From a virus (taxonomy: Duplodnaviria; Heunggongvirae; Uroviricota; Caudoviricetes), in IMG/VR virus record IMGVR_UViG_3300033153_011579: a stretch of 64,000 nucleotides of DNA, one strand, 5' to 3'. The notes below the pieces were generated by a model that saw only the letters and a program-made list of their open reading frames with translations, ran no database searches and was not told the DNA's origin. The number at the start of each line of letters is the position of its first letter. Within the stretch, counting starts at the first letter, position 1. Both the position numbers and the translations under genes were made by a program. Of the stretch, positions 1-64,000 are shown one piece after another.

Positions 1-2
1 TC

Positions 3-92
3 GCGGCGAGGGAGATGGAGCTCGAGCGCATCCGAGATCATTTATACAAGAACAGGGTCGAGGATTTCATCAGGGACGCCAATGGCGACTGA
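3..92 (+). CDS. 3' end of an upstream ORF (partial at window edge)
   Basis: Frame 3 reads AAREMELERIRDHLYKNRVEDFIRDANGD* with GC-rich third positions; TGA 90-92 overlaps integrase ATG by 11 nt. Confidence 0.35.
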   Translation, partial: AAREMELERIRDHLYKNRVEDFIRDANGD

Positions 93-969
93 GCAGCTAG
101 CTGCTTTTGAGCGGTTCCTCGAGCGCGGTGCGGCCAGTGGCCGCGCGCTGAGCGCGTCGTCGATCACGACGTACATGAAGGTCGCCAAGCTGATCGTCAA
201 GGCGAAGAAGCCGGAGAAGATTCTGGTCGCCGGGCTGAGCGTTTCTACCAAGACGAAGTACGTGTCTGTGCTGCGGCACTGGGCGGCGTTCACGAAAGAC
301 GCCGAGCTGGCGGAGATGGTGAGCGGCGGACCGCAGCTACAAAAGCTGCTGAAGAACCGTGAGTCGAAACTCCCGCAGAAGATCGAGGCGTTCACCGACG
401 CCGAGGTCGACCGGTTCCTCGAAATCCTGAAGGTGGTCAAGGGTGGCGAGCCGCCGTGGGTGTGGCCGTGTGTGTCGCTCCAGCTTCATCTCGCGCTGCG
501 GGTGAGCGCGGACCTGGCCGGCGTCCGACGGGACGCCGTGGAGAGCGCGCTCGTCACGAAGAAGCTCGCGCTGATGGGAAAGCGAGAGCGGATCGACTTC
601 ATGCCGGCGGGGTTCGTGGCCGAGGAGCTGCAGATGCTTGCCGAGCTCCCAAGCTGGGAGATCGTCGCGGACCTGATGTCGCCGACGACCAGGAAGCTGG
701 GCGAGTACGCCCACCGGCAGAAGGCGTACGAGATGTACGTCAGGGCGATGCAGGTCTTGGGTCCGAAGGCGGGGATCGTCGCGACGAAGACGCATCGGTT
801 TCGCCACTGGGGGATCACGAATTTTATCAAGAAGGTGGCCAAGGGCGACATCAAGCGAGCCCAGAGGTTCGCGCGCCACGCGAGTATCGAGACGACCCTC
901 CTCTACTACAGGACGGTCGACCTCGAGGAGGACGACGCGGCCCTGGCGGAGCTGAAAGGAAGACAATGA
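82..969 (+). CDS. int: Tyrosine recombinase / phage integrase
   Basis: 295 aa; LALRVSADL (Arg box), HRFRHWGITNF (HxxR), RFARHASIETTLLYY (His + catalytic Tyr); SAM-like N-terminal region. Confidence 0.85.
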   Translation: MATEQLAAFERFLERGAASGRALSASSITTYMKVAKLIVKAKKPEKILVAGLSVSTKTKYVSVLRHWAAFTKDAELAEMVSGGPQLQKLLKNRESKLPQKIEAFTDAEVDRFLEILKVVKGGEPPWVWPCVSLQLHLALRVSADLAGVRRDAVESALVTKKLALMGKRERIDFMPAGFVAEELQMLAELPSWEIVADLMSPTTRKLGEYAHRQKAYEMYVRAMQVLGPKAGIVATKTHRFRHWGITNFIKKVAKGDIKRAQRFARHASIETTLLYYRTVDLEEDDAALAELKGRQ

Positions 970-1139
970 GCGACAACCACATCTACGCCCCGGGGCGCTG
1001 CGTGAGCTGTGCACAGCGACGTTGGGACATCGAAGCCAAGAAGGCGGAGTGCGCGCTGGACCGTCCGGAATTCGATGCCGGTGACGACGGGAAGCGACGC
1101 GAGTGCTGGGAGTCGGGCAACGAGGACGAGGACCGGTAA
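966..1139 (+). CDS. Hypothetical small protein (57 aa, CxxC)
   Basis: MSDNHIYAPGRCVSCAQRRW...; ATGA overlap with integrase stop; its TAA is inside T1 copy 1. Confidence 0.5.
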   Translation: MSDNHIYAPGRCVSCAQRRWDIEAKKAECALDRPEFDAGDDGKRRECWESGNEDEDR

Positions 1140-1169
1140 GAGAGTGATGAATTCTCTGACACGGAGGGG
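1137..1169 (+). repeat. T1 element copy 1 (TAA / stem-loop / TGACACG / SD)
   Basis: TAAGAGAGTGATGAATTCTCTGACACGGAGGGG; TAA = stop of upstream ORF; ATG 1173. Confidence 0.9.
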
Positions 1170-1172
1170 ACG

Positions 1173-1730
1173 ATGAAGGTCGATATTCCAGACAACGTGA
1201 TCGAAAATCTCGTCGACGAAAAGGTCAAACAGAAAATGCGGGAGGTCGGATTCGATCTCGTAAAGTCTCTGAAAGGCTGGTTAGACCAGATCGACACTGT
1301 TGGTGAACTGTCTGCCTGGTCTACGGTGACTTACTATTTCATAGATACTTATCATCGGTTTTTCGAATTGCGGTGGGGGGAGTTTGAGCTGGATGGGCAA
1401 GCCGTCCCTCCTAAAACAGAAGTTGTCTTCGATGCTGGTTTAGACTCTGACGGTTTCGGCTTGGTCAAGCTATCGTCCGGTGAGTATGGATATTCTCAAT
1501 GTGAAAAACCGTGGATTCGTGTGAAGCCGACCGTTCACCGTTACGGCCCCGAAGAGAACCAGGTCGTCCTTGAGTATGACGAGCCGTGGTGTGATGGCAA
1601 GTGCCGGGTTCGCGTCGAAGACGGTGAACATATAACCCTCTGGCAGGAAGAAGAATTTAAAAAAGACTCAGAGGAGTTTGATGAGCTACGACAGGCCTGG
1701 GAGTCGATCATGAAACCGCCGGAAAAGTGA
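1173..1730 (+). CDS. Hypothetical protein (185 aa)
   Basis: ORF track; ATG 4 nt after T1 copy 1 SD; visibly lower GC than neighbours. Confidence 0.7.
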   Translation: MKVDIPDNVIENLVDEKVKQKMREVGFDLVKSLKGWLDQIDTVGELSAWSTVTYYFIDTYHRFFELRWGEFELDGQAVPPKTEVVFDAGLDSDGFGLVKLSSGEYGYSQCEKPWIRVKPTVHRYGPEENQVVLEYDEPWCDGKCRVRVEDGEHITLWQEEEFKKDSEEFDELRQAWESIMKPPEK

Positions 1731-1731
1731 C

Positions 1732-1766
1732 TGTAAGGGAATGCGCAATTCTCTGACACGGAGGAG
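1732..1766 (+). repeat. T1 element copy 2
   Basis: TGTAAGGGAATGCGCAATTCTCTGACACGGAGGAG; left arm AGGGAAT pairs with ATTCTCT only via G-U. Confidence 0.9.
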
Positions 1767-1769
1767 CGG

Positions 1770-2021
1770 ATGAGCTACGGAAGAACACCATACTACATCC
1801 TCAACATGATCAATTCGGACTGTGTTCACTTCTGGTGTGAGCTCGGAGAGGTTCTCGTGCCACAGCGCGCTGTCGACCAGTTTTGTGTCGTCCGCGTGCT
1901 GAACCCAGACGAGCTCATCCATGCTTTTCGCTGGTTCGAGGAACAGCGCCCGGACTGGGAGGACCTCCGCGAAGACTTTGTGGCAGCGCTCCGCAAAATA
2001 GCAGACGAGATAGAACGGTAA
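1770..2021 (+). CDS. Hypothetical protein (83 aa)
   Basis: ATG 4 nt after T1 copy 2 SD; TAA is inside T1 copy 3. Confidence 0.65.
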   Translation: MSYGRTPYYILNMINSDCVHFWCELGEVLVPQRAVDQFCVVRVLNPDELIHAFRWFEEQRPDWEDLREDFVAALRKIADEIER

Positions 2022-2050
2022 GGGAATGCGGAATTCTCTGACACGGAGGA
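2019..2050 (+). repeat. T1 element copy 3
   Basis: TAAGGGAATGCGGAATTCTCTGACACGGAGGA; TAA = stop of upstream ORF. Confidence 0.9.
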
Positions 2051-2054
2051 GACG

Positions 2055-2465
2055 ATGAACAAAGCAACCAAGGCACTCAAGACTCTCCGGGCTGTAAGTC
2101 GACCAGGTAGCCCGACGCGCCAGGCTGCCGTTCTAGGGTTGGCTGAAATTGAGAGGCTACGAAAGCAACGTGACGAAGCTCGACGTGACCACGCTGTTCC
2201 GGGGATGTACGCTCTCGGCTACGCGCTGTTCTACTTCCAGTTCAGTAACCGCGATCACGACTATGGAGATCAGGTCGGCCGCGTCCACGCTCTCTGTGAG
2301 CGCTGGGTGGATCTCCGGGCACGAGAGCACGCCGCGATGCTACAGGAGTTCGACCTCAACGAAGATCCAGACGACAAGAAGTGGGAAGCCTTCCTGCAGG
2401 GGTGGGCTCCAGAGTGGGACAAGCTCCTGGAAGACATCGACGACGAGTGCGAGAACCTGTGCTGA
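2055..2465 (+). CDS. Hypothetical protein (136 aa)
   Basis: ATG 5 nt after T1 copy 3; stop TGA 5 nt before T1 copy 4. Confidence 0.65.
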   Translation: MNKATKALKTLRAVSRPGSPTRQAAVLGLAEIERLRKQRDEARRDHAVPGMYALGYALFYFQFSNRDHDYGDQVGRVHALCERWVDLRAREHAAMLQEFDLNEDPDDKKWEAFLQGWAPEWDKLLEDIDDECENLC

Positions 2466-2470
2466 GGGGC

Positions 2471-2505
2471 TGTAAGAGAATGCGGATTTTTCTGACACGG
2501 AGGAG
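2471..2505 (+). repeat. T1 element copy 4
   Basis: TGTAAGAGAATGCGGATTTTTCTGACACGGAGGAG. Confidence 0.85.
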
Positions 2506-2508
2506 TTG

Positions 2509-2712
2509 ATGGAGTATTTCTCGACACTGTTTAACATCATGCTCGGCGCGCTCGGTATCTTGGGACTCCTTGTTGGAGGGGGGATCTTTATTGTGGGCAT
2601 CGCGGCGACTATAGTGGAGGAAAAGGCTAGATTCTTGTTGCTGTGCCCGATTGGATTTTTGGCCGGGTGCAGCGGATTAGCCTGGTTCGTCACGGTGGTG
2701 AAGTATCTGTAA
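2509..2712 (+). CDS. Small membrane protein (67 aa, 2 hydrophobic helices)
   Basis: MEYFSTLFNIMLGALGILGLLVGGGIFIVGIAATIV...; ATG 4 nt after SD; TAA inside T1 copy 5. Confidence 0.6.
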   Translation: MEYFSTLFNIMLGALGILGLLVGGGIFIVGIAATIVEEKARFLLLCPIGFLAGCSGLAWFVTVVKYL

Positions 2713-2739
2713 GAGAATGTAGAGTTCTCTGACGAGGAG
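2708..2739 (+). repeat. T1 element copy 5 (TGAC-GAGGAG variant)
   Basis: TGTAAGAGAATGTAGAGTTCTCTGACGAGGAG; TAA = stop of upstream ORF. Confidence 0.85.
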
Positions 2740-2745
2740 CGGATT

Positions 2746-3075
2746 ATGACTGTCGAAGAAACAAGCGAAGAGCTGGCGCTGGAGGGACGATCGGTGGTCA
2801 TCGAGGTGACCCGCTTTCCCAAGGGCACATCCCGCGGCCGGGTGACATCGCTCGCCGTCGGCATCGACCCCGAGGTGAAGGAGGGGGACGAGGCCGTCGA
2901 TGTGTCTCCCGCCCTCGTGGTCGACGCGCTGATCTACGCCCTGAAGCTGAACTACGACGCTGAGAGCCAGCACGGATCGGACGAGACCGCCGAGGAGTAC
3001 GTCGAGGACGTGGCGCGGATCCTGCTGTCGCAGATCGAGAACGATGAGCCGAGCTCGCTCAGGAGGGTCCACTGA
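2746..3075 (+). CDS. Hypothetical protein, paralogue A of 5953..6282 (109 aa)
   Basis: MTVEETSEELALEGRSVVIEVTRFPKGTSRGRVTSLAVGI...; near-identical second copy 3.2 kb downstream. Confidence 0.75.
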   Translation: MTVEETSEELALEGRSVVIEVTRFPKGTSRGRVTSLAVGIDPEVKEGDEAVDVSPALVVDALIYALKLNYDAESQHGSDETAEEYVEDVARILLSQIENDEPSSLRRVH

Positions 3076-3085
3076 CACGGAGAAG
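3073..3085 (+). repeat. Stemless T1 3' half (TGACACGGAGAAG)
   Basis: TGA of TGACACG is the stop of 2746..3075; GGAGAAG serves ATG 3089. Confidence 0.75.
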
Positions 3086-3088
3086 AAA

Positions 3089-3280
3089 ATGACTATGCTG
3101 ACCGCCTATATCGTTCTGGGGGTGCTCGTGCTGGGAGCTATCGGTACCGGTATCTGGGCCAAGCTCACTGGTGATCCGGTCCCTGTGATTCTTTGCGCCC
3201 TACTGATCGCGGCGGCGGCGGCGCTGTTGAACATCCCGTCGAGCAGGTTCGCCAAGTCCAAGAAGGAGCTCGACCGATGA
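3089..3280 (+). CDS. Small membrane protein (63 aa)
   Basis: MTMLTAYIVLGVLVLGAIGTGIWAKL...LCALLIAAAAALLNI; two hydrophobic helices. Confidence 0.6.
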   Translation: MTMLTAYIVLGVLVLGAIGTGIWAKLTGDPVPVILCALLIAAAAALLNIPSSRFAKSKKELDR

Positions 3281-3519
3281 AAAGATTCAAACTTCACCAG
3301 CGAGTCCGCGTGACCGAGGGCGAGCTCGTCGGCCGATTCGGAGCCGTCTGGCGGTGTCGTCGAGCCGATGATGCGGCATGGATCGCGATGGACGAAGACA
3401 TCCCGGAGTCGCTGCGACAGTTTCCAGCAAACGACGCACACGGCCGCGGTAACCACGTGATCCTCTGGCCGGACCAATGCGAGAGGATCACCAAAGCGCC
3501 GAAGCTGAAGGCTGTGTGA
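3277..3519 (+). CDS. Hypothetical protein (80 aa)
   Basis: MKRFKLHQRVRVTEGELVGRFGAVW...; ATGA overlap with upstream stop; GC-rich third positions. Confidence 0.55.
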   Translation: MKRFKLHQRVRVTEGELVGRFGAVWRCRRADDAAWIAMDEDIPESLRQFPANDAHGRGNHVILWPDQCERITKAPKLKAV

Positions 3520-3851
3520 TGATTCGAAACGGCGACAAACCAGGTGAGCGACGGTTAGCTCTTCCGATCCACTTCCGTGGGCCGACCAGGTGCCTCGGGG
3601 TGGAGGGGACCGTCGATGACGACTACAACGTGGTTCCAGTAGGTCGAGCTCGAGCTTGCGTGCTGAAGGACCTCTGCATCCGCTATCGGGACCGAGAAGA
3701 CTATGGACCGGCGACCCCCTGGTACTCCGAGTGTCCTTACGACTGGCAACGGATGATCTGTACGGAATATCAAACTTCGTGGAGAAATCGAGGGCCGGTG
3801 ATGGACCGTTTGGTAGACATCTACGCCGCGATGCCAGCGAGGGAGAAGTAG
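3519..3851 (+). CDS. Hypothetical Cys/Trp-rich protein (110 aa)
   Basis: TGATG coupling to upstream gene; MIRNGDKPGERRLALPIHF...; preferred over overlapping frame 3656-3853. Confidence 0.45.
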   Translation: MIRNGDKPGERRLALPIHFRGPTRCLGVEGTVDDDYNVVPVGRARACVLKDLCIRYRDREDYGPATPWYSECPYDWQRMICTEYQTSWRNRGPVMDRLVDIYAAMPAREK

Positions 3852-3853
3852 TC

Positions 3854-4339
3854 TTGGTTGAAATCACACACGACCGCCTCGTGAAAGCTGCAGCTATCTG
3901 GCTCGGCCAGAAGCATCGAGTGGTCTCCACCGAGCTCGTCTGCAGTACCGTCTCAGAGAACGCCGATGCTATCGGATGGGACGGTTACGGCAGGTGCATG
4001 GTCATCGAGTGCAAGGTCAGCCGCTCAGATTTTCTCGCCAACAAGCACAAACCACACGAGATCGTCGGTGACTCCATGGGGAACGAGCGCTGGTTCATGA
4101 CACCACCTGGTCTTGTCGAGCCAAAGGAGTTGCCGCGCAGCCACGGGCTCCTCGAGTACACGCCCAGTGGCCACGGGTCCGGCTACTTCATCCGCAAGGT
4201 CAAGAAAGCTCGGCCGCGGAAGAGGACGGTCGACCGGCTTTGGAACGAGAACCGAACACTGGTCGCCATCGCAGGCCGTGCTCTCGAGGCCGCTTCGAGG
4301 CTCAAGCCGCTCTGGCTCGGTGACGGCGAGGACGAGTAA
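3854..4339 (+). CDS. MmcB-like PD-(D/E)XK nuclease-fold protein (about 161 aa)
   Basis: ENADAIGWDGYGRCMVIECKVSRSDFLANKHK...RWFMTPPGLV motif pattern; TTG start 5 nt after GGGAGAAG; TAA in T1 copy 6. Confidence 0.55.
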   Translation: MVEITHDRLVKAAAIWLGQKHRVVSTELVCSTVSENADAIGWDGYGRCMVIECKVSRSDFLANKHKPHEIVGDSMGNERWFMTPPGLVEPKELPRSHGLLEYTPSGHGSGYFIRKVKKARPRKRTVDRLWNENRTLVAIAGRALEAASRLKPLWLGDGEDE

Positions 4340-4369
4340 GAGAATGCCGGATTCTATGACACGGAGGAG
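4337..4369 (+). repeat. T1 element copy 6
   Basis: TAAGAGAATGCCGGATTCTATGACACGGAGGAG; 28 nt upstream (CGGTGACGGCGAGGACGAG) also shared with copy 17. Confidence 0.9.
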
Positions 4370-4374
4370 TGAAG

Positions 4375-4581
4375 ATGGGCGTGCGAACAAAAAAGTTGGC
4401 TGAATGGAAACACGCTGCCATCGAGGCGTTCTACCGACTAGATAGCCTCGTCAATGACAGCGAGTGTGACAACGCAGAGGAACCATACTCCGATTGGCAG
4501 CCGTGCGAGGATGGGTGCAACTACTGTGACGATCGCGAGGCGAGGGACAGGATCGCCCAGCTCATGGCCAAGGACCAATAG
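4375..4581 (+). CDS. Hypothetical Cys-rich protein (68 aa)
   Basis: MGVRTKKLAEWKHAAIEAF...CEDGCNYCDD; ATG 5 nt after SD. Confidence 0.6.
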   Translation: MGVRTKKLAEWKHAAIEAFYRLDSLVNDSECDNAEEPYSDWQPCEDGCNYCDDREARDRIAQLMAKDQ

Positions 4582-4583
4582 GC

Positions 4584-4617
4584 TGTAAGAGAGTGATAGA
4601 TTCTCTGACACGGAGGA
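4584..4617 (+). repeat. T1 element copy 7
   Basis: TGTAAGAGAGTGATAGATTCTCTGACACGGAGGA. Confidence 0.9.
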
Positions 4618-4651
4618 TAAGTGGATCGACGGCAAGTACAAGGAATCCGGC

Positions 4652-4744
4652 ATGGACATCGATGGCAACCTCGACCGCGAAGTTGCGATCTTCCACCTGA
4701 CCGGTAAGGGGCGGGAGGCCGCGAAAAGCGATGAGGAAAAATGA
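4652..4744 (+). CDS. Tiny ORF, 5' end unresolved (30 aa from first ATG)
   Basis: High-GC3 frame KWIDGKYKESGMDIDGNLDREVAIFHLTGKGREAAKSDEEK* is open from 4589 but has no ATG/GTG/TTG before 4652. Confidence 0.3.
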   Translation: MDIDGNLDREVAIFHLTGKGREAAKSDEEK

Positions 4745-4845
4745 AAGAGACAATTGTCGAAATCATGTTTGGGTATCTGTATTTTGCGTTGGGTGGGGGT
4801 GCCGTCGCCTATGTGTGGTGGATGAGTAGCACTTTTGGAGGATGA
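4741..4845 (+). CDS. Small hydrophobic peptide (34 aa)
   Basis: MKETIVEIMFGYLYFALGGGAVAYVWWMSSTFGG*; ATGA overlap with upstream stop. Confidence 0.35.
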   Translation: MKETIVEIMFGYLYFALGGGAVAYVWWMSSTFGG

Positions 4846-4846
4846 G

Positions 4847-5050
4847 ATGGACAACCCCGACCTGTACTGCGTGAAGTGCTCGATCGGACTTGGCTTCGGT
4901 CCGCGCGCAACCATCGACAAGAAGGATTACTGCAACGGCTGCGCTGTCTACTTGCTACGCGCCCGCGTGGCCGAACTAGAATCTCAACCGGCGCAGACGA
5001 TGCCTGTCAAACGCACCGTGCGCGAGGCGGTGAACGATGATGTTGATTAG
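4847..5050 (+). CDS. Zinc-ribbon protein (67 aa)
   Basis: MDNPDLYCVKCS...DYCNGCAVYLLRARVAELE; GGAGGA 4 nt upstream; RARVAELE shared with 6829..7152. Confidence 0.55.
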   Translation: MDNPDLYCVKCSIGLGFGPRATIDKKDYCNGCAVYLLRARVAELESQPAQTMPVKRTVREAVNDDVD

Positions 5051-5339
5051 AGCAATCGGCAGCTCCCTGCTCGCAGTGGCGAGCATGACTATCCGTTGGA
5101 TTGCGGCCGACCTTCTAAGGAGTAAAGGAAAACACATGAGATCAACAACAATAGAAAAGATGTGTCAGGCAGCATCGGTACTCGACCGGGAGAAGTTTGA
5201 TGCTCTCGCCGAAGACCTTTTCGACGAACTGGCGGCTTCTACGACTCGGATGTCAGCAGCTATTCACAATTCGTACTGTCCGAAGTGCCTCGAAAAACAA
5301 CTCATAATCGACGACCTGCGGATCGTCGATCCTGACTGA
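5037..5339 (+). CDS. Hypothetical protein (100 aa; alternative start 5136)
   Basis: ORF track; hydrophobic N-terminus; internal ATG 5136 has AAGGAG/AAAGGAA upstream; AT-richer than neighbours. Confidence 0.4.
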   Translation: MMLIRAIGSSLLAVASMTIRWIAADLLRSKGKHMRSTTIEKMCQAASVLDREKFDALAEDLFDELAASTTRMSAAIHNSYCPKCLEKQLIIDDLRIVDPD

Positions 5340-5342
5340 TGA

Positions 5343-5357
5343 GGAATGACACGTTCC
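5343..5357 (+). repeat. T2 hairpin copy a (GGAA-TGACACG-TTCC)
   Basis: GGAATGACACGTTCC immediately after stop of 5037..5339 and 20 nt before T1 copy 8. Confidence 0.8.
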
Positions 5358-5376
5358 TTACGAAGAAAACGAATTT

Positions 5377-5412
5377 TGTAAGAGAACCCCAAGATTCTCT
5401 GACATGGAGGAG
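5377..5412 (+). repeat. T1 element copy 8 (TGACATG variant)
   Basis: TGTAAGAGAACCCCAAGATTCTCTGACATGGAGGAG. Confidence 0.85.
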
Positions 5413-5418
5413 ATAGTG

Positions 5419-5682
5419 ATGTTCGACGATTGGTCAACTTGGCAACTAGTACTGACCGGTGTCTTCTACTTTTTTCTGTGTATGCTGATCGGATTTCTTG
5501 CCACAGCCGTCCCAGCCTGGGTGCAGCTGTGGAGGGTCAAACAAGAATGTCGGAGTCGGGTAGCTCAAGCCAATCGAAGGTTTGATCTGTCTACTCGTGA
5601 TTTGTGTAAGAGAATGTCGGTTTCTCTGACACGGAGAAGAGAATGGGAACGGAAAAAGATCAAGACAACGTCAGGCACCTGA
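5419..5682 (+). CDS. Membrane protein (87 aa) reading through T1 copy 9
   Basis: MFDDWSTWQLVLTGVFYFFLCMLIGFLATAVPAWV...; TAA of copy 9 is out of frame so the ORF overlaps the next gene by 40 nt. Confidence 0.5.
   Translation: MFDDWSTWQLVLTGVFYFFLCMLIGFLATAVPAWVQLWRVKQECRSRVAQANRRFDLSTRDLCKRMSVSLTRRREWERKKIKTTSGT
5605..5639 (+). repeat. T1 element copy 9
   Basis: TGTAAGAGAATGTCGGTTTCTCTGACACGGAGAAG. Confidence 0.9.
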
Positions 5683-5945
5683 ACCAGGGTGAGCAGGCTT
5701 TTGCCGATCTGATCTCTGTCCTCTCCGACGGGAAGGTCTCCCGCGTCGTGGTGGCCTACTACTGCGAGGAGGACGAGGACGAGGAAGCTGGCTGGTCCTA
5801 CGTCCGGGCCTCGAGACCACCGAGCCCCATCGGTAGCGCCATCGTAGAGGATGTTGGAGCCGCGTCCTTGTTATCCTTGTACGTCAGAGACTGGTACGAC
5901 TCCGCCATGGCGACCGAGACAACCCACGAGGTGCCGCGGAAGTGA
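5643..5945 (+). CDS. Hypothetical acidic protein (100 aa)
   Basis: ATG 4 nt after T1 copy 9; MGTEKDQDNVRHLNQGEQAF...CEEDEDEEAGW. Confidence 0.55.
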   Translation: MGTEKDQDNVRHLNQGEQAFADLISVLSDGKVSRVVVAYYCEEDEDEEAGWSYVRASRPPSPIGSAIVEDVGAASLLSLYVRDWYDSAMATETTHEVPRK

Positions 5946-5952
5946 GGACAAG

Positions 5953-6282
5953 ATGGCTGTTGAGGAAACAACTGAAGAGCTGGCCCTGGAGGGACGCTCG
6001 GTGGTCATCGAGGTGACCCGCTTTCCCAAGGGCACATCCCGCGGCCGGGTGACATCGCTAGCCGTCGGCATCGAGCCCGACGTGAAGAATGGGGGCGACC
6101 CCGTCGATGTGTCTCCGGCCCTCGTGGTCGACGCGCTGATCTACGCCCTGAAGCTGAACTACGACGCCGAGAGCCAGCACGGGTCAAACGAGACGGCCGA
6201 GGACTACGTCGAGGACGTGGCGCGGATCCTGCTGTCGCAGATCGAGAACGACGAGCCGAGCTCGCTCATGCGGGTTCACTGA
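5953..6282 (+). CDS. Hypothetical protein, paralogue B of 2746..3075 (109 aa)
   Basis: MAVEETTEELALEGRSVVIEVTRFPKGTSRGRVTSLAVGI...; stop TGA lies in TGACACG. Confidence 0.75.
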   Translation: MAVEETTEELALEGRSVVIEVTRFPKGTSRGRVTSLAVGIEPDVKNGGDPVDVSPALVVDALIYALKLNYDAESQHGSNETAEDYVEDVARILLSQIENDEPSSLMRVH

Positions 6283-6292
6283 CACGGAGGGG
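6280..6292 (+). repeat. Stemless T1 3' half (TGACACGGAGGGG)
   Basis: TGA of TGACACG is the stop of 5953..6282; SD serves ATG 6296. Confidence 0.75.
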
Positions 6293-6295
6293 AAG

Positions 6296-6493
6296 ATGAG
6301 CCTGTTTTTTACGACGACAATTCGCGAGGATGTTGAGATCGAGGTCGATGTGGAGTGCTCGAGGTGTGGAGCCGCTCTCACGGCAACATCCAGAAGCGAA
6401 CACATCGGCTCCCACGATGAAAACCACCGGCTGGTGATCCACCCGTGCACCACCTGCTACCCGGTTGGCGCGACGGATACCGAGAGCTCGTAA
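6296..6493 (+). CDS. Zinc-ribbon protein (65 aa)
   Basis: ...VECSRCGAAL...HPCTTCYP; TAA inside T1 copy 10. Confidence 0.55.
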   Translation: MSLFFTTTIREDVEIEVDVECSRCGAALTATSRSEHIGSHDENHRLVIHPCTTCYPVGATDTESS

Positions 6494-6523
6494 GAGAATG
6501 TGCGTTTCTCTGACACGGAGGAG
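6491..6523 (+). repeat. T1 element copy 10
   Basis: TAAGAGAATGTGCGTTTCTCTGACACGGAGGAG; TAA = stop of upstream ORF. Confidence 0.9.
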
Positions 6524-6529
6524 TGGCAA

Positions 6530-6802
6530 ATGAATAAAGAGAAGAAACTCAAGAAGCTCGGGATCCCAGACAAGACCGTAACCTGGGAAGAGTTCAAGGA
6601 ACTCCCGCAAACGCGTGGTGAAGGGATCTCCTTTAAAGCGCAAGGTGTTGGGGACTGGAAGGGTGAGTGGTTCTGGTTTGAGTCGCTAGGGGTGGTTGAG
6701 GTCGACCGCGCCTTGGCCGATGGCGAGGTTATCAGAGGAATGAAGGTCAACGCTGGGAACTGGCACAGGCTTGTTGTCGTTCCTCATAATTTTCCTCGCT
6801 GA
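6530..6802 (+). CDS. Hypothetical protein (90 aa)
   Basis: MNKEKKLKKLGIPDKTVTWEEF...; ATG 6 nt after SD (track ORF start 6500 lies in the hairpin loop). Confidence 0.6.
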   Translation: MNKEKKLKKLGIPDKTVTWEEFKELPQTRGEGISFKAQGVGDWKGEWFWFESLGVVEVDRALADGEVIRGMKVNAGNWHRLVVVPHNFPR

Positions 6803-6807
6803 CGACC

Positions 6808-6843
6808 TGTAAGAGAATGGAGCGTTCTATGACAGAGAAAGAG
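6808..6843 (+). repeat. T1 element copy 11 (degenerate 3' half)
   Basis: TGTAAGAGAATGGAGCGTTCTATGACAGAGAAAGAG. Confidence 0.7.
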
Positions 6844-7152
6844 ATCAAGCCGAAGATGGTGGATGGCGAGGCGGTGTGTTCTAAAAACTGTCCGCGTTAT
6901 GGGATTGAGCCATGCATGGGGCTTGTTGATTTATCCTCATGCGCCCCCTACTACCGCGCCCGTGTCGCCGAGCTCGAGGCACAGATTTCAAGAATCAGCG
7001 ATACGATCTACCGGGGTGCTCCGCTGTCGTGGGCAAAGGCTGAATTTCACGAGGTCGTGAGCGCCTGGGAGCTGGATCTCTGTATCGCTCTGAACTTATG
7101 CGGCTTCCGCGACGCCCTTGAGCATATTAAGGCGAAGAAAGATTCAGAGTAA
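6829..7152 (+). CDS. Hypothetical protein (about 107 aa; start uncertain 6817/6829/6856)
   Basis: ...CSKNCPRYG...APYYRARVAELEAQISR; TAA inside T1 copy 12. Confidence 0.5.
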   Translation: MTEKEIKPKMVDGEAVCSKNCPRYGIEPCMGLVDLSSCAPYYRARVAELEAQISRISDTIYRGAPLSWAKAEFHEVVSAWELDLCIALNLCGFRDALEHIKAKKDSE

Positions 7153-7180
7153 GAGAATTTTACGTTCTCTGACACGGAGA
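7150..7180 (+). repeat. T1 element copy 12
   Basis: TAAGAGAATTTTACGTTCTCTGACACGGAGA; TAA = stop of upstream ORF. Confidence 0.9.
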
Positions 7181-7185
7181 AAAAG

Positions 7186-7674
7186 ATGAAGACACAAAAA
7201 GAGATTGCAGACCGAGTGAGCAAGTTAGGCAAATCAGACTTCTTCGGGTTCAGGGCAGAGGTACTGATCGGCTACTTGGGTATGGAACTGCTGGTGCCGT
7301 TCTTGAAGGAGGGTGCCCGCAAGCGGTTTGAAGAAGACAAGGAGAATCCCTGGACTGACCCGGTTTTCACAGAAGATGAGGTCAAGAAGGACATGCTCGA
7401 CTATCTCAAATTCGCTTTTGAGAAGTGTTTAGACCACCGTGGTATCTCCGCGAACCGGAGCATCGAGAAACTCGTTGAGTGGGCGTGGATTCTGGGGAGG
7501 GACGACCTGGTGGAGTTCGCAGGAGAGGCAGGCAACTTCCGAAATTACGGTGCGCCGGTTCTAAAGAAATTCGCTGAGGGGTTCGAGATAGAGCTGCCCG
7601 AGGACGAGCGGTTTCACCGAATGGCTCGTGGAGAGCGCTGCGGAGCGGACTACGCTTGCGGTTGTAACGAGTGA
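7186..7674 (+). CDS. Hypothetical protein (162 aa)
   Basis: ORF track; ATG after T1 copy 12 SD. Confidence 0.7.
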   Translation: MKTQKEIADRVSKLGKSDFFGFRAEVLIGYLGMELLVPFLKEGARKRFEEDKENPWTDPVFTEDEVKKDMLDYLKFAFEKCLDHRGISANRSIEKLVEWAWILGRDDLVEFAGEAGNFRNYGAPVLKKFAEGFEIELPEDERFHRMARGERCGADYACGCNE

Positions 7675-7677
7675 GCT

Positions 7678-7712
7678 TGTAAGAGAATTTTGCATTCTCT
7701 GACACGGAGAAG
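7678..7712 (+). repeat. T1 element copy 13
   Basis: TGTAAGAGAATTTTGCATTCTCTGACACGGAGAAG; preceded by shared TGAGCT. Confidence 0.9.
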
Positions 7713-8054
7713 ATGATGAATCAGGATAGAGTAATCGAAATAGTGAGGGGCTGGCGGTGTCCTCACTGCTTCATGGAGTACGAGAACATTAAGGAAGCCC
7801 AGGAGTGCGATCAGCAGTGCTCCGCCTTCCTCGACGATGCTCCCCCAACTTGTGACTGGTGTGATCAGCCGGGAGAACACGAGAGTCCAGTCGAGGGGCT
7901 ACACTTTCTCATCAACTGTGGGCACTACATGTACGGTATGCATGAGGACGATAGTGGGGACGCTGAGAACGACCGCTACGAGACCGTCCAGCGGTTACGC
8001 GGTGTCGAGGCCCTTCCATGGGAGTACCCAGACGTCGGAGTGAAAGATGAATAA
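7713..8054 (+). CDS. Cys-rich (zinc-binding-like) protein (113 aa)
   Basis: WRCPHCFMEY...ECDQQC...CDWCDQPGEH. Confidence 0.6.
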   Translation: MMNQDRVIEIVRGWRCPHCFMEYENIKEAQECDQQCSAFLDDAPPTCDWCDQPGEHESPVEGLHFLINCGHYMYGMHEDDSGDAENDRYETVQRLRGVEALPWEYPDVGVKDE

Positions 8055-8376
8055 GCCAGAAGAAGACTTTGGTCTCGTGGTCGAACTTCACGGCCCGCGC
8101 GTGATTCATCGGTGCCGAGACTGTGATCACAGGTTCGGGTCTCCGCCCAGGCATTGGCAATGTAAGGCGCACCCGCGTCACCTGGAAAACCCAGAATATG
8201 CTCTTCATTTGGTCGGAAGAGAGTTGGATGAAAGCGAGCTCACAGACGGATATGGGTTTTGTGACCTCATCCGTGTGGCGACACAGCCGACGTGTCCTGA
8301 GTTCGAGCCGCGTAGACCGGCGAGTGCTGGATTTGTGTCTTGGTGGAGAAGGCTGTTGGCGAAGTTCGGTCTGTAA
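8047..8376 (+). CDS. Cys-rich protein (109 aa)
   Basis: HRCRDCDHRFG...; 8-nt overlap with upstream gene, GGAG upstream; TAA in T1 copy 14. Confidence 0.55.
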   Translation: MNKPEEDFGLVVELHGPRVIHRCRDCDHRFGSPPRHWQCKAHPRHLENPEYALHLVGRELDESELTDGYGFCDLIRVATQPTCPEFEPRRPASAGFVSWWRRLLAKFGL

Positions 8377-8400
8377 GAGAATTTATGATTCTCTGACACG
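8372..8400 (+). repeat. T1 element copy 14 (no canonical GGAGG after TGACACG)
   Basis: TGTAAGAGAATTTATGATTCTCTGACACG then AGATGGGTAGATG. Confidence 0.85.
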
Positions 8401-8410
8401 AGATGGGTAG

Positions 8411-8650
8411 ATGAAGAAGCGAGCAAAACGAGTCGAAAGATTCCATGTGAGGTGTCCCTTTTGTGGCGATCTCGTGGACATCATGACGTCGCTCTCTTGG
8501 TGCTCTGGGTGTTTTGTCGAGTGGTACCGTACACGAGCTTGCAATTACATTTTTGATACCGAGAGGAAGACCGAGAGGTTCGTGTGGGCCAAGGCGGTGC
8601 AGAAGTCCGGAGGCATGCGGATCGCCTCAGCCAACGAGGACGATGAGTAA
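8411..8650 (+). CDS. Zinc-ribbon protein (79 aa)
   Basis: VRCPFCGDLVDIMTSLSWCSGCFVEWY; TAA in T1 copy 15. Confidence 0.6.
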   Translation: MKKRAKRVERFHVRCPFCGDLVDIMTSLSWCSGCFVEWYRTRACNYIFDTERKTERFVWAKAVQKSGGMRIASANEDDE

Positions 8651-8679
8651 GAGAATTCAGGATTCTCTGACACGGAGGA
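8648..8679 (+). repeat. T1 element copy 15
   Basis: TAAGAGAATTCAGGATTCTCTGACACGGAGGA; perfect 7-bp stem, 5-nt loop. Confidence 0.95.
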
Positions 8680-8683
8680 TGAG

Positions 8684-9052
8684 ATGTGGAACAGAGTAAT
8701 ATTCGCGGGCTGGATGGTAGTCGCGTTGCTGATCGGGGTCCTATTCGGCGCAGGCCTCTACCAAACCTGGCCGGCTAATCCCGACGTGATCGAGGACACC
8801 GAACCCTCAAGCGGTCGGCCCCTAGAGATCGAGATCTGCTCAGACGCGGCTGACCACTGCAACGATTCGGAGGACTGCGTAGAGGACGTATTCTCGCGGT
8901 GTCTTTACCACCTCGGGACGCCAACAATGTCCGACTGTCACGAAGAGTGCGCAGGGATCATGAAGGAGCTAAGCGACAAGAACGATGCGTGCTGGGATAG
9001 CTTCATGAACTGCCAAGACGTACTCGACGAGGTGTGGCGAGAAGCGCTGTAA
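8684..9052 (+). CDS. N-terminally anchored Cys-rich protein (122 aa), paralogue of 32459..32836
   Basis: TM VIFAGWMVVALLIGVLFGAGLY; TMSDCHEECAGIMKELSDKNDACWDSFMNC aligns with TIETCREECAEIVRDLSRANDDLWERWLAC. Confidence 0.65.
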   Translation: MWNRVIFAGWMVVALLIGVLFGAGLYQTWPANPDVIEDTEPSSGRPLEIEICSDAADHCNDSEDCVEDVFSRCLYHLGTPTMSDCHEECAGIMKELSDKNDACWDSFMNCQDVLDEVWREAL

Positions 9053-9086
9053 GAGAATTGAGAATTCTCTGACACGGAAAAGAGGA
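9048..9086 (+). repeat. T1 element copy 16
   Basis: TGTAAGAGAATTGAGAATTCTCTGACACGGAAAAGAGGA. Confidence 0.9.
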
Positions 9087-9091
9087 ACTCA

Positions 9092-9349
9092 GTGACTGAC
9101 GACATCATCCAGATTCGAACCGCGCCAGGATGCCGCAAGGAAAAGCCGATGCGGTATCTGGTGTTCCGCATCGAGTGCTACTACCCAGCGGGTGGGTGGG
9201 ACGACCTCGAAGCGACGACCAACGACAAGGAAACCGCAATCGAACTGGCCAAGAAAATTGAGGCTGAATTCAGCAGCGGCGAGGTGATTGACCTCGATAC
9301 TGGGACTCGCCTTTACCCGCCGTGGCGCGGTGACGACGAGGACGAGTAA
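9092..9349 (+). CDS. Hypothetical protein (85 aa, GTG start)
   Basis: GTG 5 nt after AAGAGGA; ends ...PWRGDDEDE*; TAA in T1 copy 17. Confidence 0.55.
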   Translation: MTDDIIQIRTAPGCRKEKPMRYLVFRIECYYPAGGWDDLEATTNDKETAIELAKKIEAEFSSGEVIDLDTGTRLYPPWRGDDEDE

Positions 9350-9380
9350 GAGAATTGGCGATTCTCTGACACGGAGAGGA
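9347..9380 (+). repeat. T1 element copy 17
   Basis: TAAGAGAATTGGCGATTCTCTGACACGGAGAGGA; upstream CGGTGACGACGAGGACGAG matches copy 6 flank. Confidence 0.95.
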
Positions 9381-9382
9381 AG

Positions 9383-9634
9383 ATGACCAGGCTCGAACAG
9401 TACCAAAAACTCCACGAGATCTTCCTCGTGAACAGGTTTTCGGACGTGTTGACCGAGGCTGAAGAAGACGACCTGCTCTACGCCCTGGACGCCGTTTGGT
9501 GGCAGATGACGAGTGCGGAGCACGCCGAAGCGGAGAAGGACACCTGGATGTGGAATCGGGTGCTGCGGGGATGGTTCGCGCACATCGATCCCGCTGGCGG
9601 AACGAACAACCCAGTGATGAAGTGGAGCTTGTAA
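9383..9634 (+). CDS. Hypothetical protein (83 aa)
   Basis: ORF track; TAA in T1 copy 18. Confidence 0.6.
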   Translation: MTRLEQYQKLHEIFLVNRFSDVLTEAEEDDLLYALDAVWWQMTSAEHAEAEKDTWMWNRVLRGWFAHIDPAGGTNNPVMKWSL

Positions 9635-9666
9635 GAGAACTGACAATTCCCTTACACGAGGAGGAG
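9630..9666 (+). repeat. T1 element copy 18 (divergent right arm, TTACACG)
   Basis: TGTAAGAGAACTGACAATTCCCTTACACGAGGAGGAG. Confidence 0.8.
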
Positions 9667-9669
9667 AGG

Positions 9670-9945
9670 ATGAGGCGGAATCGCAGAACAATGGTGGCCA
9701 CAAGCACGATAGGTTCGTGGATGAGCCGAGTGTATAGACTGGAAGCTGAGAACGAAAAGCTTCGTACTGATCTTCTCTTCGCCAAAGCAAAGATTAAGGC
9801 GATCCGGGTACGTATTGAGATGGTCGATGATGGGGAGAGCTGTTACCAGTCACACGACGCGGTACCAGACATTCTCAACATTCTGCGTGGGGGGACGCTT
9901 TGGACAGGAAGTCCACAGTACGCCGCCGTCAAAAAACGCCTGTAA
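9670..9945 (+). CDS. Hypothetical coiled-coil protein (91 aa)
   Basis: MRRNRRTMVATSTIGSWMSRVYRLEAENEKLRTDLLFAKAKIK...; TAA in T1 copy 19. Confidence 0.55.
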   Translation: MRRNRRTMVATSTIGSWMSRVYRLEAENEKLRTDLLFAKAKIKAIRVRIEMVDDGESCYQSHDAVPDILNILRGGTLWTGSPQYAAVKKRL

Positions 9946-9975
9946 GAGAACCGACTGACTCTATTACACGAGGAG
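9941..9975 (+). repeat. T1 element copy 19 (divergent)
   Basis: TGTAAGAGAACCGACTGACTCTATTACACGAGGAG. Confidence 0.75.
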
Positions 9976-9982
9976 ATAATAG

Positions 9983-10465
9983 ATGCACGGGCTAGGAAGA
10001 AGAGGAAACCGCCGGAAGAAACGCCTGAAGAAACATCGAGGCCGTACTCCTGCTAGAGTTTCGGCATCCAGCAAGGTCTACAACACTACCTCCAGGACCG
10101 TCGTCAAGACTGCTGCGCCCAGCACCGTCGTCACGTTCGACGACGTAGCTGATCTGGCCGAGGCGACCCTCGACGAGGAGAACGTGACCGCGCTGTTCAT
10201 GCGGTACGACAATAACATCAGGCCAACGCTCTTCTACACTGCCTACGCGGAAACTCCGTCTGGGCGCGTCTTCCTCCAGGCAGTCCATGTACTGTCGAAA
10301 GATGAGATCTACGAGAACCCAAAACACCCGCTGCCCTGTTACAGGGACGGCAAGGACATGAGGTGCCCCTATCCGCAGGAGCACATCATCGACAGGGCCG
10401 TTGAGTACTGGGAGTCCCGAGGGATTGACGTCTACGAGGGCACGGTGGAGATGAAGATTTTGTAA
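9983..10465 (+). CDS. Hypothetical protein with basic N-terminus (160 aa)
   Basis: MHGLGRRGNRRKKRLKKHRGRTPARV...; TAA in T1 copy 20. Confidence 0.6.
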   Translation: MHGLGRRGNRRKKRLKKHRGRTPARVSASSKVYNTTSRTVVKTAAPSTVVTFDDVADLAEATLDEENVTALFMRYDNNIRPTLFYTAYAETPSGRVFLQAVHVLSKDEIYENPKHPLPCYRDGKDMRCPYPQEHIIDRAVEYWESRGIDVYEGTVEMKIL

Positions 10466-10494
10466 GAGAACCTTCTATTCCCTGACATGGAGGA
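10461..10494 (+). repeat. T1 element copy 20
   Basis: TGTAAGAGAACCTTCTATTCCCTGACATGGAGGA. Confidence 0.8.
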
Positions 10495-10499
10495 TTGAG

Positions 10500-10733
10500 A
10501 TGAAAACGGGAGAACGCGAACTGTTCAAGGTAACCGGACGACCTGGTCGCCGTATCTGGCGCAAACAAGCCGGAGCGCGAGGGTACCGACCCATCTGGAC
10601 CTCCGACTACGTTGAGGAGGTTGACGGGAAGTTCTTCTGCACGATTCGGAGTGAGTCCGAGAACGACCTGCCGATGGAGCAGCACGATAACCTTCAAGAC
10701 GCGCTCGAGTGGTTGATGAGGGATCGGACGTAA
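10500..10733 (+). CDS. Hypothetical protein (77 aa)
   Basis: ORF track; TAA in T1 copy 21. Confidence 0.6.
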   Translation: MKTGERELFKVTGRPGRRIWRKQAGARGYRPIWTSDYVEEVDGKFFCTIRSESENDLPMEQHDNLQDALEWLMRDRT

Positions 10734-10762
10734 GAGAATCAACGATTCTCTGACATGGAGGA
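10731..10762 (+). repeat. T1 element copy 21
   Basis: TAAGAGAATCAACGATTCTCTGACATGGAGGA. Confidence 0.9.
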
Positions 10763-10766
10763 CAGG

Positions 10767-10961
10767 ATGAAACGCACGCTGTTGACCGAGATCGACTTTG
10801 ACCGTCAGAGCTGTCGGGTCATCGAGGCGGAGATCATCAAGTGCAACACCTGTAAGGGTAGCGGTTGGAAAGAGGTTTCGACGCACCGCGGAAACTACAG
10901 ACGCCGCTGTGCTCAGTGCCACGGCACAGGCAAGGTGCTGGTGGGACCGAAGGTTCGATGA
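10767..10961 (+). CDS. DnaJ-type zinc-finger-like protein (64 aa)
   Basis: Two CxxCxGxG motifs: CNTCKGSG and CAQCHGTG. Confidence 0.6.
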   Translation: MKRTLLTEIDFDRQSCRVIEAEIIKCNTCKGSGWKEVSTHRGNYRRRCAQCHGTGKVLVGPKVR

Positions 10962-10962
10962 C

Positions 10963-10996
10963 TGTAAGAGAACAGACGATTCTCTGACACGAGGAG
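10963..10996 (+). repeat. T1 element copy 22
   Basis: TGTAAGAGAACAGACGATTCTCTGACACGAGGAG. Confidence 0.9.
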
Positions 10997-11002
10997 AGAA
11001 GG

Positions 11003-11254
11003 ATGAATTTCAGTAACGAGCAAATGACAGAGTGGCTGTCGGAGGTTCCGGAAGCTACCAGCGTACGCTGCGTGGCTATCCCTCCGTACATCAGTAAAGA
11101 GATGAAGGAGCGGCCAGTGATTCCGTGGGATCTGCTTACCCGAGAAGTCAACAACAAGATAGGTGATGGTGACCGCGTACTCGGGATTCGTGCTGCGGGG
11201 GCCAACTCCTACGGCAATTACTGGATCATCATTTGGGTTGGCAACAAAGAGTGA
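11003..11254 (+). CDS. Hypothetical protein (83 aa)
   Basis: ORF track; ATG after T1 copy 22 SD. Confidence 0.6.
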   Translation: MNFSNEQMTEWLSEVPEATSVRCVAIPPYISKEMKERPVIPWDLLTREVNNKIGDGDRVLGIRAAGANSYGNYWIIIWVGNKE

Positions 11255-11257
11255 GCT

Positions 11258-11290
11258 TGTAAGAGAAACTAATATTCTCTGACGGAGGAG
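11258..11290 (+). repeat. T1 element copy 23
   Basis: TGTAAGAGAAACTAATATTCTCTGACGGAGGAG; preceded by shared TGAGCT. Confidence 0.85.
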
Positions 11291-11293
11291 AGC

Positions 11294-11527
11294 ATGGACA
11301 ACGATACCAAAAGACTGTGTGGCAACTGCTTCTGGTTTGATCAAGAGCTCTGTCGACGACTGCCACCGCGCATGATTGACCAGGTAGATCTTTATGAAAA
11401 AGATAGTGAGTTCAACACCTGGAATGCCAGTTACGCAGACGACTACACCTCTTGGCCAGTTGTAGAAGAGAAAGCCTGGTGCGGAGAATGGCGATCGAAG
11501 GAAGACGGCTGGCCCGTCGGTAAGTAA
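11294..11527 (+). CDS. Cys-rich hypothetical protein (77 aa)
   Basis: CGNCFWFDQELCRRLPP...WCGEW; TAA in T1 copy 24. Confidence 0.6.
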   Translation: MDNDTKRLCGNCFWFDQELCRRLPPRMIDQVDLYEKDSEFNTWNASYADDYTSWPVVEEKAWCGEWRSKEDGWPVGK

Positions 11528-11556
11528 GAGAATCAAACATTCTCTGACACGAGGAG
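11525..11556 (+). repeat. T1 element copy 24
   Basis: TAAGAGAATCAAACATTCTCTGACACGAGGAG. Confidence 0.9.
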
Positions 11557-11559
11557 AAG

Positions 11560-11673
11560 ATGATGGAAATTCTAATTTTTTGGCTGTGCTTTTGTGGACT
11601 CGGAGCCGTTGGTATATTGGTAGCGTCCTTGGTGATCCTCAGTGAGGAACGTCAACGAAACGGTCGCCAGTAA
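11560..11673 (+). CDS. Small hydrophobic peptide (37 aa; below ORF-track cutoff)
   Basis: MMEILIFWLCFCGLGAVGILVASLVILSEERQRNGRQ*; exactly bounded by T1 copies 24 and 25. Confidence 0.4.
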   Translation: MMEILIFWLCFCGLGAVGILVASLVILSEERQRNGRQ

Positions 11674-11701
11674 GAGAATCAGCACGTTCCCTGAAAGGAA
11701 G
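11671..11701 (+). repeat. T1/T2 hybrid element (copy 25)
   Basis: TAAGAGAATCAGCACGTTCCCTGAAAGGAAG: T1 left half joined to the ACGTTCCCTGAAAGGA tail seen in T2 copy e. Confidence 0.8.
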
Positions 11702-11714
11702 ATTGGAGAACAAA

Positions 11715-11927
11715 ATGTCGAAGAACACGGTCACGCAGCACGTTTTGGTTGATTCCCATGTTGAGTGCTTCCCTGAGGAATTCCTCGAAGCACTTCTCGC
11801 AGTTTGTCCGGCTCCCTTGGCACCGGACAGTCTTAAACAACTCCGTGACATAGGGAGAGTCCAGTTGAGCCTCTGGCTTTCCCCGGAGGACTTGAAGCGC
11901 TGGACAGGTAAAGCGCCAGGGGAATGA
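11715..11927 (+). CDS. Hypothetical protein (70 aa)
   Basis: MSKNTVTQHVLVDSHVECFPEEF...; stop TGA lies in T2 copy b. Confidence 0.5.
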   Translation: MSKNTVTQHVLVDSHVECFPEEFLEALLAVCPAPLAPDSLKQLRDIGRVQLSLWLSPEDLKRWTGKAPGE

Positions 11928-11938
11928 CACTTTCCCTG
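11919..11938 (+). repeat. T2 hairpin copy b
   Basis: GGGGAATGACACTTTCCCTG; TGA = stop of upstream ORF. Confidence 0.8.
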
Positions 11939-11976
11939 TGCCTACACAACAACCGCCTAGTGGGGCAAGGAGTAGG

Positions 11977-12330
11977 ATGATGACAGAGCATACATTGACC
12001 GTTGGTGGAAGCGAGGTCGTGGTTTCGAGTAACCCTGTTTCAAGGGACCTTGTCGGCTCGGACCGCAGCTTCGGAGATGAACGCGCGCACCCATGTCCGA
12101 ACTGTAGCAAAAATAGTCTGCGCTACCATTTCCTCGACTACAGGCCTGCGCTGTCGTGGGCCTGCGTCGAGTGTGGCTATGCTGAGCACCCGCCGATTGA
12201 AAAGTTGGTTGCCGATGGGTACTCCCCGCAGAAGGTAGAGGAGGATTGGTCGACCTGCATTTACCCAAAGGAGTGGATGCTTTACTCCCCGCTTGAGCGG
12301 TTAGCGTCACCACAAACACGAAAGGATTAG
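11977..12330 (+). CDS. Zinc-ribbon protein (117 aa; track start 11938 is GTG)
   Basis: HPCPNCSKNS...WACVECGYAEHP; AAGGAG 6 nt before ATGATG. Confidence 0.5.
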   Translation: MMTEHTLTVGGSEVVVSSNPVSRDLVGSDRSFGDERAHPCPNCSKNSLRYHFLDYRPALSWACVECGYAEHPPIEKLVADGYSPQKVEEDWSTCIYPKEWMLYSPLERLASPQTRKD

Positions 12331-12334
12331 AACG

Positions 12335-12685
12335 ATGGGTTTGTTTTCACCACCAGGCCAAGCTCCAGATCTCCGAGAGGCGAAAGATGTTAGAGTTATC
12401 GTCACCCTATGCAAGGACGAAGAACCAGGTGATGGATATGTCCGAACACAGATAACCGCTCTCGATGAACTCGAGGAGGGTGAAGAGGGTTTAAATATTA
12501 ACGGAGACAACGTCTTTGAGGCACTGGTTTACGCGCTGTACCACCACTTTGTAAACGAGCACGAGGTTGGGCATTCTTGTTGCCTTACTCATTTTATCGA
12601 AGAGATCACAGACCTACTGGAGCGTGTCAACGAGACTGACGGAAACGAAAAGGTCAGTCGGAGTTCTGAAGAACACACACATTAA
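12335..12685 (+). CDS. Hypothetical protein (116 aa), AT-richer
   Basis: ORF track; visibly lower GC than array average. Confidence 0.55.
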   Translation: MGLFSPPGQAPDLREAKDVRVIVTLCKDEEPGDGYVRTQITALDELEEGEEGLNINGDNVFEALVYALYHHFVNEHEVGHSCCLTHFIEEITDLLERVNETDGNEKVSRSSEEHTH

Positions 12686-12727
12686 TAAGGGTTATTGCAT
12701 CAGCTGCGGACCGTCGACCCTGTATGA

Positions 12728-12746
12728 GGAATGACACGTTCCCTGG
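12728..12746 (+). repeat. T2 hairpin copy c (in non-coding gap)
   Basis: GGAATGACACGTTCCCTGG. Confidence 0.8.
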
Positions 12747-12793
12747 TGGGAGAACGTCGAACTGGAGTGAGAGGAGTTTGAATGTTTAAAGCA

Positions 12794-12944
12794 CGTCGAG
12801 TTCTCCGAGCGCGCGGTGAGTGTGGACGGGGGCCTGCGTTGGGTTTTTGTGACGAATTCTCCTTAGCAGGCCTTCTACGTGGAGTGCTTCAACCATTCCA
12901 TCGACCTACTCGACCCACTCACCGCGCGCTCGGAGAACTCGACG
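12794..12944. repeat. 29-bp perfect inverted repeat flanking a 93-nt spacer
   Basis: 12794-12822 CGTCGAGTTCTCCGAGCGCGCGGTGAGTG is the exact reverse complement of 12916-12944; nested GGCCTGC/GCAGGCC pair in the spacer. Confidence 0.9.
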
Positions 12945-12971
12945 GCACGCAGTCGGGGGAAGGAGAAAAGA

Positions 12972-13181
12972 ATGCGAAAATATCGATTTCAGCACGATGA
13001 GGATGGTGACGTGCTGTGGGTCTACATCGCCGGTAACTCCGCGTACCCAGGGGAGCACCGCTTCGATCCACCAGAAGTTTTGGAGGCCTACATCGGTTAC
13101 CTTCGAGCATGTAAAGGTGATCAACTTGATTCTGATGTAGTTATCGCCTGGAAGGACAGTGCTTGGGGTCCGGATGTCTGA
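12972..13181 (+). CDS. Hypothetical protein (69 aa)
   Basis: MRKYRFQHDEDGDVLWVYIAG...; GGAAGGAGAAAAGA upstream; stop abuts T2 copy d. Confidence 0.5.
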   Translation: MRKYRFQHDEDGDVLWVYIAGNSAYPGEHRFDPPEVLEAYIGYLRACKGDQLDSDVVIAWKDSAWGPDV

Positions 13182-13196
13182 TGACACGTTCCCTGG
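13179..13196 (+). repeat. T2 copy d (left arm missing)
   Basis: TGATGACACGTTCCCTGG. Confidence 0.65.
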
Positions 13197-13232
13197 TACC
13201 CCTATGCCCAAACACTAGGCAGGAGGAATGAG

Positions 13233-13412
13233 ATGTCTGAAAAGAAAGCTGTGGTTCAACGTGTTGTCATCCACGAACTCTTGGATGCAGGTGTGGTGGC
13301 GATCGAAGGACGTGATCTTGTGTTCGAGTCCCCCTGGGACAAGGGCTCAGAGGCGATGATTGCTTTGATGAAGAAAGGCCTCGTCAAAGACGTGGTCCGG
13401 GACAGGGAATGA
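13233..13412 (+). CDS. Hypothetical protein (59 aa; below ORF-track cutoff)
   Basis: MSEKKAVVQRVVIHELLDAGVVAIEGRDLVFESPWDKGSEAMIALMKKGLVKDVVRDRE*; AGGAGGAATGAG upstream; TGA in T2 copy e. Confidence 0.45.
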   Translation: MSEKKAVVQRVVIHELLDAGVVAIEGRDLVFESPWDKGSEAMIALMKKGLVKDVVRDRE

Positions 13413-13423
13413 CACGTCCCCTG
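13405..13423 (+). repeat. T2 hairpin copy e
   Basis: GGGAATGACACGTCCCCTG followed by AAAGGAG SD and ATG 13438. Confidence 0.8.
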
Positions 13424-13437
13424 AAAGGAGAAGCCCG

Positions 13438-13713
13438 ATGGGTCAAACAACATCCGACAATCCAGGTGGAGTGAAGTCGCTCTTCGAAGATAACAACTCA
13501 CAAAAAGCTACTGCCTCCACGCTCGCCGGATACCTCGTCGAAGATGGTGCTTGGATGGTATTGCCAGATGGGGACCGCGAGATCACTATTGTGCGGCACA
13601 GAGACTATGGCACGATCATGTATCTCATTGATGGTCCAGGCGAGGATATAAGAAGCGGCGTAGTAAAAACGGTGCGAGAACTCGCTGACGCCATCGCCGT
13701 TGGTGGGGAATGA
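13438..13713 (+). CDS. Hypothetical protein (91 aa)
   Basis: ORF track; stop TGA in T2 copy f. Confidence 0.55.
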   Translation: MGQTTSDNPGGVKSLFEDNNSQKATASTLAGYLVEDGAWMVLPDGDREITIVRHRDYGTIMYLIDGPGEDIRSGVVKTVRELADAIAVGGE

Positions 13714-13726
13714 CACGTTCCCTAGG
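13705..13726 (+). repeat. T2 hairpin copy f
   Basis: GGGGAATGACACGTTCCCTAGG, 10 nt before T1 copy 26. Confidence 0.85.
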
Positions 13727-13736
13727 AACTTGAGCT

Positions 13737-13770
13737 TGTAAGAGAATCTCGCATTCTCTGACACGGAGGA
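13737..13770 (+). repeat. T1 element copy 26
   Basis: TGTAAGAGAATCTCGCATTCTCTGACACGGAGGA; preceded by shared TGAGCT. Confidence 0.95.
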
Positions 13771-13774
13771 AAAA

Positions 13775-13954
13775 ATGGACGAACACATGAGATATTTAGG
13801 CTGCCTGAAACTACTTGAGGATTGCTCACCTTACGTACCGGAAGAGATTCGTGAGGGTATCGAGATGGCTCACGACGATGCTGTAGAGGCCAGCAACGGG
13901 ACCTTGCGGGCTCGCAGTGTGCTCGATCGACGAGAGATCGAGGTGGTGACGTAA
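13775..13954 (+). CDS. Hypothetical protein (59 aa; below ORF-track cutoff)
   Basis: MDEHMRYLGCLKLLEDCSPYVPEEIREGIEMAHDDAVEASNGTLRARSVLDRREIEVVT*; bounded by T1 copies 26 and 27. Confidence 0.5.
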   Translation: MDEHMRYLGCLKLLEDCSPYVPEEIREGIEMAHDDAVEASNGTLRARSVLDRREIEVVT

Positions 13955-13984
13955 GAGAATCCGCACGTTCTCTTACACGGAGGA
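13952..13984 (+). repeat. T1 element copy 27
   Basis: TAAGAGAATCCGCACGTTCTCTTACACGGAGGA. Confidence 0.85.
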
Positions 13985-13985
13985 A

Positions 13986-14189
13986 ATGATGGGTAAAGAT
14001 GTGAGGACCAAGACATTCGCTATGATGTTTCGGGAGCGCTGCGTGATCATGCGGGATGCTTTCGACCGCCGTGACGTAGAGGGCTTTGCTACTGCTCTCA
14101 AGGACGTTGAGCGCCTGATGCGAGAGCACGCCGAGGGGTGCGGCTGCTCACAATGCCGAGAGACGCTGAAGATCATGAATGAGGTGTAA
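13986..14189 (+). CDS. Hypothetical protein (67 aa)
   Basis: ORF track; ...HAEGCGCSQCRETLK; TAA in T1 copy 28. Confidence 0.55.
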   Translation: MMGKDVRTKTFAMMFRERCVIMRDAFDRRDVEGFATALKDVERLMREHAEGCGCSQCRETLKIMNEV

Positions 14190-14219
14190 GAGAATACACA
14201 CGTCCTTTAACACGGAGGA
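14185..14219 (+). repeat. T1 element copy 28 (degenerate right arm)
   Basis: TGTAAGAGAATACACACGTCCTTTAACACGGAGGA. Confidence 0.75.
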
Positions 14220-14223
14220 AACG

Positions 14224-14460
14224 ATGAGTACTGTTCTGGATAATGACCAAAAATTGATGGTAATTCTGGCGGTTGTGGTGGCACTCTTCCTGTTAATTTT
14301 GGCTGGTGGGAAGCTTATTGGTGATGTTTTGTCACCCCCAACACCCCAAGAGGACTGTATGAACCAGGCCCAGCAGCTGGACAGCGAGGAGTCTGAGAAA
14401 GAAGCCTACTACAAGTGTCTTGAGTCTTTAGGGCTGGAAGATCCTAAAAAGGCTTTGTAA
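14224..14460 (+). CDS. N-terminally anchored small protein (78 aa)
   Basis: MSTVLDNDQKLMVILAVVVALFLLILAGGKLIG...; TAA in T1 copy 29. Confidence 0.55.
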   Translation: MSTVLDNDQKLMVILAVVVALFLLILAGGKLIGDVLSPPTPQEDCMNQAQQLDSEESEKEAYYKCLESLGLEDPKKAL

Positions 14461-14490
14461 GAGAATCTTCCGTTCTCTGACACGGAGAAG
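14456..14490 (+). repeat. T1 element copy 29 (last)
   Basis: TGTAAGAGAATCTTCCGTTCTCTGACACGGAGAAG. Confidence 0.9.
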
Positions 14491-14492
14491 AA

Positions 14493-15164
14493 GTGAAGCT
14501 GAGAAAACCACCAATCCTCTGCTCGATCTGCGGAGACCCAATCGTCACGAAGTGGCGAGACAAGCGAAGGCAGACCTGCGGGTCTCCCGAGTGCCGGGTG
14601 GCGATCCTGCTCGAGCCGCACCTGGGCGACCGGACTCGACCGTACGCCGGCGGAGCTCGCGGGAAGTGGAAAAAAAGCACCAAGCGCGGGTCGGTGGTGC
14701 GCGACCTCGCGAAGTGGGGTATTGGGCTTTCCGAGGAGATCTCCACGAACCTCGCCGACGCGGCCGACCAGGTCTTTAAGAGAACCAAAACCGCGAAGGC
14801 GGTCGGGACGAAGAAGGACGAGCGCGGTGCGGACCACCCGGAGGCCCAGGCTCAGATCTGGGGCTTCCTCGCTCGTAGGAGCGCGCTCATAAAAGTCGTC
14901 AGCAAGGACGACGGCGAGCCCGGGTTGCTCATTCTCAAAACCAAAAGCGAGAGTGTCCCGCACGCCATCCGCCGTCTCCTGAGCATCACCCCGGTCTCCG
15001 AGAACCTGTGCGATGTCTTCATGGCGTGGAGCTGTCCTTGCCCTCAGGACTCTCGAGTGATTTACGAAACGATCGACGACCTGCCCAAGACGGTAGGCTA
15101 TCACGACCCGTGCCCGCGTTGCGGTGCGGCACCACTGGAGGTGAAAAATGTTCCTAAAAAATAG
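14493..15164 (+). CDS. Hypothetical protein with terminal zinc-ribbon motifs (223 aa, GTG start)
   Basis: LCSICGDP...TCGSPECR at N-terminus; CPCPQ...HDPCPRCG at C-terminus. Confidence 0.6.
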   Translation: MKLRKPPILCSICGDPIVTKWRDKRRQTCGSPECRVAILLEPHLGDRTRPYAGGARGKWKKSTKRGSVVRDLAKWGIGLSEEISTNLADAADQVFKRTKTAKAVGTKKDERGADHPEAQAQIWGFLARRSALIKVVSKDDGEPGLLILKTKSESVPHAIRRLLSITPVSENLCDVFMAWSCPCPQDSRVIYETIDDLPKTVGYHDPCPRCGAAPLEVKNVPKK

Positions 15165-15528
15165 CGTGTTCCTTCCCGGGCGAGGCTGGCTACTCGTGAA
15201 GCCACCGGAGTCGGAAGCCGACACAGGAGAGGTCTACACTGTCGACGTGATCGAGCTCGCCGCCGAGGAGAAGTCCGCGTGCCCGCAGTTCCAGGAGGAG
15301 ACAGCGATACGCGGTGCTGGCGGCGCTCCGATGATGACCGTGGACATCGTGCTCCCGAAGCGCTGCTACGTCGGTGACCGGTGGAGCGTACTAAAGGACA
15401 GAGACGCAGTGCGCGAGGTACCCGACCTGGACGGTGCCCTGCTCAAGACCGAGGAGGTGATCGGCTGGGAGTGGGAGGACGACCGTCTCAAGCCGCCTCC
15501 TGGCGTCGTAGAGGACCTGGACTCCTGA
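15148..15528 (+). CDS. Hypothetical protein (126 aa)
   Basis: GGAGGTG upstream of ATG; 17-nt overlap with upstream gene. Confidence 0.55.
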   Translation: MFLKNSVFLPGRGWLLVKPPESEADTGEVYTVDVIELAAEEKSACPQFQEETAIRGAGGAPMMTVDIVLPKRCYVGDRWSVLKDRDAVREVPDLDGALLKTEEVIGWEWEDDRLKPPPGVVEDLDS

Positions 15529-16487
15529 TGCCGACCAGAGCACACATCCAGGCGTTGGCCAACGCGAGAGAGGCTCTCGAGCCGTTCAGCCGGTGGCTCG
15601 TCCGCGGGTGCGGGAAGACCGATGGAGAGGCCGACTTCATCATCAGCTTCGTGTGTCGCGCGCTGTGGACTTCCACCGCCGACGACGACGAGGATCCCGA
15701 CCCGCTCGATTGCCTCTCCGAGCCGATGATCACCCGGCCGACATTCAACAAGCTGAAATCGGCCATCCGGCAGTATTACACCTGGCACCTCGTCCGGCAG
15801 TCGTCGCCACCGAGTGAGAAAGAGCGGGCGAGGCGGCAGCTCAGGCGGCTCGAATCCATCTTGCCGTACGGCGGCGTCGGGAGACGAGCCAAACGGGTCG
15901 CGATCGATGCGCTGTCGCAGGCGGATTTAAAAAAGCTCATGGACGGACTGAAAAAATGGCACGCGGAACAAGGACGGCGATGGCCCTGGAGCTACCCGGT
16001 GATCAGCATGTGCCTGAAGATCTCGCCGGCGATCAGAAACTGTCTGGTCTACCTCTCTCGTGAGGAGCTCGTCCTCGCTCTCGCCGACGGGGTGAACAGC
16101 GGGTCGTTCAACCTGTGGGTCCGCCAGAAGAACGTGCCGGTCATGAGGTCGATCCCCATCGGGCTCGTCTGGAAAGAGGCGGACATGCTCGTCGGCTGGC
16201 CCTGGCAATGGGAGACGCTCCAGGACATTATCTCGTCGTCCAACGCGAGCACCCAGAACTCGGTGAACAAGATCAAAGAGATCTCTTTCAAGTACTATCG
16301 CCACGTCCTGGGAGACATCGGCGACCCGAAGACGTTCTTAGCTCGACTTCGGTATGCCACCTGGGTCTGGCTCTTGAAAAAGACGAAAGGCGACTGGCTC
16401 TCCGTCGCGCAGATCGTCGGGAAGTCGGTAAAGATCCTCAGAAGACGGCCGGAGCTGCTCGAGGTCGTGTCGAGGAGGCTGAACTAG
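15528..16487 (+). CDS. Recombinase-like protein with degenerate catalytic motifs (319 aa)
   Basis: TGATG coupling; ARLRYATWVWLLKKTKGDWLSVAQIVGKSVKIL resembles the HxLRH...GH box II but lacks His/His/Tyr. Confidence 0.4.
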   Translation: MPTRAHIQALANAREALEPFSRWLVRGCGKTDGEADFIISFVCRALWTSTADDDEDPDPLDCLSEPMITRPTFNKLKSAIRQYYTWHLVRQSSPPSEKERARRQLRRLESILPYGGVGRRAKRVAIDALSQADLKKLMDGLKKWHAEQGRRWPWSYPVISMCLKISPAIRNCLVYLSREELVLALADGVNSGSFNLWVRQKNVPVMRSIPIGLVWKEADMLVGWPWQWETLQDIISSSNASTQNSVNKIKEISFKYYRHVLGDIGDPKTFLARLRYATWVWLLKKTKGDWLSVAQIVGKSVKILRRRPELLEVVSRRLN

Positions 16488-17173
16488 TCCGATACGCAGC
16501 GAGTGTACTGAGACTCGGTCTTGAGAGACCCCCACACATAGGCCTCGGAGAACAGGACGCCCCAGGCGTACGCCGGGTTGTTCCCGGGCGAGCTCGACCA
16601 GTGGTACGACCAGCACGGACCGACAAGGTCATCCCCCCAGTAGCACCCGTCCGACCCGGGGCCTTCCAATTCGGCGCACGGATCGCAGTCGGGACCCTCC
16701 GCGCACGGATTCGTCAGGCAGTCGGGGTCGGTCACCCCGCAGTCTACCGACGCGCAGCCGACGATGATTCCCGACAGCTCCTGGATCAGCGGGAGTCGCC
16801 AGTCGTCGCCGAGGGCCTCGCAGTAGTCGACCGCGTCGACCCAGAGCATGAGCTCGGTGCTCGGCGGGTTCTCCCAGCAGAGGTCGCCGTCTAGCCAGCA
16901 GGTGGCCGTGTCGGTATCGGTGTCGGTATCGGTGTCGGTGTCGGTATCGATCACTGTTTCCGTATTGGTTTCGGTATCTTGCGTGTCTGTGTCGATCACG
17001 GTGTCCGTGTCGGTGTCCGTATCGGTCTCGGTGTCGGTGTCACCGTCGGTGTCCGTGTCCGTGTCGGTGTCCGAATCGACGTCCGTGTCGGTGTCGCCGG
17101 CGTCCGGCTCCATGAACGGAGCCTCGGTATCGCCGCAGGCCATCACAATTGCGAATATCCAAATATATCTCAT
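16484..17173 (-). CDS. Lipoprotein with (Thr-Asp)n repeats and DUF1566 (Lcl C-terminal-like) domain
   Basis: MRYIWIFAIVMACGD lipobox; DTDTDTD tracts; DDWRLPLIQELSGI...YHWSSSP...YAWGVLF...YTRCVSD. Confidence 0.7.
   Translation of the reverse strand: MRYIWIFAIVMACGDTEAPFMEPDAGDTDTDVDSDTDTDTDTDGDTDTETDTDTDTDTVIDTDTQDTETNTETVIDTDTDTDTDTDTDTATCWLDGDLCWENPPSTELMLWVDAVDYCEALGDDWRLPLIQELSGIIVGCASVDCGVTDPDCLTNPCAEGPDCDPCAELEGPGSDGCYWGDDLVGPCWSYHWSSSPGNNPAYAWGVLFSEAYVWGSLKTESQYTRCVSD
16908..17096 (-). repeat. Hexanucleotide-type tandem repeat (GTGTCG/GTATCG) encoding TD/TE/VD repeats
   Basis: gtgtcggtatcggtgtcggtatcggtgtcggtgtcggtatcg... inside 16484..17173. Confidence 0.9.
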
Positions 17174-17174
17174 C

Positions 17175-17420
17175 CTACATCTCCTCCCCATGCTGCAGAG
17201 CTCTCAGGGCCTCCCCGAGGTCCATGAACTCCTCGACCAGGCTGACGTCACCGTCCTCGCCGCCGGGTGCCCAAAGGTCGTACGTCCGGCTCGTCTTGTC
17301 GAATATCACGAAGTCGTCCGGCTCGACCGCCTCGAACACGCCGTCCTTGACGACCCCGGTCACCCGGTACTTCCGGCCTCTCTCGTGAGGATCGCTACTG
17401 AACCAAAATCCAATTTTCAT
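17175..17420 (-). CDS. Hypothetical protein (81 aa), co-transcribed with the lipoprotein
   Basis: ORF track; AGGAG upstream; stop 1 nt from the lipoprotein ATG. Confidence 0.6.
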   Translation of the reverse strand: MKIGFWFSSDPHERGRKYRVTGVVKDGVFEAVEPDDFVIFDKTSRTYDLWAPGGEDGDVSLVEEFMDLGEALRALQHGEEM

Positions 17421-17596
17421 CTCAAACTCCTATGCTCACGGGCTCGAGGGAGAGACAGGCCCCCCGGAGAACGACGACCGAGGCGAAGGCAGAAAGCCGC
17501 TGGTCAGACGGCAACCCCGACCGCTTTACAGGCGACCCGTCACTCCATCCAACCCGTGAGGTACTTCGTACATGTGTGATTTTGCGCTTCGGCATC

Positions 17597-18598
17597 CTAA
17601 AAAGGCGTCTTCCGCTCTGCTGCAGCCCTGATCATACCGTCTATCTCGCTCTTCAGCCACTCTCGCTCTCGCTCGGTCGGCTCCCGCCCCTTCACGCGGC
17701 CCGTGAACCACCCCAAATCGGCCTCCCAGTCGTACTCGTCGGCGAACACCCGGACCACCTGCAGCATCCGGTCTTTTACGTGCGCTCGAGTCAACCTCCC
17801 GCGGGAGATCGGCGCAGGCTTCTCCAGCGTCGCCATCAGCCCGCTAGCGGGTATGTATTCCTCGGACTCGTCCGGCTCGTCCTCTGAGGCCTCGTCGGGC
17901 TCGAGAGGCTCAGAATCGCCCTGAGGGGCGCTAGCGCCCTCTTTACATTGTTCACTAACACTGGAATCGGCGTTGACCGCGTTGATCAGGACAACGTGAT
18001 CGTCCAGCTTGTGCCAGAACGCTTGGACGAGTCCAGAGCACATCGCCTCGTCGAGCTTCTCGTCGTCCTCTTGCAGGCCGGACATCATGACCCGCCGAGT
18101 GTCAGGGTAGGTCGCCTCGATCTCACTCAGCAGACCGAGACCAGACATCCCAGGCATCTCGAAGTCGGTGATGACCACGTCGAACGTCCCGAGCTTGTTG
18201 ATGAGCATGATCGCCTGACTCGCCGAGCTCGCCTGGGTCGTCTCCCAGTCTTTGGGGAGAAGCCGGCAGACCGTCCGCCGCATGATGTCCTCGTCGTCGA
18301 CCACGAGGATGCGCAGGCGTCTCTTCGACGTCCTGGCTTCCGGAGGGTTGGTCCAGGCCCGGCACTCGCGAGCGAGGTTGACGTTCCCAACGCGCTCGGA
18401 GGTCGCGTAGACCGTCTCGATCACGGACTGCCAGAGGCCGCTGCAGGACTCGGGAGGTCCCCAGATCTCCTTCGGCCCAGCTCCCTCGATGGAGCTCAGC
18501 AGCCGGCCCTTGATCGTCGGGTCGAACAGCCCCTCTTTGAGAAACTGCATCGCGACCTCGCGAAGCTCGGGGTCCAGTGGTCGTCTAGATTTTGTCAT
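17597..18598 (-). CDS. Response-regulator receiver (REC) domain protein with unknown flanking domains (333 aa)
   Basis: RILVVDDEDIMRR...FDVVITDFEMPGMSGLGLL...RRVMMSG...FWHKL = DD / phospho-Asp / S / K of the CheY fold. Confidence 0.8.
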   Translation of the reverse strand: MTKSRRPLDPELREVAMQFLKEGLFDPTIKGRLLSSIEGAGPKEIWGPPESCSGLWQSVIETVYATSERVGNVNLARECRAWTNPPEARTSKRRLRILVVDDEDIMRRTVCRLLPKDWETTQASSASQAIMLINKLGTFDVVITDFEMPGMSGLGLLSEIEATYPDTRRVMMSGLQEDDEKLDEAMCSGLVQAFWHKLDDHVVLINAVNADSSVSEQCKEGASAPQGDSEPLEPDEASEDEPDESEEYIPASGLMATLEKPAPISRGRLTRAHVKDRMLQVVRVFADEYDWEADLGWFTGRVKGREPTEREREWLKSEIDGMIRAAAERKTPF

Positions 18599-18630
18599 TT
18601 CCGCTCTCTTTCTGCCGGAACCACCCGGCT
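18596..18630 (-). repeat. T3 leader copy a (hairpin + purine-rich SD)
   Basis: Minus strand AGCCGGGTGGTTCCGGCAGAAAGAGAGCGGAAATG ending at the response-regulator ATG. Confidence 0.85.
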
Positions 18631-18633
18631 GAT

Positions 18634-18861
18634 TTAGTCGCGCTCGACCGTGACGTCTTCCGCGTCGTAGGTGTGACCGAGGTCTTCCATCTCCATCCCG
18701 ACCTGCTTCTTGAGCTCCTCGTCGCTATCGCTTTGGGTCTGCGACAGGTTCTCGAACGACTCGAGGGCGAGCTGGCCGTCGTCGAGATCGTAACGGACTA
18801 CCCAGCCGCTGTAGTCGTCGGCTTCACCGTCCCAAAGTACTCTGATGTTGCTTGCGATCAT
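18634..18861 (-). CDS. Hypothetical acidic protein (75 aa)
   Basis: MIASNIRVLWDGEADDYSGWVV...; preceded by T3 copy b. Confidence 0.6.
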   Translation of the reverse strand: MIASNIRVLWDGEADDYSGWVVRYDLDDGQLALESFENLSQTQSDSDEELKKQVGMEMEDLGHTYDAEDVTVERD

Positions 18862-18894
18862 CTTCCGCTCTCTCTCTGCCGGCGACCAGCCGGC
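18859..18894 (-). repeat. T3 leader copy b (stem changed, structure kept)
   Basis: Minus strand GCCGGCTGGTCGCCGGCAGAGAGAGAGCGGAAGATG. Confidence 0.8.
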
Positions 18895-18903
18895 GGTTAT
18901 TCG

Positions 18904-19215
18904 TCAGCTTAAAACCGGCCAGAGCTGGACGTCGAAGATCTCCTCTTGCGTCCTCTGGATGTCTGTGAGGATCTGGTCCTGCTTCGCGAGCGCGGCGTAT
19001 GACTCCTCGTCGCCCTCGGCCTTGTCGGCATCTTCGAACCACGCGCGCCAGTTCTGGTTCGGGGCATCGCCCCACTCGCAGTCGATCGTGATGTCAGGAT
19101 ACAGTCGCGCGATCTCTTCGCCGACTGCCTTGCAGAACCTGTGCATCGACTTCTGGACGTCCATCCCGTCCATGTCGCCCATCGCGTGCTCGTCGATTCT
19201 GATGTGTGCGATCAT
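18904..19215 (-). CDS. Hypothetical protein (103 aa)
   Basis: MIAHIRIDEHAMGDMDGMD...; the track ORF extension to 19242 is the translated T3 leader. Confidence 0.6.
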   Translation of the reverse strand: MIAHIRIDEHAMGDMDGMDVQKSMHRFCKAVGEEIARLYPDITIDCEWGDAPNQNWRAWFEDADKAEGDEESYAALAKQDQILTDIQRTQEEIFDVQLWPVLS

Positions 19216-19248
19216 TTTCCGCTCTCTTTCTGCCGGAACCACCCGGCT
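19213..19248 (-). repeat. T3 leader copy c
   Basis: Minus strand AGCCGGGTGGTTCCGGCAGAAAGAGAGCGGAAAATG; upstream stop TAG overlaps the hairpin base. Confidence 0.85.
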
Positions 19249-19420
19249 AGTTGTCTTTAGATGCCTTGTTTATATGCGGGTACCACTTCTGCTGCCGAGT
19301 CCACATCTCTAAAACCTCGTCGGATGGTTCCCCGTATATGTCCAAGGAACAATCATTGCACTCGCCTTGCGGACCATATGGCTCTGTCAAACACCCACAC
19401 TCTGGACAACAGTTTTTCAT
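19247..19420 (-). CDS. Small Cys-rich protein (57 aa; below ORF-track cutoff)
   Basis: MKNCCPECGCLTEPYGPQGECNDCSLDIYGEPSDEVLEMWTRQQKWYPHINKASKDN*; preceded by T3 copy d. Confidence 0.45.
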   Translation of the reverse strand: MKNCCPECGCLTEPYGPQGECNDCSLDIYGEPSDEVLEMWTRQQKWYPHINKASKDN

Positions 19421-19455
19421 TTTTCCGCTCTCTTTCTGGCCGGAACCACCCGGCT
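19418..19455 (-). repeat. T3 leader copy d
   Basis: Minus strand AGCCGGGTGGTTCCGGCCAGAAAGAGAGCGGAAAAATG. Confidence 0.85.
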
Positions 19456-19524
19456 CACCAATTTAGACCCTGCACCCTGCTACATATTCACCACATTCGT
19501 AAGTGGTTGATTTTTCTCACCTTA

Positions 19525-19854
19525 TTAGCTCTTGGCCCGAGGATTCCGGACCTTGGGTTTCCGACCCTGCCGGACGGCTGTCATCCAGGCCTCGAGCTCG
19601 GCGACGAGGGCCTTGCTCTCGCGCAAGGTGTCTCGCTTCATCGGGTTCCCGCGGCTATCCTCTTCCGGGATCCACCGGCCGTACTTGTCCCTGCTGAACA
19701 CGAACCAGAGAGGCCCCCAGTTGAGCGACCTGGACTTCTTCTCGTCGGTCGCCGGCACGTACCCCGATTTTTCGATCTTCCAGTCTGCCGACGGGCAGCC
19801 GATGGACGTGTACTGACCGGCCGCCTTCCTCTTCCATTTGCATGAGTTTTCCAT
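19525..19854 (-). CDS. Hypothetical basic protein (109 aa)
   Basis: ORF track. Confidence 0.55.
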   Translation of the reverse strand: MENSCKWKRKAAGQYTSIGCPSADWKIEKSGYVPATDEKKSRSLNWGPLWFVFSRDKYGRWIPEEDSRGNPMKRDTLRESKALVAELEAWMTAVRQGRKPKVRNPRAKS

Positions 19855-19860
19855 GTCTCT

Positions 19861-20076
19861 TTATACCCTCACTGTGGGGTTGGGTTCCAGTCCAATCATC
19901 GACCGGACGTTCGCCGAAGACCCGAGACGGTCGGCCCAGATCTCCGCAGCGTGGTAGTCGCCGCTCGCGTAGGCAATCTGAAACTGTTTGACCGCTTCCT
20001 CGACCAGGGTGTTGGCCAGCTCGACCGCTTCCTCGTCGTTCTTGGGCTCTATCATCATCGCTTCTTCAAAGGTCAT
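19861..20076 (-). CDS. Hypothetical protein (71 aa)
   Basis: ORF track; AGGAGAA upstream. Confidence 0.5.
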   Translation of the reverse strand: MTFEEAMMIEPKNDEEAVELANTLVEEAVKQFQIAYASGDYHAAEIWADRLGSSANVRSMIGLEPNPTVRV

Positions 20077-20124
20077 CGTTTTCTCCTGGTTGCCGTGCCT
20101 ACCCTGCTGATGCTCTCGACCGCC

Positions 20125-20526
20125 CTAATGTGACAGCCACTCCAACATTTCATCGAATTTTTTTGCCTCGCCGACCCTTGCGACGCCGTCCATATCGTCG
20201 GTGAACAGCCCGTATTTTCCGGTCTTCGGCGACCACATCGCATACCTGTATCCCCCACCGCGGCTGTCGTAGGTCTCGGTCACCACGGACCAGTGGAACC
20301 GTCGGATGCTGTACTCGATCCGACCGTCATCGAAGTGCTTGGCCAAGATGGCTCTGCCGTGCGGGAGATCGACATCTGGTTTCGACTCTCGAGCCTGAAG
20401 GCGGGTCCTGGACGACCCGTCCTTCTTCTTCTTCCACGAGCTGATGCATCCGGCCATCCTCTCTCTATGGGTCTTTCTGGTCTTCCTGCGCTTCATGCCC
20501 CAGAGGCAATGCAAGCCCGGTGCCAA
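20125..20526 (-). CDS. Hypothetical protein (up to 133 aa; likely start MKRRK at 20496)
   Basis: ORF track. Confidence 0.5.
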   Translation of the reverse strand: MAPGLHCLWGMKRRKTRKTHRERMAGCISSWKKKKDGSSRTRLQARESKPDVDLPHGRAILAKHFDDGRIEYSIRRFHWSVVTETYDSRGGGYRYAMWSPKTGKYGLFTDDMDGVARVGEAKKFDEMLEWLSH

Positions 20527-20608
20527 CCAGAAAACTCAATGAAATTACGGGGCGGTCGGCCGGAGAGAGGGGCTGAGGTAAGATCTGTTACCGGGGAGGT
20601 GCGATCGG

Positions 20609-21295
20609 TTACATTCCGGCGATAAAAGCTGGCGGGCCAGCCCGCGCCACCAGGATCGGGCCGATCTTCGATCTCTCCCGCTTCACCTTCCGGGTCCTGA
20701 CCTTGGGGCCGAAGGCCGACGTCTTGCAATTCCCGGCCTGGTAGCAGGAGAGGGTCCCGACCAGGCTCCCGTCGCACTCTTCCTCCTGGCACCTCTTGAG
20801 CTCGTCGGTACCGGCCGAGAGCTGGCCCTCGGACGTCTTCATGTCGTAGCCCTTGGACAGAGCCTTTTTCAGAACCTGCCCGTGGACTTGCATCAGGCCT
20901 TGCTCTCCGTCTTTCCCATCTCGGATCTTTTCGTAAAAGCTCGATTCGTGGTCGACGACGACGGCCACCACGAGCGGGTCGACCCCGCGCTCGTCGGCAA
21001 TCCTGTCGATCATCGCCGCGAGCTTCGGAGCTCGCCGAGCTCTCTTCTGGTTGAGGGTGACCTCGATGCAGGCGTCTCGCCCTGGGCCTTCCTTCCGCTT
21101 CTTGCACGACGCGCTCAGAAAGCGCTTGATATAGTCCTCGACGTGGTCGGCTGTGACGAGTTTTTGGCCTCCCCAGACCGACGGCTCGTCACCAAGACCC
21201 TTCGACTCGGTCGGCCACGGGATCATCCAGATGACGATCACCACGAGGATGGCGATCAGTAAAAATAAAAAGAATCTGCCTCGCTTGTTCAGCAT
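20609..21295 (-). CDS. Lytic transglycosylase (SLT domain) with N-terminal signal-anchor
   Basis: FFLFLLIAILVVIVIWMIPW TM; VVDHESSFYEK...GEQGLMQVH = SLT ES...GLMQ motif. Confidence 0.8.
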   Translation of the reverse strand: MLNKRGRFFLFLLIAILVVIVIWMIPWPTESKGLGDEPSVWGGQKLVTADHVEDYIKRFLSASCKKRKEGPGRDACIEVTLNQKRARRAPKLAAMIDRIADERGVDPLVVAVVVDHESSFYEKIRDGKDGEQGLMQVHGQVLKKALSKGYDMKTSEGQLSAGTDELKRCQEEECDGSLVGTLSCYQAGNCKTSAFGPKVRTRKVKRERSKIGPILVARAGPPAFIAGM

Positions 21296-21319
21296 CCGGT
21301 CCTCCTGGGTTTGGGTTTA

Positions 21320-21333
21320 GGCCCCGCGGGGCC
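21320..21333 (-). other. GC palindrome / hairpin between two lysis-region genes
   Basis: GGCCCCGCGGGGCC is a perfect 14-bp palindrome; no U-tract. Confidence 0.3.
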
Positions 21334-21366
21334 CCGCTACAGATTGGATATTGGTAAGCTCGAGCA

Positions 21367-22041
21367 TCACTTTTTCTTCGGCTTGATCATGTTGGAATAA
21401 ACCCACTCGCCGACCTTGTATAGCACGTAGCCGAGGCTCAGGCCGAGAAGCAGATCGACCGGAGTGAGATCTCCGTCGAGGTCGACGTCCTTCAGACTCG
21501 GGTCGATGTCGACGACCACCTTCTTGTTAGTCCACCTGATCCCAGAATCCTGTTTGTCGGTCAGGAAGTAGTGCGTCTTGAAAAAATAGCCGGACTCCCT
21601 CGCGGTCTTGTTGGTGGCGAAGTTGACAAACTGCTGGCCGAGCTCCTGCTTGAGGCCGCCCTCGGCGAACATCGTCGCGTACATCCTCGCCGACATCGGT
21701 ATCTGGTCCCAGGTCCAGCCCTGGATCTCCTTGCGTCTCGCGATCCGGGCGGGGGTGCAGTGGTCCGGGTTGGCCTTGCACTTCGCTCCGTTCGGATTGA
21801 GCCAGGCCGGGTTCGTCGGCTGTGAGAATTTCCTGATCAGGCTCTTGAACGACCGCCACTTGTTGCCCCACCGGAAGAACCGCAGGAACATCGTCCACGC
21901 GAGCGCAGAGGCCTCAGCACGACCGAGGTGCTTGCCGTACCCGCCCTCGCCGGCCAGCGCCTTCGCAAGCCACAGGACGTCGTCGTCGGTCAGCGTGTAC
22001 GACTTCGAATTATCCTCGTACCGGTAGACTGCTCGAGCCAT
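21367..22041 (-). CDS. Possible cell-wall hydrolase-like protein with C-terminal TM (224 aa)
   Basis: DDDVLWLAKALAGEGGYGK...EASALAWTMFLRF loosely resembles the SleB/CwlJ (Hydrolase_2) N-terminal motif; C-terminal LLLGLSLGYVLYKVGEWVY. Confidence 0.4.
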   Translation of the reverse strand: MARAVYRYEDNSKSYTLTDDDVLWLAKALAGEGGYGKHLGRAEASALAWTMFLRFFRWGNKWRSFKSLIRKFSQPTNPAWLNPNGAKCKANPDHCTPARIARRKEIQGWTWDQIPMSARMYATMFAEGGLKQELGQQFVNFATNKTARESGYFFKTHYFLTDKQDSGIRWTNKKVVVDIDPSLKDVDLDGDLTPVDLLLGLSLGYVLYKVGEWVYSNMIKPKKK

Positions 22042-22192
22042 TTGCTACCTCAAATAGCGGACTGGTCCGCCCACCATGGTCTGAACCCTGGACATTCCAG
22101 GGACGGGTGCTCGTCTCGATGGAGCGCGCAGTTGCCACAAAGGTCTTTCACGATGAAGCTGAGGATCCGCGTGAGGTGGTGGTCGTCCACGA

Positions 22193-22555
22193 CTACTTCC
22201 CCCCGAGGATCCGCTCGATGAACTTCGAGTACGTGGCGGTCTCCTCGCCACCGACCTTCTTGCCGACCATCTTGCCGCCTTTGAAGGCCGCGACGAACGG
22301 AATCGACGTGACCTTGAGCTCGTCCGCCAGGGCGGAGTCCTGCTCGACGTCGACCTCGAGGAACTCCGCGTCATCACGATGCGGACACGCCGCCTTCTGC
22401 AGCTTCGGCCCGGCCTCGATGCAGCTCCCGCAGTTCGGACTGTGGAACTTCACGACCACGGGCTTCTTCGAAGATCGGATCTGCTCCCTTGCCGAGGCCG
22501 AGTTCGACCTCTTCAGAGGCATACAAAATCCCTGGAACTCTTGGTTTAGAGCCAT
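22193..22555 (-). CDS. Thioredoxin-fold protein
   Basis: VVVKFHSPNCGSCIEAGPKL (CxxC) and SIPFVAAFKGGK (cis-Pro loop region). Confidence 0.8.
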   Translation of the reverse strand: MALNQEFQGFCMPLKRSNSASAREQIRSSKKPVVVKFHSPNCGSCIEAGPKLQKAACPHRDDAEFLEVDVEQDSALADELKVTSIPFVAAFKGGKMVGKKVGGEETATYSKFIERILGGK

Positions 22556-22577
22556 GTATACTCCGCGTGCGACAAGG

Positions 22578-22826
22578 CTATCCTATTGATCTGAACTTGT
22601 CGAGGGCTTCGGTGAGGAGCTCGTCGTACCGATTCATCGCCTTGGCTCGCGCGTTGAACTCGAGCGACGTGAGCTCTGATAGGTCGACGTCTTGCTGCAG
22701 ACCGAGCTCGACCAGGATTCTGACCGCGCCACCGAAGCTCTCGCCGTTTGCCCCGGCGAACTCCATCACCTTGTTGTAGAGATCGCGCGATAGTCGGATG
22801 CCTGTTGGTGCCGTGTCGCTAGCCAT
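22578..22826 (-). CDS. Ribbon-helix-helix-like small protein (82 aa)
   Basis: MASDTAPTGIRLSRDLYNKVMEFAGANGESFGGAVRILVELGL. Confidence 0.45.
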   Translation of the reverse strand: MASDTAPTGIRLSRDLYNKVMEFAGANGESFGGAVRILVELGLQQDVDLSELTSLEFNARAKAMNRYDELLTEALDKFRSIG

Positions 22827-23472
22827 CTTCGTCCACCTTCGTGAAGGTTGTTGCCCAGACCCACGGGTTGACGGCCCAACCGAGCCCGCGGGAGAAGTTG
22901 ATCTGGTCCCACAGTATCGCAAACCAGGCGCGCGGGCTATCGTAACTCTTCTCCCAGTCTGGTGGACAGCCCTCGGCGAGGGCGTCCTCGTCGGTGATGA
23001 CGTCGACCCGCTCGAGCCGGATCTTCTTTATGTCGAGGTCGAGTCTCGAATAGATCCGCTTCATGAACAGCGAGGTGGTCCATGGCCCATCGAATTCCGG
23101 GTCGGTCGCGCGCCAGTAGACGCCAGCTCCACCACCGATACTCCAGTGATAAAAGCATTCTTTGACCCAGTAGTGGTCGCCCGAATCCATCCTCGAATAG
23201 ATCCGGTGGCTGGTCCCTTCGAGACCCCACTCATCGTCGGGGCCGATATACGGGAGGTGCAGGTACGGGCCGCCGTTCCCGGCTGGCGAAGGTCCGCCGT
23301 CGGCGTGTGCGTTGTCCCAATCCCAGAGCTCTCGAGGCTTGAGGTGTTTGTACCACGGGCCGCCATCGAAGTAGGAGTTGATGTTCGTGACGACTCGGCG
23401 CGTCTGCGTCTTCCTGCCGGCGATGATCTGCCTGACCATCTCGTCCTTGAAGAGTATCGGTCGCTCGATCAT
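22819..23472 (-). CDS. ASCH-like domain protein (217 aa)
   Basis: MIERPILFKDEMVRQIIAGRKTQTRRVV is an N-terminal motif common in phage ASCH-type proteins; ATGA overlap with upstream gene. Confidence 0.5.
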   Translation of the reverse strand: MIERPILFKDEMVRQIIAGRKTQTRRVVTNINSYFDGGPWYKHLKPRELWDWDNAHADGGPSPAGNGGPYLHLPYIGPDDEWGLEGTSHRIYSRMDSGDHYWVKECFYHWSIGGGAGVYWRATDPEFDGPWTTSLFMKRIYSRLDLDIKKIRLERVDVITDEDALAEGCPPDWEKSYDSPRAWFAILWDQINFSRGLGWAVNPWVWATTFTKVDEDG

Positions 23473-24215
23473 TTTGGAAAATCCTGAGGCCACGGATACT
23501 GCGGGGCCTGCTTGATGAGATTGTCCTTGACAAACACCGGAATATGATGGTCGAGGCACCAGAGACGGATATTCCAGGCCGTCTCTGCCGGGCATTCGAA
23601 CGCGTGCGGCCCAGTCATAGCACCGATTACTACCCAGCCGAGTCCGTCGAGGATCTTCGGGTTGAAGTTCTTCTCGACGAGCGGCTCGAGGCTGATCCAG
23701 TGGATGCCGGCCCTGGTCTCGGCGAGGTCATAGAGGCGATCGTCGGCCTCCCTGTCGTTCGTGGCGCTGACTCCCAGGTGGAGGTTATCGGGCCAGTCGC
23801 CGACGGCGAAGTTCAGCGGCCGCTTCGTCAGCATCAAAAACGTGTGCTGCGGCAGGGCGGTGATGGATTCGAGTATCTTTCGCTGGAGACCGGTCGTGTT
23901 GATCGCCACTTCCTTGGGATCGCCGGTCACTACCCAGCTCTGTGGAGACTCGACGCAGCAGAGGTCGGACATCGACCCGAGGAAGACGCGCTTCGTTTTT
24001 TTAGAACGCGAGAGTTTTGCGAATTCCCTCTCCCAGACGTCCAGGTGGACGGCGGGTGTGAAGGGGGCTAACCCCCTTTGTTTTAATCTCCAGTAAGCTG
24101 TTCCCTTCTTTCCTCCCAGTCTCGCCGCGAAGCGTCGCGCGTAGCAGTATTTACAACCGTTCGTGCAGCCGGTGAACGGGTTTATCGAAATATCGCACCA
24201 TTCGATCTTCGACAT
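23469..24215 (-). CDS. Phage Gp37/Gp68 family (DUF5131) protein
   Basis: MSKIEWCDISINPFTGCTNGCKYCYARRFA...; the track ORF N-terminal extension (Arg/Pro-rich) is rejected. Confidence 0.75.
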   Translation of the reverse strand: MSKIEWCDISINPFTGCTNGCKYCYARRFAARLGGKKGTAYWRLKQRGLAPFTPAVHLDVWEREFAKLSRSKKTKRVFLGSMSDLCCVESPQSWVVTGDPKEVAINTTGLQRKILESITALPQHTFLMLTKRPLNFAVGDWPDNLHLGVSATNDREADDRLYDLAETRAGIHWISLEPLVEKNFNPKILDGLGWVVIGAMTGPHAFECPAETAWNIRLWCLDHHIPVFVKDNLIKQAPQYPWPQDFPK

Positions 24216-24217
24216 CG

Positions 24218-24652
24218 CTACAGCCTTTCCACGACGGCCGCCATGAGGTCGATGACGGTGTCTCCGAGGTCGTCGATCTGAGTTTTGATCTTTTTGAATT
24301 TCTTTTTGAACGTGTTCGCCGAATCTTCGATGTAGCCGACCCGCGACTTGAGCCGATCGATTTTCTTCTCGATATTGCGGTCTCGCCTCTTGGAAGTCTC
24401 GTCGGCCCGCATGACCTGCTCTCGAAAATTCTGGTAGGCCGGACAGTCCGCCCAGCACTCCGGGCTCATTTTTTGCGATTGGGCCCGAGCTCTCGCTATG
24501 TCTTCGCCCGTCTTCTGTAGCGCCAGCTCGAGAGCGTGGTACCTCCCGAGCAGTACCGACTGCCACTGGAAGAGGAAGAACGACCGGTTCAGAGGCGGCA
24601 TTTTCTTCCACTCGTCGAGTTGGATCTCGGTCAGGTTGAGTTTGAAATCCAT
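24218..24652 (-). CDS. Hypothetical coiled-coil protein (144 aa)
   Basis: ORF track. Confidence 0.6.
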   Translation of the reverse strand: MDFKLNLTEIQLDEWKKMPPLNRSFFLFQWQSVLLGRYHALELALQKTGEDIARARAQSQKMSPECWADCPAYQNFREQVMRADETSKRRDRNIEKKIDRLKSRVGYIEDSANTFKKKFKKIKTQIDDLGDTVIDLMAAVVERL

Positions 24653-25119
24653 TACAACAACCTCCCTTGACCGTTCCGCTCTTCGTACTTCGCTATGGCC
24701 GCGGTCAGCCGCTGGTTCTCCTCCTCGAGCAGCTCGTTCCGCTCCTCGAGCTCGGCGACGTACGCGAGTAGTTTCTTGCGAGCCATCCTCGCCGGTTTTT
24801 CTGGAACCCTGATCGGTGGCCCGACGACCCAGACGACGGCCGTCCGCTTGGTGGTCGTTTTTCTGGTATTTCCGCTGTCCTTGATCTTCCCAAGGAGTTG
24901 GAGCTCGCGCCGGCGGGGGACCTCGGTGCTCACCGTGATGTCGAGCGCCAGCTGGATCTGCTCGTCGGTGGCCCCGACGTCGCCCATGTAGAGCAGGTGG
25001 CGAAATACCCGGTCGCGGATCGTCGGGGCCTTTTCCGACATCGACTCCGCGGCGTCCAGAGACGTCTCGCTATGAGCCTGGTGCGGGGGCGTCCCGCCGT
25101 ACGGCTGCTCGTGGGTCAT
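24652..25119 (-). CDS. Winged-helix DNA-binding protein (155 aa)
   Basis: MTHEQPYGG...IRDRVFRHLLYMGDVGATDEQIQLALDITVSTEVPRRRELQLLGKIKDSG...RTAVVWVV. Confidence 0.55.
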   Translation of the reverse strand: MTHEQPYGGTPPHQAHSETSLDAAESMSEKAPTIRDRVFRHLLYMGDVGATDEQIQLALDITVSTEVPRRRELQLLGKIKDSGNTRKTTTKRTAVVWVVGPPIRVPEKPARMARKKLLAYVAELEERNELLEEENQRLTAAIAKYEERNGQGRLL

Positions 25120-25433
25120 GAGGGCTCGCCCTCCTTTTTCTTGAGCACGTCGATCGCCTGGGAGACGTGGCGGAGCCCCTGGTTGCCGCCCTGGGTCAGC
25201 ATGTCGTAGTCGATGTCGCCGTAGTCTTCGAGGCACTTGTAGGCCTGCTCGAGCTCGGCCTTCACCGCGTCGAGCTGCTTGCGGAGAGCTGCTTGTTTGT
25301 CGAGCAACTCTTCGTGGTCATCGATCAGCTTGACGACTCTCTGTTTTGCGATCGGGTGCAGTAGCGCCGTACCGAAGTTGATACCCTTGAACGTGCTCCT
25401 GAGCATGGCGGCGGTGGCTTTGAAGTCAGACAT
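25116..25433 (-). CDS. Hypothetical protein (105 aa)
   Basis: ORF track; ATGA coupling downstream. Confidence 0.6.
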   Translation of the reverse strand: MSDFKATAAMLRSTFKGINFGTALLHPIAKQRVVKLIDDHEELLDKQAALRKQLDAVKAELEQAYKCLEDYGDIDYDMLTQGGNQGLRHVSQAIDVLKKKEGEPS

Positions 25434-26061
25434 CGCGCTTCCCCCACCTCTTCGGCCAGGTCTCGGGATCGTCGGTGCACTTCGGGCAGAGCGCGTAGCC
25501 GTTGTCGTGCAACTCGTCGACTTTGATCACCATGCTGTTGCACCGCGGGCAGACCATGCAGACGACCGTCTGCCCGCTCAACTCGGACGCTGCCTTGCCG
25601 ATGTAGTCGACATGAATAGGGCTCGCTACTTTCTCGGAGAGTTGGCCGAGACCGATGAGTACTTTCTCGTAGGCGTGGTTGTCCCTCTGGTGCTGGCTGG
25701 ACATCACCTGGAGCGTCTGAGCCCGATGCTTCCAGAGGGCGAGCTCGGCCTTGAGCTCTCTGGCTTCCTTTATTTTCACCTGGGACAGCCGGATCATCTC
25801 CTCGAGATCTGTCGCGTGGCTTTTTTCCTCATTGAGGATTCTGACGAGCTTCTTGATCGCTTCGGCCCGAGTCGACCCGGGCGGCCAGAGGGATTCGTCG
25901 GCACCGTTCCCGAGTGCGTCGTCGATCTCGGCGATGGCGGTCTTCTGGGTCTTGTGCTCATCGAAGATGCTCATCAGGTCGGCCTGTAGTTCCTCAAGAG
26001 TCTCCTTCCTGAGATTCTCGTCCTGTAGCCGCTTGATGATGTCTTCCTTGGCCATTACCAT
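25426..26061 (-). CDS. Coiled-coil protein with C-terminal zinc ribbon (211 aa)
   Basis: ...CMVCPRCNSMV...YALCPKCTDD. Confidence 0.6.
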   Translation of the reverse strand: MVMAKEDIIKRLQDENLRKETLEELQADLMSIFDEHKTQKTAIAEIDDALGNGADESLWPPGSTRAEAIKKLVRILNEEKSHATDLEEMIRLSQVKIKEARELKAELALWKHRAQTLQVMSSQHQRDNHAYEKVLIGLGQLSEKVASPIHVDYIGKAASELSGQTVVCMVCPRCNSMVIKVDELHDNGYALCPKCTDDPETWPKRWGKRDV

Positions 26062-26062
26062 C

Positions 26063-26266
26063 TCAATCCTCCCTCGTATATTTGTCTAAGAGCGCCTGCT
26101 GCTCCTTGGTGAGTTCTTCTCCGATCTGGGTCAGCATGACGACGTGCCAGAACTCGCACATCTCCCGCTGGGCGTCGTCGCACATTATTTGGAACTCGTC
26201 GGTGATCGTCTCGCCTTCTTCGAGCGGCGGCGCTTTGATCTCGACGGTCCAGGTGATCTCAGTCAC
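26063..26266 (-). CDS. Hypothetical protein (67 aa)
   Basis: ORF track. Confidence 0.5.
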   Translation of the reverse strand: MTEITWTVEIKAPPLEEGETITDEFQIMCDDAQREMCEFWHVVMLTQIGEELTKEQQALLDKYTRED

Positions 26267-27368
26267 GGATCACCTCGACGATCCCTTTGGCAGTTGGTGA
26301 CAAGCTCGCGAGGACCGCATCGGCTCCGGTGACCTCCCTGATGTGCGCCAGGAACTTTGCGTCGTCGTCCATCTTCAAGATCTCGCCGCCGTCGAAGAAC
26401 CGAAAGTCGTCGTTGATGAGGTCGAGGCACGTGACGGCCAGCTCCGGGGTTTTCGTCATGATGTAGTCGTCTTTGTAGATGGCGTAGCTGAGCAGGTCGA
26501 GATCCAGGAGGGTCTTCCTAAATGTTCCCTGGGGGCCGTCGTCCGGGTTCTGCTCGTGTGGATTGTCCTTGATGTTGCAGGGGACGATGTCGCTCATCGG
26601 ACCTTTCCCATGCCGCGTCTGGTAAGCGCGGGTGACGAGCACGATCTCCGGCTCGTATCCCATCTCGCAAATATTTTTCGACCCGGTGTTCGTCGGAGTG
26701 ACGTATGGAAAAAAACCAAAATTCTGGTCGAGCAGCAGGCCTTGCGACCCTTCCCAGATAACCGTTTCGAACGAATCGATGACCTGCTCGTTCGACATCC
26801 CGATGGCCGCGTTGTGTGTCACCTCGTCGCACGCGACGAAGAAATTTTGGATGATGTAGTCGTCCGGTCTGAAGCCGTAGTATTGATAAAACTGCTCCAT
26901 CTTCATCCGCATTATTCTCGGGTGGAACAGGTCTTCGAACAGCAGGTGATGACCCTCCCGCTCTCTTTTGACGGTCGCGAAGATTCCGACCTCACAGCTG
27001 CCGCCGAAATCGGAATTCCGCTTATTCCACTCGATTTCAAACGGCGTGGTGACCGGGCACCTGTGGTCGACGAGGAGTCGTGGGAAGACTTTTTTCACCA
27101 GCAAGACGTCGAGCTCGTTCATGAGGGCGACGGGGTTGACCGAGCAGTATTTCGACCAGAAGGTCGGGACGCCTCGGAACGACCCGCTACCGAAATGAGA
27201 AAATACGTGAGACCTACCGTCCTCGAGCACCACCTGATGCGCGGCCTGGTGGCCGCCCGAGAACCGCACCACGAGCTCGGCCTTGTTGACGTCACAGAGG
27301 TAGTCGACCAGATGTCCTTTCCCCTCGTCCCCAAAGCCGAGCCCGATGACAGCGATGTGCTTGGTCAC
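26259..27368 (-). CDS. Short adenylosuccinate-synthetase homologue (PurA family; PurZ candidate)
   Basis: IAVIGLGFGDEGKGHLVDYL, GGHQAAHQ, WEGSQGLLLD...PYVTPTNT, TRHGKGP, TCLDLI parallel the PurA motifs; 369 aa. Confidence 0.85.
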   Translation of the reverse strand: MTKHIAVIGLGFGDEGKGHLVDYLCDVNKAELVVRFSGGHQAAHQVVLEDGRSHVFSHFGSGSFRGVPTFWSKYCSVNPVALMNELDVLLVKKVFPRLLVDHRCPVTTPFEIEWNKRNSDFGGSCEVGIFATVKREREGHHLLFEDLFHPRIMRMKMEQFYQYYGFRPDDYIIQNFFVACDEVTHNAAIGMSNEQVIDSFETVIWEGSQGLLLDQNFGFFPYVTPTNTGSKNICEMGYEPEIVLVTRAYQTRHGKGPMSDIVPCNIKDNPHEQNPDDGPQGTFRKTLLDLDLLSYAIYKDDYIMTKTPELAVTCLDLINDDFRFFDGGEILKMDDDAKFLAHIREVTGADAVLASLSPTAKGIVEVIRD

Positions 27369-28234
27369 AGGATCTCCTCGCCGTCGGAGGGATCCGTCGC
27401 GCTGGACCGCCGCGTCGTTTTTCCGTAGTTGGCCAAGATCGTCGAGGCGATCGTCCCGGCGACATCCGTGTGGCGCTGGGCCGGCAGGAGGTCGTCACCG
27501 ATGAGCGCCTTCCACGAGTCGACCGTCTCGGGCTGGCTACCGCGGGCGGTCTCCGAGATGTTGATGTGAAAGACGTGGTACTTCTCACGCGCCGACTCGA
27601 GCAGCTCTCGGGACGTGACGTCCTGGTACTGGCCGGGGCCCATGATCTCCTGCAGGTCGCGGCTTGCTAAGCCGTTGAGGACCGGCTCGTCGCCGATGGT
27701 GAACAGGAAGCCGGGCTTGTTCCTATTTTTAAGGCAGTCGATCGCCGTGTGTCTCGCGGCGAAATACCAGGCGAGCATGTAGCTCTCGCCCTCGTTCCCC
27801 CCGCCGTGGCCTTCGAGGTAGACGTCGGTCAGCCAGCGGTCGAGCAGGTCGTCGCTCGATTCGAACTGCCCGACCTGGAGCGGGGCCTCGTCGCACGTGT
27901 GGTCGCCGATGGCCAGGAACAGGACTTGCGGGTCCTCGACGCCCTTGGCGATTATGGTCTCCATGATCTGCGGCAGCCCCTTCTTCACGAGCTCGTGCGG
28001 GACCGACCCCATCGACCCGGTGACGTCGAGCGCGATGATGATCGCGAGCGAGTTCGGGTGCTCTTCGGAATCGCACGACTCGCGTAGCGTGATCCCGTGG
28101 GGGCTCATGGCGTTGTGGATCGTCCGCTGCTTGAAGATCTGCTCGCGAGGGGCGTGTACGTAATTTAGCGACTCCGACCTCACAGCGCGGGCTGTGCTGT
28201 TGTATGTTCCGCCGCCCATCTCACTCACCTCCAA
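27365..28234 (-). CDS. von Willebrand factor A (vWA) domain protein
   Basis: LAIIIALDVTGSMGSVP MIDAS-type motif; stop overlaps the PurA-like ATG by 4 nt. Confidence 0.75.
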   Translation of the reverse strand: MEVSEMGGGTYNSTARAVRSESLNYVHAPREQIFKQRTIHNAMSPHGITLRESCDSEEHPNSLAIIIALDVTGSMGSVPHELVKKGLPQIMETIIAKGVEDPQVLFLAIGDHTCDEAPLQVGQFESSDDLLDRWLTDVYLEGHGGGNEGESYMLAWYFAARHTAIDCLKNRNKPGFLFTIGDEPVLNGLASRDLQEIMGPGQYQDVTSRELLESAREKYHVFHINISETARGSQPETVDSWKALIGDDLLPAQRHTDVAGTIASTILANYGKTTRRSSATDPSDGEEIL

Positions 28235-28562
28235 ACAGGTAGTCGTATCGCTTCTGGGCGATGTCCAGCTTGATCTCGGTGTTCCGGATCTTCACGCCGA
28301 GCTCGACGTCCTTGGCGACGTACTCGTCCGAGTTGAAGTCGCTGGCGAGCACCAGGCTGTCGGCCGAGGTGGGGGACAGGTCGAGCATGTTCTCCTGCTC
28401 CCTCGCCATCTTCCTTATCTGTAATTGCAGGTCTTCGATCCGCCGCTTGTAGATCAGCTCCGTGTCCTCGCCGATAGCCTCGGCTCGGTCGTTGCGGATC
28501 TTCTTGTTGTTGCGCTTCAGTGAAGACAGAAACGCGCCTTCTGTTTTCTCTTCTTCAGTCAT
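28221..28562 (-). CDS. Hypothetical coiled-coil protein (113 aa)
   Basis: ORF track. Confidence 0.55.
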   Translation of the reverse strand: MTEEEKTEGAFLSSLKRNNKKIRNDRAEAIGEDTELIYKRRIEDLQLQIRKMAREQENMLDLSPTSADSLVLASDFNSDEYVAKDVELGVKIRNTEIKLDIAQKRYDYLFGGE

Positions 28563-28620
28563 CTTTTCTCTCCCTTACTCGTGTGCCGTTGGCACCTTGG
28601 GGTTTGTTGACTTCTATCGC

Positions 28621-28977
28621 TCATAGCTCGAGCCCTCTCCACCAGTCCGACCTGGTCAGAGCAGGGATGCCTATTTCTTTCATCTTCTTGGTGAGCTGCT
28701 TGTTCATCTGGCCGTTGTTGAGGGGTCTGGAGGTCGAATATCGCTCGGCCGAATCGGCGTGGAAACCGAGAGACGACCGGCCTCTGCCGAGCCGCTCGAT
28801 CATCTTGACGGCGTCCATGTCCCAGCTCTTGTTGTGAACATCCTGGCACTCGAGCACCGCGCGCTGGGCGAGCTCGACGATGCATTTCTTACAAAAATCT
28901 CCCTCGTCGCGCCAGGGGATCATGTGCGAGGGGCGGATGTCGACACCGCAACGCGGGCAGTTTGCCTGCTCAGCCAT
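28621..28977 (-). CDS. Zinc-ribbon protein (118 aa)
   Basis: MAEQANCPRCGVDIRPSHMIPWRDEGDFCKKCIVELA. Confidence 0.5.
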   Translation of the reverse strand: MAEQANCPRCGVDIRPSHMIPWRDEGDFCKKCIVELAQRAVLECQDVHNKSWDMDAVKMIERLGRGRSSLGFHADSAERYSTSRPLNNGQMNKQLTKKMKEIGIPALTRSDWWRGLEL

Positions 28978-29164
28978 TTTTTTGTAACTCCTCGTGAGCA
29001 ATCTTCACTCCGCAGCAGACTTCGTAGTATCCGTCGTCGGTAGCGATCTCGGTCAGGCGGTATCCTAACTCTTCCTCTTCCTCGTGGCACGACCCGCAGC
29101 ATCTGGTCTCGAGACCGAATTTTTGTGCCGCTGCCGCACAGCCGCCGAGGTACTTATCAGCCAT
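28970..29164 (-). CDS. Small Cys-rich protein (64 aa)
   Basis: MADKYLGGCAAAAQKFGLETRCCGSCHEEEEELGYRL...YYEVCCGVK; 8-nt overlaps on both sides. Confidence 0.5.
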   Translation of the reverse strand: MADKYLGGCAAAAQKFGLETRCCGSCHEEEEELGYRLTEIATDDGYYEVCCGVKIAHEELQKNG

Positions 29165-29477
29165 CGGACTTCTCGGCGTCCGGCTCTGGGAAGTCGTGCT
29201 GAGTACCAACCATGGTGATGGCCACGAACTCGGCGGCTGGACGGTTGTGGAGGGCGCGTGAGGCTTGCACGAACTCCGGCACGATGCGGCCTTTGAAGTT
29301 GTTCAAAACGGTGGTGCAGAGCCCGTTGCCTTTTTCCTCTTGGTTTTCGAAGTTGAACGACGCGACCATGGGGAGCTGGTGCTCATTGCAGATCGCAATG
29401 ATCTTCGTCATCAGCGGGCTGATCTGCTCGTCGTGCACGGCTTCGAGGTCGAAGTGTTCTTGCTCTTCTTTACTCAT
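29157..29477 (-). CDS. Hypothetical protein (106 aa)
   Basis: ORF track. Confidence 0.55.
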   Translation of the reverse strand: MSKEEQEHFDLEAVHDEQISPLMTKIIAICNEHQLPMVASFNFENQEEKGNGLCTTVLNNFKGRIVPEFVQASRALHNRPAAEFVAITMVGTQHDFPEPDAEKSDG

Positions 29478-29478
29478 C

Positions 29479-30102
29479 TCAAAAGCTCTTCCTACCGGTC
29501 AGCTTCGTGACCAGTTTTCCAATTTCGTCTGGCGTGGGCGCGTCGGGATCCGCCTCGGTCGACCCGGGCAAGAGGTGGGCGTCCTGCGCCGGCCGCAGAC
29601 TCGGGCACAGCACCTGTGCTGCTCCTGCCGTGAGCCGCCCCTTGTCGACCGCGGCCTTGATGGTTGACTCGCGCGAGCTGACGTCGTGCCCCAGGCTGAC
29701 CAGCCACGCGGGCTTCTCGCTCGAGTCTCGCCGGCTCGCGATCTTCTTCCTGTAGATTTCCAAAAACGCAACGCGGGCCGCCACGCGGTCGGTCATCTGG
29801 CGCACCGCCTCGAACGCCTCGGCGATCTCCTGCGTCCAGACGGTCGTGTCGTGCTCGGAGTGCGGGCAGAGGGCCCAGGCCTCTTGTGGGTCCGGCCAGC
29901 CGGTGTCCACCCGCTCGAGGATCGCAGCGAGGGTGAGACGACGGCTCAACTCCCGCCGGCACCGACGAAGCGCGTGCAGCACGACGTCGTCCGGATACAA
30001 GGACAATTCCTCGACCATCTCGGCTGTCGCCGCCTCGGAGAGCTCGGTCGCGCAGATCTCGGCGGTGACCGCCAAGGCGATCACGAGATTACTCTTCTTC
30101 AT
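29479..30102 (-). CDS. Hypothetical replication-module protein (possible helicase-loader-like; 207 aa)
   Basis: MKKSNLVIALAVTAEICATELSEAATAEMVEELSLYPDDVVLHALRRC...; sits directly downstream of the initiator. Confidence 0.35.
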   Translation of the reverse strand: MKKSNLVIALAVTAEICATELSEAATAEMVEELSLYPDDVVLHALRRCRRELSRRLTLAAILERVDTGWPDPQEAWALCPHSEHDTTVWTQEIAEAFEAVRQMTDRVAARVAFLEIYRKKIASRRDSSEKPAWLVSLGHDVSSRESTIKAAVDKGRLTAGAAQVLCPSLRPAQDAHLLPGSTEADPDAPTPDEIGKLVTKLTGRKSF

Positions 30103-31111
30103 CTTCTTCAGCTTTGTATTTGTCGCGGAGTTTTCTCGCGACGTCCCCCGTGGTCGCCCGGCGGTCCGACGCACGCGCCGCGCCGTCGGTTATCTGTGAC
30201 CCGGTGGCCCACTCGGTCCTCACGGTCTCGGCGTCGACGAGCAGGGTGGGGAGGGCGTGGCCCTTCTTCACGTACCAGCCCTTGTTCATCGAGACGTAGT
30301 GCGCAACGACCTGCTCGGCGTCGGCGGCACCCAGGCGCTCGATGATGCGCCTTATGGCCGTGTTGGCCAGCGCGTTGCGCACAGGCGGAGTGCCGTACCG
30401 GAGCTTATAGGCGGCCGAATAGGCCTCCCAAACTCTCCCTGCTATCACCAGCCTCTCCTCCTTCGGCTTCGCCTTCGGTTTTTTCCTAGCTTCAGGTTTT
30501 TTCTCAACCGGGGTCACGGGCGCTTGCGCGCGTGAAGGATCCGGATCTCTCCCGTCGGGTTCCCCTCCGGGATCCCTTTCTGGATCTGGATCTGCCTCTG
30601 ATCTCTGCCTCTGCTTCTGCCTCTGCCTCTGCATGGCGTTACTATCGTTACTGGGCGTTACAGGGGGGTTACTAGGTGTTACATCAGCGTTACCAAGCGT
30701 TACATCAGCGTTACCATTACCTTTTTCATCCTCTTTTTTCCTCTCCCTGTACCTCCTTACCCTCTCAGCGGTTTTTTCTCGCCTATCGTCCGCCGAGCAC
30801 AGCTGCCGGTACTTCTCGCTGTTCAGCACCTTCCAGCCGCCGTCCACCGGGGCGATCCGCCGGCCCTCGTAATCCGGGGTCCTCGAGTGCTCGTCTGGAC
30901 TCATCAGCCGCTCGAGAGCTTCTTTGCAAAGGTCGAGGTCCACCCGCGCCTCGTGGGAGAGGCCGGGGACGCTCGCGCTCACGATCCCGTCTCTGTCCAT
31001 CAGCGCGAGCATCGTGATCCACACCAACCGGACGTGGTCCTCTTCGCAAACCCAGATCGACGACTGGAGAATCGAACTGTGCAACTTCGTAAAACCTCTG
31101 GTCATGGACAC
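30089..31111 (-). CDS. Phage replication initiator / replisome-organizer-like protein
   Basis: TKLHSSILQSSIWVCEEDHVRLVWITMLALMDRDGIV N-terminal motif; iteron array embedded mid-gene. Confidence 0.65.
   Translation of the reverse strand: MSMTRGFTKLHSSILQSSIWVCEEDHVRLVWITMLALMDRDGIVSASVPGLSHEARVDLDLCKEALERLMSPDEHSRTPDYEGRRIAPVDGGWKVLNSEKYRQLCSADDRREKTAERVRRYRERKKEDEKGNGNADVTLGNADVTPSNPPVTPSNDSNAMQRQRQKQRQRSEADPDPERDPGGEPDGRDPDPSRAQAPVTPVEKKPEARKKPKAKPKEERLVIAGRVWEAYSAAYKLRYGTPPVRNALANTAIRRIIERLGAADAEQVVAHYVSMNKGWYVKKGHALPTLLVDAETVRTEWATGSQITDGAARASDRRATTGDVARKLRDKYKAEEDEEE
30538..30603. repeat. Cluster of six GATC sites
   Basis: GATC at 30538, 30544, 30571, 30583, 30589 and 30600, within 66 bp next to the iterons. 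Confidence 0.8.
30636..30714. repeat. Eight phased GYGTTAC iterons (putative replication origin)
   Basis: GTTAC at 30638, 30647, 30657, 30668, 30678, 30689, 30699 and 30710 (spacing 9-11 bp); flanked by a CTGCCTCTG repeat tract and a pyrimidine-rich tract. Confidence 0.7.
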
Positions 31112-31130
31112 CAGTGTCCTTTCTTGAACT

Positions 31131-31382
31131 TCAGCTTTCAGATCCGTAGGTGTCTTTCATGTATTGACGAAGCAACGTCTCGAGCTTCCCGAGCTCCCGC
31201 TTCGACGTCGTTACCGCCGCCGGCCAGTTTGACCAGAACTCCTTTAGCTCCTCGAAGAGCAGCACACTCGCCGGCGACCCCCGGTTCACGATGCGCAGCA
31301 GCACGGTCAAAATTCGCAGGTTTGTTTTCGTCAGCATGGCCTTGAACGCCATCGCCGTATCGATCTTGTCCATGAACCCCAT
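31131..31382 (-). CDS. Hypothetical protein (83 aa)
   Basis: ORF track. Confidence 0.5.
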   Translation of the reverse strand: MGFMDKIDTAMAFKAMLTKTNLRILTVLLRIVNRGSPASVLLFEELKEFWSNWPAAVTTSKRELGKLETLLRQYMKDTYGSES

Positions 31383-31390
31383 GCGTCACC

Positions 31391-31651
31391 TCACCCTACC
31401 GGCCGCTTGGATCCGGTATCTCCGTAAATACTGATCGACGGCATGATGATCACCGACCAGTTCTGCCGGTAGTCGATCCCACCATCGCGCCACTTGTACT
31501 GAAAACCCCACGCCACATTCGGGCTGTTGAGCATCTCGGCCTGCATCGACTCGTTGTCGATCAGCGCGGCCATCGTCTGATGCGGCCCGAACCTCCCGAC
31601 CAGCTCGTCGACCAGCGGCTGGAGCTCAGCGTCCTTCGTTGCCAACCCCAT
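31391..31651 (-). CDS. Hypothetical protein (86 aa)
   Basis: ORF track. Confidence 0.5.
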   Translation of the reverse strand: MGLATKDAELQPLVDELVGRFGPHQTMAALIDNESMQAEMLNSPNVAWGFQYKWRDGGIDYRQNWSVIIMPSISIYGDTGSKRPVG

Positions 31652-31833
31652 CAGGAGACCTCCCCACCGAGGGTTTTGACCTTGCCCTCGATCAGGATGA
31701 TCCTCTTCGCCTGCTTCTCGTTGACCTTCTTGTACTCGCGGATCGCGGTGTCCCGCTGGTCGACCTGCTCCTTGAGGTTGGCGATCTTCTCGCGCTGGTT
31801 TTTTGCAAGCTTCTCTCTCGTGTTCATCGACAT
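31651..31833 (-). CDS. Hypothetical coiled-coil protein (60 aa)
   Basis: ORF track; start sits in the 19-nt junction also found at 32168-32186. Confidence 0.5.
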   Translation of the reverse strand: MSMNTREKLAKNQREKIANLKEQVDQRDTAIREYKKVNEKQAKRIILIEGKVKTLGGEVS

Positions 31834-31834
31834 C

Positions 31835-32173
31835 TCAGTCCTCCTCTGCGATCCGCTTGGCCACGCACAACTCCTCGGCCTGGCGCAGGGCCTTGGTCAT
31901 CGCCACGGAGTGGTCCAACTTGCCCATCTCCTTTAACGCCTGGATTAGTCCGTACTTCGATTGGGACACGCACACCGCCGCGTGCTTGCACGCCGACAAC
32001 TGGACGTCGAGGTCGTGCATCCCGGCTACCAGGGCCGCCACGTCGTCCTCGAGCGCGTCCACGTCGGCCTTGGCATTTTTTAAAACGTTCATGGTGACAC
32101 CAGCGTAGGTGGCCGAGGCAACCGCCAGCAAGACCATCACCGACAGCGCAACCTGTAAACTCGATCTCGACAT
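31835..32173 (-). CDS. Secreted coiled-coil protein (112 aa)
   Basis: MSRSSLQVALSVMVLLAVASATYA signal-like N-terminus. Confidence 0.5.
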   Translation of the reverse strand: MSRSSLQVALSVMVLLAVASATYAGVTMNVLKNAKADVDALEDDVAALVAGMHDLDVQLSACKHAAVCVSQSKYGLIQALKEMGKLDHSVAMTKALRQAEELCVAKRIAEED

Positions 32174-32174
32174 C

Positions 32175-32462
32175 TCAGTCCTCCTCGTTTCCTTTGCTGA
32201 CCGACGGACACCCAATCATGATGAGCTCCGCCCTGATCTCGGCCTTCAACTTGATCTTTCGGAGTAGCTCGCTGAGAGGATCACAGGCTAACCCAATCAA
32301 AAAGCTTTTTTCCGGGTGGTCGACGAGAATTATGGCGAGACCAGAGATCGACTTCAGCGCATGGTCGGCCAGCGGGCCCACCATCGGGTCGTCGGCGATC
32401 ATCGCTAACGCCTCCTCGGTCAACTCCGGTAGGTCCCGTCCCTTGATGTCGTCCAGACTCAT
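32175..32462 (-). CDS. Hypothetical protein (95 aa)
   Basis: ORF track. Confidence 0.5.
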   Translation of the reverse strand: MSLDDIKGRDLPELTEEALAMIADDPMVGPLADHALKSISGLAIILVDHPEKSFLIGLACDPLSELLRKIKLKAEIRAELIMIGCPSVSKGNEED

Positions 32463-32836
32463 AGTGAGGCCTCCTCACTTTCTGCGCAGGCCAGCCAGCG
32501 CTCCCACAGGTCGTCGTTCGCTCTCGACAGGTCGCGCACTATCTCCGCGCACTCCTCCCGACACGTCTCGATGGTCGGGGCGGCTGCCGCCTCGATGCAC
32601 AGCCGGAACTCTCGCGAGCGACACTCTTCGGACTGAGTCCTCGAGTAGTCGTGGGCCGAGCCGGGGCAGATCTCGTCGACCACCTCACCACACGTCTTCT
32701 CGATCGGCTCCGGGCAGTCGGTCTCGCACCGAGGAACGAAGAACGTTGCGATGACACAGCCGACCGCGATGCCGATGATCATGAACACGATGGCCAGCGC
32801 GATCATGCCGCCCTCTGTCAGTTTTCCGTCAGCCAT
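32459..32836 (-). CDS. N-terminally anchored Cys-rich protein, paralogue of 8684..9052
   Basis: TM MIALAIVFMIIGIAVGCVIATFFV; TIETCREECAEIVRDLSRANDDLWERWLAC. Confidence 0.6.
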   Translation of the reverse strand: MADGKLTEGGMIALAIVFMIIGIAVGCVIATFFVPRCETDCPEPIEKTCGEVVDEICPGSAHDYSRTQSEECRSREFRLCIEAAAAPTIETCREECAEIVRDLSRANDDLWERWLACAESEEASL

Positions 32837-32839
32837 GAC

Positions 32840-33718
32840 CTACCTCTTGGCCGGCGACACTACAGGAATCGAGCTCCCCTCGCCCGTGGCGATGACCTTG
32901 TCGCCGGGCCCGACGCGTTTATAAAGCGTCTTCTTGGCTTCGATCTCTCGCAGCGCAAGGTACTTGTCGGTGAGCGCGCCCCCCATGATCTTCACGTAGA
33001 CCGCCTCGGACTCCGCCTCGGCCGTCCTGACCGCCTTCATCTTCTCGGCGACCTTCAGCCGGTTGTCGGCCTGGAGCAGCTCCATCGCCTGCTTCGCCTT
33101 CTCCTCGTCGATCTCGATCTCTCGCCGGCGCTTCTTTTCGACGGCCTTGGTGATGACCTCCGGGTAGTCGAAGTTCGAGGTGACGACGCTCACGAGCTGC
33201 ATCGGCGTCCCCTTCAGCGAGGCGTGCAGCTGCTTGTGAATCTCTTTCTGGATCGCGTCCCGGTTTTCTCTGATCTGCGTCGTCGAGTATTTGCTCACGA
33301 TGCCACGCGCGATCGACCGAGCCTCGGGCTTCACGTACACGTTGTACAAGCTCTCGAACCCGAGTGCCGCCGCGTCGTACTCATCCCATCGCTCCATCTT
33401 CGACCCCTGGCGATTCAGGAGCTCCTTGATCGCAGATCCGTCTGCCGAGACCAGCCGCGTCCTCGTCACCAAATTGAACCTGAAGTTCAGGTCGTCCGAG
33501 CACAGGACGCTCATCTTCTCCTCGATGGCGTCCTCCTTCGTGTCGACCAGCTGCATCGAGTCGCGACCCCAGCACCCGTGGTGACCGGGTTGTAACACCT
33601 CGCCCGTCAGCCCTCCCGGGGTCTGTACCATCCCCACCCAGCCCGCAGGAACTACCTCGTTGCAACCGATGACCAAAAACGCCGCCAGGAACATTCCCAA
33701 AACACATGCTGATTTCAT
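32840..33718 (-). CDS. SPFH (band-7/prohibitin-like) domain lipoprotein
   Basis: MKSACVLGMFLAAFLVIGC lipobox; SPFH core followed by a coiled coil (EKKRRREIEIDEEKAKQAMELLQADNRLKVAEKMKAVRTAEAESEA). Confidence 0.75.
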   Translation of the reverse strand: MKSACVLGMFLAAFLVIGCNEVVPAGWVGMVQTPGGLTGEVLQPGHHGCWGRDSMQLVDTKEDAIEEKMSVLCSDDLNFRFNLVTRTRLVSADGSAIKELLNRQGSKMERWDEYDAAALGFESLYNVYVKPEARSIARGIVSKYSTTQIRENRDAIQKEIHKQLHASLKGTPMQLVSVVTSNFDYPEVITKAVEKKRRREIEIDEEKAKQAMELLQADNRLKVAEKMKAVRTAEAESEAVYVKIMGGALTDKYLALREIEAKKTLYKRVGPGDKVIATGEGSSIPVVSPAKR

Positions 33719-34077
33719 TGCCGAGCCTCTCTTTCTTCGGTGGTGAAGTCCACCTTGGAGCCACCGCGAACGCACGCGATGACTTGTTTGAGTTCTGCGA
33801 TCACAAACCGACCGAGACCGATCCTGTCGAGGTCGATGATGAGGGGCGGTGTCGTGTAGCCACGATCGTTGATCCTCACACGGAAGTTAACCCAGTCGCC
33901 GACCTTCACCCTGGTAAACCACCCGCGCACGGCGACCACCTCCCCGCGGAGGGTGTTTGTTTTCTCCGAGAATTTATCTCCGCAGTCGTCGGCGTGGATC
34001 CGCACGATCATCGACTTTCTCGGCATCGACGTGACGATGCCCTTGATGTCCTCCCTCTGAATTTCTCTATCGGCCAT
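33715..34077 (-). CDS. Hypothetical protein (120 aa), translationally coupled to the SPFH gene
   Basis: ATGA overlap with the SPFH start; GEVVAVRGWFTRVKVGDWVNFRV strand-rich segment. Confidence 0.5.
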   Translation of the reverse strand: MADREIQREDIKGIVTSMPRKSMIVRIHADDCGDKFSEKTNTLRGEVVAVRGWFTRVKVGDWVNFRVRINDRGYTTPPLIIDLDRIGLGRFVIAELKQVIACVRGGSKVDFTTEEREARQ

Positions 34078-34510
34078 CGTCCCGCTCCTTCGCCCGCTCG
34101 AGCGCGGCTTCGATGTACTCGTTCGCCTGCTGGCGCGCCTCGTCCGGTGGCTCGTCCTGCTGACGAAGATGCTCCGGTTTCTTCGCCTCGCGGTCGGCGG
34201 CGAGCTCCTCGGCCGTTGGCTCGTCTGGTTTTTCGAGGTTGAGCTCGGTGCGCCCCTCCTCGGAGGGAGGCGTGATGTCTGGCGCTATCCCCGCTCCGTG
34301 ACCGAACAGAAGGCCGTGCACGAACAAGCCCTCGATGGTCAGCAACAACGATGCTACGAACAACCACCGGAGCGTCTTCGCGTTCAACACCGGGTAGCCA
34401 GCCTTGATGCGACCCCTGATCCCGAGCGCCAGGAAGAAAGCCGTGATTCCAAACAGGATCGCCACGATGACGATCACCAGCACCTGCATCAGATAGTTCA
34501 GCGAAAGCAT
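34067..34510 (-). CDS. Multi-pass membrane protein (147 aa)
   Basis: LMQVLVIVIVAILFGITAFFLALGI, LRWLFVASLLLTIEGLFVHGLLFG. Confidence 0.55.
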   Translation of the reverse strand: MLSLNYLMQVLVIVIVAILFGITAFFLALGIRGRIKAGYPVLNAKTLRWLFVASLLLTIEGLFVHGLLFGHGAGIAPDITPPSEEGRTELNLEKPDEPTAEELAADREAKKPEHLRQQDEPPDEARQQANEYIEAALERAKERDDGR

Positions 34511-34520
34511 CAGTTACCTC

Positions 34521-34922
34521 CTATGCCTTGATGATTTTCGAGGTCGGTGCCGAGCCGGCCATCATCACCTGCTCGGCTGCAACCCGGAAGCCGATCTGGA
34601 ACATCTTGGCCGCCTCCACCGGGAAGACGTTGTCGTACGTCGCACCGGTGGCCAGGACGTGCCTCGCAAACTGGTCTCCGCAGATCCGACCGACCAGACC
34701 GATCATGACGTTCTGCTCGAGGCCGCCGCGACACTGGATCCGCATGGTGTCGAAGATCGCATCCTCGATCGCCGGCAGGACGTCTTTCTTGGTGCGGTCG
34801 ATCAGGTTGGGAGTGTCCTTGCCGAGGTAGGAGTTTCCCAGATGCAGGAGGAACACACCCCAGATTTTGGTGAACTCCGTCACCTGCTTTTTGAGGTCTG
34901 CCGGAAAGGTATTAAAAGTCAT
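34521..34922 (-). CDS. Hypothetical protein (133 aa)
   Basis: MTFNTFPADLKKQVTEFTKIWG...; the track N-terminal extension is rejected. Confidence 0.5.
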   Translation of the reverse strand: MTFNTFPADLKKQVTEFTKIWGVFLLHLGNSYLGKDTPNLIDRTKKDVLPAIEDAIFDTMRIQCRGGLEQNVMIGLVGRICGDQFARHVLATGATYDNVFPVEAAKMFQIGFRVAAEQVMMAGSAPTSKIIKA

Positions 34923-35146
34923 CGGGCGTCTCCTTGCCGTCGCGACCTGTCGCGACCCAGCTCCTGGCTGAAGGCGATCGTCCCAGGAATCCACTCCATA
35001 TTTTTGGCGTTCGTTTTTACGATGTTGAAGCAGTCCTGCACGATGCGCGACAGCGACACCTCGTACTTGTCGGCCTGCGCTCGCATCTCATCGAGCAACC
35101 CCTCTGGCAGATAGATCGACTGTTTTCTTTTGTCTAATACGGCCAT
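34919..35146 (-). CDS. Ribbon-helix-helix (CopG/Arc-like) DNA-binding protein (75 aa)
   Basis: MAVLDKRKQSIYLPEGLLDEMRAQADKYEVSLSRIVQDCF. Confidence 0.6.
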   Translation of the reverse strand: MAVLDKRKQSIYLPEGLLDEMRAQADKYEVSLSRIVQDCFNIVKTNAKNMEWIPGTIAFSQELGRDRSRRQGDAR

Positions 35147-35147
35147 G

Positions 35148-35513
35148 TCAGTCACCTCCAAGCTTGAAGAGTGCGTCCATGAACCGCACGCCGGTCGAGA
35201 CGCACTTGAGCACGACCTTCGCTCCGTCCGACGGCAGCGTGTCGACCAGCTCGTCGAGAGCCTTGTAGTTGACACGGCCGGTCGCTGGGTCGAACGCAAT
35301 CTTTACCAGGCGCTCCTGATCCGGGGTCATCCCGGTATGGGTGTTCTTCTCGATGAGCTCGTCGTCTCTGATCGAAAACTCTCGACGAATCTCGGCGAGC
35401 TTCTGGGCCATGCTCGCCACCTCGTTCTCGGCACCCGGAGTCTGACTGTCGACGTGAGCCTTCAGCTTCTGGCAGAGGGCGACCGCCTGCTCTCTATTCA
35501 TCTTCGTCGGCAT
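35148..35513 (-). CDS. Hypothetical protein (121 aa)
   Basis: ORF track. Confidence 0.55.
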   Translation of the reverse strand: MPTKMNREQAVALCQKLKAHVDSQTPGAENEVASMAQKLAEIRREFSIRDDELIEKNTHTGMTPDQERLVKIAFDPATGRVNYKALDELVDTLPSDGAKVVLKCVSTGVRFMDALFKLGGD

Positions 35514-35751
35514 CGGCCTCTTCTTCCTCGTCCTCCTCGTCCTTCTCGTCGTCGTCGGCCGGAGCGGAGTCCGAGCTCTCCTCGACGAGGAAGATCAGAG
35601 TCAGCGTGTCCGCCTCGGCGTCCATATGCGGACGCACCGAGCAGTTCTCAGGGATGTCCGAAAATTCTTTCTTCGCCGCGACGATCAGGATGTTGACCAT
35701 CTCTTCGGTGCTGAACTCGACCTCGTTTTGAGATGTTTTTCTACGAATCAT
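35494..35751 (-). CDS. Hypothetical protein with poly-acidic C-terminus (85 aa)
   Basis: ...ADDDEKDEEDEEEEADADEDE*. Confidence 0.5.
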   Translation of the reverse strand: MIRRKTSQNEVEFSTEEMVNILIVAAKKEFSDIPENCSVRPHMDAEADTLTLIFLVEESSDSAPADDDEKDEEDEEEEADADEDE

Positions 35752-35956
35752 TTTCTGTCTCCTCGGTGATGTCCTCACAGTTTTTCTCGGCCATCTGGCA
35801 GAGAGCACATCTTCTCGCCAACCCGTTTTCCTCGTTCAAGTGAAGCTCGAATAAAAAGCACGACCAGAAGGGAGCGTCGCCACCGCGCCACGGACATTTG
35901 GGGTCGCAGTGCTGCGCTGTCAAGGGGACGATCGGTAGAAGGATCCGCCCCATCAT
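35741..35956 (-). CDS. Cys-rich small protein (71 aa)
   Basis: MMGRILLPIVPLTAQHCDPKCPWRGG...RRCALCQMAEKNCED. Confidence 0.45.
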   Translation of the reverse strand: MMGRILLPIVPLTAQHCDPKCPWRGGDAPFWSCFLFELHLNEENGLARRCALCQMAEKNCEDITEETENDS

Positions 35957-36153
35957 CAATTGCCCTTGTCCCAGGCGTCCCAGATTTTCTGTGTTTTCTG
36001 AATCACCTCGCCGAGCTCGTCGATGGATTCGATCTCGTCGGGCTCGAGCTGGGACGGCCCGCTGATGAGTTGGAGTTGTGCCAAATGTGCAGCCATCAGG
36101 TTCACGCAGCCGTCGCGAATGAATTTGTTGATCATCGACCGCTTGCTGATCAT
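35956..36153 (-). CDS. First gene of the leftward operon, hypothetical (65 aa)
   Basis: MISKRSMINKFIRDGCVNLMAAHLAQLQ...; GAGAGGAAA SD upstream. Confidence 0.5.
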   Translation of the reverse strand: MISKRSMINKFIRDGCVNLMAAHLAQLQLISGPSQLEPDEIESIDELGEVIQKTQKIWDAWDKGN

Positions 36154-36230
36154 GGTGTTTCCTCTCGCCGCGGAGCCATCTAGCCACACCGTTACCTACA
36201 TGTCAACACAGTGGCAAAAAAACTTAGCAC

Positions 36231-36258
36231 TTGACAGGGTGGGAGAGATGGATACAGT
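36231..36258 (+). promoter_or_regulatory. Sigma-70-like promoter candidate for the rightward late block
   Basis: TTGACA (36231-36236) - 16 nt - TACAGT (36253-36258) in the AT-richer divergent gap. Confidence 0.4.
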
Positions 36259-36313
36259 GTGTGCAATGTATTCAGAGGTATCACACTGCACTCGCCACCA
36301 CCACGCAGTTGCT

Positions 36314-36343
36314 AATAGGTGCTCATATAAAGGATCACCTATT
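36314..36343. promoter_or_regulatory. Operator-like inverted repeat
   Basis: AATAGGTG - 14 nt - CACCTATT; second pair TGTAGCA (36346-52) / TGCTACA (36373-79). Confidence 0.4.
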
Positions 36344-36465
36344 GTTGTAGCACAGGTGTGTGTAGTACGGCATGCTACATGTCCCTACCCACCCCCCCCT
36401 AAAAAACGAAAAAAAACGAGTAGTTTAAAAAAAACGATCACCTCCGGTCACGTTCAAAGGATTTT

Positions 36466-37026
36466 ATGAAAATGCATGAGCACAATTTCACAGTCCAGTT
36501 GCGCGATAAAGAAGGCGGGGTCCTCGCCGAGGTCATCACCACAGCGACCGCCATGCGCGCTGGTGAGAAAAAACGCCTGCTCGAAGGCGTTCCCGAGCTC
36601 GAGATGAAGCCCCCCGGCAGCCTTTTCGTCGGCGACACCCTCCTGCGAGATCAGGAAGTAGTCGACCACGAGGAAAAATTCGACATCTGGCTCGATGTGA
36701 AAGAGGTGTTCGACAAGGTCGAGGACGACCCCGACCGGCTACCCGGGAAAGTCTGCCACAACTGCTACATCTGGGACCACGCCGAGGGCAAGCGTATTTT
36801 CACGATGCCGACCCACCGGTACGACAACGGGTCCTTTGCGATGTACGAGGAGATCACCAAGGCCGTTTCTGCGAAAAACCACGCGCGGACCTTGACCCCC
36901 GACAACGTCGGCTACTGCTCGAGCCACCTGAAGCTCTGCGCCGAGTCGGGGGTCGCCTGCAAGAACTACGACCCGAAGCCGTGGATCGCTCGATTTCGTA
37001 ACTGGTGGATCAGGGCGTTCAGATAA
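36466..37026 (+). CDS. Hypothetical protein (186 aa)
   Basis: ORF track; first gene of the rightward block. Confidence 0.65.
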   Translation: MKMHEHNFTVQLRDKEGGVLAEVITTATAMRAGEKKRLLEGVPELEMKPPGSLFVGDTLLRDQEVVDHEEKFDIWLDVKEVFDKVEDDPDRLPGKVCHNCYIWDHAEGKRIFTMPTHRYDNGSFAMYEEITKAVSAKNHARTLTPDNVGYCSSHLKLCAESGVACKNYDPKPWIARFRNWWIRAFR

Positions 37027-37586
37027 TGACGGACTTCAAAACACGCCGGGGCGACATCCCCGTACGCACCGAGCAGGAGCTGCTCGATGAACACTGGGTC
37101 TGCGCCTTCTGCCACGAAAAAACCCACGGGCCCGACTGCACCCACTGCGGGTCGCCTCGTCAGGACGCCCTGATCGTCGTGCCCGACGGCGAGGTCGGCG
37201 AGGAGCTGATCGAACGTCTTCGCACCAACCGCCGCTGTGGACACTGCGTCTATTTTTCGCACCGCAAAGGCCAGGAAGAGATGAACTCCCCCAGGGAGCA
37301 ACTCTTCCTCAAGCTCATCAAAGAGATGGAGATGCGGGAGGTCGCCGCCAACATGGACTGGAAGCTCGCCGGACTCTGCGAGCAGTGGTCCGGTGGTCAG
37401 GAAGACCTCTTCATCACCTGCGCCAACTCCCCGGCGCGCTGTGCCAAGAAACACCTCGGCGATGTGCCGTACGCCGAGAAAGATCAGAACGTCGAGTGCC
37501 CCGCGTACAAACCCCGCGGTGGCGACGGCAAGGAGATCCGGTCGTATCGCATGGTCAAGAACTCCAGAACGGTGGGGACCGACTGA
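37026..37586 (+). CDS. Zinc-ribbon-containing hypothetical protein (186 aa)
   Basis: MTDFKTRRG...WVCAFCHEKTHGPDCTHCGSPR; TAATG coupling. Confidence 0.6.
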   Translation: MTDFKTRRGDIPVRTEQELLDEHWVCAFCHEKTHGPDCTHCGSPRQDALIVVPDGEVGEELIERLRTNRRCGHCVYFSHRKGQEEMNSPREQLFLKLIKEMEMREVAANMDWKLAGLCEQWSGGQEDLFITCANSPARCAKKHLGDVPYAEKDQNVECPAYKPRGGDGKEIRSYRMVKNSRTVGTD

Positions 37587-37780
37587 TGCCACCCAAATCA
37601 AAGGTCGTGACGTATCCCTGGACGCCGCAAGACGAAGAGCGAATCTCGCGGATCACCCAGGGCCTCGAGAACCACCAGATGAACTTCTTCCCACCTGGAA
37701 AGCTCCCGAGGACGAAGCTCATCTACCTGCTGATCCATCGCGGTATGGAGGCGATCGAAAAGGAGCTCGGTCTTGATTAA
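37586..37780 (+). CDS. Hypothetical small protein (64 aa)
   Basis: MPPKSKVVTYPWTPQDEERISRITQGL...; TGATG coupling. Confidence 0.5.
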   Translation: MPPKSKVVTYPWTPQDEERISRITQGLENHQMNFFPPGKLPRTKLIYLLIHRGMEAIEKELGLD

Positions 37781-38246
37781 TTTGGCATCGCCGCGTCAGG
37801 GTGCTCTGGCCGATCTTCTCTCCACTGGAGAGTTACTCCCGATGGTCCTGGTCGCCCTCGGCCTGGCGATCGTCATCACGTGCACCAGGGCCGGCTACCC
37901 GCTCCGCTTCCTGTGGTGCATGCTCTTCAACTTCCGCTTCACCAGGTGGCTCTGGAACCTCGTGCTCTGCCCTCACTGCTGCTCGTTCTGGACCGGCTTC
38001 GCCGTTGGGTATGCGGTCACGGGTGACTGGATAAAAACCATACAGATCGCCGTCACGGCGTGCGGCGTCATGTACGTGCTCCAGAAGACTTTCTCACGAG
38101 ACCGCATTGTCGCCGCCGACCGTGTCCACGGCGACAGGTGGGTCTTGGATGTTCGCGGCGTAGCGTTTGAACCCCCTGAGGATTTCGAAGAGATCCTCGG
38201 TATAAAAAACGGTTTGAAGGAGACTCCAGATGACGAAGATGGGTAA
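37773..38246 (+). CDS. Membrane protein, DUF1360-like (157 aa, TTG start)
   Basis: Hydrophobic helices; LCPHCCSFWTGFAVGY resembles the DUF1360 CxxC-W motif. Confidence 0.5.
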   Translation: MINLASPRQGALADLLSTGELLPMVLVALGLAIVITCTRAGYPLRFLWCMLFNFRFTRWLWNLVLCPHCCSFWTGFAVGYAVTGDWIKTIQIAVTACGVMYVLQKTFSRDRIVAADRVHGDRWVLDVRGVAFEPPEDFEEILGIKNGLKETPDDEDG

Positions 38247-40275
38247 ACAACTCGGGGAAGCACTCGAAAAGAGCTTCGACAGAACCATCAGGGATTTCAG
38301 AACCGAGAGCCGGTCCACCGGCACCACGGGCCTCGATGCGCTCGAGCAGCTCGGGAGGGAGTTCGAAACCGTCAGCGTCAACATACATAGGAAAAACGAG
38401 CACGGTAAGTACACCCTGTTCTCTCCACTCGAGGGCGTGGCCGTCGCCGACCTCCTGCAGCAGGGGTACGACGTCTTTTGCAAGAACGAGGGCGGCGAGG
38501 GCGACTACAAGGTGGAGGTTGTCATCCCGGCGAAGGAGCCGGGGAAGCCACCCGTCCGTCGCTGGGAGGGGCCGTTCATCGTGAGCGGCACGCCGCGGCT
38601 CGAGGTCTCCAAGACCGAGATGTCCAAGCAACAGAACAGTTTCGGATTTCCGTTCAACATGATGAGCGGCCTCCCCGCGAACACCGCCGCCGCCGGCAAC
38701 CAGGGAGGAGCTCCCTACGTCCGCGACCTGCTCCAGCAGATGAACAAGTCCTCCGAGAGCCAGAACAACATGGTGCAGCAGATGATGGGCCTCATGATGA
38801 TGAAGGACATGATGCCCGGCGCGGACCAGAAGAAGAACGGCGAGACCGACGCCAATAACCCGGCCGTGCTCGCGCTCCAGACCCAGGTCAGCGAGGTGAC
38901 CCGACGGCTCGACGACGAGCGCCGACGGTCGGAGGACGACCGCCGATCTCGAGATCAGGAAAAGCGTATCGAGGCCGCCGAGCGACGCGCCGAGGAGAAC
39001 CACCGAGAGGTACTCCGCCTGCTCGACAACAACAAGACCACCGAGACCATCGAGCTCATGAAGCTCCAGCGCGACGGCCAGGGCTCCAAGGACGACTCGT
39101 TCCTCAAGCTGATGGCCATGAACCGTGAGGATTCCAACCAGTCCCAGGCGCGGTTCGACGGGCTCATGATGAAGCTGTTCGACAAGCCAGACGGCGTCGA
39201 CCAGAGCTCGAAGGTCATGGGCATGATGATGGAGTCGTCCGTCGCCCAGCTCAACATGATGACCCAGATCGCCGCGAGCGGTCTCGCCGGAGGTTCCGAA
39301 AACCCGTGGATCGACCTCGTCCGCGAAGGGGTCGGCACGGTCAAGGAAGGTTTCAAGGGCGTCCTCGCCATGAAGTACGGCATCGACATGGACGGCGACG
39401 ACGAGGACGGCGAAGATGGCGAAGAGGCCCCGGCCCCCCTCACCCAGCACGTCCCGCCGGCGAAGATCGAAGCGCGGACCGACCCGGAGACCGGAGAGGC
39501 GGTACCGGAAGAAGCACAGACCACCGTCGACCAGCCGGCTCCAGAAGAAGACACCGAGGACGAAATCCCGCAGAGCGCGCTCGACGACGCCGACGAGCTC
39601 AAAAAATACATCCTCACCGACGACGAGCTCACGGGGCTCGCGCAAAACCGGCAGACGCAAAAAATCCTCAAGGCCGTCGAGGAGAAGGACTATCCGCAGG
39701 CCACCGCCCGGATCTTCGAGCGCGTCCGTGGCAAGTCGCCCGTCCACAAGCGCTGGCTCAAAGCCCCCGGCCCGCTCACCGCGCAGATCCTCACGCACTT
39801 CGGGCTCACGCACCACATGTTCGCGATGACCCAGAACCTGATCGACTTCATCGGCCATATGAACGGCGGTGGAAATCCGAACGACTGGTCCGAGAACTAC
39901 AAGCCGGTCAAGGAAAAGAAGGAGAGCAAGATGAAACCCGACAACCCCGCAGCCACCGAGCTGGGCGTGACCATGGGCGAGCGCAAGGAAGGCGAGGACT
40001 ACGACGCGTCGAAGGTTCCCGACGATCCCAAGCTGGCCGAGCTGGCCGAGCAGCAGCGAGCTCTGCGCGAAGAGAAGAACGTGCTCGACCAGATGGAGCA
40101 GATCGAAGAGAACATCGGGTTGCTCAAGGAAGGGAAGATCGACCCGCAGCGCGCGGCGTTCCTGCGCACGGAGAAGAAGCTCCCGGCGTCCGGAGAAGAG
40201 GACGAGGCGCTCAAGGAGATCGCAAAGCTGCGGCACGACATAAAGAAGCAGCAGGCCGAGGAGGGGAGGGCTTAA
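38230..40275 (+). CDS. Large Met-rich / coiled-coil / acidic protein (681 aa), possible scaffold-like virion assembly protein
   Basis: MVQQMMGLMMMKDMMPG, RRLDDERRRSEDDRRSRDQEKRIEAAERRAEE, DMDGDDEDGEDGEE; function unassigned. Confidence 0.6.
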   Translation: MTKMGKQLGEALEKSFDRTIRDFRTESRSTGTTGLDALEQLGREFETVSVNIHRKNEHGKYTLFSPLEGVAVADLLQQGYDVFCKNEGGEGDYKVEVVIPAKEPGKPPVRRWEGPFIVSGTPRLEVSKTEMSKQQNSFGFPFNMMSGLPANTAAAGNQGGAPYVRDLLQQMNKSSESQNNMVQQMMGLMMMKDMMPGADQKKNGETDANNPAVLALQTQVSEVTRRLDDERRRSEDDRRSRDQEKRIEAAERRAEENHREVLRLLDNNKTTETIELMKLQRDGQGSKDDSFLKLMAMNREDSNQSQARFDGLMMKLFDKPDGVDQSSKVMGMMMESSVAQLNMMTQIAASGLAGGSENPWIDLVREGVGTVKEGFKGVLAMKYGIDMDGDDEDGEDGEEAPAPLTQHVPPAKIEARTDPETGEAVPEEAQTTVDQPAPEEDTEDEIPQSALDDADELKKYILTDDELTGLAQNRQTQKILKAVEEKDYPQATARIFERVRGKSPVHKRWLKAPGPLTAQILTHFGLTHHMFAMTQNLIDFIGHMNGGGNPNDWSENYKPVKEKKESKMKPDNPAATELGVTMGERKEGEDYDASKVPDDPKLAELAEQQRALREEKNVLDQMEQIEENIGLLKEGKIDPQRAAFLRTEKKLPASGEEDEALKEIAKLRHDIKKQQAEEGRA

Positions 40276-40511
40276 TGGTCAACCACCAGGACCTGATGAA
40301 GCAGGCCGAGGCCATCTTCATCTTCTTCGAGCGAGAGGTGGAAAAATACGAGCGCGACCAGGGCGCACAGATGCTGACCGACAAGCCCACCAGAGAGGTG
40401 TGTCGGAAGACGCTGGTCGCCGCCGGGAACTACATCGCGAGAGCTATCGACGACCTCACCAAGATCGACGAGCACGAAGAGCTGCAGAAGAAGCAGCATC
40501 AGGAAGGGTAA
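40275..40511 (+). CDS. Hypothetical protein (78 aa)
   Basis: MVNHQDLMKQAEAIFIFFEREVEKYE...; TAATG coupling. Confidence 0.5.
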   Translation: MVNHQDLMKQAEAIFIFFEREVEKYERDQGAQMLTDKPTREVCRKTLVAAGNYIARAIDDLTKIDEHEELQKKQHQEG

Positions 40512-40512
40512 A

Positions 40513-40872
40513 ATGAAAGTCATCATCCACCCGCTTGGCGAGCGCGTACTCGTCGAGCCGTTCGACCTCGAAGGGGCGACCGCCGCCGGCGTCATCATCC
40601 CGCTCTCCAAGGGCTCCCACAAGCTCGGGAAGATAGTCGCCGTCGGCGACGACCTCGAGCCGTTGTGTGAAGAGACCGAAGCGGAGAGCGAGCTCGACGA
40701 CGACGAGGAGCTCGACCCCGTGAGCTCTTGGGGCCCCCCCCCTGTCGCGGTCGGCGACAGCATCATCTACAACCGCTTCCTCCCGCTCATCCTCCCCACC
40801 GATGATTCGAAAATCGAGAAGCACATGGTTGCGCTCGAGGACATCCAGGGCCGGGTCGAGATCGAAAAGTGA
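40513..40872 (+). CDS. GroES/Hsp10-like co-chaperonin with acidic insertion
   Basis: MKVIIHPLGERVLVEPFDLEGATAAGVIIPLS...GKIVAVGDD...VAVGDSIIY. Confidence 0.65.
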   Translation: MKVIIHPLGERVLVEPFDLEGATAAGVIIPLSKGSHKLGKIVAVGDDLEPLCEETEAESELDDDEELDPVSSWGPPPVAVGDSIIYNRFLPLILPTDDSKIEKHMVALEDIQGRVEIEK

Positions 40873-41207
40873 ACATGTTCGAAAAACCGGTGGTCGTCGG
40901 GCCGCTGAGAGAGGAAGAGAAAATGTCAGCAGATAGAACCATCGACGCGGGGAAGGCGCGAGAGGCTGCCAAGGAGATCGGGGGACTCTTCTACGAGACC
41001 AAGGTGCAGACCAAGAAGCAGGCACGTGAGGTCGCACTCAGGATGGCCGATATGCCGATCGACTGGCACGGTATCATCGAGATCGTCGAGGACGGCCTCT
41101 TCGTGCACCACGGCTCACTCGAGACGGTAAAGTTGCTCCAGATTGCCGAGGGTGCCTGGACCGACCAGACGCTGGCCCTCACGTTTGTCGGCAAGCTGTT
41201 CGACTGA
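40869..41207 (+). CDS. Hypothetical protein (112 aa; ATG alternative at 40875)
   Basis: ORF track. Confidence 0.5.
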   Translation: MNMFEKPVVVGPLREEEKMSADRTIDAGKAREAAKEIGGLFYETKVQTKKQAREVALRMADMPIDWHGIIEIVEDGLFVHHGSLETVKLLQIAEGAWTDQTLALTFVGKLFD

Positions 41208-41311
41208 TCCTCAGCGAAAAACACCAATTCACGAAAAAAAAGAAGTCGTCCCAACACCCTGATAATCATGGGCAAACTCCTTAACAAGCCCATGTGTGCA
41301 AAAAAACACAC

Positions 41312-41339
41312 TTGACTACAATGTGAGATATAGATTACA
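41312..41339 (+). promoter_or_regulatory. Weak promoter candidate (possibly near-leaderless transcript)
   Basis: CACTTGACT - 16 nt - ATTACA, 9 nt before ATG 41349, which has no SD; the CACTTGAC context is shared with 36228. Confidence 0.25.
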
Positions 41340-41348
41340 CCAACACAC

Positions 41349-41951
41349 ATGAACCCAGAGGTGCATCGTGGGGTCACGAGCATCAAGCAACGACTCGACC
41401 TGATAGCACAAAGGATCGATGTCAGCGTTCGTAGACCCCAGAAATCCTTAGACGGACGGCAGTTCATGCTCAAGGATTTCACTCACTTCATCGTTCGCGG
41501 TACCCCACAACACGGCCCAGCATCAGAAGAAGAGCCCATCAACGCGGTGTTCAGCTACGTGAAAAACAACATCGAGTACCGCCAGGATCCGACGGGCTAC
41601 GACTACTACATGGGTGCCGGGCGCATCATCAACTCCAAGGCCGGCGACTGCGACGACCTCACCATCATCATCTGCGCGATGCTCGACAGCATCGGCTACC
41701 GCACTGGAGCTCGGGTGATCTCTCCCGACGGGCACCAGTGGCACATCTACTCGCTCGCCGGGGTCGACCCTGCGTTCAACGGGGAGCCCTCGAGAGTCGT
41801 ACCGCTCGACGCTGCCTACGGTGACGAGCCCGGCTGGGAGCCGTCGAACAGATTTCGAAAGTACGAGCAGCAATGCACCTTCTTTAAGGGCAAGGTCGTT
41901 GGCTACAAGGTCGTCCGGGACGGCGGGTCCTGGTTCAATTTTTTCAGGTAG
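41349..41951 (+). CDS. Transglutaminase-like cysteine peptidase domain protein
   Basis: SKAGDCDDLTIIICAMLDSIGYRTGARVISPDGHQWHIYS...VPLDA (Cys-His-Asp arrangement). Confidence 0.7.
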   Translation: MNPEVHRGVTSIKQRLDLIAQRIDVSVRRPQKSLDGRQFMLKDFTHFIVRGTPQHGPASEEEPINAVFSYVKNNIEYRQDPTGYDYYMGAGRIINSKAGDCDDLTIIICAMLDSIGYRTGARVISPDGHQWHIYSLAGVDPAFNGEPSRVVPLDAAYGDEPGWEPSNRFRKYEQQCTFFKGKVVGYKVVRDGGSWFNFFR

Positions 41952-41961
41952 GAGGGTACCA

Positions 41962-42927
41962 ATGGCCGTCAGGAATCCCAGTCTCGCCGCGCAGAACATG
42001 CCGCCCGAGTTTCGTTTCAAACCGACCAAAATCTATTACGACAAGCCGCCACGGAACACCGTCTACGAGGACGCCCTGGGGTCCGGTGGGAAAGCCCCGA
42101 TCGACCCGCGCCTCCAGCGGCTGCTCGACCCGATCACCTGGAAGTCCGACCGCTCGCCGGTCGCCAACATGCAGCAGAGCGCGCACGGCGTGATCTCGAA
42201 ACTCATCCACGAACACAAGCACTCGCAGACCCCCCGCACCATCATCCGCAAGAACGTCCCGAAGATAACGATCAACACGAGGCACGAAGAGCAGCCCGGA
42301 GCTCGCCAGCCGCTCATGCGCGGCAACCGCACCCCGCAGCAGGTGGCGCGCGGTGTGAAGACCACGCACAGGCCCGTCAGGCCGGGTCCGGACATCAACA
42401 AGATCAACGCCATCCTCGACCCACGGCGTGGCTTCAAGCCCGGGTCGGCCGAGGCGTACCGCAACCTCCTGATGCAGGCCACCCCGGAGTCGGTCGAGCA
42501 GATCGCCGCGAAGGCGGAGCGCGCTGCAGAAAAGCGCGAGGAGCCCACGACGTCCATCGGCAGTCACCAGTTCACCGACGCGGAGCTCCAGGCGGCCCCC
42601 CCCGGTCTGATCAAGGTGATGGTCGACCGCGAACTTCAACGACGCACCAAGAAGAACAAGCCGCGCGTGATGTTCGACCCGAGAGAATCTCGCGGTCTGT
42701 CGACACACGGGCAGTACACCACCATCCCGCGACCTGGTCTCGTCGAGTTCGAGCCCGGGAAGTTCATGCGGCCCGAGCAGCTCGGCATGACGGCAAACGA
42801 AGCGGTGGTCGCGATGGATTCCAACGGTCAGCCGAAGCCGAAGGTCGGCGGCGGGTCGATCCTCCTCGGCCTCGGTGCCGCGGCTCTCGCGATCCTCGGC
42901 CTCTCGATGGTAGTGGGTGGGAGATAG
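41962..42927 (+). CDS. Hypothetical virion-block protein with C-terminal TM (321 aa)
   Basis: GGAGGG SD; ends GGGSILLGLGAAALAILGLSMVVGGR*. Confidence 0.6.
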   Translation: MAVRNPSLAAQNMPPEFRFKPTKIYYDKPPRNTVYEDALGSGGKAPIDPRLQRLLDPITWKSDRSPVANMQQSAHGVISKLIHEHKHSQTPRTIIRKNVPKITINTRHEEQPGARQPLMRGNRTPQQVARGVKTTHRPVRPGPDINKINAILDPRRGFKPGSAEAYRNLLMQATPESVEQIAAKAERAAEKREEPTTSIGSHQFTDAELQAAPPGLIKVMVDRELQRRTKKNKPRVMFDPRESRGLSTHGQYTTIPRPGLVEFEPGKFMRPEQLGMTANEAVVAMDSNGQPKPKVGGGSILLGLGAAALAILGLSMVVGGR

Positions 42928-43279
42928 CGTGGGCGACGTCATCACACTGGACGGCCTCGACTCCACGACACTCTCCGGCACGAAGTGCGGGAAGCTCGTG
43001 TCGATCAACGCTCCGATGCTCGGGCAGAGCGTCCAGGTGTGCGAAACTGACGTCAGCCGCATGGCAGGCCTCGCGGGCGTCAAGCGCCGTCCTGGCCGCC
43101 CCAAGAACACCACCGTCAAGAACGGAGCGCGCAAGCCCCGGTTCAAGGGCTGCGGCTCTACCAAGGTAGTGAAGACCAAAAAAGGGAAGAAGATCTGTAA
43201 GTGTGCAGATCGTGGAAACGGGCAGATCCTGCCCCATAAATCCTGTGGGTTGGGAAAGCCCACGAAAAGGAGTCGATGA
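42917..43279 (+). CDS. Lys-rich basic protein (120 aa, GTG start)
   Basis: ...RPGRPKNTTVKNGARKPRFKGCGSTKVVKTKKGKKICKCADRGNG. Confidence 0.5.
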   Translation: MGDSVGDVITLDGLDSTTLSGTKCGKLVSINAPMLGQSVQVCETDVSRMAGLAGVKRRPGRPKNTTVKNGARKPRFKGCGSTKVVKTKKGKKICKCADRGNGQILPHKSCGLGKPTKRSR

Positions 43280-43398
43280 TGGCCAGACGGAAGAAGAAGA
43301 AGGGTATCCGCACTGCTTCGGGTCGCTGCCGGTTCGGCAAGGTCAAGAAGGGCCGCCGGAAGGGCGCTTGCCTCAAGTCCAAGCGCGCCCGCAAGTAG
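43276..43398 (+). CDS. Very basic mini-protein (40 aa; below ORF-track cutoff)
   Basis: MMARRKKKKGIRTASGRCRFGKVKKGRRKGACLKSKRARK*; ATGA coupling. Confidence 0.45.
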   Translation: MMARRKKKKGIRTASGRCRFGKVKKGRRKGACLKSKRARK

Positions 43399-43471
43399 CC
43401 TTCGCCTGCTCTTTTAGCGGGCGGAACACACCGCAGCAGGCGAGTGATCCGCCCTGCGGAAGGAGGAGAAC

Positions 43472-43582
43472 ATGAAGAAGGGTACGTGCAAGCAGAACAA
43501 GAACAAACGCGGAGCCAAATGGGTCTGCCGGTCGAAGAAAACCGGCAGGGTCAAATTCTCCAAAACAAAGCTCTACAAGTGA
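43472..43582 (+). CDS. Very basic mini-protein (36 aa; below ORF-track cutoff)
   Basis: MKKGTCKQNKNKRGAKWVCRSKKTGRVKFSKTKLYK*; GGAGGAG 4 nt upstream. Confidence 0.45.
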   Translation: MKKGTCKQNKNKRGAKWVCRSKKTGRVKFSKTKLYK

Positions 43583-43590
43583 GCTCAACG

Positions 43591-44154
43591 ATGACGGGGT
43601 TTCCCGTCGAGGAGGACCAGAAGATGCGAAAGCGCAGCGATGACGCGGTCTCCGGCAGGGGACCACAGGACGACCAGTTCGTGGAAAAAAACGACGACAC
43701 CGACGTTGGTGCCTACACCATCGAGCCTCTGGCGGGAGTAATGGGCCTCGGGGCCAAAGACTTCCTTCCGCCCGCGGCCGGTGGCCTCGGCTACTTCGTC
43801 GCAACGTGGCTGGTGAACCGCTTCGGCGGGAACATCTCCGGCTACCTGACCCGGTTCGCTCCTCTCGTGGGCGGAGTGCTCGGGGCCTTGCTCAACGGCG
43901 TGGCCTTGCCCTTCGTCGCCAAGGGAAACGGGAAGAAGATGGTGGCGCAAGCCGCCGCCACTTCGCTGACCATGGGGATCATGTCCCAGATCCTCCGCGA
44001 GACCTCTGGCCTCGGAGCAGTCGTCATCGACCGGATCGCAGGAGCCGGTCCGATGGGTGCGCTCCCCGGCCCGACAGTCCACGGCGCAGGGACGATGCCC
44101 AGGCAGATCCGACAGACACTCGACAAGAGCGTCTATGGAAACTCGTGGGGCTAG
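43591..44154 (+). CDS. Gly-rich multi-pass membrane protein (187 aa)
   Basis: AAGGLGYFVATWLVNRFGG, FAPLVGGVLGALLNGVALPFVA, AAATSLTMGIMSQIL. Confidence 0.55.
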   Translation: MTGFPVEEDQKMRKRSDDAVSGRGPQDDQFVEKNDDTDVGAYTIEPLAGVMGLGAKDFLPPAAGGLGYFVATWLVNRFGGNISGYLTRFAPLVGGVLGALLNGVALPFVAKGNGKKMVAQAAATSLTMGIMSQILRETSGLGAVVIDRIAGAGPMGALPGPTVHGAGTMPRQIRQTLDKSVYGNSWG

Positions 44155-44218
44155 GCCCCGCAAAACCCGTTAGGTCGATCGCTGAAAAGCACGCCTGACA
44201 CAGAGGAGAAAACAAGCC

Positions 44219-44929
44219 ATGGCCGTCAACACAATCGAATTGCCTTCGGGCGAGATCTTCACCATCGCCGATTGGGGCGATTTCCCGCTGTACTCGCGCG
44301 CCCAGATCGCTCCCGGCAACGCGCAGGACGTGATTGTTTTCAATTACGTCGAAGCCCAGCCGATCCCGGGCGGCGGTGTCGCCGCGGCGCTGTCAACGCT
44401 GATTGACAGCAATCTCGAGCAGGACTCCGCACTGCCCATCGACGAGCAGATGATCGTCTTCTCCGTCCAGATCCGTTTCGACGAAGCGGACTCGGATGCA
44501 GCCGGCCTGGTGACGCAGGCGGACAGCGGTGCAGAGGGCATGATCAAGTGGCTCAACATCACGCACAACACGTATTTCGAGCTGACGGTGACGAGCCAGA
44601 AGCCTCGGGTACAGGGCGTGATCACCGAGTTCCCGATCGGTGGTGGGTTGTACTGGCAGCAGTCCCGTGACACCGGCGCGACCGTGGCCGGCTACACGCC
44701 GACGCCGATGCCGTACGACAACAACGTGGCCTACGAGGTCATCAACGGGTTCCCGACCGCCGAAGCGGCTCGCCGCCTCGCGCTGCCGGTCCACATCCCG
44801 ACGATGCAGACCTTCAAGGGCCGCTTCCGGTGGCCGCGTGGTGCGCTGCCCGCCGGCGGTATCAGCCCGGTGACGGACTTCGGTCTGACCGTGTTCCTCT
44901 ACGGACCGCGTCAGCGCCAGGTCGACTAG
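44219..44929 (+). CDS. Putative major structural (capsid-candidate) protein (236 aa)
   Basis: Strong SD-like CTGACACAGAGGAGAAAAC upstream; followed by a very stable hairpin; beta-strand-rich sequence. Confidence 0.5.
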   Translation: MAVNTIELPSGEIFTIADWGDFPLYSRAQIAPGNAQDVIVFNYVEAQPIPGGGVAAALSTLIDSNLEQDSALPIDEQMIVFSVQIRFDEADSDAAGLVTQADSGAEGMIKWLNITHNTYFELTVTSQKPRVQGVITEFPIGGGLYWQQSRDTGATVAGYTPTPMPYDNNVAYEVINGFPTAEAARRLALPVHIPTMQTFKGRFRWPRGALPAGGISPVTDFGLTVFLYGPRQRQVD

Positions 44930-44935
44930 CCGAGC

Positions 44936-44997
44936 GATCCTACCTATTCACCACTCCCCGAGCCGACCGGCTCGGGGAGTTCCGAGGTGGTAGGATC
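44936..44997 (+). terminator. Strong nested stem-loop after the capsid-candidate gene (attenuator/terminator-like)
   Basis: Inner CTCCCCGAGCCG-AC-CGGCTCGGGGAG (44954-44979); outer GATCCTACC / GGTAGGATC; only TT follows. Confidence 0.45.
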
Positions 44998-45008
44998 AGG
45001 AGGCTGGT

Positions 45009-45911
45009 ATGACGGAAAAATTCTTCTCCCCGCGCTGGTTGCACCAGTCCGTAGAGATCGGTGCCACCAGCCACCGGCCAGTTCCCTCGGCGTTCTTCGC
45101 GAACAACGAGGTTTGGAATTGGCATCTGGTGTATCTCGCGATCGTCGGCACTGCCGCGCTCGACGAGGCGGGGAACTACTCGCACGCGCTGGGCGGCGTG
45201 GCCAGGCGCTTGCGCCTGAATATCGGCATGTCGCAGATGGGCGACATCAACGTCGTGCCGTCCAACGGTCACGCGATGTTCGGTCCTAACGAGTCGTACC
45301 TCGTGCACTCGAACGACTTGAACATCGGCGCGGCCCTGCGGTTCGACCCGAAGTATCCTTACCAGCTTCCTCCCGACACGGGCATCGCCGCGCGCGTCAG
45401 GAACGACAACCTGACCTACAACATCGACAACCTCGGCTGTTTGTTCATGGGGTTCGACGAGCCGGCAGGGTTCGGCGAAGGCCCGCGCAACCCGGTCCAC
45501 ATCGGAGCTCGCGCGATCGAGGAGCTGCAGCCCGGCGGCGACTTCACGTTCGACGACGCCGATTTGTTCAACGACGGAGAGCACCCGGCGACCTTGACCG
45601 ACATGGTTTTACAAGGGTTCGCTCTCAATGAGCAGAATGTTTCGAACAACACATGGGACCAGGTCTCCTGGCTCCTGAACCCGAGCACCGGGCCCGAGTG
45701 GATGCCGAACGACCAGCCGATCCCGGTCGGCTGCCTCTGCCCGTTCAACCGCGGCATCCTCGACGCTAACGACGTCGGACCTCGAGCGTACGTCTTCCCG
45801 GAAGAGACGATCATGAAGCCGCGCCAGCGGATCTCGATCGAAGCGTTCAACTACTCGGCGTCGGAGCAGATCTTCGAAGTCTGCCTGTTCGGATATTTGG
45901 AGGTGGCATGA
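45009..45911 (+). CDS. Structural-block protein, beta-sandwich-like (300 aa)
   Basis: AGGAGG SD; C-terminal ETIMKPRQRISIEAFNYSASEQIFEVCLFGYLEV motif shared with neighbours. Confidence 0.6.
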   Translation: MTEKFFSPRWLHQSVEIGATSHRPVPSAFFANNEVWNWHLVYLAIVGTAALDEAGNYSHALGGVARRLRLNIGMSQMGDINVVPSNGHAMFGPNESYLVHSNDLNIGAALRFDPKYPYQLPPDTGIAARVRNDNLTYNIDNLGCLFMGFDEPAGFGEGPRNPVHIGARAIEELQPGGDFTFDDADLFNDGEHPATLTDMVLQGFALNEQNVSNNTWDQVSWLLNPSTGPEWMPNDQPIPVGCLCPFNRGILDANDVGPRAYVFPEETIMKPRQRISIEAFNYSASEQIFEVCLFGYLEVA

Positions 45912-46738
45912 TGAAGAACTACCTCCCGTTCGCAGTGCGCGAAATCCGGACGTCCGCAGGGGTCAACTGGGCCGGCGGCATCCCGCCGACGCAGAGCGCG
46001 GTCCAGGTCGTCTCGCTCGACGTGGGTTTTGGCGAGAAGGTGATCTTGCAAGACCTGAACGTCTACGCCTACACCGGCGGCGAGGCCGAGCCGTCGACCC
46101 AGCTGCTGATGCGCGTCGGCTACCTCGGCAAGGGATACCTCACCGAGCGCCGGCTGCCCGCCGGACTGTTCATCAACAAGTCCCGCCCGGCGGTACCGGT
46201 CTGGGAGTTCATCAGGCCGTACATCCTCTACCCGAACCAGCAGCTGCGAGCTCGGGTGGCGACGGCCCGGAACGTCTTCGGGAGCCAGGGCCTGATGTTC
46301 AGCGGCGTGAGGCTCAAGGACAACCGTCCTTGCATGCTGTACGACACGACGGAGAACGTGATCGCCGCCGGCGGTGGCGCGGGGTTCGTCGATACCAGCT
46401 TGCGCTGCCCGGGAGACTCCCCGGTCGCGTTGCACTCGGTGTCGATCGCCGACTGGGACTTCACGAAGACCGCCAACACCTCGGTGGTGCAGATCTGGAG
46501 CCCGCACGGTAGGGAGTGGTTCCAGGTGTCGCCGTTCGCCGGGCCGCCCCCGGCAGCCGACCAGAAGTGGATCGACCCCCCCGTCGACATGCTGTCGCTC
46601 GAGGAGTTCCGCGGCTGGAGCATCGGATCAGGCCAGACGTTCCTGGTCGAGTTCGAAAACACCGGACCCGACAACTTCAACGTCATGGTGACCTTACGGG
46701 GCTCCGTGGAGGTCGATGAGGAGGACCGTCATGGTTGA
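45908..46738 (+). CDS. Structural-block protein with internally duplicated strand motif (276 aa)
   Basis: ATGA coupling; YILYPNQQLRARVA...GLMFSGVRL and GSGQTFLVEFEN...VMVTLRGSVEV. Confidence 0.6.
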   Translation: MMKNYLPFAVREIRTSAGVNWAGGIPPTQSAVQVVSLDVGFGEKVILQDLNVYAYTGGEAEPSTQLLMRVGYLGKGYLTERRLPAGLFINKSRPAVPVWEFIRPYILYPNQQLRARVATARNVFGSQGLMFSGVRLKDNRPCMLYDTTENVIAAGGGAGFVDTSLRCPGDSPVALHSVSIADWDFTKTANTSVVQIWSPHGREWFQVSPFAGPPPAADQKWIDPPVDMLSLEEFRGWSIGSGQTFLVEFENTGPDNFNVMVTLRGSVEVDEEDRHG

Positions 46739-47660
46739 TCTCGCACAGAGTGAGATGTACAAGACCATCCCCCTCGGCGACGACGTCGCGCGGGAGTTCC
46801 CCTGGTGGCGCGAGGGTCAGACCACCTTCGCGACCGGCGTCGCGTACCGCGAGCAGCGGTTTGTGTTCGGGCCGAACAGCGCGCCCTTGCGCTCCGACCG
46901 CGAGATCCCGATCGACATCACCGAGATCCGGATGATCCTCGATACGACCACCGAGCGCGAGCAGGCGGGAGAGCAGAACACGACGGTTCAGATTTTTCAC
47001 TCGAAGTACGACATCATCAACAGATGGCAGCCGGTGCTGAGCGTCAACACCCTGTGTAACCGGGGGTTCGGTGGCGATACCGCGTCCGCCATGTTCAAGC
47101 TGCCCGCTCCGTACTTCCTGCAGCGCGGCCAGGCGTTCAAGATGGAGCTCGTCCCGCTGACGGCGACCATGGCGAACAGGACGATCGACGTCTGCCTACG
47201 AGGCTGGGACCCGTTCAACAAGTTCCCATGCGTCATGTCCAAGCAGATCGCCCTGGGCGCGGCCAACGCCAAGGTCGACCTCGTGTTCGACGAGAACCGT
47301 GACGCCGCCATGCGCAGCATGTGGATCCGGGACATCACGTTCGGGTTCAGCGAGGTGAACGCCGCGGCAGCGCCGAGGTCGATCACCGACCATATCCGCG
47401 TGCGGTTCCATCCGGGGATGGGCCCGAAGTGGACCGACGATATGACGATTGGCACGAGGTTGTCAGGCCTCGTGCACGACGACAGCTACGTCTCGGCGGT
47501 CGGAGCATATCGGCCGACCACGAGGTTCGTTCCCAAAGCTCCAATCGTCCTGCGGCCCCGAGAGGTGTTGACGATCAAGGTGAGGAACGAGGTGGCCATC
47601 GCCTCCGGGCCTCACACCTGGTACTGCTGGGTGATCGGTACGCAGAAGGGAAGGTACTAG
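46731..47660 (+). CDS. Structural-block protein with internally duplicated strand motif (309 aa)
   Basis: GGAGGA 5 nt before ATG 46731; YFLQRGQAFKMELVP...IDVCLRGW and IVLRPREVLTIKVRN... Confidence 0.6.
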   Translation: MVDLAQSEMYKTIPLGDDVAREFPWWREGQTTFATGVAYREQRFVFGPNSAPLRSDREIPIDITEIRMILDTTTEREQAGEQNTTVQIFHSKYDIINRWQPVLSVNTLCNRGFGGDTASAMFKLPAPYFLQRGQAFKMELVPLTATMANRTIDVCLRGWDPFNKFPCVMSKQIALGAANAKVDLVFDENRDAAMRSMWIRDITFGFSEVNAAAAPRSITDHIRVRFHPGMGPKWTDDMTIGTRLSGLVHDDSYVSAVGAYRPTTRFVPKAPIVLRPREVLTIKVRNEVAIASGPHTWYCWVIGTQKGRY

Positions 47661-47945
47661 ATGCTGAAGGGCATTCCGCTGCGCGCCATCGCCACCGTCA
47701 TCGCCGGGCCGTTCCCCTCCGCGACCACAGTCGAGGTGGTGTCGACCACGATGTACGACGACCACCGGGAGGGGTCGATGTGCTGGGTCAGCGACGAGGG
47801 GGCAGCCAACTGCCGTGTTGGGCACGGCTTCCCGCTCGAGCCGGGCACCAAGGTCGAGGTCGAGCTCGCCTCCGGCCAGGAGTTGTACGCGATCACGCAG
47901 TCGATCGCTCGGCTCGGAGTTTCGGTAAAGGGAACGCGATGGTGA
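47661..47945 (+). CDS. Small structural-block protein (94 aa)
   Basis: ORF track; TAGATG junction. Confidence 0.55.
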   Translation: MLKGIPLRAIATVIAGPFPSATTVEVVSTTMYDDHREGSMCWVSDEGAANCRVGHGFPLEPGTKVEVELASGQELYAITQSIARLGVSVKGTRW

Positions 47946-48112
47946 GAAAAAAGAAACTGTCGGCCGCGCAGAAGATGAAGCTCGCCATGCTCAACAAGGT
48001 GTTCGACATGGCGGACGCGTTCGTCAAGGGCGCGGGAGCTCCGCGCAAGAAGGCCACTAGTGGCCACCTCGCCGGCGGCGTGGCCCCAGCCCCGTGCGGG
48101 AAGTGCGACTGA
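47939..48112 (+). CDS. Small basic protein (57 aa)
   Basis: MVRKKKLSAAQKMKLAMLNKVFDMADAFVKGAGAPRKKATSGHLAGGVAPAPCGKCD*. Confidence 0.45.
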   Translation: MVRKKKLSAAQKMKLAMLNKVFDMADAFVKGAGAPRKKATSGHLAGGVAPAPCGKCD

Positions 48113-49047
48113 TGGAAGAAACGCCACAATTCCTCGACTGGAACAAGCCGATCCCGGTGGGGGTCTGGCGCGTGGCGATGTTCGTGTTCAACGACCGGGT
48201 GATGCAGGGCTATGGCGACGAGTATGTCGCCAACTACATCACGTACTGGGGGGCGAGGGTCGGTCTCGACGTCTCGAAAAACCATATCGTCAAGGGCGCG
48301 TACAAGGTTCAACTCGGCGCGGACCCAGCAACCCCGTGGTTCGTGTACGTGAGGAACACCGTGAAGGGCCTCACGTCGGTGGAAGTCTTCAAGACGACGA
48401 AGATGCTGGTGTGGTTCTTCGAGCAAGCCACCGAGGGCTGGATGGCCAACTACCTCGAGACGGCCCAGGGGCATCTCGGTGCGGGCATCAGGCAAGCCAA
48501 CCCACCGCAGTGGGCGACCTCCGATTCGTTTCTGCTCGCCGAGCGCTGGTACGGCGTGGCCACCATCTGGAAAGACGTCGCGCCCAACCCGAACTTGATA
48601 GAGGACAAGCTCCAAAAAATGGGGCTCGACATCTGGAGCGGTCCGGGGGGCGTCGTCTACAAGGACGACAATCCACGGGTCATGATCCTGTCGCTCTACA
48701 CGGGCGATAAGCCCCGGCGGGTGGGGGACATCCAAAAGGCGATTGGTGCCAAGGCTCTCGTCGTCGACCTCAACCATTTTGAAAAGAACTACACGAAGGA
48801 CAAGTCGGACAAGATCTACGAGGCGTCCGGGGCGATGCTCGAGACGATTGGCGATATGGCGGTTGGGATCTCCGAAGGTCTCGAGAACGCCACCGACCTC
48901 GTACCCACGGTGTTCGACATCCTCGGCTGGATCGCGAAGTGGGGACCGTTCATCGCGGTCGGCGCGGTCGCGCTCTACTTCGGCCCTCGGGTGCTGACGG
49001 CAGCCAAGAAGAGCCGAGGCGAGTGGAAGAAGGCGAGGGCGGCATGA
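48112..49047 (+). CDS. Hypothetical protein with C-terminal TM + basic tail (311 aa)
   Basis: TGATG coupling; ends WGPFIAVGAVALYFGPRVLTAAKKSRGEWKKARAA*. Confidence 0.6.
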   Translation: MEETPQFLDWNKPIPVGVWRVAMFVFNDRVMQGYGDEYVANYITYWGARVGLDVSKNHIVKGAYKVQLGADPATPWFVYVRNTVKGLTSVEVFKTTKMLVWFFEQATEGWMANYLETAQGHLGAGIRQANPPQWATSDSFLLAERWYGVATIWKDVAPNPNLIEDKLQKMGLDIWSGPGGVVYKDDNPRVMILSLYTGDKPRRVGDIQKAIGAKALVVDLNHFEKNYTKDKSDKIYEASGAMLETIGDMAVGISEGLENATDLVPTVFDILGWIAKWGPFIAVGAVALYFGPRVLTAAKKSRGEWKKARAA

Positions 49048-49364
49048 CGAGCAAGCAAAAGATCATCGCGGGAGTCGCCGCGGGAGCCGCCGCCGCCCTG
49101 ATCACCGGTCTCGTCATCTGGCGCTCCCGGAAGAGGCTCGCGCTCGCCGCTCTTAAATACGAAGTCGATCCTTTATATAAGGCCCCCGCCGGCCTCAAGA
49201 CGCTGAAGCTCAGGAGCGTGCCGAAAGCCGCGGTGGTGGCCGTTAGAAAAATACACGGCAAGTTCAAGCTGCACCAGGCGTTCAGGGACACCGACGCCAT
49301 GTACTTGGTAGAAATCCACGAGGGGTTCGACCCGCTCGTGTTTCGAGTGAGGAGAAAGACATGA
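49044..49364 (+). CDS. N-terminally anchored small protein (106 aa)
   Basis: MTSKQKIIAGVAAGAAAALITGLVIWRSRKR. Confidence 0.55.
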   Translation: MTSKQKIIAGVAAGAAAALITGLVIWRSRKRLALAALKYEVDPLYKAPAGLKTLKLRSVPKAAVVAVRKIHGKFKLHQAFRDTDAMYLVEIHEGFDPLVFRVRRKT

Positions 49365-50419
49365 GAGGCAATCCCTACGATTGGATCAACCAGACTCGCG
49401 AGCACAAGGTGTTCGGAACTCGGCACTACCCGCTGATCGCCGGGCTCGCTGGGAAGTCCAACGGCTACCCGGCGTTCGCCATGCAGGTCCAGAGCCTGCC
49501 TGGTCTGCAGCGCAACCAGTACATCCGCGAGTGGCGGCAGTGGTTCGGGCGGCACGGCAAGAGCTGGGAGAAGATGGGCTGCCTCAAGGAAAACCGTCTC
49601 GGCCAGTACACCGACCGCTACAGGTGGACCGAGTGGAAGCCGGGCCTCGGTGCCTTCGGGTCGTTCGATACGAGCGTCGGGATGGGCTGGACCGCGATGG
49701 GGAACCCCGGCGCGAACTTCATCCCCAAGACGAACGTCATCCCGATCCCGGGGTACCCCGGCTGGGTACGCCAGATCGGCATGCTGAAGTACGACAAGGT
49801 CGGCGACGCGTGGCCCTGGTGTCTCGTGTACGCCAAGACCGACGGCTCGCAGTACGTCTGGTACTACAAGTACTCGGCGTCTCAGCCTCCGTTCCCCGGA
49901 GTCCCGCAGCCGACCGGCGGTGGCGACGACATCGGCACCGCGATCCCGAGCTCGACGAAGGCCGCGGTCACCGCGCTCCAGAAGGCGCTCAACCTCGCCG
50001 ACGCCAGGGACTCGCACAACAGGAAGCTGAACGAGGACGGCAACATCGGGCCCGACACGTGCTACGCGGCGTACCAGTTCAAGTCGGAGATGGGGCTCGG
50101 TACCGGAGCTGGGCTGCCCGCGGAGTTCTGGCTCTACCTCGGCCTGCCCGAGTCGTACGTCAAGTACAAGAACATCTGCTCGGCCTACTCGAGTGGAACG
50201 GAACCGAAAAAAACGACCAAACAACCGGGGCCGCTACCGGAGGAAGAGACTCCCGACCCGACGGTCAAGGCGGGCGACGCACCGCTCTCGATCTCGAAGG
50301 CGGGCCTCGGTGGCAAGAAGATGCTCCTGCTCGGCGGGGCCCTCCTGTTCGGGGGGCTCGTCGTGCTCGGTCGTAAGAAGAAGAAGCGCGGAAAACGCTC
50401 CAAGAAGAGGAGAAAATAA
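49361..50419 (+). CDS. Peptidoglycan-binding-domain protein with C-terminal TM and poly-basic tail (352 aa)
   Basis: TKAAVTALQKALNL...LNEDGNIGPDTCYAAYQFKSEMGL (PG_binding_1-like); ends LLLGGALLFGGLVVLGRKKKKRGKRSKKRRK*. Confidence 0.6.
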   Translation: MRGNPYDWINQTREHKVFGTRHYPLIAGLAGKSNGYPAFAMQVQSLPGLQRNQYIREWRQWFGRHGKSWEKMGCLKENRLGQYTDRYRWTEWKPGLGAFGSFDTSVGMGWTAMGNPGANFIPKTNVIPIPGYPGWVRQIGMLKYDKVGDAWPWCLVYAKTDGSQYVWYYKYSASQPPFPGVPQPTGGGDDIGTAIPSSTKAAVTALQKALNLADARDSHNRKLNEDGNIGPDTCYAAYQFKSEMGLGTGAGLPAEFWLYLGLPESYVKYKNICSAYSSGTEPKKTTKQPGPLPEEETPDPTVKAGDAPLSISKAGLGGKKMLLLGGALLFGGLVVLGRKKKKRGKRSKKRRK

Positions 50420-50988
50420 TGCCGTCCAAGAAGAGCAAGAAGAAGCGCGGGAAGAAAAAAGGGAGTCCGCTCCCACTCGTGATCGCCGCGGCGGCCATCG
50501 GTCTCGCCCTCTTCTTCGTGAGCAAGAAGGGGTCCGCCGGAGTGCCCAAGGACATCCCCAAGGGGAAGGGTCCCGGGAAGGCACCTCCCGCAGGAGCGCC
50601 GGCCAGCGCGCGCCCAGCTCCCGAGCTCACCGCGGCTCCGGACCCCGTGCCGACGGGAGAAGCGATCGACGACGCGCCGGCACCGACCAGTTCCGGCGAC
50701 ACCGGGCCGAGCGACCCGCTGAAGGCGGCCGGCTGGAAATGGGGCTTCATGGGATCTGTCGACCCCGACGAGGCATGGTCCGTCGGCGAGGTCATCAGCC
50801 CTTCACAGCTGCCGTTTGGTGCGGACAACCTGATCCAGGTGAGCCCGCTCGACACGGTCGAGGTGGCCTACTACCTCGCGTCGCAGGAGATGCTGACGCC
50901 TGGCTACTACGTGGTCGGGCAGATCAACTCGGAGGGCTTCTCCTTCGAGCCGCCCTTCTGGGGCATCATCCACGTCTGGCAGGAGTAG
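50419..50988 (+). CDS. N-terminally anchored protein with poly-basic head (189 aa)
   Basis: MPSKKSKKKRGKKKGSPLPLVIAAAAIGLALFFVSKKG. Confidence 0.6.
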   Translation: MPSKKSKKKRGKKKGSPLPLVIAAAAIGLALFFVSKKGSAGVPKDIPKGKGPGKAPPAGAPASARPAPELTAAPDPVPTGEAIDDAPAPTSSGDTGPSDPLKAAGWKWGFMGSVDPDEAWSVGEVISPSQLPFGADNLIQVSPLDTVEVAYYLASQEMLTPGYYVVGQINSEGFSFEPPFWGIIHVWQE

Positions 50989-50994
50989 GGAAAG

Positions 50995-51648
50995 ATGCCG
51001 TCGCCGCACAGCTATTACAGCTACCTGAAGATCTACAACGGGTCTGTGGGAGAATCGCCGCGCAAGGGGGCTTTTTACATCCCCAAGCATGGCGAGGCAC
51101 TCACGAGGATCGCCAAGCAGGCGTACGGGTTCGTGACCAGTACGCTCGCCGGCGTCCAGATGATCAACAGATCAGCATGGAATCGCAATGCGGCGAAGCA
51201 GGGTGCGTTCAAGTATCGCGTGACGTCGACTTCTTGCAAGTCGAAGATGGCCAACCCGGACAACGCGCTCACTACCCAGGGCTACAACAAGGGGGCCTGG
51301 CTCGCGCTGTGCCCGCCTTACCCGCTGTTCTGGATCCCGGCGAAGGCGGGCCAGATGCCGGAAGACCTCGCGCCTCCGGACGCCCCCCCCGGTCCCCCCG
51401 GAGCGACCTTCAAGGCACCGCCGAAGTCGCGTGGTGGAAGAGTGACGACGAAGAAGAGAGCCGGGGTCAAGACCACCAGGCAATCGCCCGGTCCGGGGAC
51501 GCAGTCGCCCTACTACCAGGGCCAGGGGACGTCGGGCTCGAGGAAGACGGCTCTCGCCGGCGTCGGGTCGCCGTGGATGCTGCTCGCCCTCGCGTTGCTC
51601 GCAGCCGGAGGATACGTATGGTACAGGCGGCGGAACAAGAAGAAGTAG
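50995..51648 (+). CDS. LysM-like protein with C-terminal TM + basic tail (217 aa)
   Basis: FYIPKHGEALTRIAKQAYG (weak LysM-like); ends PWMLLALALLAAGGYVWYRRRNKKK*. Confidence 0.5.
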   Translation: MPSPHSYYSYLKIYNGSVGESPRKGAFYIPKHGEALTRIAKQAYGFVTSTLAGVQMINRSAWNRNAAKQGAFKYRVTSTSCKSKMANPDNALTTQGYNKGAWLALCPPYPLFWIPAKAGQMPEDLAPPDAPPGPPGATFKAPPKSRGGRVTTKKRAGVKTTRQSPGPGTQSPYYQGQGTSGSRKTALAGVGSPWMLLALALLAAGGYVWYRRRNKKK

Positions 51649-51753
51649 AGACCAAGCGGTGCTCGATCTTCAAACCCTTCTCTGACCCTGTTTTTTCAAA
51701 GACAGTAACAGTCGTCCTTTGCCCTCGATGCGGGGCGACACCAGAGGTGATGC

Positions 51754-53571
51754 ATGGGTAACGAAAAGGGGCAGGAGCCCAAAACCCCTTCGAAGAGGAA
51801 GATGAACGACCGGAGGGTGACGCAGGCCCAGGTCGGCGTCGAGCAGCCGACCGACCGCGACGAGGGTTGGGACGTCTCGAAATTCCGGCAGATCATCTTT
51901 TCGATGCACCCGGTCGACCCGGACATCGACGACGTGGGTGCCGTCGGCTGGATCGCGTACGTCAAGGTCTGGCGCTTCAAGCTCGCCAACCGCTGGGGTA
52001 CCGGCAGCTCGGGAGGACAGTGGTACGCCGAGGACGAGCTCATCATCTCGATGGACGGCGATGTCGCGAACGGCGGCCCGATGGAGTACCAGCTGCCGAC
52101 GTGGAACGCCGAGAAGATGTTCTTCCAAGTGGTGCTCTCCGAGGGCGGTCCCGATACGTGGCAAGCCGCGCAGACCATCTCCGGGCTCGTCCCGCAGTCG
52201 TGCGAGTGCGAAGCGGACGTCGGCAGTATCGGTGGCGGCGGTGGGTCCGGTGGAATCGTCGTCTCGAACCTGTTCGATCTGATGGCCCACAACGACTACA
52301 CGTACAGCTCGCTTCGTGGCGATTTCGTCGCCACCAGGATTGCCGCGAACTCCATCCTGGTCAGCGGGCTCGACTTCGCGGTCGAAGAGCGGCAGATCCT
52401 GGCGATCGGCCTCAAGCGCTCGGGGACAACGTCCAGAACGCGCATGTGGTATCGCGACGACACCCTGCGTGTCGACTACACGCCAGGAACCTCGCTCATC
52501 GTGCACGCTGGCTTCACCAGCGACGCCCTGGACGAGGTGATCGTCTTCCTCGAGGGACCGTCCAAGGTGGACGACCCCACGAACCGAGCTCGACGCAACA
52601 AGACCGTCAACCCCGACCCGAAGCATGTCGCGACCGACGGGATTTTTCTCGACATCACGAAAGCCGAGCAGGCCGACGACGATTATTTCCCGTTCATGAT
52701 GAACCAGGACGGCTACCACTGGCTGTCGACGATGATCACCCTGACCGAGGACACCGTCGTGACGCTCGAGGCGACAAACGACCTCGCAGCGGACGGTGCC
52801 GAGGAATGGTACGACGTCACCGAGGAGGTGCTCGGCGTCGCCTCGGTCACCACGGCGAACGACGACCAGGCCTTCCCACCGCAGTGCTGGGTCGGCTGGC
52901 GACGGATGCGCTGGGTGGTCGGTGAGACCGGCTCTGGCGGTACCTGCAAGCTCTACATGCTGAGATCGGCCTATGGCAACCACTGGGTGCCCGTCGCCCG
53001 TGAGGGCCTCCCAGCGCTCCATGGCGGCCTCCCGGTGATGGGCGAAGCTCGAGCTGTCCAGGCCCCGGCCATCGCCGCGCTGTCCGCTGGGAAGTTCGTC
53101 ACGAACCTCTTCAAGGAGCTCGTCGGAGCAGCCTTCGACTGGGCCGTCGGAGCAGACCGCGGAGAAGAGGTCGACCCCGTCGACACGCGGGACTACACGA
53201 ACGTCATGGCCGAAGTCACCGGCCAAGGGGATGGTGATTTTTACTACTACCTCGACATGGCCCACTTCACAAAAGTGGGCATCCAGATCGAGAACGTCGA
53301 TGGAATAGCCGGCGACAACACCTACACGATCCATGGCTCGGAGCAGGACGACGGTACTGCACCGAACGCCGTTATCTACCAGGACATCACGCAGTTCGGG
53401 TGTGACAACATGAGAGCAGCCAACGCCGCGAACTACACGGCGGACGTCCTGTTGCAACTGAACGCCGCCGGGCTCTCGTACAAGTGGATCATGGTTCATG
53501 TCGAGCGCGCCAATGATGGCGCAAACACCGACGGCGAGTGGACCATCCTCGCCCGTCCGCTCTACCACTAG
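51754..53571 (+). CDS. Large multi-module beta-rich structural protein (605 aa; fibre/spike candidate)
   Basis: GGGGGSGG linker; repeated beta-sandwich-like modules ending ...EWTILARPLYH. Confidence 0.6.
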   Translation: MGNEKGQEPKTPSKRKMNDRRVTQAQVGVEQPTDRDEGWDVSKFRQIIFSMHPVDPDIDDVGAVGWIAYVKVWRFKLANRWGTGSSGGQWYAEDELIISMDGDVANGGPMEYQLPTWNAEKMFFQVVLSEGGPDTWQAAQTISGLVPQSCECEADVGSIGGGGGSGGIVVSNLFDLMAHNDYTYSSLRGDFVATRIAANSILVSGLDFAVEERQILAIGLKRSGTTSRTRMWYRDDTLRVDYTPGTSLIVHAGFTSDALDEVIVFLEGPSKVDDPTNRARRNKTVNPDPKHVATDGIFLDITKAEQADDDYFPFMMNQDGYHWLSTMITLTEDTVVTLEATNDLAADGAEEWYDVTEEVLGVASVTTANDDQAFPPQCWVGWRRMRWVVGETGSGGTCKLYMLRSAYGNHWVPVAREGLPALHGGLPVMGEARAVQAPAIAALSAGKFVTNLFKELVGAAFDWAVGADRGEEVDPVDTRDYTNVMAEVTGQGDGDFYYYLDMAHFTKVGIQIENVDGIAGDNTYTIHGSEQDDGTAPNAVIYQDITQFGCDNMRAANAANYTADVLLQLNAAGLSYKWIMVHVERANDGANTDGEWTILARPLYH

Positions 53572-53582
53572 GAGATTTTCAC

Positions 53583-53858
53583 GTGGGAATAGACATCAAA
53601 GCAGAACTCAGCAAGCTGGCGCTCGCCAACCTGGTCGATATTCCGCAATCTTCCGGAAAACCCCCAGGGGTGCCGGACATCACCAAAGCCAAGGCGCTCG
53701 CCGTTCTCAACAAGCTCCGCGAGATCGCCAAGCACAACGGCTACCGTGGGATCGCCAAGGCCGAAAAAATCCCCGAAAAATGGGTCAGGAAGCTCGACCT
53801 GCTGCGCAAGGAAGTCATCGCCGAGAAGCAACCCAAAGAGATCGAGGATCTCGAATAG
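53583..53858 (+). CDS. Hypothetical protein (91 aa, GTG start)
   Basis: GGAG 8 nt upstream; VGIDIKAELSKLALANLVDIP... Confidence 0.45.
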   Translation: MGIDIKAELSKLALANLVDIPQSSGKPPGVPDITKAKALAVLNKLREIAKHNGYRGIAKAEKIPEKWVRKLDLLRKEVIAEKQPKEIEDLE

Positions 53859-54467
53859 ATGCCCGCGTACTTCCACATCATCGACCCTAACGGCCACATC
53901 GTACGGATCGATGCGTCGACCCACGCCCAAACCACGATCGAGTACGAGCACCACGAAATCCATGGCTCCAGCTCGTTCACCTGCTGGTACGAGCAAGAGG
54001 TCTCGGACGATGGCGACCAATCGATCATCGCCTTCAAGACTCCCGCTGGAGCCAAGTGGGGCCACCTCACGTTTGCCGCCTCAGCCTCGCAGCCGGCGGA
54101 GGCCTGGATCCTCGAAGCCCCCGACGTCGTCGACAACACAGGAGCGCCGCTCGCAATCTGGAACAGAAACCGGGCCATCATCCTACCCAGCATAATGATC
54201 GACACCTCCCAGAACCCGGACGTCGTCGACCAGGCCACCTTCTTCACCGAGGTGACGATGGGTAACGTCACGGCTGGCGACGAGATCGACCACCAGCACC
54301 TCGAAGCGGGTCGGGGACCCCGTGCGATCGGCGGAGTATCCCGAGGCTCTCAGGAGTGGATACTCAAGCCCGAGGTCCACTATGCATTCATCGTCGAGTC
54401 CCTGAACGACGACACCAACGTCCACAACCTCCAGGTCAACTGGTACGAGCATACGGATAGAAACTGA
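53859..54467 (+). CDS. Beta-sandwich-like structural protein (202 aa)
   Basis: TIEYEHHEIHGSSSFTCWY...NLQVNWYEHTDRN; TAGATG junction. Confidence 0.55.
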   Translation: MPAYFHIIDPNGHIVRIDASTHAQTTIEYEHHEIHGSSSFTCWYEQEVSDDGDQSIIAFKTPAGAKWGHLTFAASASQPAEAWILEAPDVVDNTGAPLAIWNRNRAIILPSIMIDTSQNPDVVDQATFFTEVTMGNVTAGDEIDHQHLEAGRGPRAIGGVSRGSQEWILKPEVHYAFIVESLNDDTNVHNLQVNWYEHTDRN

Positions 54468-55105
54468 TGAGCCGCCTTCTCCCACACGACGTTACCGCCG
54501 AAGACAGAATGCGCCGCTGTTTTTTTGGTACGCGGTTCCGTCGGCCGGGAGATGAAGTCGAGAAACAGGGTGTGATCAGCGGTGCGCCTGTTATCAATCG
54601 AGGTGCGACGTTCGATGGCGTGAACGACTACATCACCTACGGGTTGTGGGGGCAGTTCACCGATAAGGACCCCGTCTCGTTTCACTGCTTGTTCTACCCC
54701 AATATAGTCCCATCCGGCGCAATGACTGAGTTTCCGTTTTTTGATACGCCCGATGCTTCGTTGAACTACGCTTGCAGGTTGACAACGACTGGCACATTCC
54801 AGTTTCGTGTCGGCAACGTATCACTCATCAACATAGCTGTCGGGGTGTACTCCGCGCTGTGGAATAATGGCGGCCGAAACTTGGTGACACTGTCCTCAAC
54901 TAGCGGGGCGAGTGACATCATGTTCAACGGAACCGTGCTCGCTGCGGCTGTTGATACAGCTTGGACCCCGACGGTTGTCACTTCATTGGCCATTGGTCGG
55001 AGATCGGGTGCGCGATTCAACGGACGTATGGAGTCTCTCCACCTCTTCAACAGTCTCCTCAGCGAAGAAGACCACCAGGCGATCTGGGCTGGGGGAGGTG
55101 CCTGA
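54467..55105 (+). CDS. LamG / concanavalin-A-like lectin domain protein 1
   Basis: GATFDGVNDYITYG...; ATGA coupling. Confidence 0.6.
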   Translation: MSRLLPHDVTAEDRMRRCFFGTRFRRPGDEVEKQGVISGAPVINRGATFDGVNDYITYGLWGQFTDKDPVSFHCLFYPNIVPSGAMTEFPFFDTPDASLNYACRLTTTGTFQFRVGNVSLINIAVGVYSALWNNGGRNLVTLSSTSGASDIMFNGTVLAAAVDTAWTPTVVTSLAIGRRSGARFNGRMESLHLFNSLLSEEDHQAIWAGGGA

Positions 55106-55794
55106 TGGGCCTCTATAACTGGCGCAACAAGCTCCTCCTGGACCTGCCGATGTTGATGCGGGACCACGACCCCGGCAACACCCTGTCGGTCAACAGAGGG
55201 CGTGCGGGAGCGGCCCTCGATGCAACATGGACCGCTGGAGTCACTGCACCGACGAAGCTCGGATACCGGAGGGGGTACTCGTTCGATGGTGCCGACATTA
55301 TGTTGGTTGCGGATGATGCGTCAATCCGATTCGGTACTGGTGATTTCACTGTATTATCAACTTTTGGCACTACGCAGAGTGCGAATCCTGCCAGGACTAT
55401 CGTAGCGAAAGGCACTGTCGGCGTTGATGAGTGGTTGTTTTATCGCTTTGCCGCTGGAGGTATTCAAAGTATTAGATTTTACGGTGACGGTGGTGCACTC
55501 AACGTAACAGCTGTTTGGACTGGGCGGCATCAGGGCGTCAACACAGGCGTGTTTGTGCGTAGCGGTGATGACGGGTTTCTCTACATCGGAGGGCAGCAAG
55601 TAGCGACACAAGCAGGCATCGCAGCGGTTGATCTGAGCACGACAAAAGATGCTTCAATTGGATCTGCTAATGAGGGTGGTGAACGTTACTGGGTCGACGA
55701 CATCTACCACGTCGGCATGGCCAACTTCGCGCTGAGCCCCCATCAGGTCGCCCAGTACCACAGCACGATGATGCGGAGGCTCCATGCGCTTTGA
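55105..55794 (+). CDS. LamG / ConA-like domain protein 2
   Basis: MGLYNWRNK...YSFDGADIMLVADDASIRFGTGDFTVLSTF; TGATG coupling. Confidence 0.6.
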   Translation: MGLYNWRNKLLLDLPMLMRDHDPGNTLSVNRGRAGAALDATWTAGVTAPTKLGYRRGYSFDGADIMLVADDASIRFGTGDFTVLSTFGTTQSANPARTIVAKGTVGVDEWLFYRFAAGGIQSIRFYGDGGALNVTAVWTGRHQGVNTGVFVRSGDDGFLYIGGQQVATQAGIAAVDLSTTKDASIGSANEGGERYWVDDIYHVGMANFALSPHQVAQYHSTMMRRLHAL

Positions 55795-55831
55795 CTTGCA
55801 AAGTAGTAGCGACATGAGGAGCTACCGGTCA

Positions 55832-55846
55832 GTCCCCGCAGGGGAC
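55832..55846 (+). other. Short GC hairpin between LamG genes
   Basis: GTCCCC-GCA-GGGGAC. Confidence 0.25.
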
Positions 55847-55875
55847 AAGACTATCGGAACACCCGAGGTGTTACG

Positions 55876-56532
55876 ATGAGCTTCCTCCAGCAGTCGATCC
55901 GGGACCAGTCACTCGTCGAGTGGGTCGACCTGCGTCGTTGGAACGCCAACTTCAACGACCTCTCCGGTCAAGGGGCCGTCGGGACGCCCTCCGACGTCTG
56001 GTACGGTGGTGGTGGAGTGCAGTTCGCCAACGACGACGGCTACATCAGCGTGCCTGACGTCGCCGCACACCGAAACGACGCCCTGTCGATCGTAGTCGTC
56101 GGTGAGTTCGACAGGCTCGAGCGTCCCGCCGCCAACCCAGGATTCCTGCTCACCAGGATGGACGGCGGTGGAAACATCGAGTGGCAGTTCGGGATCGACG
56201 ACACTCCGCAACTGTTCTTCGTCGATACCAACGCGTCGGCGACAGTCACAAGAGCAGTCGACTACCGCGGCATGCGCTCGCTTGGGCTGACCACCACGAA
56301 TGGCGGTACGCCGATTGGTTACGGTCAAGGGCTCTCGCTCGGTAATTTCTCCGGTGCGGCAGACGTCGATGCAAACGTCGATATGCTGCTGTACCTCGGG
56401 AACAACGACGACTTCGACCGGTCGATGCTCAACCCCATGCACGCCGCCCTGCTCTTCAATCGACCTCTCGACGAAGAAGAGATGGCCGTCCTCCACGGCG
56501 AGCTCATGGCGCTCCCCGGAGGTGAGCACTGA
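55876..56532 (+). CDS. LamG / ConA-like domain protein 3
   Basis: GGGVQFANDDGYISVPDVAAHRNDALSIVVVGEFDR. Confidence 0.6.
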   Translation: MSFLQQSIRDQSLVEWVDLRRWNANFNDLSGQGAVGTPSDVWYGGGGVQFANDDGYISVPDVAAHRNDALSIVVVGEFDRLERPAANPGFLLTRMDGGGNIEWQFGIDDTPQLFFVDTNASATVTRAVDYRGMRSLGLTTTNGGTPIGYGQGLSLGNFSGAADVDANVDMLLYLGNNDDFDRSMLNPMHAALLFNRPLDEEEMAVLHGELMALPGGEH

Positions 56533-57872
56533 TGCCGCGTGCATACGCCACACGACGAGTTCTCCTCGTGCCCGACCTCGCCGACCCCGCCCTCTACGGA
56601 GCGTGGACCATGGTGCCACGAGGTGGCCTCCTTGTTGACCACACTCCCCAAGGGAACGACGGCGTCCCAGGCGCGTCTTCCGGAGTCGAGCACACAATCC
56701 TCGGCCCGATGCGGAGGTATTGGCCGAATAGCGGAGCTGGCGGGTCCGTGATCGGTGCTCCTGGAGACTTCGCTCTGGGCGATCTGACATGCTGCTTTTG
56801 GACGCGGATGGATATTGGAGCTGCGCCTGATGCCTATGGGTTTGGCTACCGATTGAACAACAACGATCAGTGGTGGCTTCGCGTTCGTGCTGGGTTGGTC
56901 TCTATTTTCGACGACATCGATAATGCTGGAGCAAATCTGTACCAGACACTGGTTCAGGCGGGCAGGCTGGTTCACGTTGTTGGTGTGATGGATAATCTTG
57001 AAAATCTTCTGTACCTTGACAACGTCTTGGTGGGCTCGGGCACCTTTGCCTCTGACAACTGGGCGAGTTTTGCTGGGCAGTTGTATCACGGTGCGAGGAC
57101 CACTGGCGCTGATCCAGTTCAAGGCATCGTCTCACCCGCTCTCGTCCACAACGCAGCCAAGGACCAGGCCTGGGTCACCAAGGACTACATGAAGGGCGCT
57201 TCGGCCGTCCAGTTCAAAACCGACTGGGGCGTCAAACAGAGCGTCGGGAACGAAGTCGCCAACGCTCGCGTCGGCCACAATAGCTCGCCCTTCGAGATCG
57301 TCAGCGGTACCTGGCAGATGACCATGGACACCATCGACGGTGTCGACGTCAAGGTGATGGAGTGTATCGCTGCTGGAGTGGTCGGGATGCCGACCTCGCT
57401 GTTCGAGGCGACCCCAACCGAGGCGGCATTTGGGACGTGGGAGTGGTGGTTGACCAAGGTCGACGGCAGTTCACCTTATGTGATGTTCGCTGGATCTGAC
57501 CTTGCTGCTATAGCCGGTGGGACACAGAGCGGATACGACATTATTATCAACTCTGCCGAGCGTGTCTTTTTTCAAGAGTGTGCTGCTGGTGCTCCGGTAA
57601 GCTCTTGGTGGACTGACATCGATTATGTGACACCCGGATCATGGAACAAGTTCAGAGTCACTAGGAGATATGACGGCCAGTTCACCGTATACATGGATGA
57701 CGTTTTAATCAACGCGACTGGCGGTGTGGAGTCTAACCCCTTCACCGATCTGACCACCACGACAGCCAACTACGTCGTGCTCGAATTCGACGCCGGAGAT
57801 AAATTTGGGTATGCCGACCGTCGCGGCTCACACAGTTTCGTAAAATACCTCGGGGTCATCCCCCCAGGGTAG
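56532..57872 (+). CDS. Tandem LamG/ConA-like (second half DUF1080-like) protein 4 (446 aa)
   Basis: GDFALGDLTCCFWTRMD...; FEIVSGTWQMTMDTIDG...WNKFRVTRRYDGQFTVYMDDVLI. Confidence 0.6.
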   Translation: MPRAYATRRVLLVPDLADPALYGAWTMVPRGGLLVDHTPQGNDGVPGASSGVEHTILGPMRRYWPNSGAGGSVIGAPGDFALGDLTCCFWTRMDIGAAPDAYGFGYRLNNNDQWWLRVRAGLVSIFDDIDNAGANLYQTLVQAGRLVHVVGVMDNLENLLYLDNVLVGSGTFASDNWASFAGQLYHGARTTGADPVQGIVSPALVHNAAKDQAWVTKDYMKGASAVQFKTDWGVKQSVGNEVANARVGHNSSPFEIVSGTWQMTMDTIDGVDVKVMECIAAGVVGMPTSLFEATPTEAAFGTWEWWLTKVDGSSPYVMFAGSDLAAIAGGTQSGYDIIINSAERVFFQECAAGAPVSSWWTDIDYVTPGSWNKFRVTRRYDGQFTVYMDDVLINATGGVESNPFTDLTTTTANYVVLEFDAGDKFGYADRRGSHSFVKYLGVIPPG

Positions 57873-57884
57873 GAGGATAGAAGG

Positions 57885-58640
57885 ATGGGCAACCAGTATT
57901 ACGGACGATCGTGGAACGAGCTGATGGAGCTCTGCACGGCCGAGTATCGGTTCTACCGAAACTCGCAGCGGAACTTCCGCCCGGCGAACATCGGTGCGGG
58001 AACCGGTGTCGCCGACATGGGCGAGTACCTGATCGACGCCGACAACGTGCCCAAGCAGTCGGTGTGTCTCGGGATGCCGGCCTTCTGTGTCGACTACCCC
58101 ACGGCCCACTTCAACTTCCCCCAGAACTTCGACGATACGATGGGGGCCGAGGACGCCTTTACCCTGGAGTACCTCGGTGTCGTCCAGGACCGCCTGATAC
58201 CAGATAGGTACATGGCCCTGGTCGGCGAAGATGGCGCGGCGACTCCCTACGTCGGGATCCGCGATGACAACCTGGTCGAGATGGATTTCGGCACGCAGCA
58301 GGTCTCGAACGGTCTCTGCGAGTGGTGGAAAGACGGTCTGATCCACTTCGTCGTCTCTCGGGCGGCTGGTGCAGCGCCCGAAACGGAAATTTACATCAAC
58401 GGAGTGCGGATCGACTTCGTCAGTCGTCTGGCTGGCGCGGGGGCCTTCACCGACGCCGCCGGCCAGATCTTCAACCACGCCGACAACAACGGAGACCAGC
58501 ACCCGTGGTGGGGTCACCACTTCATGCTCCGGCAATATTCGGCGGCGTTGAGGAAGTCCGAGGTCATCGAGATGTTCCAGGACGCGCAGCGCCTGATCCC
58601 GCATCACCTGATGCACATCCCGGTCGACTCGGCGGAGTAA
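57885..58640 (+). CDS. LamG/ConA-like domain protein 5 (251 aa)
   Basis: ...WWKDGLIHFVVSRAAGAAPETEIYINGVRIDF...; AGGAGGA SD. Confidence 0.5.
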   Translation: MGNQYYGRSWNELMELCTAEYRFYRNSQRNFRPANIGAGTGVADMGEYLIDADNVPKQSVCLGMPAFCVDYPTAHFNFPQNFDDTMGAEDAFTLEYLGVVQDRLIPDRYMALVGEDGAATPYVGIRDDNLVEMDFGTQQVSNGLCEWWKDGLIHFVVSRAAGAAPETEIYINGVRIDFVSRLAGAGAFTDAAGQIFNHADNNGDQHPWWGHHFMLRQYSAALRKSEVIEMFQDAQRLIPHHLMHIPVDSAE

Positions 58641-58663
58641 GAACGAAGCGGTAGGAGGATAAC

Positions 58664-59158
58664 GTGGGAGACAGCGACACACTGATCGAGATCGCCAAGA
58701 GCCTGGGAGAGGTCAATGGCTCGATGGCCGGCGTCCATCGCGAGATGAAAGGTGTTCGTGGAGAGGTTCGAGAGCTGCGGGACGAGGTCAAGGAGATGCC
58801 CGACCAGTGGAGGGCGGAAGCTGCGGACATCGTCGAAAACTGCAGAGAGCGACGGGACGAGCTCGCCGAGGCGAAAGAGCGTGGGGAGTCCACCGCGGTC
58901 ACAAACCTCGCCAAGGAACAGGCAAGATCTCGGAGGCCGTCCACGCCTCCCCGGAAGCGCGACAGTTGGATCGACAGCGTCGTCAAGACGGCGATGAAGC
59001 CGGTCATCACTACGCTGGTGGTGGTCTGCATGGCCGCCGGCGCGGGGTTCGCCGTGTCCCACTGTAGCAACGGCAAAACGGTCGAGCCGGCTGATCTGAA
59101 GGCGCTCGAGGATAATTTGCTCGAGCGGTTCAAGAAGGTGAACGGAGGCGAGCGATGA
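58664..59158 (+). CDS. Coiled-coil membrane protein (164 aa, GTG start)
   Basis: AGGAGG SD; TM KPVITTLVVVCMAAGAGFAV. Confidence 0.55.
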   Translation: MGDSDTLIEIAKSLGEVNGSMAGVHREMKGVRGEVRELRDEVKEMPDQWRAEAADIVENCRERRDELAEAKERGESTAVTNLAKEQARSRRPSTPPRKRDSWIDSVVKTAMKPVITTLVVVCMAAGAGFAVSHCSNGKTVEPADLKALEDNLLERFKKVNGGER

Positions 59159-59682
59159 GTAACCTCGACCCAGCTCTGTGCAAGTGGGAGCTGGTCAAGA
59201 AGTGGGACTATCAAGACGTCACCATGGAGCGGGCCTTTGCAGAAGGCGGCGGCCTGGTGGTCGGTGGCAAGCTCCGGGGCCACGCTGCTTCGGGATTCGT
59301 CCTGAGCGACCTCGGCGTCCCCTCTGAGCTGATCGACGAGATGGCCGATAAGTTCGGGAAGACGTGGGAGGTCCTCCTGTTCGTGACGTCTCCCCATCCG
59401 GTGGGTGCCGGGAACTTCACGCTTGCCGAAGAGGTGTATGCCCTGTGGGCCTACAAGGCGACCTGGCCGCCGCCGATGCACTCGTCGCTGGACTACGTCC
59501 CCGACGCGGTGCTGAGGAACGCGCGGCTGTTCAAGCTGCAGTGCCCGACGGAGGCCGCGCCCTGGCTCCAGAAGAAGAAAGAGCATTCGATGAAGCCCCG
59601 GAGCTCTATCTGGGTTCCCGTAATTGGCGGTTTTTGCCTGGTGGGAACCTGGTTGCTCGCGCGAAAAAGGAAGAAGCGGTGA
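59155..59682 (+). CDS. Protein with C-terminal TM + basic tail (175 aa)
   Basis: ends IWVPVIGGFCLVGTWLLARKRKKR*. Confidence 0.55.
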   Translation: MSNLDPALCKWELVKKWDYQDVTMERAFAEGGGLVVGGKLRGHAASGFVLSDLGVPSELIDEMADKFGKTWEVLLFVTSPHPVGAGNFTLAEEVYALWAYKATWPPPMHSSLDYVPDAVLRNARLFKLQCPTEAAPWLQKKKEHSMKPRSSIWVPVIGGFCLVGTWLLARKRKKR

Positions 59683-59704
59683 GCCACCGCTGGCAATATA
59701 GGAG

Positions 59705-59718
59705 GCCCACTGGTGGGT
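59705..59718. repeat. Imperfect copy of the GCCCACTAGTGGGC palindrome
   Basis: GCCCACTGGTGGGT, contains GTG start 59713 and follows GGAG. Confidence 0.6.
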
Positions 59719-61014
59719 GACTGGGACAAAAAGTGCCGCGATCCTAAAACTGCAAAACTGGCTAGCCAGTGTGCGCGGCGTGGGTACCTGTCCGATAACA
59801 TAGGCGGCCTAGGCCGCTTCGGGACGGTGAAGACGTACGCCGCGCCAGAGCGAGGGCCTCTGGAGCGCGTGAAGTCCGCTGAGAACATGGGGCCGACCCG
59901 GTCTCAGCTGTTCACATGGACGACGAAGGTCCACGCGCCGAGCTGGAGCTTGCCCGCGGTTGGCACCTGTCCGGGGGCGTGTGGAGTCGACAAGAAGTCC
60001 ATCAGAGACACGAAGAAAATACCGAAAAAATGCCTCGGGTGCTACGCGTACAACGCGGGGAAGTACGGGACCGAAGAGGTGAAGAACGCTCAGCACCGGC
60101 GGTGGGCGTGGTTCGATTCTCAGCCCAAGAAGGAAGTCGTCAAGGGGTTGGTCGAGGCGATCAAGGTCTCCGGGCGAGACGATTGCACGACCAGCCGCGC
60201 GAAGAAGTCCGACCCGTGGACGTGCAAGAAGGACGAGGGCGGCCGGAAGGTATGCGCTCGCGAGGATCCGGTGACGTGCAAGACGACGGTGAGCGGGCTG
60301 CCGACACACTTCCGACTATTCGACTCGGGAGATTTCCACGACGCGAGAGCGGTATGGATCTGGCGGAGCGTCGCGAGAAAACTCCCGGACATCAAGTTCT
60401 GGGCTCCGACGACCGCGTGGATCGACCACAAGTACGAGCATCCCGAGGACAAGCAGAAGGAGGTCGACCTCCACCTCGAGCTCGGCCGGCTCGCGAAGAT
60501 GAAGAACGTTACTCTGCGGCCGAGCGCGTTGAGTCTCGACCGCGCAGCTCCCGACGTCGAGATCGGCGGCCGGAAGGTCGCGGGGAGCGGGATCGTCTCG
60601 TGGGAGGCGATGAAGACGACGGCCAAATGTCCGTGGGAGGACAAGCCGACGAAAAACAAGTGCAAGCGCACGTACCGGCACCTGCCGCAGGCGAAGACGC
60701 TGTCGGGCAAACCGGTCATTTACGACCCGGACGACGATTCGACCAGGCCGGAGAAGGTAAAGGTCAACGGGAAGGTCCACCGGCTCTGTCCGGGTGACTG
60801 TGCGAAGTGCATGGCGTGCTGGAACAAGCGAGAGCGGGTGGTGTACGTGCAGCACGGTCCTGACGCGAAGGCGAAGGAAAGGATGCTCGAGCGGGGCGAG
60901 GACATGCTCGAGTACATGGAATTGCTGTTCCCGCAATACGCGGACCTCGGGCCGGACAGTGCGGACCACCCGGCGCAACGGTTTTTGGCGGCACAGCGAA
61001 AGAAGGCCCACTAG
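59713..61014 (+). CDS. Cys-rich protein (433 aa) with CxxxC...CxxCYA N-terminal cluster
   Basis: SLPAVGTCPGACGVDKK...KKCLGCYAYNAGKYG, reminiscent of the Gp37/Gp68-type TGCxxGCxYCYA cluster at 23469..24215. Confidence 0.5.
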   Translation: MGDWDKKCRDPKTAKLASQCARRGYLSDNIGGLGRFGTVKTYAAPERGPLERVKSAENMGPTRSQLFTWTTKVHAPSWSLPAVGTCPGACGVDKKSIRDTKKIPKKCLGCYAYNAGKYGTEEVKNAQHRRWAWFDSQPKKEVVKGLVEAIKVSGRDDCTTSRAKKSDPWTCKKDEGGRKVCAREDPVTCKTTVSGLPTHFRLFDSGDFHDARAVWIWRSVARKLPDIKFWAPTTAWIDHKYEHPEDKQKEVDLHLELGRLAKMKNVTLRPSALSLDRAAPDVEIGGRKVAGSGIVSWEAMKTTAKCPWEDKPTKNKCKRTYRHLPQAKTLSGKPVIYDPDDDSTRPEKVKVNGKVHRLCPGDCAKCMACWNKRERVVYVQHGPDAKAKERMLERGEDMLEYMELLFPQYADLGPDSADHPAQRFLAAQRKKAH

Positions 61015-61027
61015 TGGGCTATTTTAA
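61006..61027 (+). terminator. Perfect 14-bp palindrome GCCCACTAGTGGGC + TATTTTAA (terminator-like)
   Basis: Contains the TAG stop of 59713..61014 at 61012-61014; T-rich tail follows. Confidence 0.35.
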
Positions 61028-61031
61028 AGGA

Positions 61032-61045
61032 GGGCACTAGTGGCC
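61032..61045. repeat. Imperfect palindrome copy GGGCACTAGTGGCC
   Basis: Contains GTG start 61040 and follows AAGGAG. Confidence 0.55.
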
Positions 61046-61303
61046 AAACGAAGACCATGCAAAGGAGTAAGCGTCCGGCACGAGTTCAGCGGGCCGGTCG
61101 TCAGCAAAGGATATTCCACGGCGGAGGTAAGGTTCAAGAATGTAGGAAGGGACTTCCGAAACGAATTCGAGATCAAGTGCAAATATACCGACCCCAAGTC
61201 AAAAGTGAAAAAGTTAGTTGAGCGCATCAAGGTAGATGCGCAGCAAGAGGCAACCGACCGCGCCTGTGCACTGGTCAAGAGTCGTTGTAAGCGGAAGAAA
61301 TAA
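61040..61303 (+). CDS. Small basic protein (87 aa, GTG start)
   Basis: ORF track; VAKRRPCKGVSVRHEF... Confidence 0.5.
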   Translation: MAKRRPCKGVSVRHEFSGPVVSKGYSTAEVRFKNVGRDFRNEFEIKCKYTDPKSKVKKLVERIKVDAQQEATDRACALVKSRCKRKK

Positions 61304-61304
61304 G

Positions 61305-61946
61305 ATGCCCAAGAGTCCAGGACCAGCGACGTTGTTCATGCTGCTGACGGGTGGAGCTTTGCTCCTGGCCGGCGCGGTCCGCGCATTCTCCGGTGAGCAA
61401 AAAAGCCCACTAGTGGGCCCGAGGTATGTGGTGGCGGTGGGCGACTCTCTGACGGCGAACGGGTCGTATTGTCGGACGCTCGAGCGGATGCTTCCTGTCG
61501 GGTCGAGGGTGGACTGCGTCGGGTACGTTGGCGAGGGGGCGCAGGCGATCTCCACGAAGGTAGGGAAGGCGATCCTCGCCGGAGCAGACGACGTGATCGT
61601 GTTGGCCGGCGTGAACGACCTGGCGTCGGGTCGCGGGGTGCAGGGGACGGTCTCCGGGCTCGACAAGATTTACCAGAAGGGGAGGGCATCGGGCGCGCGG
61701 GTGATCGCAGTCCACCTGACTCCGTGGGCGGGGCATTCGAAAGGGTCGCAGCTACAGACCGAGACGTGGAAGGTGAACGCGTGGATGGCGAAATACCCAT
61801 CGGTCGAGATGGTGGTCGAGACGCAGGAGCTCGGTGATGCCGGCGTCCTCTACCCGGAGTACGGAGCTGGCGACGGGTTACATCTGAGCGAGGCGGGCCA
61901 GGACAAGCTGGCGGAGATCATCTTTAGCCAGGTGTACGGAGGATAG
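61305..61946 (+). CDS. SGNH/GDSL hydrolase with N-terminal signal-anchor
   Basis: VVAVGDSLTANG (block I), VIVLAGVNDL (block III), GDGLHLSEAG (DxxH block V). Confidence 0.75.
   Translation: MPKSPGPATLFMLLTGGALLLAGAVRAFSGEQKSPLVGPRYVVAVGDSLTANGSYCRTLERMLPVGSRVDCVGYVGEGAQAISTKVGKAILAGADDVIVLAGVNDLASGRGVQGTVSGLDKIYQKGRASGARVIAVHLTPWAGHSKGSQLQTETWKVNAWMAKYPSVEMVVETQELGDAGVLYPEYGAGDGLHLSEAGQDKLAEIIFSQVYGG
61404..61417. repeat. Second perfect copy of the palindrome GCCCACTAGTGGGC (inside the SGNH gene)
   Basis: Identical 14-mer 398 bp after the first copy. Confidence 0.8.
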
Positions 61947-61948
61947 GG

Positions 61949-62260
61949 ATGAAGAAGGGCACGAAGAAGGTTCTCATCGGCGGCGCGATCCTCGGCGGCC
62001 TCGTGCTGGCGGCGTTGTTCATCCGAGATCGGTTGCTCACGGCCGGGCCGGGGAAGTCATTTAAGGAAGAGCTCAAGCTGGCCTGGATCAAGGGATACAA
62101 CAAGGGTTGGAAGGAATACGGCAAGGGGGTGGAAAGCTACCCTCCTTACGATTACGGCGAGGATGATTTGCACACCGCGTGGTCGCTTGGTTACAGTCTC
62201 GGTCGTATGGACAAGGGAACAGATAAGGATCACAGTTATAAGAAAAACCCGTATGCGTGA
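61949..62260 (+). CDS. N-terminally anchored protein, MKKGTKK family (103 aa)
   Basis: MKKGTKKVLIGGAILGGLVLAALFIRDR. Confidence 0.55.
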   Translation: MKKGTKKVLIGGAILGGLVLAALFIRDRLLTAGPGKSFKEELKLAWIKGYNKGWKEYGKGVESYPPYDYGEDDLHTAWSLGYSLGRMDKGTDKDHSYKKNPYA

Positions 62261-62330
62261 CAGAAAAAGCTCTTAAATTACAGGGGCAGCACTTTGCTGC
62301 TCTTGACAAGACAAAGGATCGTCTAATAAG

Positions 62331-62347
62331 CTCGCCCTCAGGGCGAG
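62331..62347 (+). other. Hairpin in the 62261-62380 gap
   Basis: CTCGCCC-TCA-GGGCGAG followed by TTCTAG; TTGACA at 62303 lies upstream. Confidence 0.3.
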
Positions 62348-62380
62348 TTCTAGAGTGGGATAGCTCACAAGGAGGAGACG

Positions 62381-62725
62381 GTGTTCAACCCAGGTGTTTA
62401 CGGAAGTTCTTCGGTACCCGGTCTCGGCGTTCTCGGGATGTCTGGGTTCGACTACGAAAAGTTGATCGGCGAGGGCAAGAAGGCGCTCGACAACATCAAC
62501 AAGGGGAACGTGAAGATTCCGACCGAGAAAGAGCTCCAGGAGATGGTGTCGAAGCCGACGAAAGACCTCGCCGAGGAGATCGGCGGCCAGCTGGCGAAGG
62601 AGCATGGCACGGCGACGGGAAAAGCCGCCGCCGGCGAGCTCTGGACCAAGGCGAAACCGTTTGCGATCGGGGCACTTGTTCTCGTCGGCGGCATCCTGGT
62701 CGTGATGGCCGCGAGGAAAAAGTAG
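62381..62725 (+). CDS. Protein with C-terminal TM + basic tail (114 aa, GTG start)
   Basis: GGAGGAG SD; ends KPFAIGALVLVGGILVVMAARKK*. Confidence 0.55.
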   Translation: MFNPGVYGSSSVPGLGVLGMSGFDYEKLIGEGKKALDNINKGNVKIPTEKELQEMVSKPTKDLAEEIGGQLAKEHGTATGKAAAGELWTKAKPFAIGALVLVGGILVVMAARKK

Positions 62726-62726
62726 C

Positions 62727-62999
62727 ATGGCCCGCAAGCCCAAATACGGTCTACGGAAATCGCTCGAGTCGAAGCGCAGCACGTACGACCACGAGTTTCG
62801 AGCTCGGCAGTCGTGCGAGAATCCATGCCGCACGTATTTCAACAAGCTCGAGGCGGCGGTCGACCGCGGGAACACCAAAGTGGCCGAGTTTCACGCGAGC
62901 CGGTACTGGAGCTGCGTGTGGAGTTGCATGGATACGAGAGTCCCCAAGAAACTGAAGCGAACGCGTATCGCCGCGAAGATCAAGAAGCGGAGGAGATAG
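62727..62999 (+). CDS. Basic Cys-containing protein (90 aa)
   Basis: ORF track; ends KKLKRTRIAAKIKKRRR*. Confidence 0.5.
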   Translation: MARKPKYGLRKSLESKRSTYDHEFRARQSCENPCRTYFNKLEAAVDRGNTKVAEFHASRYWSCVWSCMDTRVPKKLKRTRIAAKIKKRRR

Positions 63000-63446
63000 A
63001 TGGGCTACACGCACTACTGGGAGATCAAACAAAATCTCACAGCCTCGGAGTGGATGAAGATCCAGCAGAAGGCGCGCGCGTTGATCAAAAAAGCGCGAGC
63101 CAAGGGGATCTGTGTGGCCGGTGGCGCGGGGGAAGGTTCTCCTGAGGTGAGCTCCAAGGAGATCTGGCTCAACGGCTGCGCGAAGAAGAAGTGGAAGCAC
63201 AAGTACGCGTACCCGGGAGCTGACCAGGCCCACGAGACGTTCAGCTTCAAGCCGAAAAAGCGGGAGTTCGATTTCTGCAAGACGGCGGAAAAACCCTACG
63301 ATGCGCTCGTGGTGTCCATCCTGAACGAGGCGAGGAAGATCGCCCCAAAGAAGATCCGAGTCAGCTCCGACGGTGGCGACGAGGCTATCAAAACCGTGCT
63401 CAAGGGACTCGGACTTCTACCGGCCAAGAAGCGGAGGAGAAGGTAA
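63000..63446 (+). CDS. Hypothetical basic protein (148 aa)
   Basis: ORF track; ends LLPAKKRRRR*. Confidence 0.55.
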   Translation: MGYTHYWEIKQNLTASEWMKIQQKARALIKKARAKGICVAGGAGEGSPEVSSKEIWLNGCAKKKWKHKYAYPGADQAHETFSFKPKKREFDFCKTAEKPYDALVVSILNEARKIAPKKIRVSSDGGDEAIKTVLKGLGLLPAKKRRRR

Positions 63447-63802
63447 TGAAGAAGGGTACCAAGAAGACACTCGGAGCCGGCCTCCTGCTCACCTCGGTCA
63501 TCCTGGGCGTCGTCCTCTACAAGAGGTCGAAGCAGCCGAGCACGTCTGGTCTCGCGGCGCTCTCGCCGAACCAGGCGAAGCAAGCGCGGCTCGTCCGCCA
63601 GTTCGCAAAGCGGATGGGACGCGACCTGACGCCGAAGCCGGTGGTCGTCGAGAAAGTTCTGCCAAACGGCATGACGCAGTCGTTCGCCAGAAAATACGTC
63701 GGCTGGTTGAACGACCGGAGCGCGCAACGCGGGACGAAGTATACCCACAAACACATCAGCCCGAGCAGCCTGGCGCTGCCCGTCGACCAGGCAGTGAGGT
63801 AA
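63446..63802 (+). CDS. N-terminally anchored protein, MKKGTKK family (118 aa)
   Basis: MKKGTKKTLGAGLLLTSVILGVVLYKRSKQ; TAATG coupling. Confidence 0.55.
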   Translation: MKKGTKKTLGAGLLLTSVILGVVLYKRSKQPSTSGLAALSPNQAKQARLVRQFAKRMGRDLTPKPVVVEKVLPNGMTQSFARKYVGWLNDRSAQRGTKYTHKHISPSSLALPVDQAVR

Positions 63803-63806
63803 ACAG

Positions 63807-64000
63807 ATGCTCAACTTTTCACTCGGCGCAGGGTTCTCTCCTCGAGGTGCGGTAGCGGTGATCGACAAGTGGATCCAGGGAGTCGGAGTTCAGGCGAACG
63901 CGCGGATCGACGGGACGCCGGTACCGCACATCCTCATCCGGAGGCTGTCGCATCGGTTCGGTGCCGGCGCGTTCCGGATCCACCAGGGCCACCTCTGGGT
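63807..64000 (+). CDS. 5' part of an ORF running off the window
   Basis: MLNFSLGAGFSPRGAVAVIDKWIQGVGVQANARIDGTPVPH...; open to the window end. Confidence 0.4.
   Translation, partial: MLNFSLGAGFSPRGAVAVIDKWIQGVGVQANARIDGTPVPHILIRRLSHRFGAGAFRIHQGHLW

Follow-up and report, generated by a model that had tools for sequence, protein, structure and literature searches.

In phage lambda the replication origin is located midway along gene O and combines iterons with an AT-rich tract (PMC7466680). SaPI origins are built from penta- or hexanucleotide iterons, present in 6 to 12 copies and read by the winged helix of the initiator beside an AT-rich region (PMC9371898). A third arrangement, exemplified in bacterial oriC by the DnaA-trios of the basal unwinding system and by the DnaD recognition element, places a short motif of strict period beside double-strand sites, with single-strand recognition after opening (PMC6669920, PMC8287927, PMC10201434).

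Here we analyse a 64,000-nt stretch of Caudoviricetes DNA (hereafter the window), in which short phased boxes, a six-base repeat and a tract of low duplex stability lie in the middle of a predicted initiator gene. We consider it likely that positions 30579–30760 form a phage replication origin that is carried within the gene of its own initiator, in the stretch encoding the disordered linker. A first-pass annotation had proposed a lambda-like origin within this gene. The linker position, a constraint acting on the DNA, about 100 relatives and the surrounding replication module all speak for that proposal, which stands as a comparison of sequences and not as proof.

The initiator gene and its genomic context

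The elements discussed below are as follows, with positions counted from the first letter of the window.

30089–31111, minus strand: initiator gene, an ORF of 340 aa read from GTG 31111
30821–31111, minus strand: coding region of the winged-helix domain, aa 1–97
30719–30820, minus strand: coding region of the long basic helix, aa 98–131, ending in ...DDRREKTAERVRRYRERKKEDEKG (AF2 predicts a helix over 98–131)
30710–30760, no strand assigned: AT-rich tract of low stability, polypurine on the coding strand and polypyrimidine on the plus strand, abutting the last box
30636–30714, minus strand: eight GTAAC(GC) boxes (GTTAC on the plus strand), one every 9–11 bp, detected by TRF; putative initiator binding sites
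30579–30632, minus strand: nine CAGANN hexamers (TCTGNN on the plus strand), translated QRQRQKQRQRSEADP; TRF period 6
30538–30603, no strand assigned: six GATC sites, which probably arise from CAGATC/GGATCC versions of the hexamer and do not form an element of their own
30089–30469, minus strand: coding region of the helical C-terminal domain, aa 215–340 (AF2 helical domain 217–339)
29479–30102, minus strand: partner gene (phrog_6028), placed like P in lambda; it begins with an ATG, and its first 14 nt are shared with the end of the initiator gene
20582–20613, minus strand: two copies of GTAACnGATC, 21 bp apart, in the gap after an SLT lysozyme gene

The true start of the initiator is likely ATG 31105 (M-T-R-G-F-T-K-L), judged by homology. 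We found 915 homologues of the protein, and the family of its N-terminal domain comprises 12,541 clusters at 50% identity. This family is very large and has so far been seen only in uncultured viruses; its carriers, MAGs and prophages, were assigned to Verrucomicrobia, Acidobacteria, Planctomycetes, Proteobacteria, candidate phyla and others. A tblastn search of 50,697 phage genomes and 72,556 plasmids with the window's N-domain sequence and the family consensus gave no match, so that no characterised relative could be used. Searches of the literature for phage origins with GTAAC iterons or hexanucleotide arrays likewise returned nothing on this initiator family.

Direct annotation of the protein is weak. 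It matches phrog_11527 (E = 5e-18) and, faintly, PHROG 2447, 'replication initiation protein' (E = 1.2e-5); Pfam and NCBIfam gave no meaningful match (nothing at E < 0.1 except noise). The label of replication initiator, which the first-pass annotation had applied to this gene, therefore needed evidence from synteny, and it is there, in O/partner pairs and in DnaB, that the label finds its support. In tblastn searches the C-terminal domain, a putative partner-binding domain, is 38–49% identical to the C-terminal part of Ralstonia and Pseudomonas phage proteins that carry the label 'replication initiation protein' or 'protein O'. Some homologues of this domain are labelled 'transcriptional regulator' or 'HTH protein'. 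The partner, a phrog_6028 protein with no recognisable function, is 40% identical to the product of the gene after O in Pseudomonas phage vB_Pae_LESphi3 (E = 2e-33), where the gene order is lambdoid (cI-cro-ant-O-X-ninG-Q), and 43% identical to gp67 of Ralstonia phage Gerry (E = 1e-46). The 14-nt overlap is identical in all three pairs.

Relatives were compared in two samples, 121 related loci for gene context and 99 for layout. Across the first, a phrog_6028-type partner occurs only with a C-domain of the window's type, and a DnaB-family gene follows 0.55–2.4 kb downstream of the end of the N-domain in 24 of the 121 loci, directly adjacent in one of them (L122). No DnaB was found in the window itself. 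Cumulative GC skew turns at about 16 kb and about 45 kb, where gene orientation switches, and passes 30.6 kb without an inflection; tracking gene orientation as it does, it is uninformative about an origin.

According to AF2, residues 132–215 are the sole low-confidence segment of the initiator, lying between two confidently folded domains, and the repeats fill precisely this segment. The idea of a low-complexity linker that tolerates a DNA signal, put forward in the first-pass annotation with a correctly quoted peptide, is thus matched by the predicted structure. Neither Pfam nor AF2 indicates an ATPase, AAA+ or helicase domain. An RNA element at the locus is not indicated, an Rfam scan of 29000–32500 having returned no match.

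Phased boxes constrained as DNA

Because the gene lies on the minus strand, the box reads GTAAC(GC) and the hexamer CAGANN on the coding strand. On the plus strand, GTTAC starts at 30638, 30647, 30657, 30668, 30678, 30689, 30699 and 30710, with spacings of 9, 10, 11, 10, 11, 10 and 11 (mean 10.3) and all eight boxes in one orientation. These positions and the 9–11-bp phasing agree exactly with the first-pass annotation; its longer consensus, GYGTTAC, fits six of the eight boxes (as G[CT]GTTAC) and fails in the other two, whereas the GTTAC core is present in all eight. TRF describes the array as a 21-bp unit in 3.9 copies, and it may equivalently be viewed as about four 21-bp iterons of two half-sites each.

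The cluster is far denser than chance would produce: eight GTTAC fall within 77 bp, against a largest cluster of three in 300 simulations, and the full 64 kb contain no more than 28 GTTAC and 19 GTAAC. The boxes are moreover split over two alternating reading frames, three as GTA-ACN and five as NGT-AAC. They are also written in rare codons, since every Val in the array is GTA (7% usage), every Ser AGT (6%) and every Gly GGT (16%), while the next downstream Val-Thr, outside the array, is an ordinary GTG-ACC. A cluster beyond chance, two frames and rare codons together argue for constraint at the DNA level, and we read the boxes as a DNA signal rather than a protein repeat; like the hexamers described below, they are constrained independently of the encoded peptide.

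Related boxes occur elsewhere in the window. The pair that had been pointed out near 20574–20615 is present as GATCnGTTAC, at 20582 and 20603. By a rough estimate, about 0.08 instances of two same-strand GTAAC at phased spacing are expected by chance, and a coincidence becomes less likely still given the GATC flank that both copies share. The segment 20582–20613 may be a secondary binding site, its membership of the system being uncertain.

A conserved six-base repeat beside a low-stability tract

Next to the boxes, the CTGCCTCTG tract recognised in the first-pass annotation is real; over 30579–30632 it is more accurately a series of nine TCTG spaced 6 nt apart, except for a single 7-nt step; no other such TCTG run exists on either strand of the 64 kb. 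A corresponding array (at least three consecutive CAGA at 6-nt spacing, in the same position) was found in 63 of the 99 related loci, whereas only one CAGA run lies outside that position in 877 kb of the same loci. Far from being a minor feature, this tract is the DNA element that the family conserves most widely, and the conserved six-base repeat is previously undescribed.

The reading frame of the hexamers is strongly skewed: xCA-GAx in 54 of the 63 loci, CAG-Axx in three and the opposite strand in six. Of the 57 arrays on the same strand, 54 thus encode [A/T/S][E/D]. Part of this skew may reflect a preference acting on the protein, or no more than shared descent. The hexamers nevertheless also encode QK/QR, IQ, SV, LP and SA peptides, and CAGA is retained inside differing units (GCAGAG, TACAGA, TGCAGA). 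Within the (A[E/D])n repeats of 15 GC-rich loci, Ala is always encoded by GCA (66 of 66 codons), which accounts for 84 of 475 Ala codons (18%) in the rest of the same genes. The loss of CAGA arrays in some loci was compared with changes in the conserved SRTPDxEGRR motif, and no covariation was seen.

On the other side of the boxes, the pyrimidine- and AT-rich tract is present where the first-pass annotation had placed it. The plus strand of 30700–30760 is 78–90% pyrimidine, and the 30-mer at 30710–30739 lies in the 99.8th percentile of the window's least stable 30-mers, at -34.4 kcal/mol where the mean is -44.1. All four Arg codons within the tract are AGG, a codon that makes up 14% of Arg codons in the window's genes. 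Family-wide, the region of boxes plus hexamers averages no more than the 70th–81st percentile of low duplex stability, many of the hexamers being rich in GC (GCAGAG). With only a moderate dip in stability at boxes and hexamers, a classical AT-rich unwinding element was dropped as a hallmark of the family.

Recurring layout and a natural swap of the boxes

The relatives repeat one order of elements: winged helix, long basic helix, boxes about 10.5 bp apart, (CAGANN)n array and a variable C-domain. Phased 6-mers repeated at least three times occupy the box position in 66 of 99 loci, compared with 129 of 4776 control segments (2.7%). Their sequence differs by sublineage (GTAACGC, GTCAACA, GTTGACA, GTGGACA, ATGTCCC, AGTAGA and others), at spacings of 9–12, 20–21 or 30–31 bp, and some boxes are palindromic as DNA, for instance GTAACGCGTTAC in locus L001.

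The repeat-encoded peptide was set aside as the reader of the DNA, since the identical GTAACGC box is translated as GNAGNAL in L001 and as VTPCNA in L009. A column-by-column search of the winged helix yielded only a few weak columns that discriminate box types, which turned attention to the basic helix. Identity of the basic helix predicts a shared box type with an AUC of 0.85, against 0.68 for identity of the winged helix.

A natural exchange bears on this question. Locus L064 is about 90% identical to L038 and L046 across more than 6 kb, and its initiator is 100% identical to that of L038 over residues 1–102 and 96% identical over the C-terminal part, hexamer array included; between these parts, about 150 nt that code for the basic helix and contain the boxes have been replaced, with GTAACGC x10 in L064 and ATGTCCC x7 in L038 and L046. 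In a second, less clean pair (L040 against L063 and L069) the boxes differ, the winged helices are 88% identical and the basic helices 50%. These exchanges point to the basic helix as the probable reader of the boxes, with the qualification that covariation of helix and box is confounded by phylogeny and physical linkage, and that it is seen mainly in one clean swap and one weaker pair. The swaps alter the repeat-encoded peptide as well.

A proposed mechanism and the alternatives

As we picture it, the initiator would occupy all eight GTAAC(GC) boxes from a single face of the DNA, with the long basic helix as sequence reader and the winged helix as conserved scaffold. The resulting nucleoprotein complex would open the adjoining duplex, either in the polypurine tract at 30710–30760 or, on the other side, in (CAGANN)9; the 6-nt period of the hexamers suits recognition of single-stranded DNA better than side-by-side binding to a duplex. 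The C-domain would then recruit the partner protein encoded by the overlapping gene downstream, and this protein would bring in a helicase, presumably the host's, as no DnaB gene was found in the window.

More tentatively, and with the balance of probability against it, the family might use an undescribed two-part origin grammar, in which a swappable specificity cassette is combined with a universal (CAGANN)n microsatellite. The cassette, of about 150 bp, would hold the coding DNA of the bZIP-like helix contiguous with the sites that this helix reads, so that a single recombination event could change the specificity of initiator and origin together, as has apparently happened between L064 and L038. 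The (CAGANN)n array, in any frame and on either strand, would serve as a strand-specific landing pad or unwinding element for the invariant winged helix, the helicase or the primase, and would thereby be an equivalent of the DnaA-trios with a 6-nt period.

The alternative that survives best, although we judge it unlikely, is that the boxes are bound by the initiator-like protein for another role in cis, such as autoregulation or an operator function, copy-number handcuffing, centromere-like partition or packaging, the protein perhaps being a regulator. The fold matches of the protein are indeed mostly transcription regulators (CRP, MarR, CggR), regulator-type labels occur among the C-domain homologues, a second small site lies at 20582–20613, and partition sites too can hold arrays of short phased repeats. 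Against such a role, the gene occupies the lambdoid O position, its C-domain and overlapping partner are common to annotated O proteins, and DnaB follows directly in many loci. The sites, moreover, lie within an ORF and not in a promoter (a promoter scan found no sigma-70-like promoter near the repeats), and no ParA/ParB-type gene was noticed among the partly scanned neighbouring genes.

Less probable still is a Dam/SeqA-type origin, in which the clustered GATC would be functional sites of methylation and sequestration. GATC does occur at exactly 30538, 30544, 30571, 30583, 30589 and 30600, as first annotated; these six sites, in 66 bp next to the repeats, are the densest 70-bp cluster of the window, a few relatives (L094, L091) have GATC-rich arrays, and another, L124, encodes Dam-family methylases downstream. 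The motif is, however, found 497 times in the window, about twice its compositional expectation throughout, and six in 70 bp were reached in 9 of 300 Markov simulations (3%), which makes the cluster only marginally unusual. Nor are the relatives enriched: across the 99 loci, density is 4.56/kb in the origin region against 5.34/kb elsewhere, and 40 loci are without any GATC. Within the 64-kb window we detected no Dam-type or other methylase, either as a DPPY motif in plausible frames or by tblastn with Dam, D12 and N6_N4 queries. With a near-background cluster, no enrichment in relatives and no GATC methyltransferase in the window, the earlier suggestion of a Dam-regulated origin is not supported, and the GATC sites are probably incidental.

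A slightly poorer case can be made for hexamers, and perhaps boxes, that persist as recombination junctions for exchanging the N- and C-terminal halves of initiators, and not as origin elements. The array lies exactly at the border between a conserved N-half and freely exchanged C-domains, and the swap between L064 and L038 ends where the hexamer array begins. Second-order selection for evolvability is weak, however, and the proposal leaves unexplained why CAGA is kept within otherwise different units, why some arrays are inverted and why the boxes are helically phased; such exchange would in any case be compatible with origin function and perhaps a side effect of it.

Least credible of all is a mere low-complexity protein linker grown by replication slippage and maintained, if at all, for its peptide, with no cis-acting function: the segment is predicted to be disordered, the number of AE units varies between close relatives (4 to 6 in L009–L020) and most same-strand arrays encode acidic dipeptides, but slippage accounts neither for one 5–7-bp box read in two frames per array and in other frames across loci, nor for rare codons throughout the array and the exclusive use of GCA, nor for spacings that track the DNA helical repeat (10/11, 21 and 31 bp, no multiple of 3), nor for palindromic boxes, alternative hexamer peptides and opposite-strand arrays.

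Implications

If the preferred reading, an origin within the linker of its own initiator gene, is correct, the locus provides a concrete, testable candidate origin and initiator for a very large group of uncultured phages (the 12,541 clusters), a family that has neither a cultured representative nor a Pfam model. The side-by-side arrangement of helix and sites could then explain how replication incompatibility types diversify, and would offer a portable specificity module usable for orthogonal replicons, while the hexamer array would be a clean system for the opening of origins that have no AT-rich unwinding element. There is also a caution for annotation, since a DNA signal can lie behind low-complexity linker repeats such as AEAEAE, QKQKQK or VTPSN in phage initiators.

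Comparison with known systems

Among iteron plasmids (RepA, RepE, pi, TrfA), the resemblance in fold is one that winged helices share in general, with higher scores for CRP-type regulators; the window protein would combine one winged helix with a basic helix in place of two winged-helix domains, and its putative origin lies inside the gene. SaPI origins share with the window short boxes and a winged helix. They lie downstream of rep, however, whereas the window element is inside the gene; their iterons flank the AT-rich region in opposite orientations, whereas the boxes here all have one; and the SaPI Rep is itself a helicase, whereas the window initiator has no ATPase domain. With one box orientation, an element within the gene and no helicase domain, the locus was not assigned to the SaPI type.

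For the hexamers, we propose an analogy with the DnaA-trios that extends to positional logic alone: the hexamers repeat every 6 nt instead of every 3, their motif is CAGA, and the initiator has no AAA+ domain. On these three grounds an unwinding element of the DnaA-trio type was rejected. The basic helix, for its part, recalls the basic region of eukaryotic bZIP proteins (N-x7-R) in being long and continuous, and many GTAAC-type relatives carry N-x-E-[RK]-Q-[RK]-R-x-R in the N-x7-R register; the half-site of PAR-type bZIP proteins is GTAAY. The window helix has T in place of N and no evident leucine zipper, and there is no Pfam bZIP match, so that this is a resemblance and not membership of the bZIP family.

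Also close are the pairs P31_24/25 of LESphi3, annotated 'replication initiation protein O', and gp68/gp67 of Gerry. They share with the window a homologous C-domain, a homologous partner, the same overlap and repeats in the middle of the initiator gene. Their N-halves and repeats, by contrast, are unrelated to those of the window: LESphi3 carries the 17-bp ACCCCnGCAGnAAATGC, in about six tandem copies of 34 nt, and Gerry three copies of the 18-bp AAGGGGAAGGGAATATGG, and a repeat scan of both initiator genes reported no CAGA hexamer array.

In design, the locus resembles ori-lambda as found in lambda, in P22 gene 18 and in Stx phages. In both, the origin lies, or here is predicted to lie, in the linker of an initiator with a DNA-binding N-part and a recruiting C-part, both putative here; several repeated sites, here putative, stand beside a strand-asymmetric tract, easily opened in lambda and of low duplex stability in the window, though not as a rule across the family; and the initiator gene is followed by that of its partner. 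The N-domain has no sequence relationship to that of lambda O and the protein no Pfam Phage_rep_O match, so the window initiator is best regarded as an analogue of lambda O in design and not a member of its protein family. The two also differ in their sites, 5–7-bp boxes every 10–11 bp here as against four to six lambdoid iterons of about 19 bp, and in the element that co-varies with them, here a bZIP-like basic helix instead of a globular domain. Finally, where lambda has its AT-rich unwinding region, these uncultured phages would have a conserved (CAGANN)n array in its place.

Repeats in the initiator gene

The repeat array within the initiator gene behaves as a DNA signal and not as a protein repeat. 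When rechecked, all the repeat coordinates of the first-pass annotation, which had read a lambda-like origin into this gene, proved correct; the coordinates of the gene itself also stood, while its strand was corrected to minus, the coding-strand box being GTAAC(GC) and the hexamer CAGANN.

Features of the origin candidate (window coordinates)
30089..31111, minus strand: initiator gene
30538, 30544, 30571, 30583, 30589, 30600: GATC
30579-30632: period-6 array, TCTGCC units at 30591-30632, extended from 30579 by TCTGGA units (Tandem Repeats Finder)
30638, 30647, 30657, 30668, 30678, 30689, 30699, 30710: eight GTTAC boxes, spacings 9, 10, 11, 10, 11, 10, 11
30710-30739: 30-mer of the pyrimidine tract (polypurine on the coding strand)

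The whole window holds 28 GTTAC and 19 GTAAC, and its densest 80-bp cluster contains eight GTTAC, against a maximum of three in 300 first-order Markov versions of the window. The GATC cluster is far weaker evidence than the box cluster: GATC occurs 497 times, each 8-kb bin holding about twice the expected number (46-77 versus ~28), and six copies in 70 bp were reached in 9 of the 300 simulations. The pyrimidine tract is real, and its 30-mer is in the 99.8th percentile for low stability among all 30-mers of the 64 kb.

On the coding strand, three boxes are read as GTA-ACN (Val-Thr) and five as NGT-AAC (Gly-Asn or Ser-Asn), so that one five-base box occurs in two reading frames within a single array. 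The codons involved are rare among the window genes (GTA, 7% of Val; AGT, 6% of Ser; GGT, 16% of Gly), and the nearest downstream Val-Thr beyond the array is an ordinary GTG-ACC. Spacing alternates between 10 and 11 bp, giving 21 bp per pair (the period found by Tandem Repeats Finder, with 3.9 copies), and thus tracks the DNA helix, not the codon. In the polypurine tract all four Arg codons are AGG (14% usage), which keeps the strand almost purely purine.

Elsewhere in the window, GATCnGTTAC (GTAACnGATC on the minus strand) occurs twice, 21 bp apart, at 20582-20613, in the short gap that follows the SLT lysozyme gene, the second copy overlapping the stop codon of that gene (20609). The orientation is that of the origin boxes and the flank is different; the pair could belong to the origin system as a secondary binding site, or could be there by chance. 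CTAG is strongly depleted across the window (1-8 per 8 kb).

The initiator protein

The initiator has no match in Pfam or NCBIfam. Among PHROGs it matches phrog_2447, 'replication initiation protein' (E = 1.2e-5), and its C-terminal part matches an unnamed family (E = 5e-18). In AlphaFold models, residues ~20-97 form a winged helix-turn-helix and residues 98-131 a single long basic helix; 132-215 have no confident structure, and 217-339 make up a helical C-domain. Boxes, hexamers and GATC cluster all fall within the coding part for the unstructured segment. A perfect palindrome, GGACACcaGTGTCC (31106-31119), abuts the likely initiator ATG (31105) on its upstream side and could serve as an operator or a translational hairpin.

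Conservation of the layout among relatives

The family defined by the N-domain, the N-terminal part carrying the winged helix, is very large: searching 1.84 billion representatives with a profile gave 12,541 clusters at E ≤ 1e-3, or 10,469 when E ≤ 1e-10 was required. In 50,697 deposited phage genomes and 72,556 plasmids this domain had no match, whether searched with the window sequence or with the family consensus. The loci sampled were 80 from viral contigs and 41 from genomes, the latter chiefly MAGs of Verrucomicrobia, Acidobacteria, Planctomycetes, Proteobacteria and candidate phyla; the N-domain was located in 99.

Phased boxes, defined as a 6-mer present at least three times with every spacing near a multiple of 10.5 bp, directly follow the basic helix in 66 of the 99 loci, versus 129 of 4776 control segments (2.7%) of the same loci. 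Box sequence varies by sublineage. The commonest, GTAACGC, forms arrays of up to 10 copies with strict 10/11-bp alternation and alternating frames; further types are GTCAACA, GTTGACA, GTGGACA, ATGTCCC, AGTAGA, GGGACA and GTCGAAG, and some loci have palindromic boxes, such as GTAACGCGTTAC in L001. Two loci, L057 and L115, have inverted boxes (GTTAC). Their hexamers (TCTG) are likewise opposite-strand to the gene, and the order of boxes then hexamers is kept, so that the cassette as a whole has not simply been inverted.

In 63 of 99 loci (74 with one miss allowed) the boxes are directly followed, 120-280 nt beyond the N-domain, by a run of at least three CAGA, one every 6 nt; the remaining 877 kb of the same loci contain only one such run. 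The hexamer units vary (GCAGAG, GCAGAA, TACAGA, TGCAGA, ACACAG) and retain CAGA; they encode AE, TD or AD in 54 loci and QK or QR in three, as in the window, and are opposite-strand in six, where they are read as SV, LP or SA. In 15 GC-rich loci chosen at the protein level, Ala codons within (A[E/D])n repeats are GCA in 66 of 66 cases, compared with 84 of 475 elsewhere in the same genes. Other hexamers occupy the same position (~130-190 nt after the N-domain) in L101, L114, L098 and L054, namely (AAAAGC)5, (AGCTCC)4, (CACCAA)n and (CTACAA)n, so that the 6-nt period is a wider feature than CAGA itself.

Covariation of boxes and basic helix

Two viral contigs, L064 and L038 (the latter closely resembled by L046), are ~90% identical in nucleotides over more than 6 kb. 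In their initiators, residues 1-102, which include the complete winged helix, are 100% identical, and the part from the hexamer array, itself unchanged, to the end is 96% identical. Between these parts lies a clean replacement of ~150 nt covering the basic-helix codons and the boxes (L064:6305-6465 versus L038:6305-6447; IMG/VR contigs 3300027734_000641 and 3300032247_000312), with GTAACGC x10 in L064 and ATGTCCC x7 in L038. A less clean pair, L040 versus L063/L069, differs in boxes, with winged helices 88% and basic helices 50% identical.

When all 66 loci that have phased boxes are compared pairwise, the identity of the 26-residue basic helix separates pairs sharing a box type from the others with an AUC of 0.85, versus 0.68 for winged-helix identity; where winged helices are at least 85% identical, helix identity is 0.91 if boxes match and 0.52 if they do not. 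L001 and L009 share a box and a helix motif, N-x-E-[RK]-Q-[RK]-R-x-R-E, despite different repeat peptides, so we infer that the basic helix is a better candidate reader of the boxes than the repeat peptide; linkage and shared ancestry also feed the correlation.

Replication context

The C-domain (residues 227-335) is 38-49% identical (tblastn) to part of proteins that carry the annotation replication initiation protein in the Ralstonia phages Gerry, Claudette and Gervaise, and to the LESphi3 (Pseudomonas phage) protein annotated 'replication initiation protein O'. In LESphi3 the gene order cI-cro-ant-O-X-ninG-Q is a lambdoid layout; the N-terminal halves in LESphi3 and Gerry are unrelated to that of the window. 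The downstream gene (29479-30102), in the position of lambda P, is 40% identical to LESphi3 X (E = 2e-33) and 43% to Gerry gp67 (E = 1e-46). Its overlap with the initiator gene is exactly 14 nt in all three (window 30089-30102, Gerry L125:4359-4372, LESphi3 L126:3338-3351), which suggests conserved translational coupling. Repeats also lie mid-gene in LESphi3 O (L126:2761-2911; 17-bp unit ACCCCnGCAGnAAATGC, ~6 tandem 34-nt copies) and in Gerry gp68 (L125:3831-3884; three 18-bp repeats); both arrays probably represent embedded origins that their records leave unannotated. In 24 of 121 related loci a gene for a DnaB-family helicase is found 0.55-2.4 kb downstream of the N-domain, and in L122 it is immediately adjacent; tblastn found no DnaB homologue in the window.

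The phage-like region also carries a purA (adenylosuccinate synthetase) homologue, a possible auxiliary metabolic gene, and four further genes that are unusual cargo for such a region.

Additional genes of the phage-like region (all minus strand)
16484-17191: Lcl_C-domain protein
17597-18598: response-regulator receiver-domain protein
23469-24611: DUF5131/radical-SAM-like protein
26259-27368: purA homologue (Pfam Adenylsucc_synt, E = 1e-39)
32840-33775: SPFH/Band-7 protein

Proposed mechanism and comparison with known systems

Sequence comparison establishes DNA-level constraint, a conserved layout, helix-box covariation and replication-module synteny. We propose that the window repeats are putative sites of binding, unwinding and initiation: initiator molecules would align on one DNA face over the eight boxes via the basic helix, the invariant winged helix serving as a scaffold or second DNA contact; duplex opening would adjoin the box array; and the C-domain would recruit the product of the overlapping gene and thereby a helicase.

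In the window, DNA stability is lowest in the polypurine tract, N-terminal to the boxes; across the family, the place that the AT-rich tract has in lambda is taken by the conserved hexamer array, of only moderately low stability. Domains of ~100 residues would not fit side by side on duplex DNA every 6 nt. By analogy, a period this short would suit recognition of one strand, as with DnaA-trios or the DnaD recognition element (PMC6669920, PMC8287927, PMC10201434). Slipped-strand stabilisation of the opened repeat would fit as an alternative. Thirdly, the hexamers could provide a series of CTG start sites for primase on the complementary strand, E. coli DnaG preferring CTG.

The analogy drawn initially with Dam-regulated origins fails across relatives, in which GATC shows no enrichment at the origin position. 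Ori-lambda, mid-gene in O with iterons plus an AT-rich tract (PMC7466680), is matched in design by the origin candidate of the window and its family; lambda O is not homologous to the N-domain. In SaPIs a winged helix recognises iterons that are very short; they are sited outside the gene, in opposite orientations on either side of an AT-rich centre, and the initiator is itself a helicase (PMC9371898). The principle of an embedded origin is old; what is new is the protein family, the cassette of helix plus boxes, and the near-universal hexamer array.

What the first reader, a model, noticed from the sequence alone, without database searches (positions are those of the whole stretch)
44219..47660. 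Four tandem, translationally coupled beta-rich proteins sharing a recurrent strand motif, two with an internal duplication (jelly-roll / double-barrel candidates)
ORFs of 236, 300, 276 and 309 aa follow one another, joined by SD, ATGA and 8-nt overlaps. Each ends with a similar pattern: a polar turn, an alternating hydrophobic strand, a short loop, and then V/L-x-L/V-x-G.

Examples of the motif:
- ETIMKPRQRISIEAFNYSASEQIFEVCLFGYLEV (45009..45911).
- YILYPNQQLRARVATARNVFGSQGLMFSGVRL and GSGQTFLVEFENTGPDNFNVMVTLRGSVEV (both in 45908..46738).
- YFLQRGQAFKMELVPLTATMANRTIDVCLRGW and IVLRPREVLTIKVRNEVAIASGPHTWYCWVIG (both in 46731..47660).
- TDFGLTVFLYGPRQRQV (44219..44929).

Two motif copies per protein in the last two ORFs would fit a duplicated beta-barrel. 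The first gene has the strongest expression signals: SD context CTGACACAGAGGAG, and a 12-bp GC hairpin nested in a 9-bp outer stem directly downstream. This is as expected for a major capsid protein. These are pattern-level observations only.
Basis: inference. Interest (0 to 1): 0.6.

Follow-up and report, generated by a model that had tools for sequence, protein, structure and literature searches.

The report
Jelly-roll capsid gene block, unknown virus
Five neighbouring genes encode one single-barrel and three related double-barrel "jelly-roll" proteins plus a small partner, most likely the shell of an undescribed bacterial virus group whose 70-82 kb genomes are several times larger than those of known bacterial jelly-roll viruses.

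Summary
Four ORFs sit at the stated coordinates with the stated junctions, and a fifth coupled ORF (E, 47661-47945) follows.

- **Relatedness.** B, C and D are full-length paralogues (HHalign 96-97%). The two halves of D are detectably related (94.8%). A shows no sequence relation to them.
- **Conservation.** The order A-B-C-D-E, the B→E overlaps and the nested hairpin after A recur in about 20 metagenomic relatives, on contigs of up to 70-82 kb.
- **Databases.** Nothing matches Pfam, PHROGs, NCBIfam, PDB sequences, INPHARED or IMG/VR.
- **Context.** The surrounding module is rich in single-pass membrane proteins. The window contains no P-loop ATPase and no detectable HK97, portal or terminase gene.

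Best reading (0.5): this is the capsid-shell block of a new lineage of membrane-containing, probably tailless bacterial viruses, with A made in excess and B, C and D made 1:1:1.

Not shown: canonical double-jelly-roll geometry, presence of these proteins in virions, and stoichiometry.

The parts
44203..44208 (+). Shine-Dalgarno GAGGAG of gene A, 10 nt before the ATG
   Evidence: Read directly from the sequence.
44219..44929 (+). Gene A, 236 aa: a single jelly-roll protein. It is the most conserved member of the block and the candidate for the most abundant shell protein.
44936..44997 (+). Nested hairpin filling the A-B gap. The outer stem is 44936-44944 / 44989-44997. The inner 12-bp stem is 44953-44964 / 44969-44980. 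It is a candidate attenuator or 3' stabiliser.
   Evidence: z = -7.1. The structure is conserved with different sequences in 18 of 19 relatives. Eight of 18 consensus pairs show compensatory changes. In L028 and L034 a TTTTT run follows the stem.
44998..45003 (+). Shine-Dalgarno AGGAGG of gene B, 5 nt before the ATG and immediately 3' of the outer stem
   Evidence: Read directly from the sequence.
45009..45911 (+). Gene B, 300 aa: a tandem jelly-roll protein. Barrel 1 spans about residues 5-150 and barrel 2 about 161-299.
45908..46738 (+). Gene C, 276 aa: a paralogue of B. Its start overlaps the B stop as ATGA.
   Evidence: HHalign B~C gives 96.2%, E 2e-9, over 206 columns. The B HMM hits C at 4.3e-5 among all window ORFs. 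The junction was read.
46731..47660 (+). Gene D, 309 aa: a paralogue of B with a detectable internal duplication. It overlaps C by 8 nt.
   Evidence: HHalign B~D gives 97.2%, E 3.6e-11, over 267 columns. The two halves of D match at 94.8%, E 5e-8. The start is fixed by the homologues. The junction was read.
47661..47945 (+). Gene E, 94 aa: a small conserved protein. Its start abuts the D stop as TAGATG. It is part of the block, but its fold was not modelled.
   Evidence: E follows D in every relative long enough to show it.
43444..44154 (+). Context: a conserved 236-aa membrane protein immediately upstream of A
   Evidence: A TM segment lies at residues 141-159. Twenty homologues occupy the same position in the relatives.
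48094..51648 (+). Context: a run of five single-pass membrane proteins immediately downstream. Three carry a C-terminal TM followed by a basic tail.

Best explanation
A-B-C-D-E is the capsid-shell gene block of an undescribed lineage of bacterial viruses with genomes of about 70-82 kb. These viruses probably carry an internal membrane and probably lack a tail.

- **A** is a single jelly-roll protein with its own ribosome-binding site.
- **The hairpin.** A long, structurally conserved nested hairpin fills the gap after A. It acts as a partial terminator and/or a 3' mRNA stabiliser, so A is made in excess over the genes behind it (inferred).
- **B, C and D** are three paralogous proteins, each built from two homologous jelly rolls. 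They arose by duplication and fusion of one barrel, followed by two gene duplications (shown at profile level).
- **Coupling.** The overlapping stop/start junctions B→C→D→E couple translation, so these proteins are made in about equal amounts. This suits the subunits of one hetero-oligomeric capsomer or vertex complex (inferred).
- **Assembly.** A, together with B, C and D, tiles an icosahedral shell around a lipid vesicle. That vesicle would be populated by the many single-pass membrane proteins with basic tails encoded on either side of the block (inferred).

Two things are unresolved. The two barrels of B, C and D could stand side by side, as in double-jelly-roll capsomers, or stack as base plus tower, as in the large capsid proteins of sphaerolipoviruses. 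The relative roles of A and B-D in the shell are also open.
For: **Folds**
- A is a jelly roll whose best PDB neighbour is the capsid protein VP4 of the membrane-containing virus SPV1. HCIV-1 VP7, P23-77 VP17, the STIV MCP and PRD1 P3 also appear in the list.

**Paralogy and duplication**
- Shown: **Conservation**
- The block order is the same in every relative long enough to show it. The B/C, C/D and D/E junctions overlap or lie within 3 nt, with one 28-nt exception. The A-B gap measures 72-120 nt in the eight called-gene loci and 55-136 nt across all 19.
- The hairpin is conserved in structure but not in sequence, and it is a canonical terminator in L028 and L034.
- A is the most conserved protein of the block.

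**Context**
- Thirteen of 36 ORFs between 36.4 and 64 kb have one TM helix, and many are tail-anchored with basic ends.
- A-D have no TM segment.
- Pfam and PHROGs find no HK97 capsid, portal or terminase in any sizeable ORF of the module.
- An SLT transglycosylase points to a murein-bearing host.
- A D5-type primase-helicase lies next to the module in L012.
- The family recurs on contigs of 70-82 kb.
Against: - No virion data exist.
- Only one barrel of B superposes on DJR capsid proteins. Foldseek finds no global match (TM about 0.2).
- No FtsK/HerA-type packaging ATPase is present. No Walker-A ORF lies anywhere in the window or within 10 kb of A in 12 relatives, apart from the D5-type primase-helicase in L012 and three P-loop-like strings in L016, L021 and L027 that were not followed up.
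- About 18 kb of the source genome was not seen and could hold HK97, portal and terminase genes.
- C, D and E were not modelled.
- In the window the hairpin lacks a U-run, so terminator function is not shown.
Confidence: 0.5

Rival explanations
1. The block is still the capsid module, but the roles are reversed. B, C and D form a heterotrimeric pseudo-hexagonal capsomer that is the major lattice unit. A is the penton, a cementing protein or a peripheral protein.
For: B, C and D each have two barrels, and their best hits are DJR capsid proteins and GH172, which form trimers (PMC8812541). Strict 1:1:1 coupling and strict retention of all three paralogues in every lineage fit an obligate heterotrimer. 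Pentons of DJR viruses are single jelly rolls, as A is.
Confidence: 0.2
2. A-D are virion proteins but not the shell. They would be spikes, receptor-binding or decoration proteins of a virus, possibly tailed, whose true capsid gene lies elsewhere in the genome.
Against: No HK97, portal, terminase or tail family was detected in 64 kb. A is highly conserved (52% mean identity), unlike typical host-recognition proteins. The many virion-type membrane proteins are unusual for tailed phages. Capsid proteins dominate the top hits.
Confidence: 0.2
3. The proteins are not virion components. They would be carbohydrate-active or carbohydrate-binding jelly-roll proteins of the GH172/DUF2961 type, carried by a large mobile element.
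Against: There is no sequence match to PF11175 or any Pfam family. No signal peptide or TM segment is present. The five-gene coupled block with an attenuator is fixed within a module of small membrane proteins. The genomes are dense with ORFans, have a consistent size of 70-82 kb, and carry a D5-type primase-helicase.
Confidence: 0.07

Closest known systems
Helvetiavirae small + large single-jelly-roll capsid proteins (P23-77 VP16/VP17; HCIV-1, SH1 and HHIV-2 VP7/VP4)
   Different: Here there are three large paralogues instead of one. Both of their domains are jelly rolls that are homologous to each other. The genome is about 3-5 times larger. There is no adjacent packaging ATPase. The host is bacterial and non-thermophilic or unknown. 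No sequence similarity is detectable.
Double-jelly-roll major capsid proteins of Bamfordvirae (PRD1 P3, PM2 P2, STIV B345, FLiP, PBCV-1 Vp54)
   Different: Only one barrel superposes (107-129 residues), and Z stays below the >10 seen among true DJR proteins (PMC8812541). There are three paralogues rather than one gene. The halves of D are still alignable at sequence level. There is no A32/FtsK-type ATPase. Known prokaryotic DJR viruses have genomes of about 7-18 kb (PMC5894146).
Portogloboviridae (SPV1) VP4/VP10
   Different: SPV1 is an archaeal virus with a genome of roughly 20 kb (my recollection; not checked in a source here). It has no B/C/D-type tandem-barrel proteins. Sequence identity is 11%.
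Cellular DJR family DUF2961 / GH172 (7v1v, 4kq7)
   Different: There is no Pfam PF11175 match. The genomic context is virus-like rather than a sugar-utilisation locus.
Capsid-protein paralogues used at special lattice positions in giant viruses (PBCV-1 MCPv1-v3)
   Different: Those are eukaryotic giant-virus proteins. Their genes are dispersed rather than arranged as a coupled tandem array.

Membership tests
[quoted passage not shown] | Two consecutive 8-stranded jelly rolls in one polypeptide | tested here: met
[quoted passage not shown] | Trimer forming a pseudo-hexagonal capsomer with vertical barrels | not testable with these tools
   No multimer prediction was available and no model coordinates were returned.
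[quoted passage not shown] | FtsK/HerA (A32-like) packaging ATPase in the morphogenetic module | tested here: not met
   No Walker-A ORF occurs in 64 kb, and none lies within 10 kb of A in 12 relatives. The exceptions are the D5-type primase-helicase in L012 and three P-loop-like strings in L016, L021 and L027 that were not followed up. About 18 kb of the genome is unseen. The FLiP and Odin groups also lack an ATPase (PMC5894146).
[quoted passage not shown] | Profile-level sequence link to known DJR capsid families | tested here: not met
   No hits in Pfam, PHROGs, NCBIfam or the PDB profile searches.
Helvetiavirae two-MCP module | Two adjacent genes for vertical single-jelly-roll capsid proteins, small then large | tested here: inconclusive
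Helvetiavirae two-MCP module | Packaging ATPase gene immediately upstream of the MCP genes | tested here: not met
   The upstream neighbour is a membrane protein (43444-44154). No P-loop is present.
Portogloboviridae-like shell | Single-jelly-roll MCP resembling SPV1 VP4, and no packaging ATPase | tested here: inconclusive
Caudoviricetes structural module | HK97-fold capsid protein, portal and large terminase | tested here: not met
   No such family was found among the ORFs scanned in the window. These comprise all ORFs of about 200 aa or more plus many smaller ones, in Pfam and partly in PHROGs. Apart from the 605- and 681-aa ORFans, no ORF exceeds 450 aa. Sequence methods could miss divergent members, and 18 kb is unseen.
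Rho-independent terminator | GC-rich stem-loop followed directly by a U-run | tested here: inconclusive
   The stem is met (12 bp, z = -7.1). In the window the tail is UUCC, and the consensus scan does not call it. In L028 and L034 the equivalent stem is followed by UUUUU.

The most novel reading that the evidence does not exclude
The block would define a new high-rank lineage of membrane-containing bacterial viruses with 70-82 kb genomes. Its shell would be built from one single-barrel protein plus three paralogous tandem-barrel proteins. These paralogues arose by a duplication-fusion of a jelly roll that is independent of the classical DJR capsid protein and is still visible in sequence. That would make the lineage a living parallel, or an intermediate, for the disputed single-to-double jelly-roll transition. 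The particles would be filled without a P-loop packaging ATPase.
Probability: 0.3. Interest if true: 0.85.

Novelty: new variant of a known kind. Interest (0 to 1): 0.72.

Why it matters
- **Genome size.** Known bacterial and archaeal viruses with vertical jelly-roll capsids have small genomes. Metagenomic DJR viruses have genomes of about 7-18 kb (PMC5894146); the roughly 31 kb upper figure for sphaerolipoviruses is my recollection, not checked in a source. A lineage of 70-82 kb would stretch that range several-fold.
- **Blind spot.** The lineage appears invisible to current virus-finding resources. No hit was found in IMG/VR, INPHARED, PHROGs or Pfam.
- **Origin of double barrels.** The array of one single-barrel gene plus three tandem-barrel paralogues, one of which still shows sequence similarity between its halves, bears on an open question. 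That question is whether double-barrel capsid proteins arose by fusion of single-barrel capsid genes or were taken from cellular DJR proteins (PMC8812541).
- **Regulation.** The conserved arrangement of attenuator plus coupled cistrons is a clear, testable example of stoichiometry control in a capsid operon.

Tried and rejected
**Searches that found nothing**
- Pfam, PHROGs and NCBIfam found nothing for A-E or for most neighbours.
- PDB sequence searches with profiles of A-D, and with the 605- and 681-aa neighbours, gave only chance-level hits or none.
- tblastn of A, B, C and D against 50,697 phage records gave no match.
- IMG/VR scans with B and with the A profile found no relative.
- Rfam found nothing in the window.
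- Profile comparison of 12 other module proteins against A-E found no further paralogue.
- Five literature searches found no description of this group.

Only A and B could therefore be modelled.
- The source contig could not be retrieved through P0001.

**Leads that did not resolve**
- The GTDB genome scan gave one 4.4-kb contig binned to a Myxococcales MAG. This is too short to count as host evidence.
- Walker-A scans, including relaxed patterns, found no credible ATPase. GCGKT in 15381-16487 is not a P-loop context.

**Readings rejected**
- The minus-strand ORFs overlapping the block (for example 44940-45584 and 45851-46507) are not genes, because third-position GC marks the plus-strand frames.
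- The PurA-like gene is not PurZ.
Full report
**1. What is in the sequence**

ORF listing and direct reading confirm four plus-strand genes:
- A, 44219-44929 (236 aa)
- B, 45009-45911 (300 aa)
- C, 45908-46738 (276 aa)
- D, 46731-47660 (309 aa)

Third-position GC of 0.85-0.90 marks these frames as the coding ones. The overlapping minus-strand ORFs are therefore spurious.

The B/C junction is ATGA. C and D overlap by 8 nt behind a GAGGAGG. The stop of D abuts the ATG of a fifth ORF, E (47661-47945, 94 aa), as TAGATG. All homologues of D begin MVD..., which fixes its start at 46731.

A is not coupled to B. A 79-nt gap separates them. The gap folds into a 12-bp GC stem (44953-44964 / 44969-44980) nested inside a 9-bp stem (44936-44944 / 44989-44997). 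This is the strongest inverted repeat in the 64-kb window. Its folding energy is -52.6 kcal/mol, z = -7.1. The SD of B (AGGAGG, 5 nt from the ATG) is at least as good as that of A (GAGGAG, 10 nt).

**2. Relatives**

No member of the block matches Pfam, PHROGs or NCBIfam. Profile searches of PDB sequences find nothing credible. There is also no match in the INPHARED phage records or in IMG/VR.

The families are nevertheless real:
- B has 8 close homologues. An exhaustive profile search finds 60 cluster representatives at 50% identity.
- A has 25 homologues by single-sequence search and 48 by profile search.
- All are unnamed metagenomic proteins. The longest contigs are 70, 74, 74.6, 81 and 82 kb.

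Thirty-six loci were fetched. Every locus long enough shows the same order, A-B-C-D-E. In the eight loci with called genes:
- B/C overlap by 1 or 4 nt in eight of eight.
- C/D overlap by 4-8 nt or abut in seven of eight.
- D/E lie within 3 nt in five of five.
- The A-B gap is always 72-120 nt.

Over the same 16 genomes, mean pairwise identity is 52% for A, 37% for B, 34% for C, 28% for D and 30% for E.

**3. The hairpin is conserved as a structure**

In 18 of 19 loci the A-B spacer folds into an uninterrupted stem of 10-16 bp, usually nested in an outer stem. Shuffle z-scores run from -3.2 to -8.2 in 17 of these loci (L020 is -1.9), and the sequences are unrelated between clades.

Eight of 18 consensus pairs show compensatory changes in the close clade. 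In L028 and L034 the stem is followed by TTTTT, which makes it a canonical intrinsic terminator. In the window the tail is TTCC, and the consensus scan does not call it.

I infer a leaky terminator and/or a 3' stabiliser that raises A relative to B-E. This function is not shown.

**4. Mutual similarity**

With alignments of 17-26 sequences, HHalign gives the following:

| Pair | Probability | E-value | Aligned columns |
|---|---|---|---|
| B~D | 97.2% | 3.6e-11 | 267, essentially full length |
| B~C | 96.2% | 2e-9 | 206 |
| C~D | 73% | 3e-5 | 198 |

Plain HMM searches over all window ORFs pick the paralogues as the next-best hits, and nothing else.

Comparison of split halves gives these results:

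| Halves compared | Probability | Detail |
|---|---|---|
| D-N ~ D-C | 94.8% | E 5e-8, 99 columns |
| C-N ~ D-C | 72.6% | - |
| B-C ~ C-N | 37.8% | - |
| B-N ~ B-C | 7.8% | 112 columns |

The internal duplication is therefore demonstrable in D and only hinted at in B and C. A has no significant similarity to any of them (<4% in every comparison). Twelve other module proteins show none either.

**5. Folds**

A is a single jelly roll of the viral-capsid type.

B is therefore a tandem jelly-roll protein. Its inter-barrel geometry, in a monomer model, is not shown to be that of the canonical DJR. C and D inherit the fold by homology.

**6. Context**

- The block lies in a plus-strand module that starts near 36.4 kb. 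A sigma-70-like promoter, TTGACA-16-TACAGT, lies at 36231-36258.
- Thirteen of 36 module ORFs have one TM helix. Several are tail-anchored with poly-basic C-termini.
- The module also encodes a 681-aa highly charged protein, a transglutaminase-core protein, a 605-aa beta-rich protein, two LamG proteins, a GP88-family protein and a GDSL lipase.
- None of the ORFs scanned (all of about 200 aa or more, plus many smaller ones) matches an HK97 capsid, portal, terminase or tail family.
- No Walker-A ORF exists in the window. None lies within 10 kb of A in 12 relatives either. The exceptions are a D5-type primase-helicase in L012 and three P-loop-like strings in L016, L021 and L027 that were not followed up.
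- An SLT transglycosylase, SD-led genes and the promoter type point to a bacterial host. One 4.4-kb contig sits in a Myxococcales bin, which is weak evidence.

**7. Interpretation**

The fold evidence, the conserved operon logic, the high conservation of A, the density of small membrane proteins and the absence of tailed-phage hallmarks together favour one reading. On that reading, A-E is the shell block of an undescribed, membrane-containing, probably tailless bacterial virus lineage (confidence 0.5). Within it, A is the abundant single-barrel subunit. B, C and D are equimolar tandem-barrel subunits of a hetero-oligomer.

The nearest analogy in gene logic is the small/large capsid-protein pair of Helvetiavirae. 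The nearest analogy in fold neighbourhood is the DJR proteins for B and SPV1 VP4 for A. Lack of a packaging ATPase has precedent in SPV1, FLiP and the Odin group (PMC8812541, PMC5894146), but not at this genome size.

Three rivals remain:
- The roles are reversed, with B-C-D as the major trimer (0.2).
- A-D are non-shell virion proteins of a virus whose capsid gene lies in the unseen 18 kb (0.2).
- A-D are non-virion, carbohydrate-active proteins (0.07).

**8. Novelty**

Jelly-roll capsid modules are a known kind. This composition has no described counterpart in the resources and literature I could search. Its distinctive features are:
- one single-barrel gene, followed by an attenuator and then three coupled tandem-barrel paralogues;
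- still-detectable sequence similarity between the two halves of D;
- genomes of 70-82 kb;
- no P-loop ATPase in view.

I rate it a new variant of a known kind, with interest 0.72.

Noticed in passing
window 26259-27368 (-): A 369-aa truncated adenylosuccinate-synthetase-like protein that keeps the GDEGKG motif. It scores far below the NCBIfam cut-offs for both PurA (110 vs 396 bits) and PurZ (39 vs 300 bits), so it is neither a standard PurA nor a recognisable PurZ.
   Followed up: partly
window 1-64000: No ORF with a Walker-A P-loop occurs anywhere in 64 kb of a dense, virus-like genome. Nearly all ORFs are ORFans to Pfam and PHROGs.
   Followed up: partly
window 48094-51648, 59155-59682, 62381-62725: A series of single-pass membrane proteins anchored by a C-terminal helix followed by a poly-basic tail (for example ...KKKKRGKRSKKRRK and ...RRRNKKK). 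These tails could contact DNA on the inner face of a virion membrane.
   Followed up: partly
window 38230-40275 (+): A 681-aa, very charged, Met-rich protein with no TM segment and no homologue of known function. It is conserved at the same module position as proteins of 619-671 aa in L012, L014 and L016. It could be a scaffold, tape-measure or DNA-condensing protein.
   Followed up: partly
window 61006-61019 and 61405-61418: Two identical copies of the perfect 14-bp palindrome GCCCACTAGTGGGC lie 399 bp apart. One is at the end of the GP88-family gene and the other is inside the GDSL-lipase gene.
   Followed up: no
window 41349-41951 (+); L014 6013-6597: A transglutaminase-core (cysteine-protease-like) protein is conserved in the structural module. 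It is a possible maturation protease or cross-linking enzyme.
   Followed up: no
window 51754-53571 (+): A 605-aa beta-rich protein with a Gly-rich linker (GGGGGSGG). It is conserved downstream of the block as proteins of 537-608 aa in L001, L002 and L012. It shows no profile similarity to A-E and is a candidate vertex or spike protein.
   Followed up: partly
window versus L001 (contig Ga0452209_000538, 81,271 bp): The block lies at about 45 kb in the window but at about 12.7 kb in the related 81-kb contig. This suggests circularly permuted assemblies of a circular or terminally redundant genome.
   Followed up: no
window 17597-18598 (-), 32840-33775 (-), 20609-21295 (-), 16484-17191 (-), 82-969 (+): The minus-strand and left-hand regions encode a response-regulator receiver protein, a Band 7/SPFH protein, an SLT lytic transglycosylase and an Lcl_C-domain protein. 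A weak tyrosine-integrase-like protein lies at 82-969 on the plus strand.
   Followed up: no
L017 (CAYZAI010000396.1, 4,365 bp): The only hit among the GTDB representative genomes is a short contig binned to an uncultured Myxococcales MAG. It carries A, B, C and part of D. This is a weak hint about the host.
   Followed up: no
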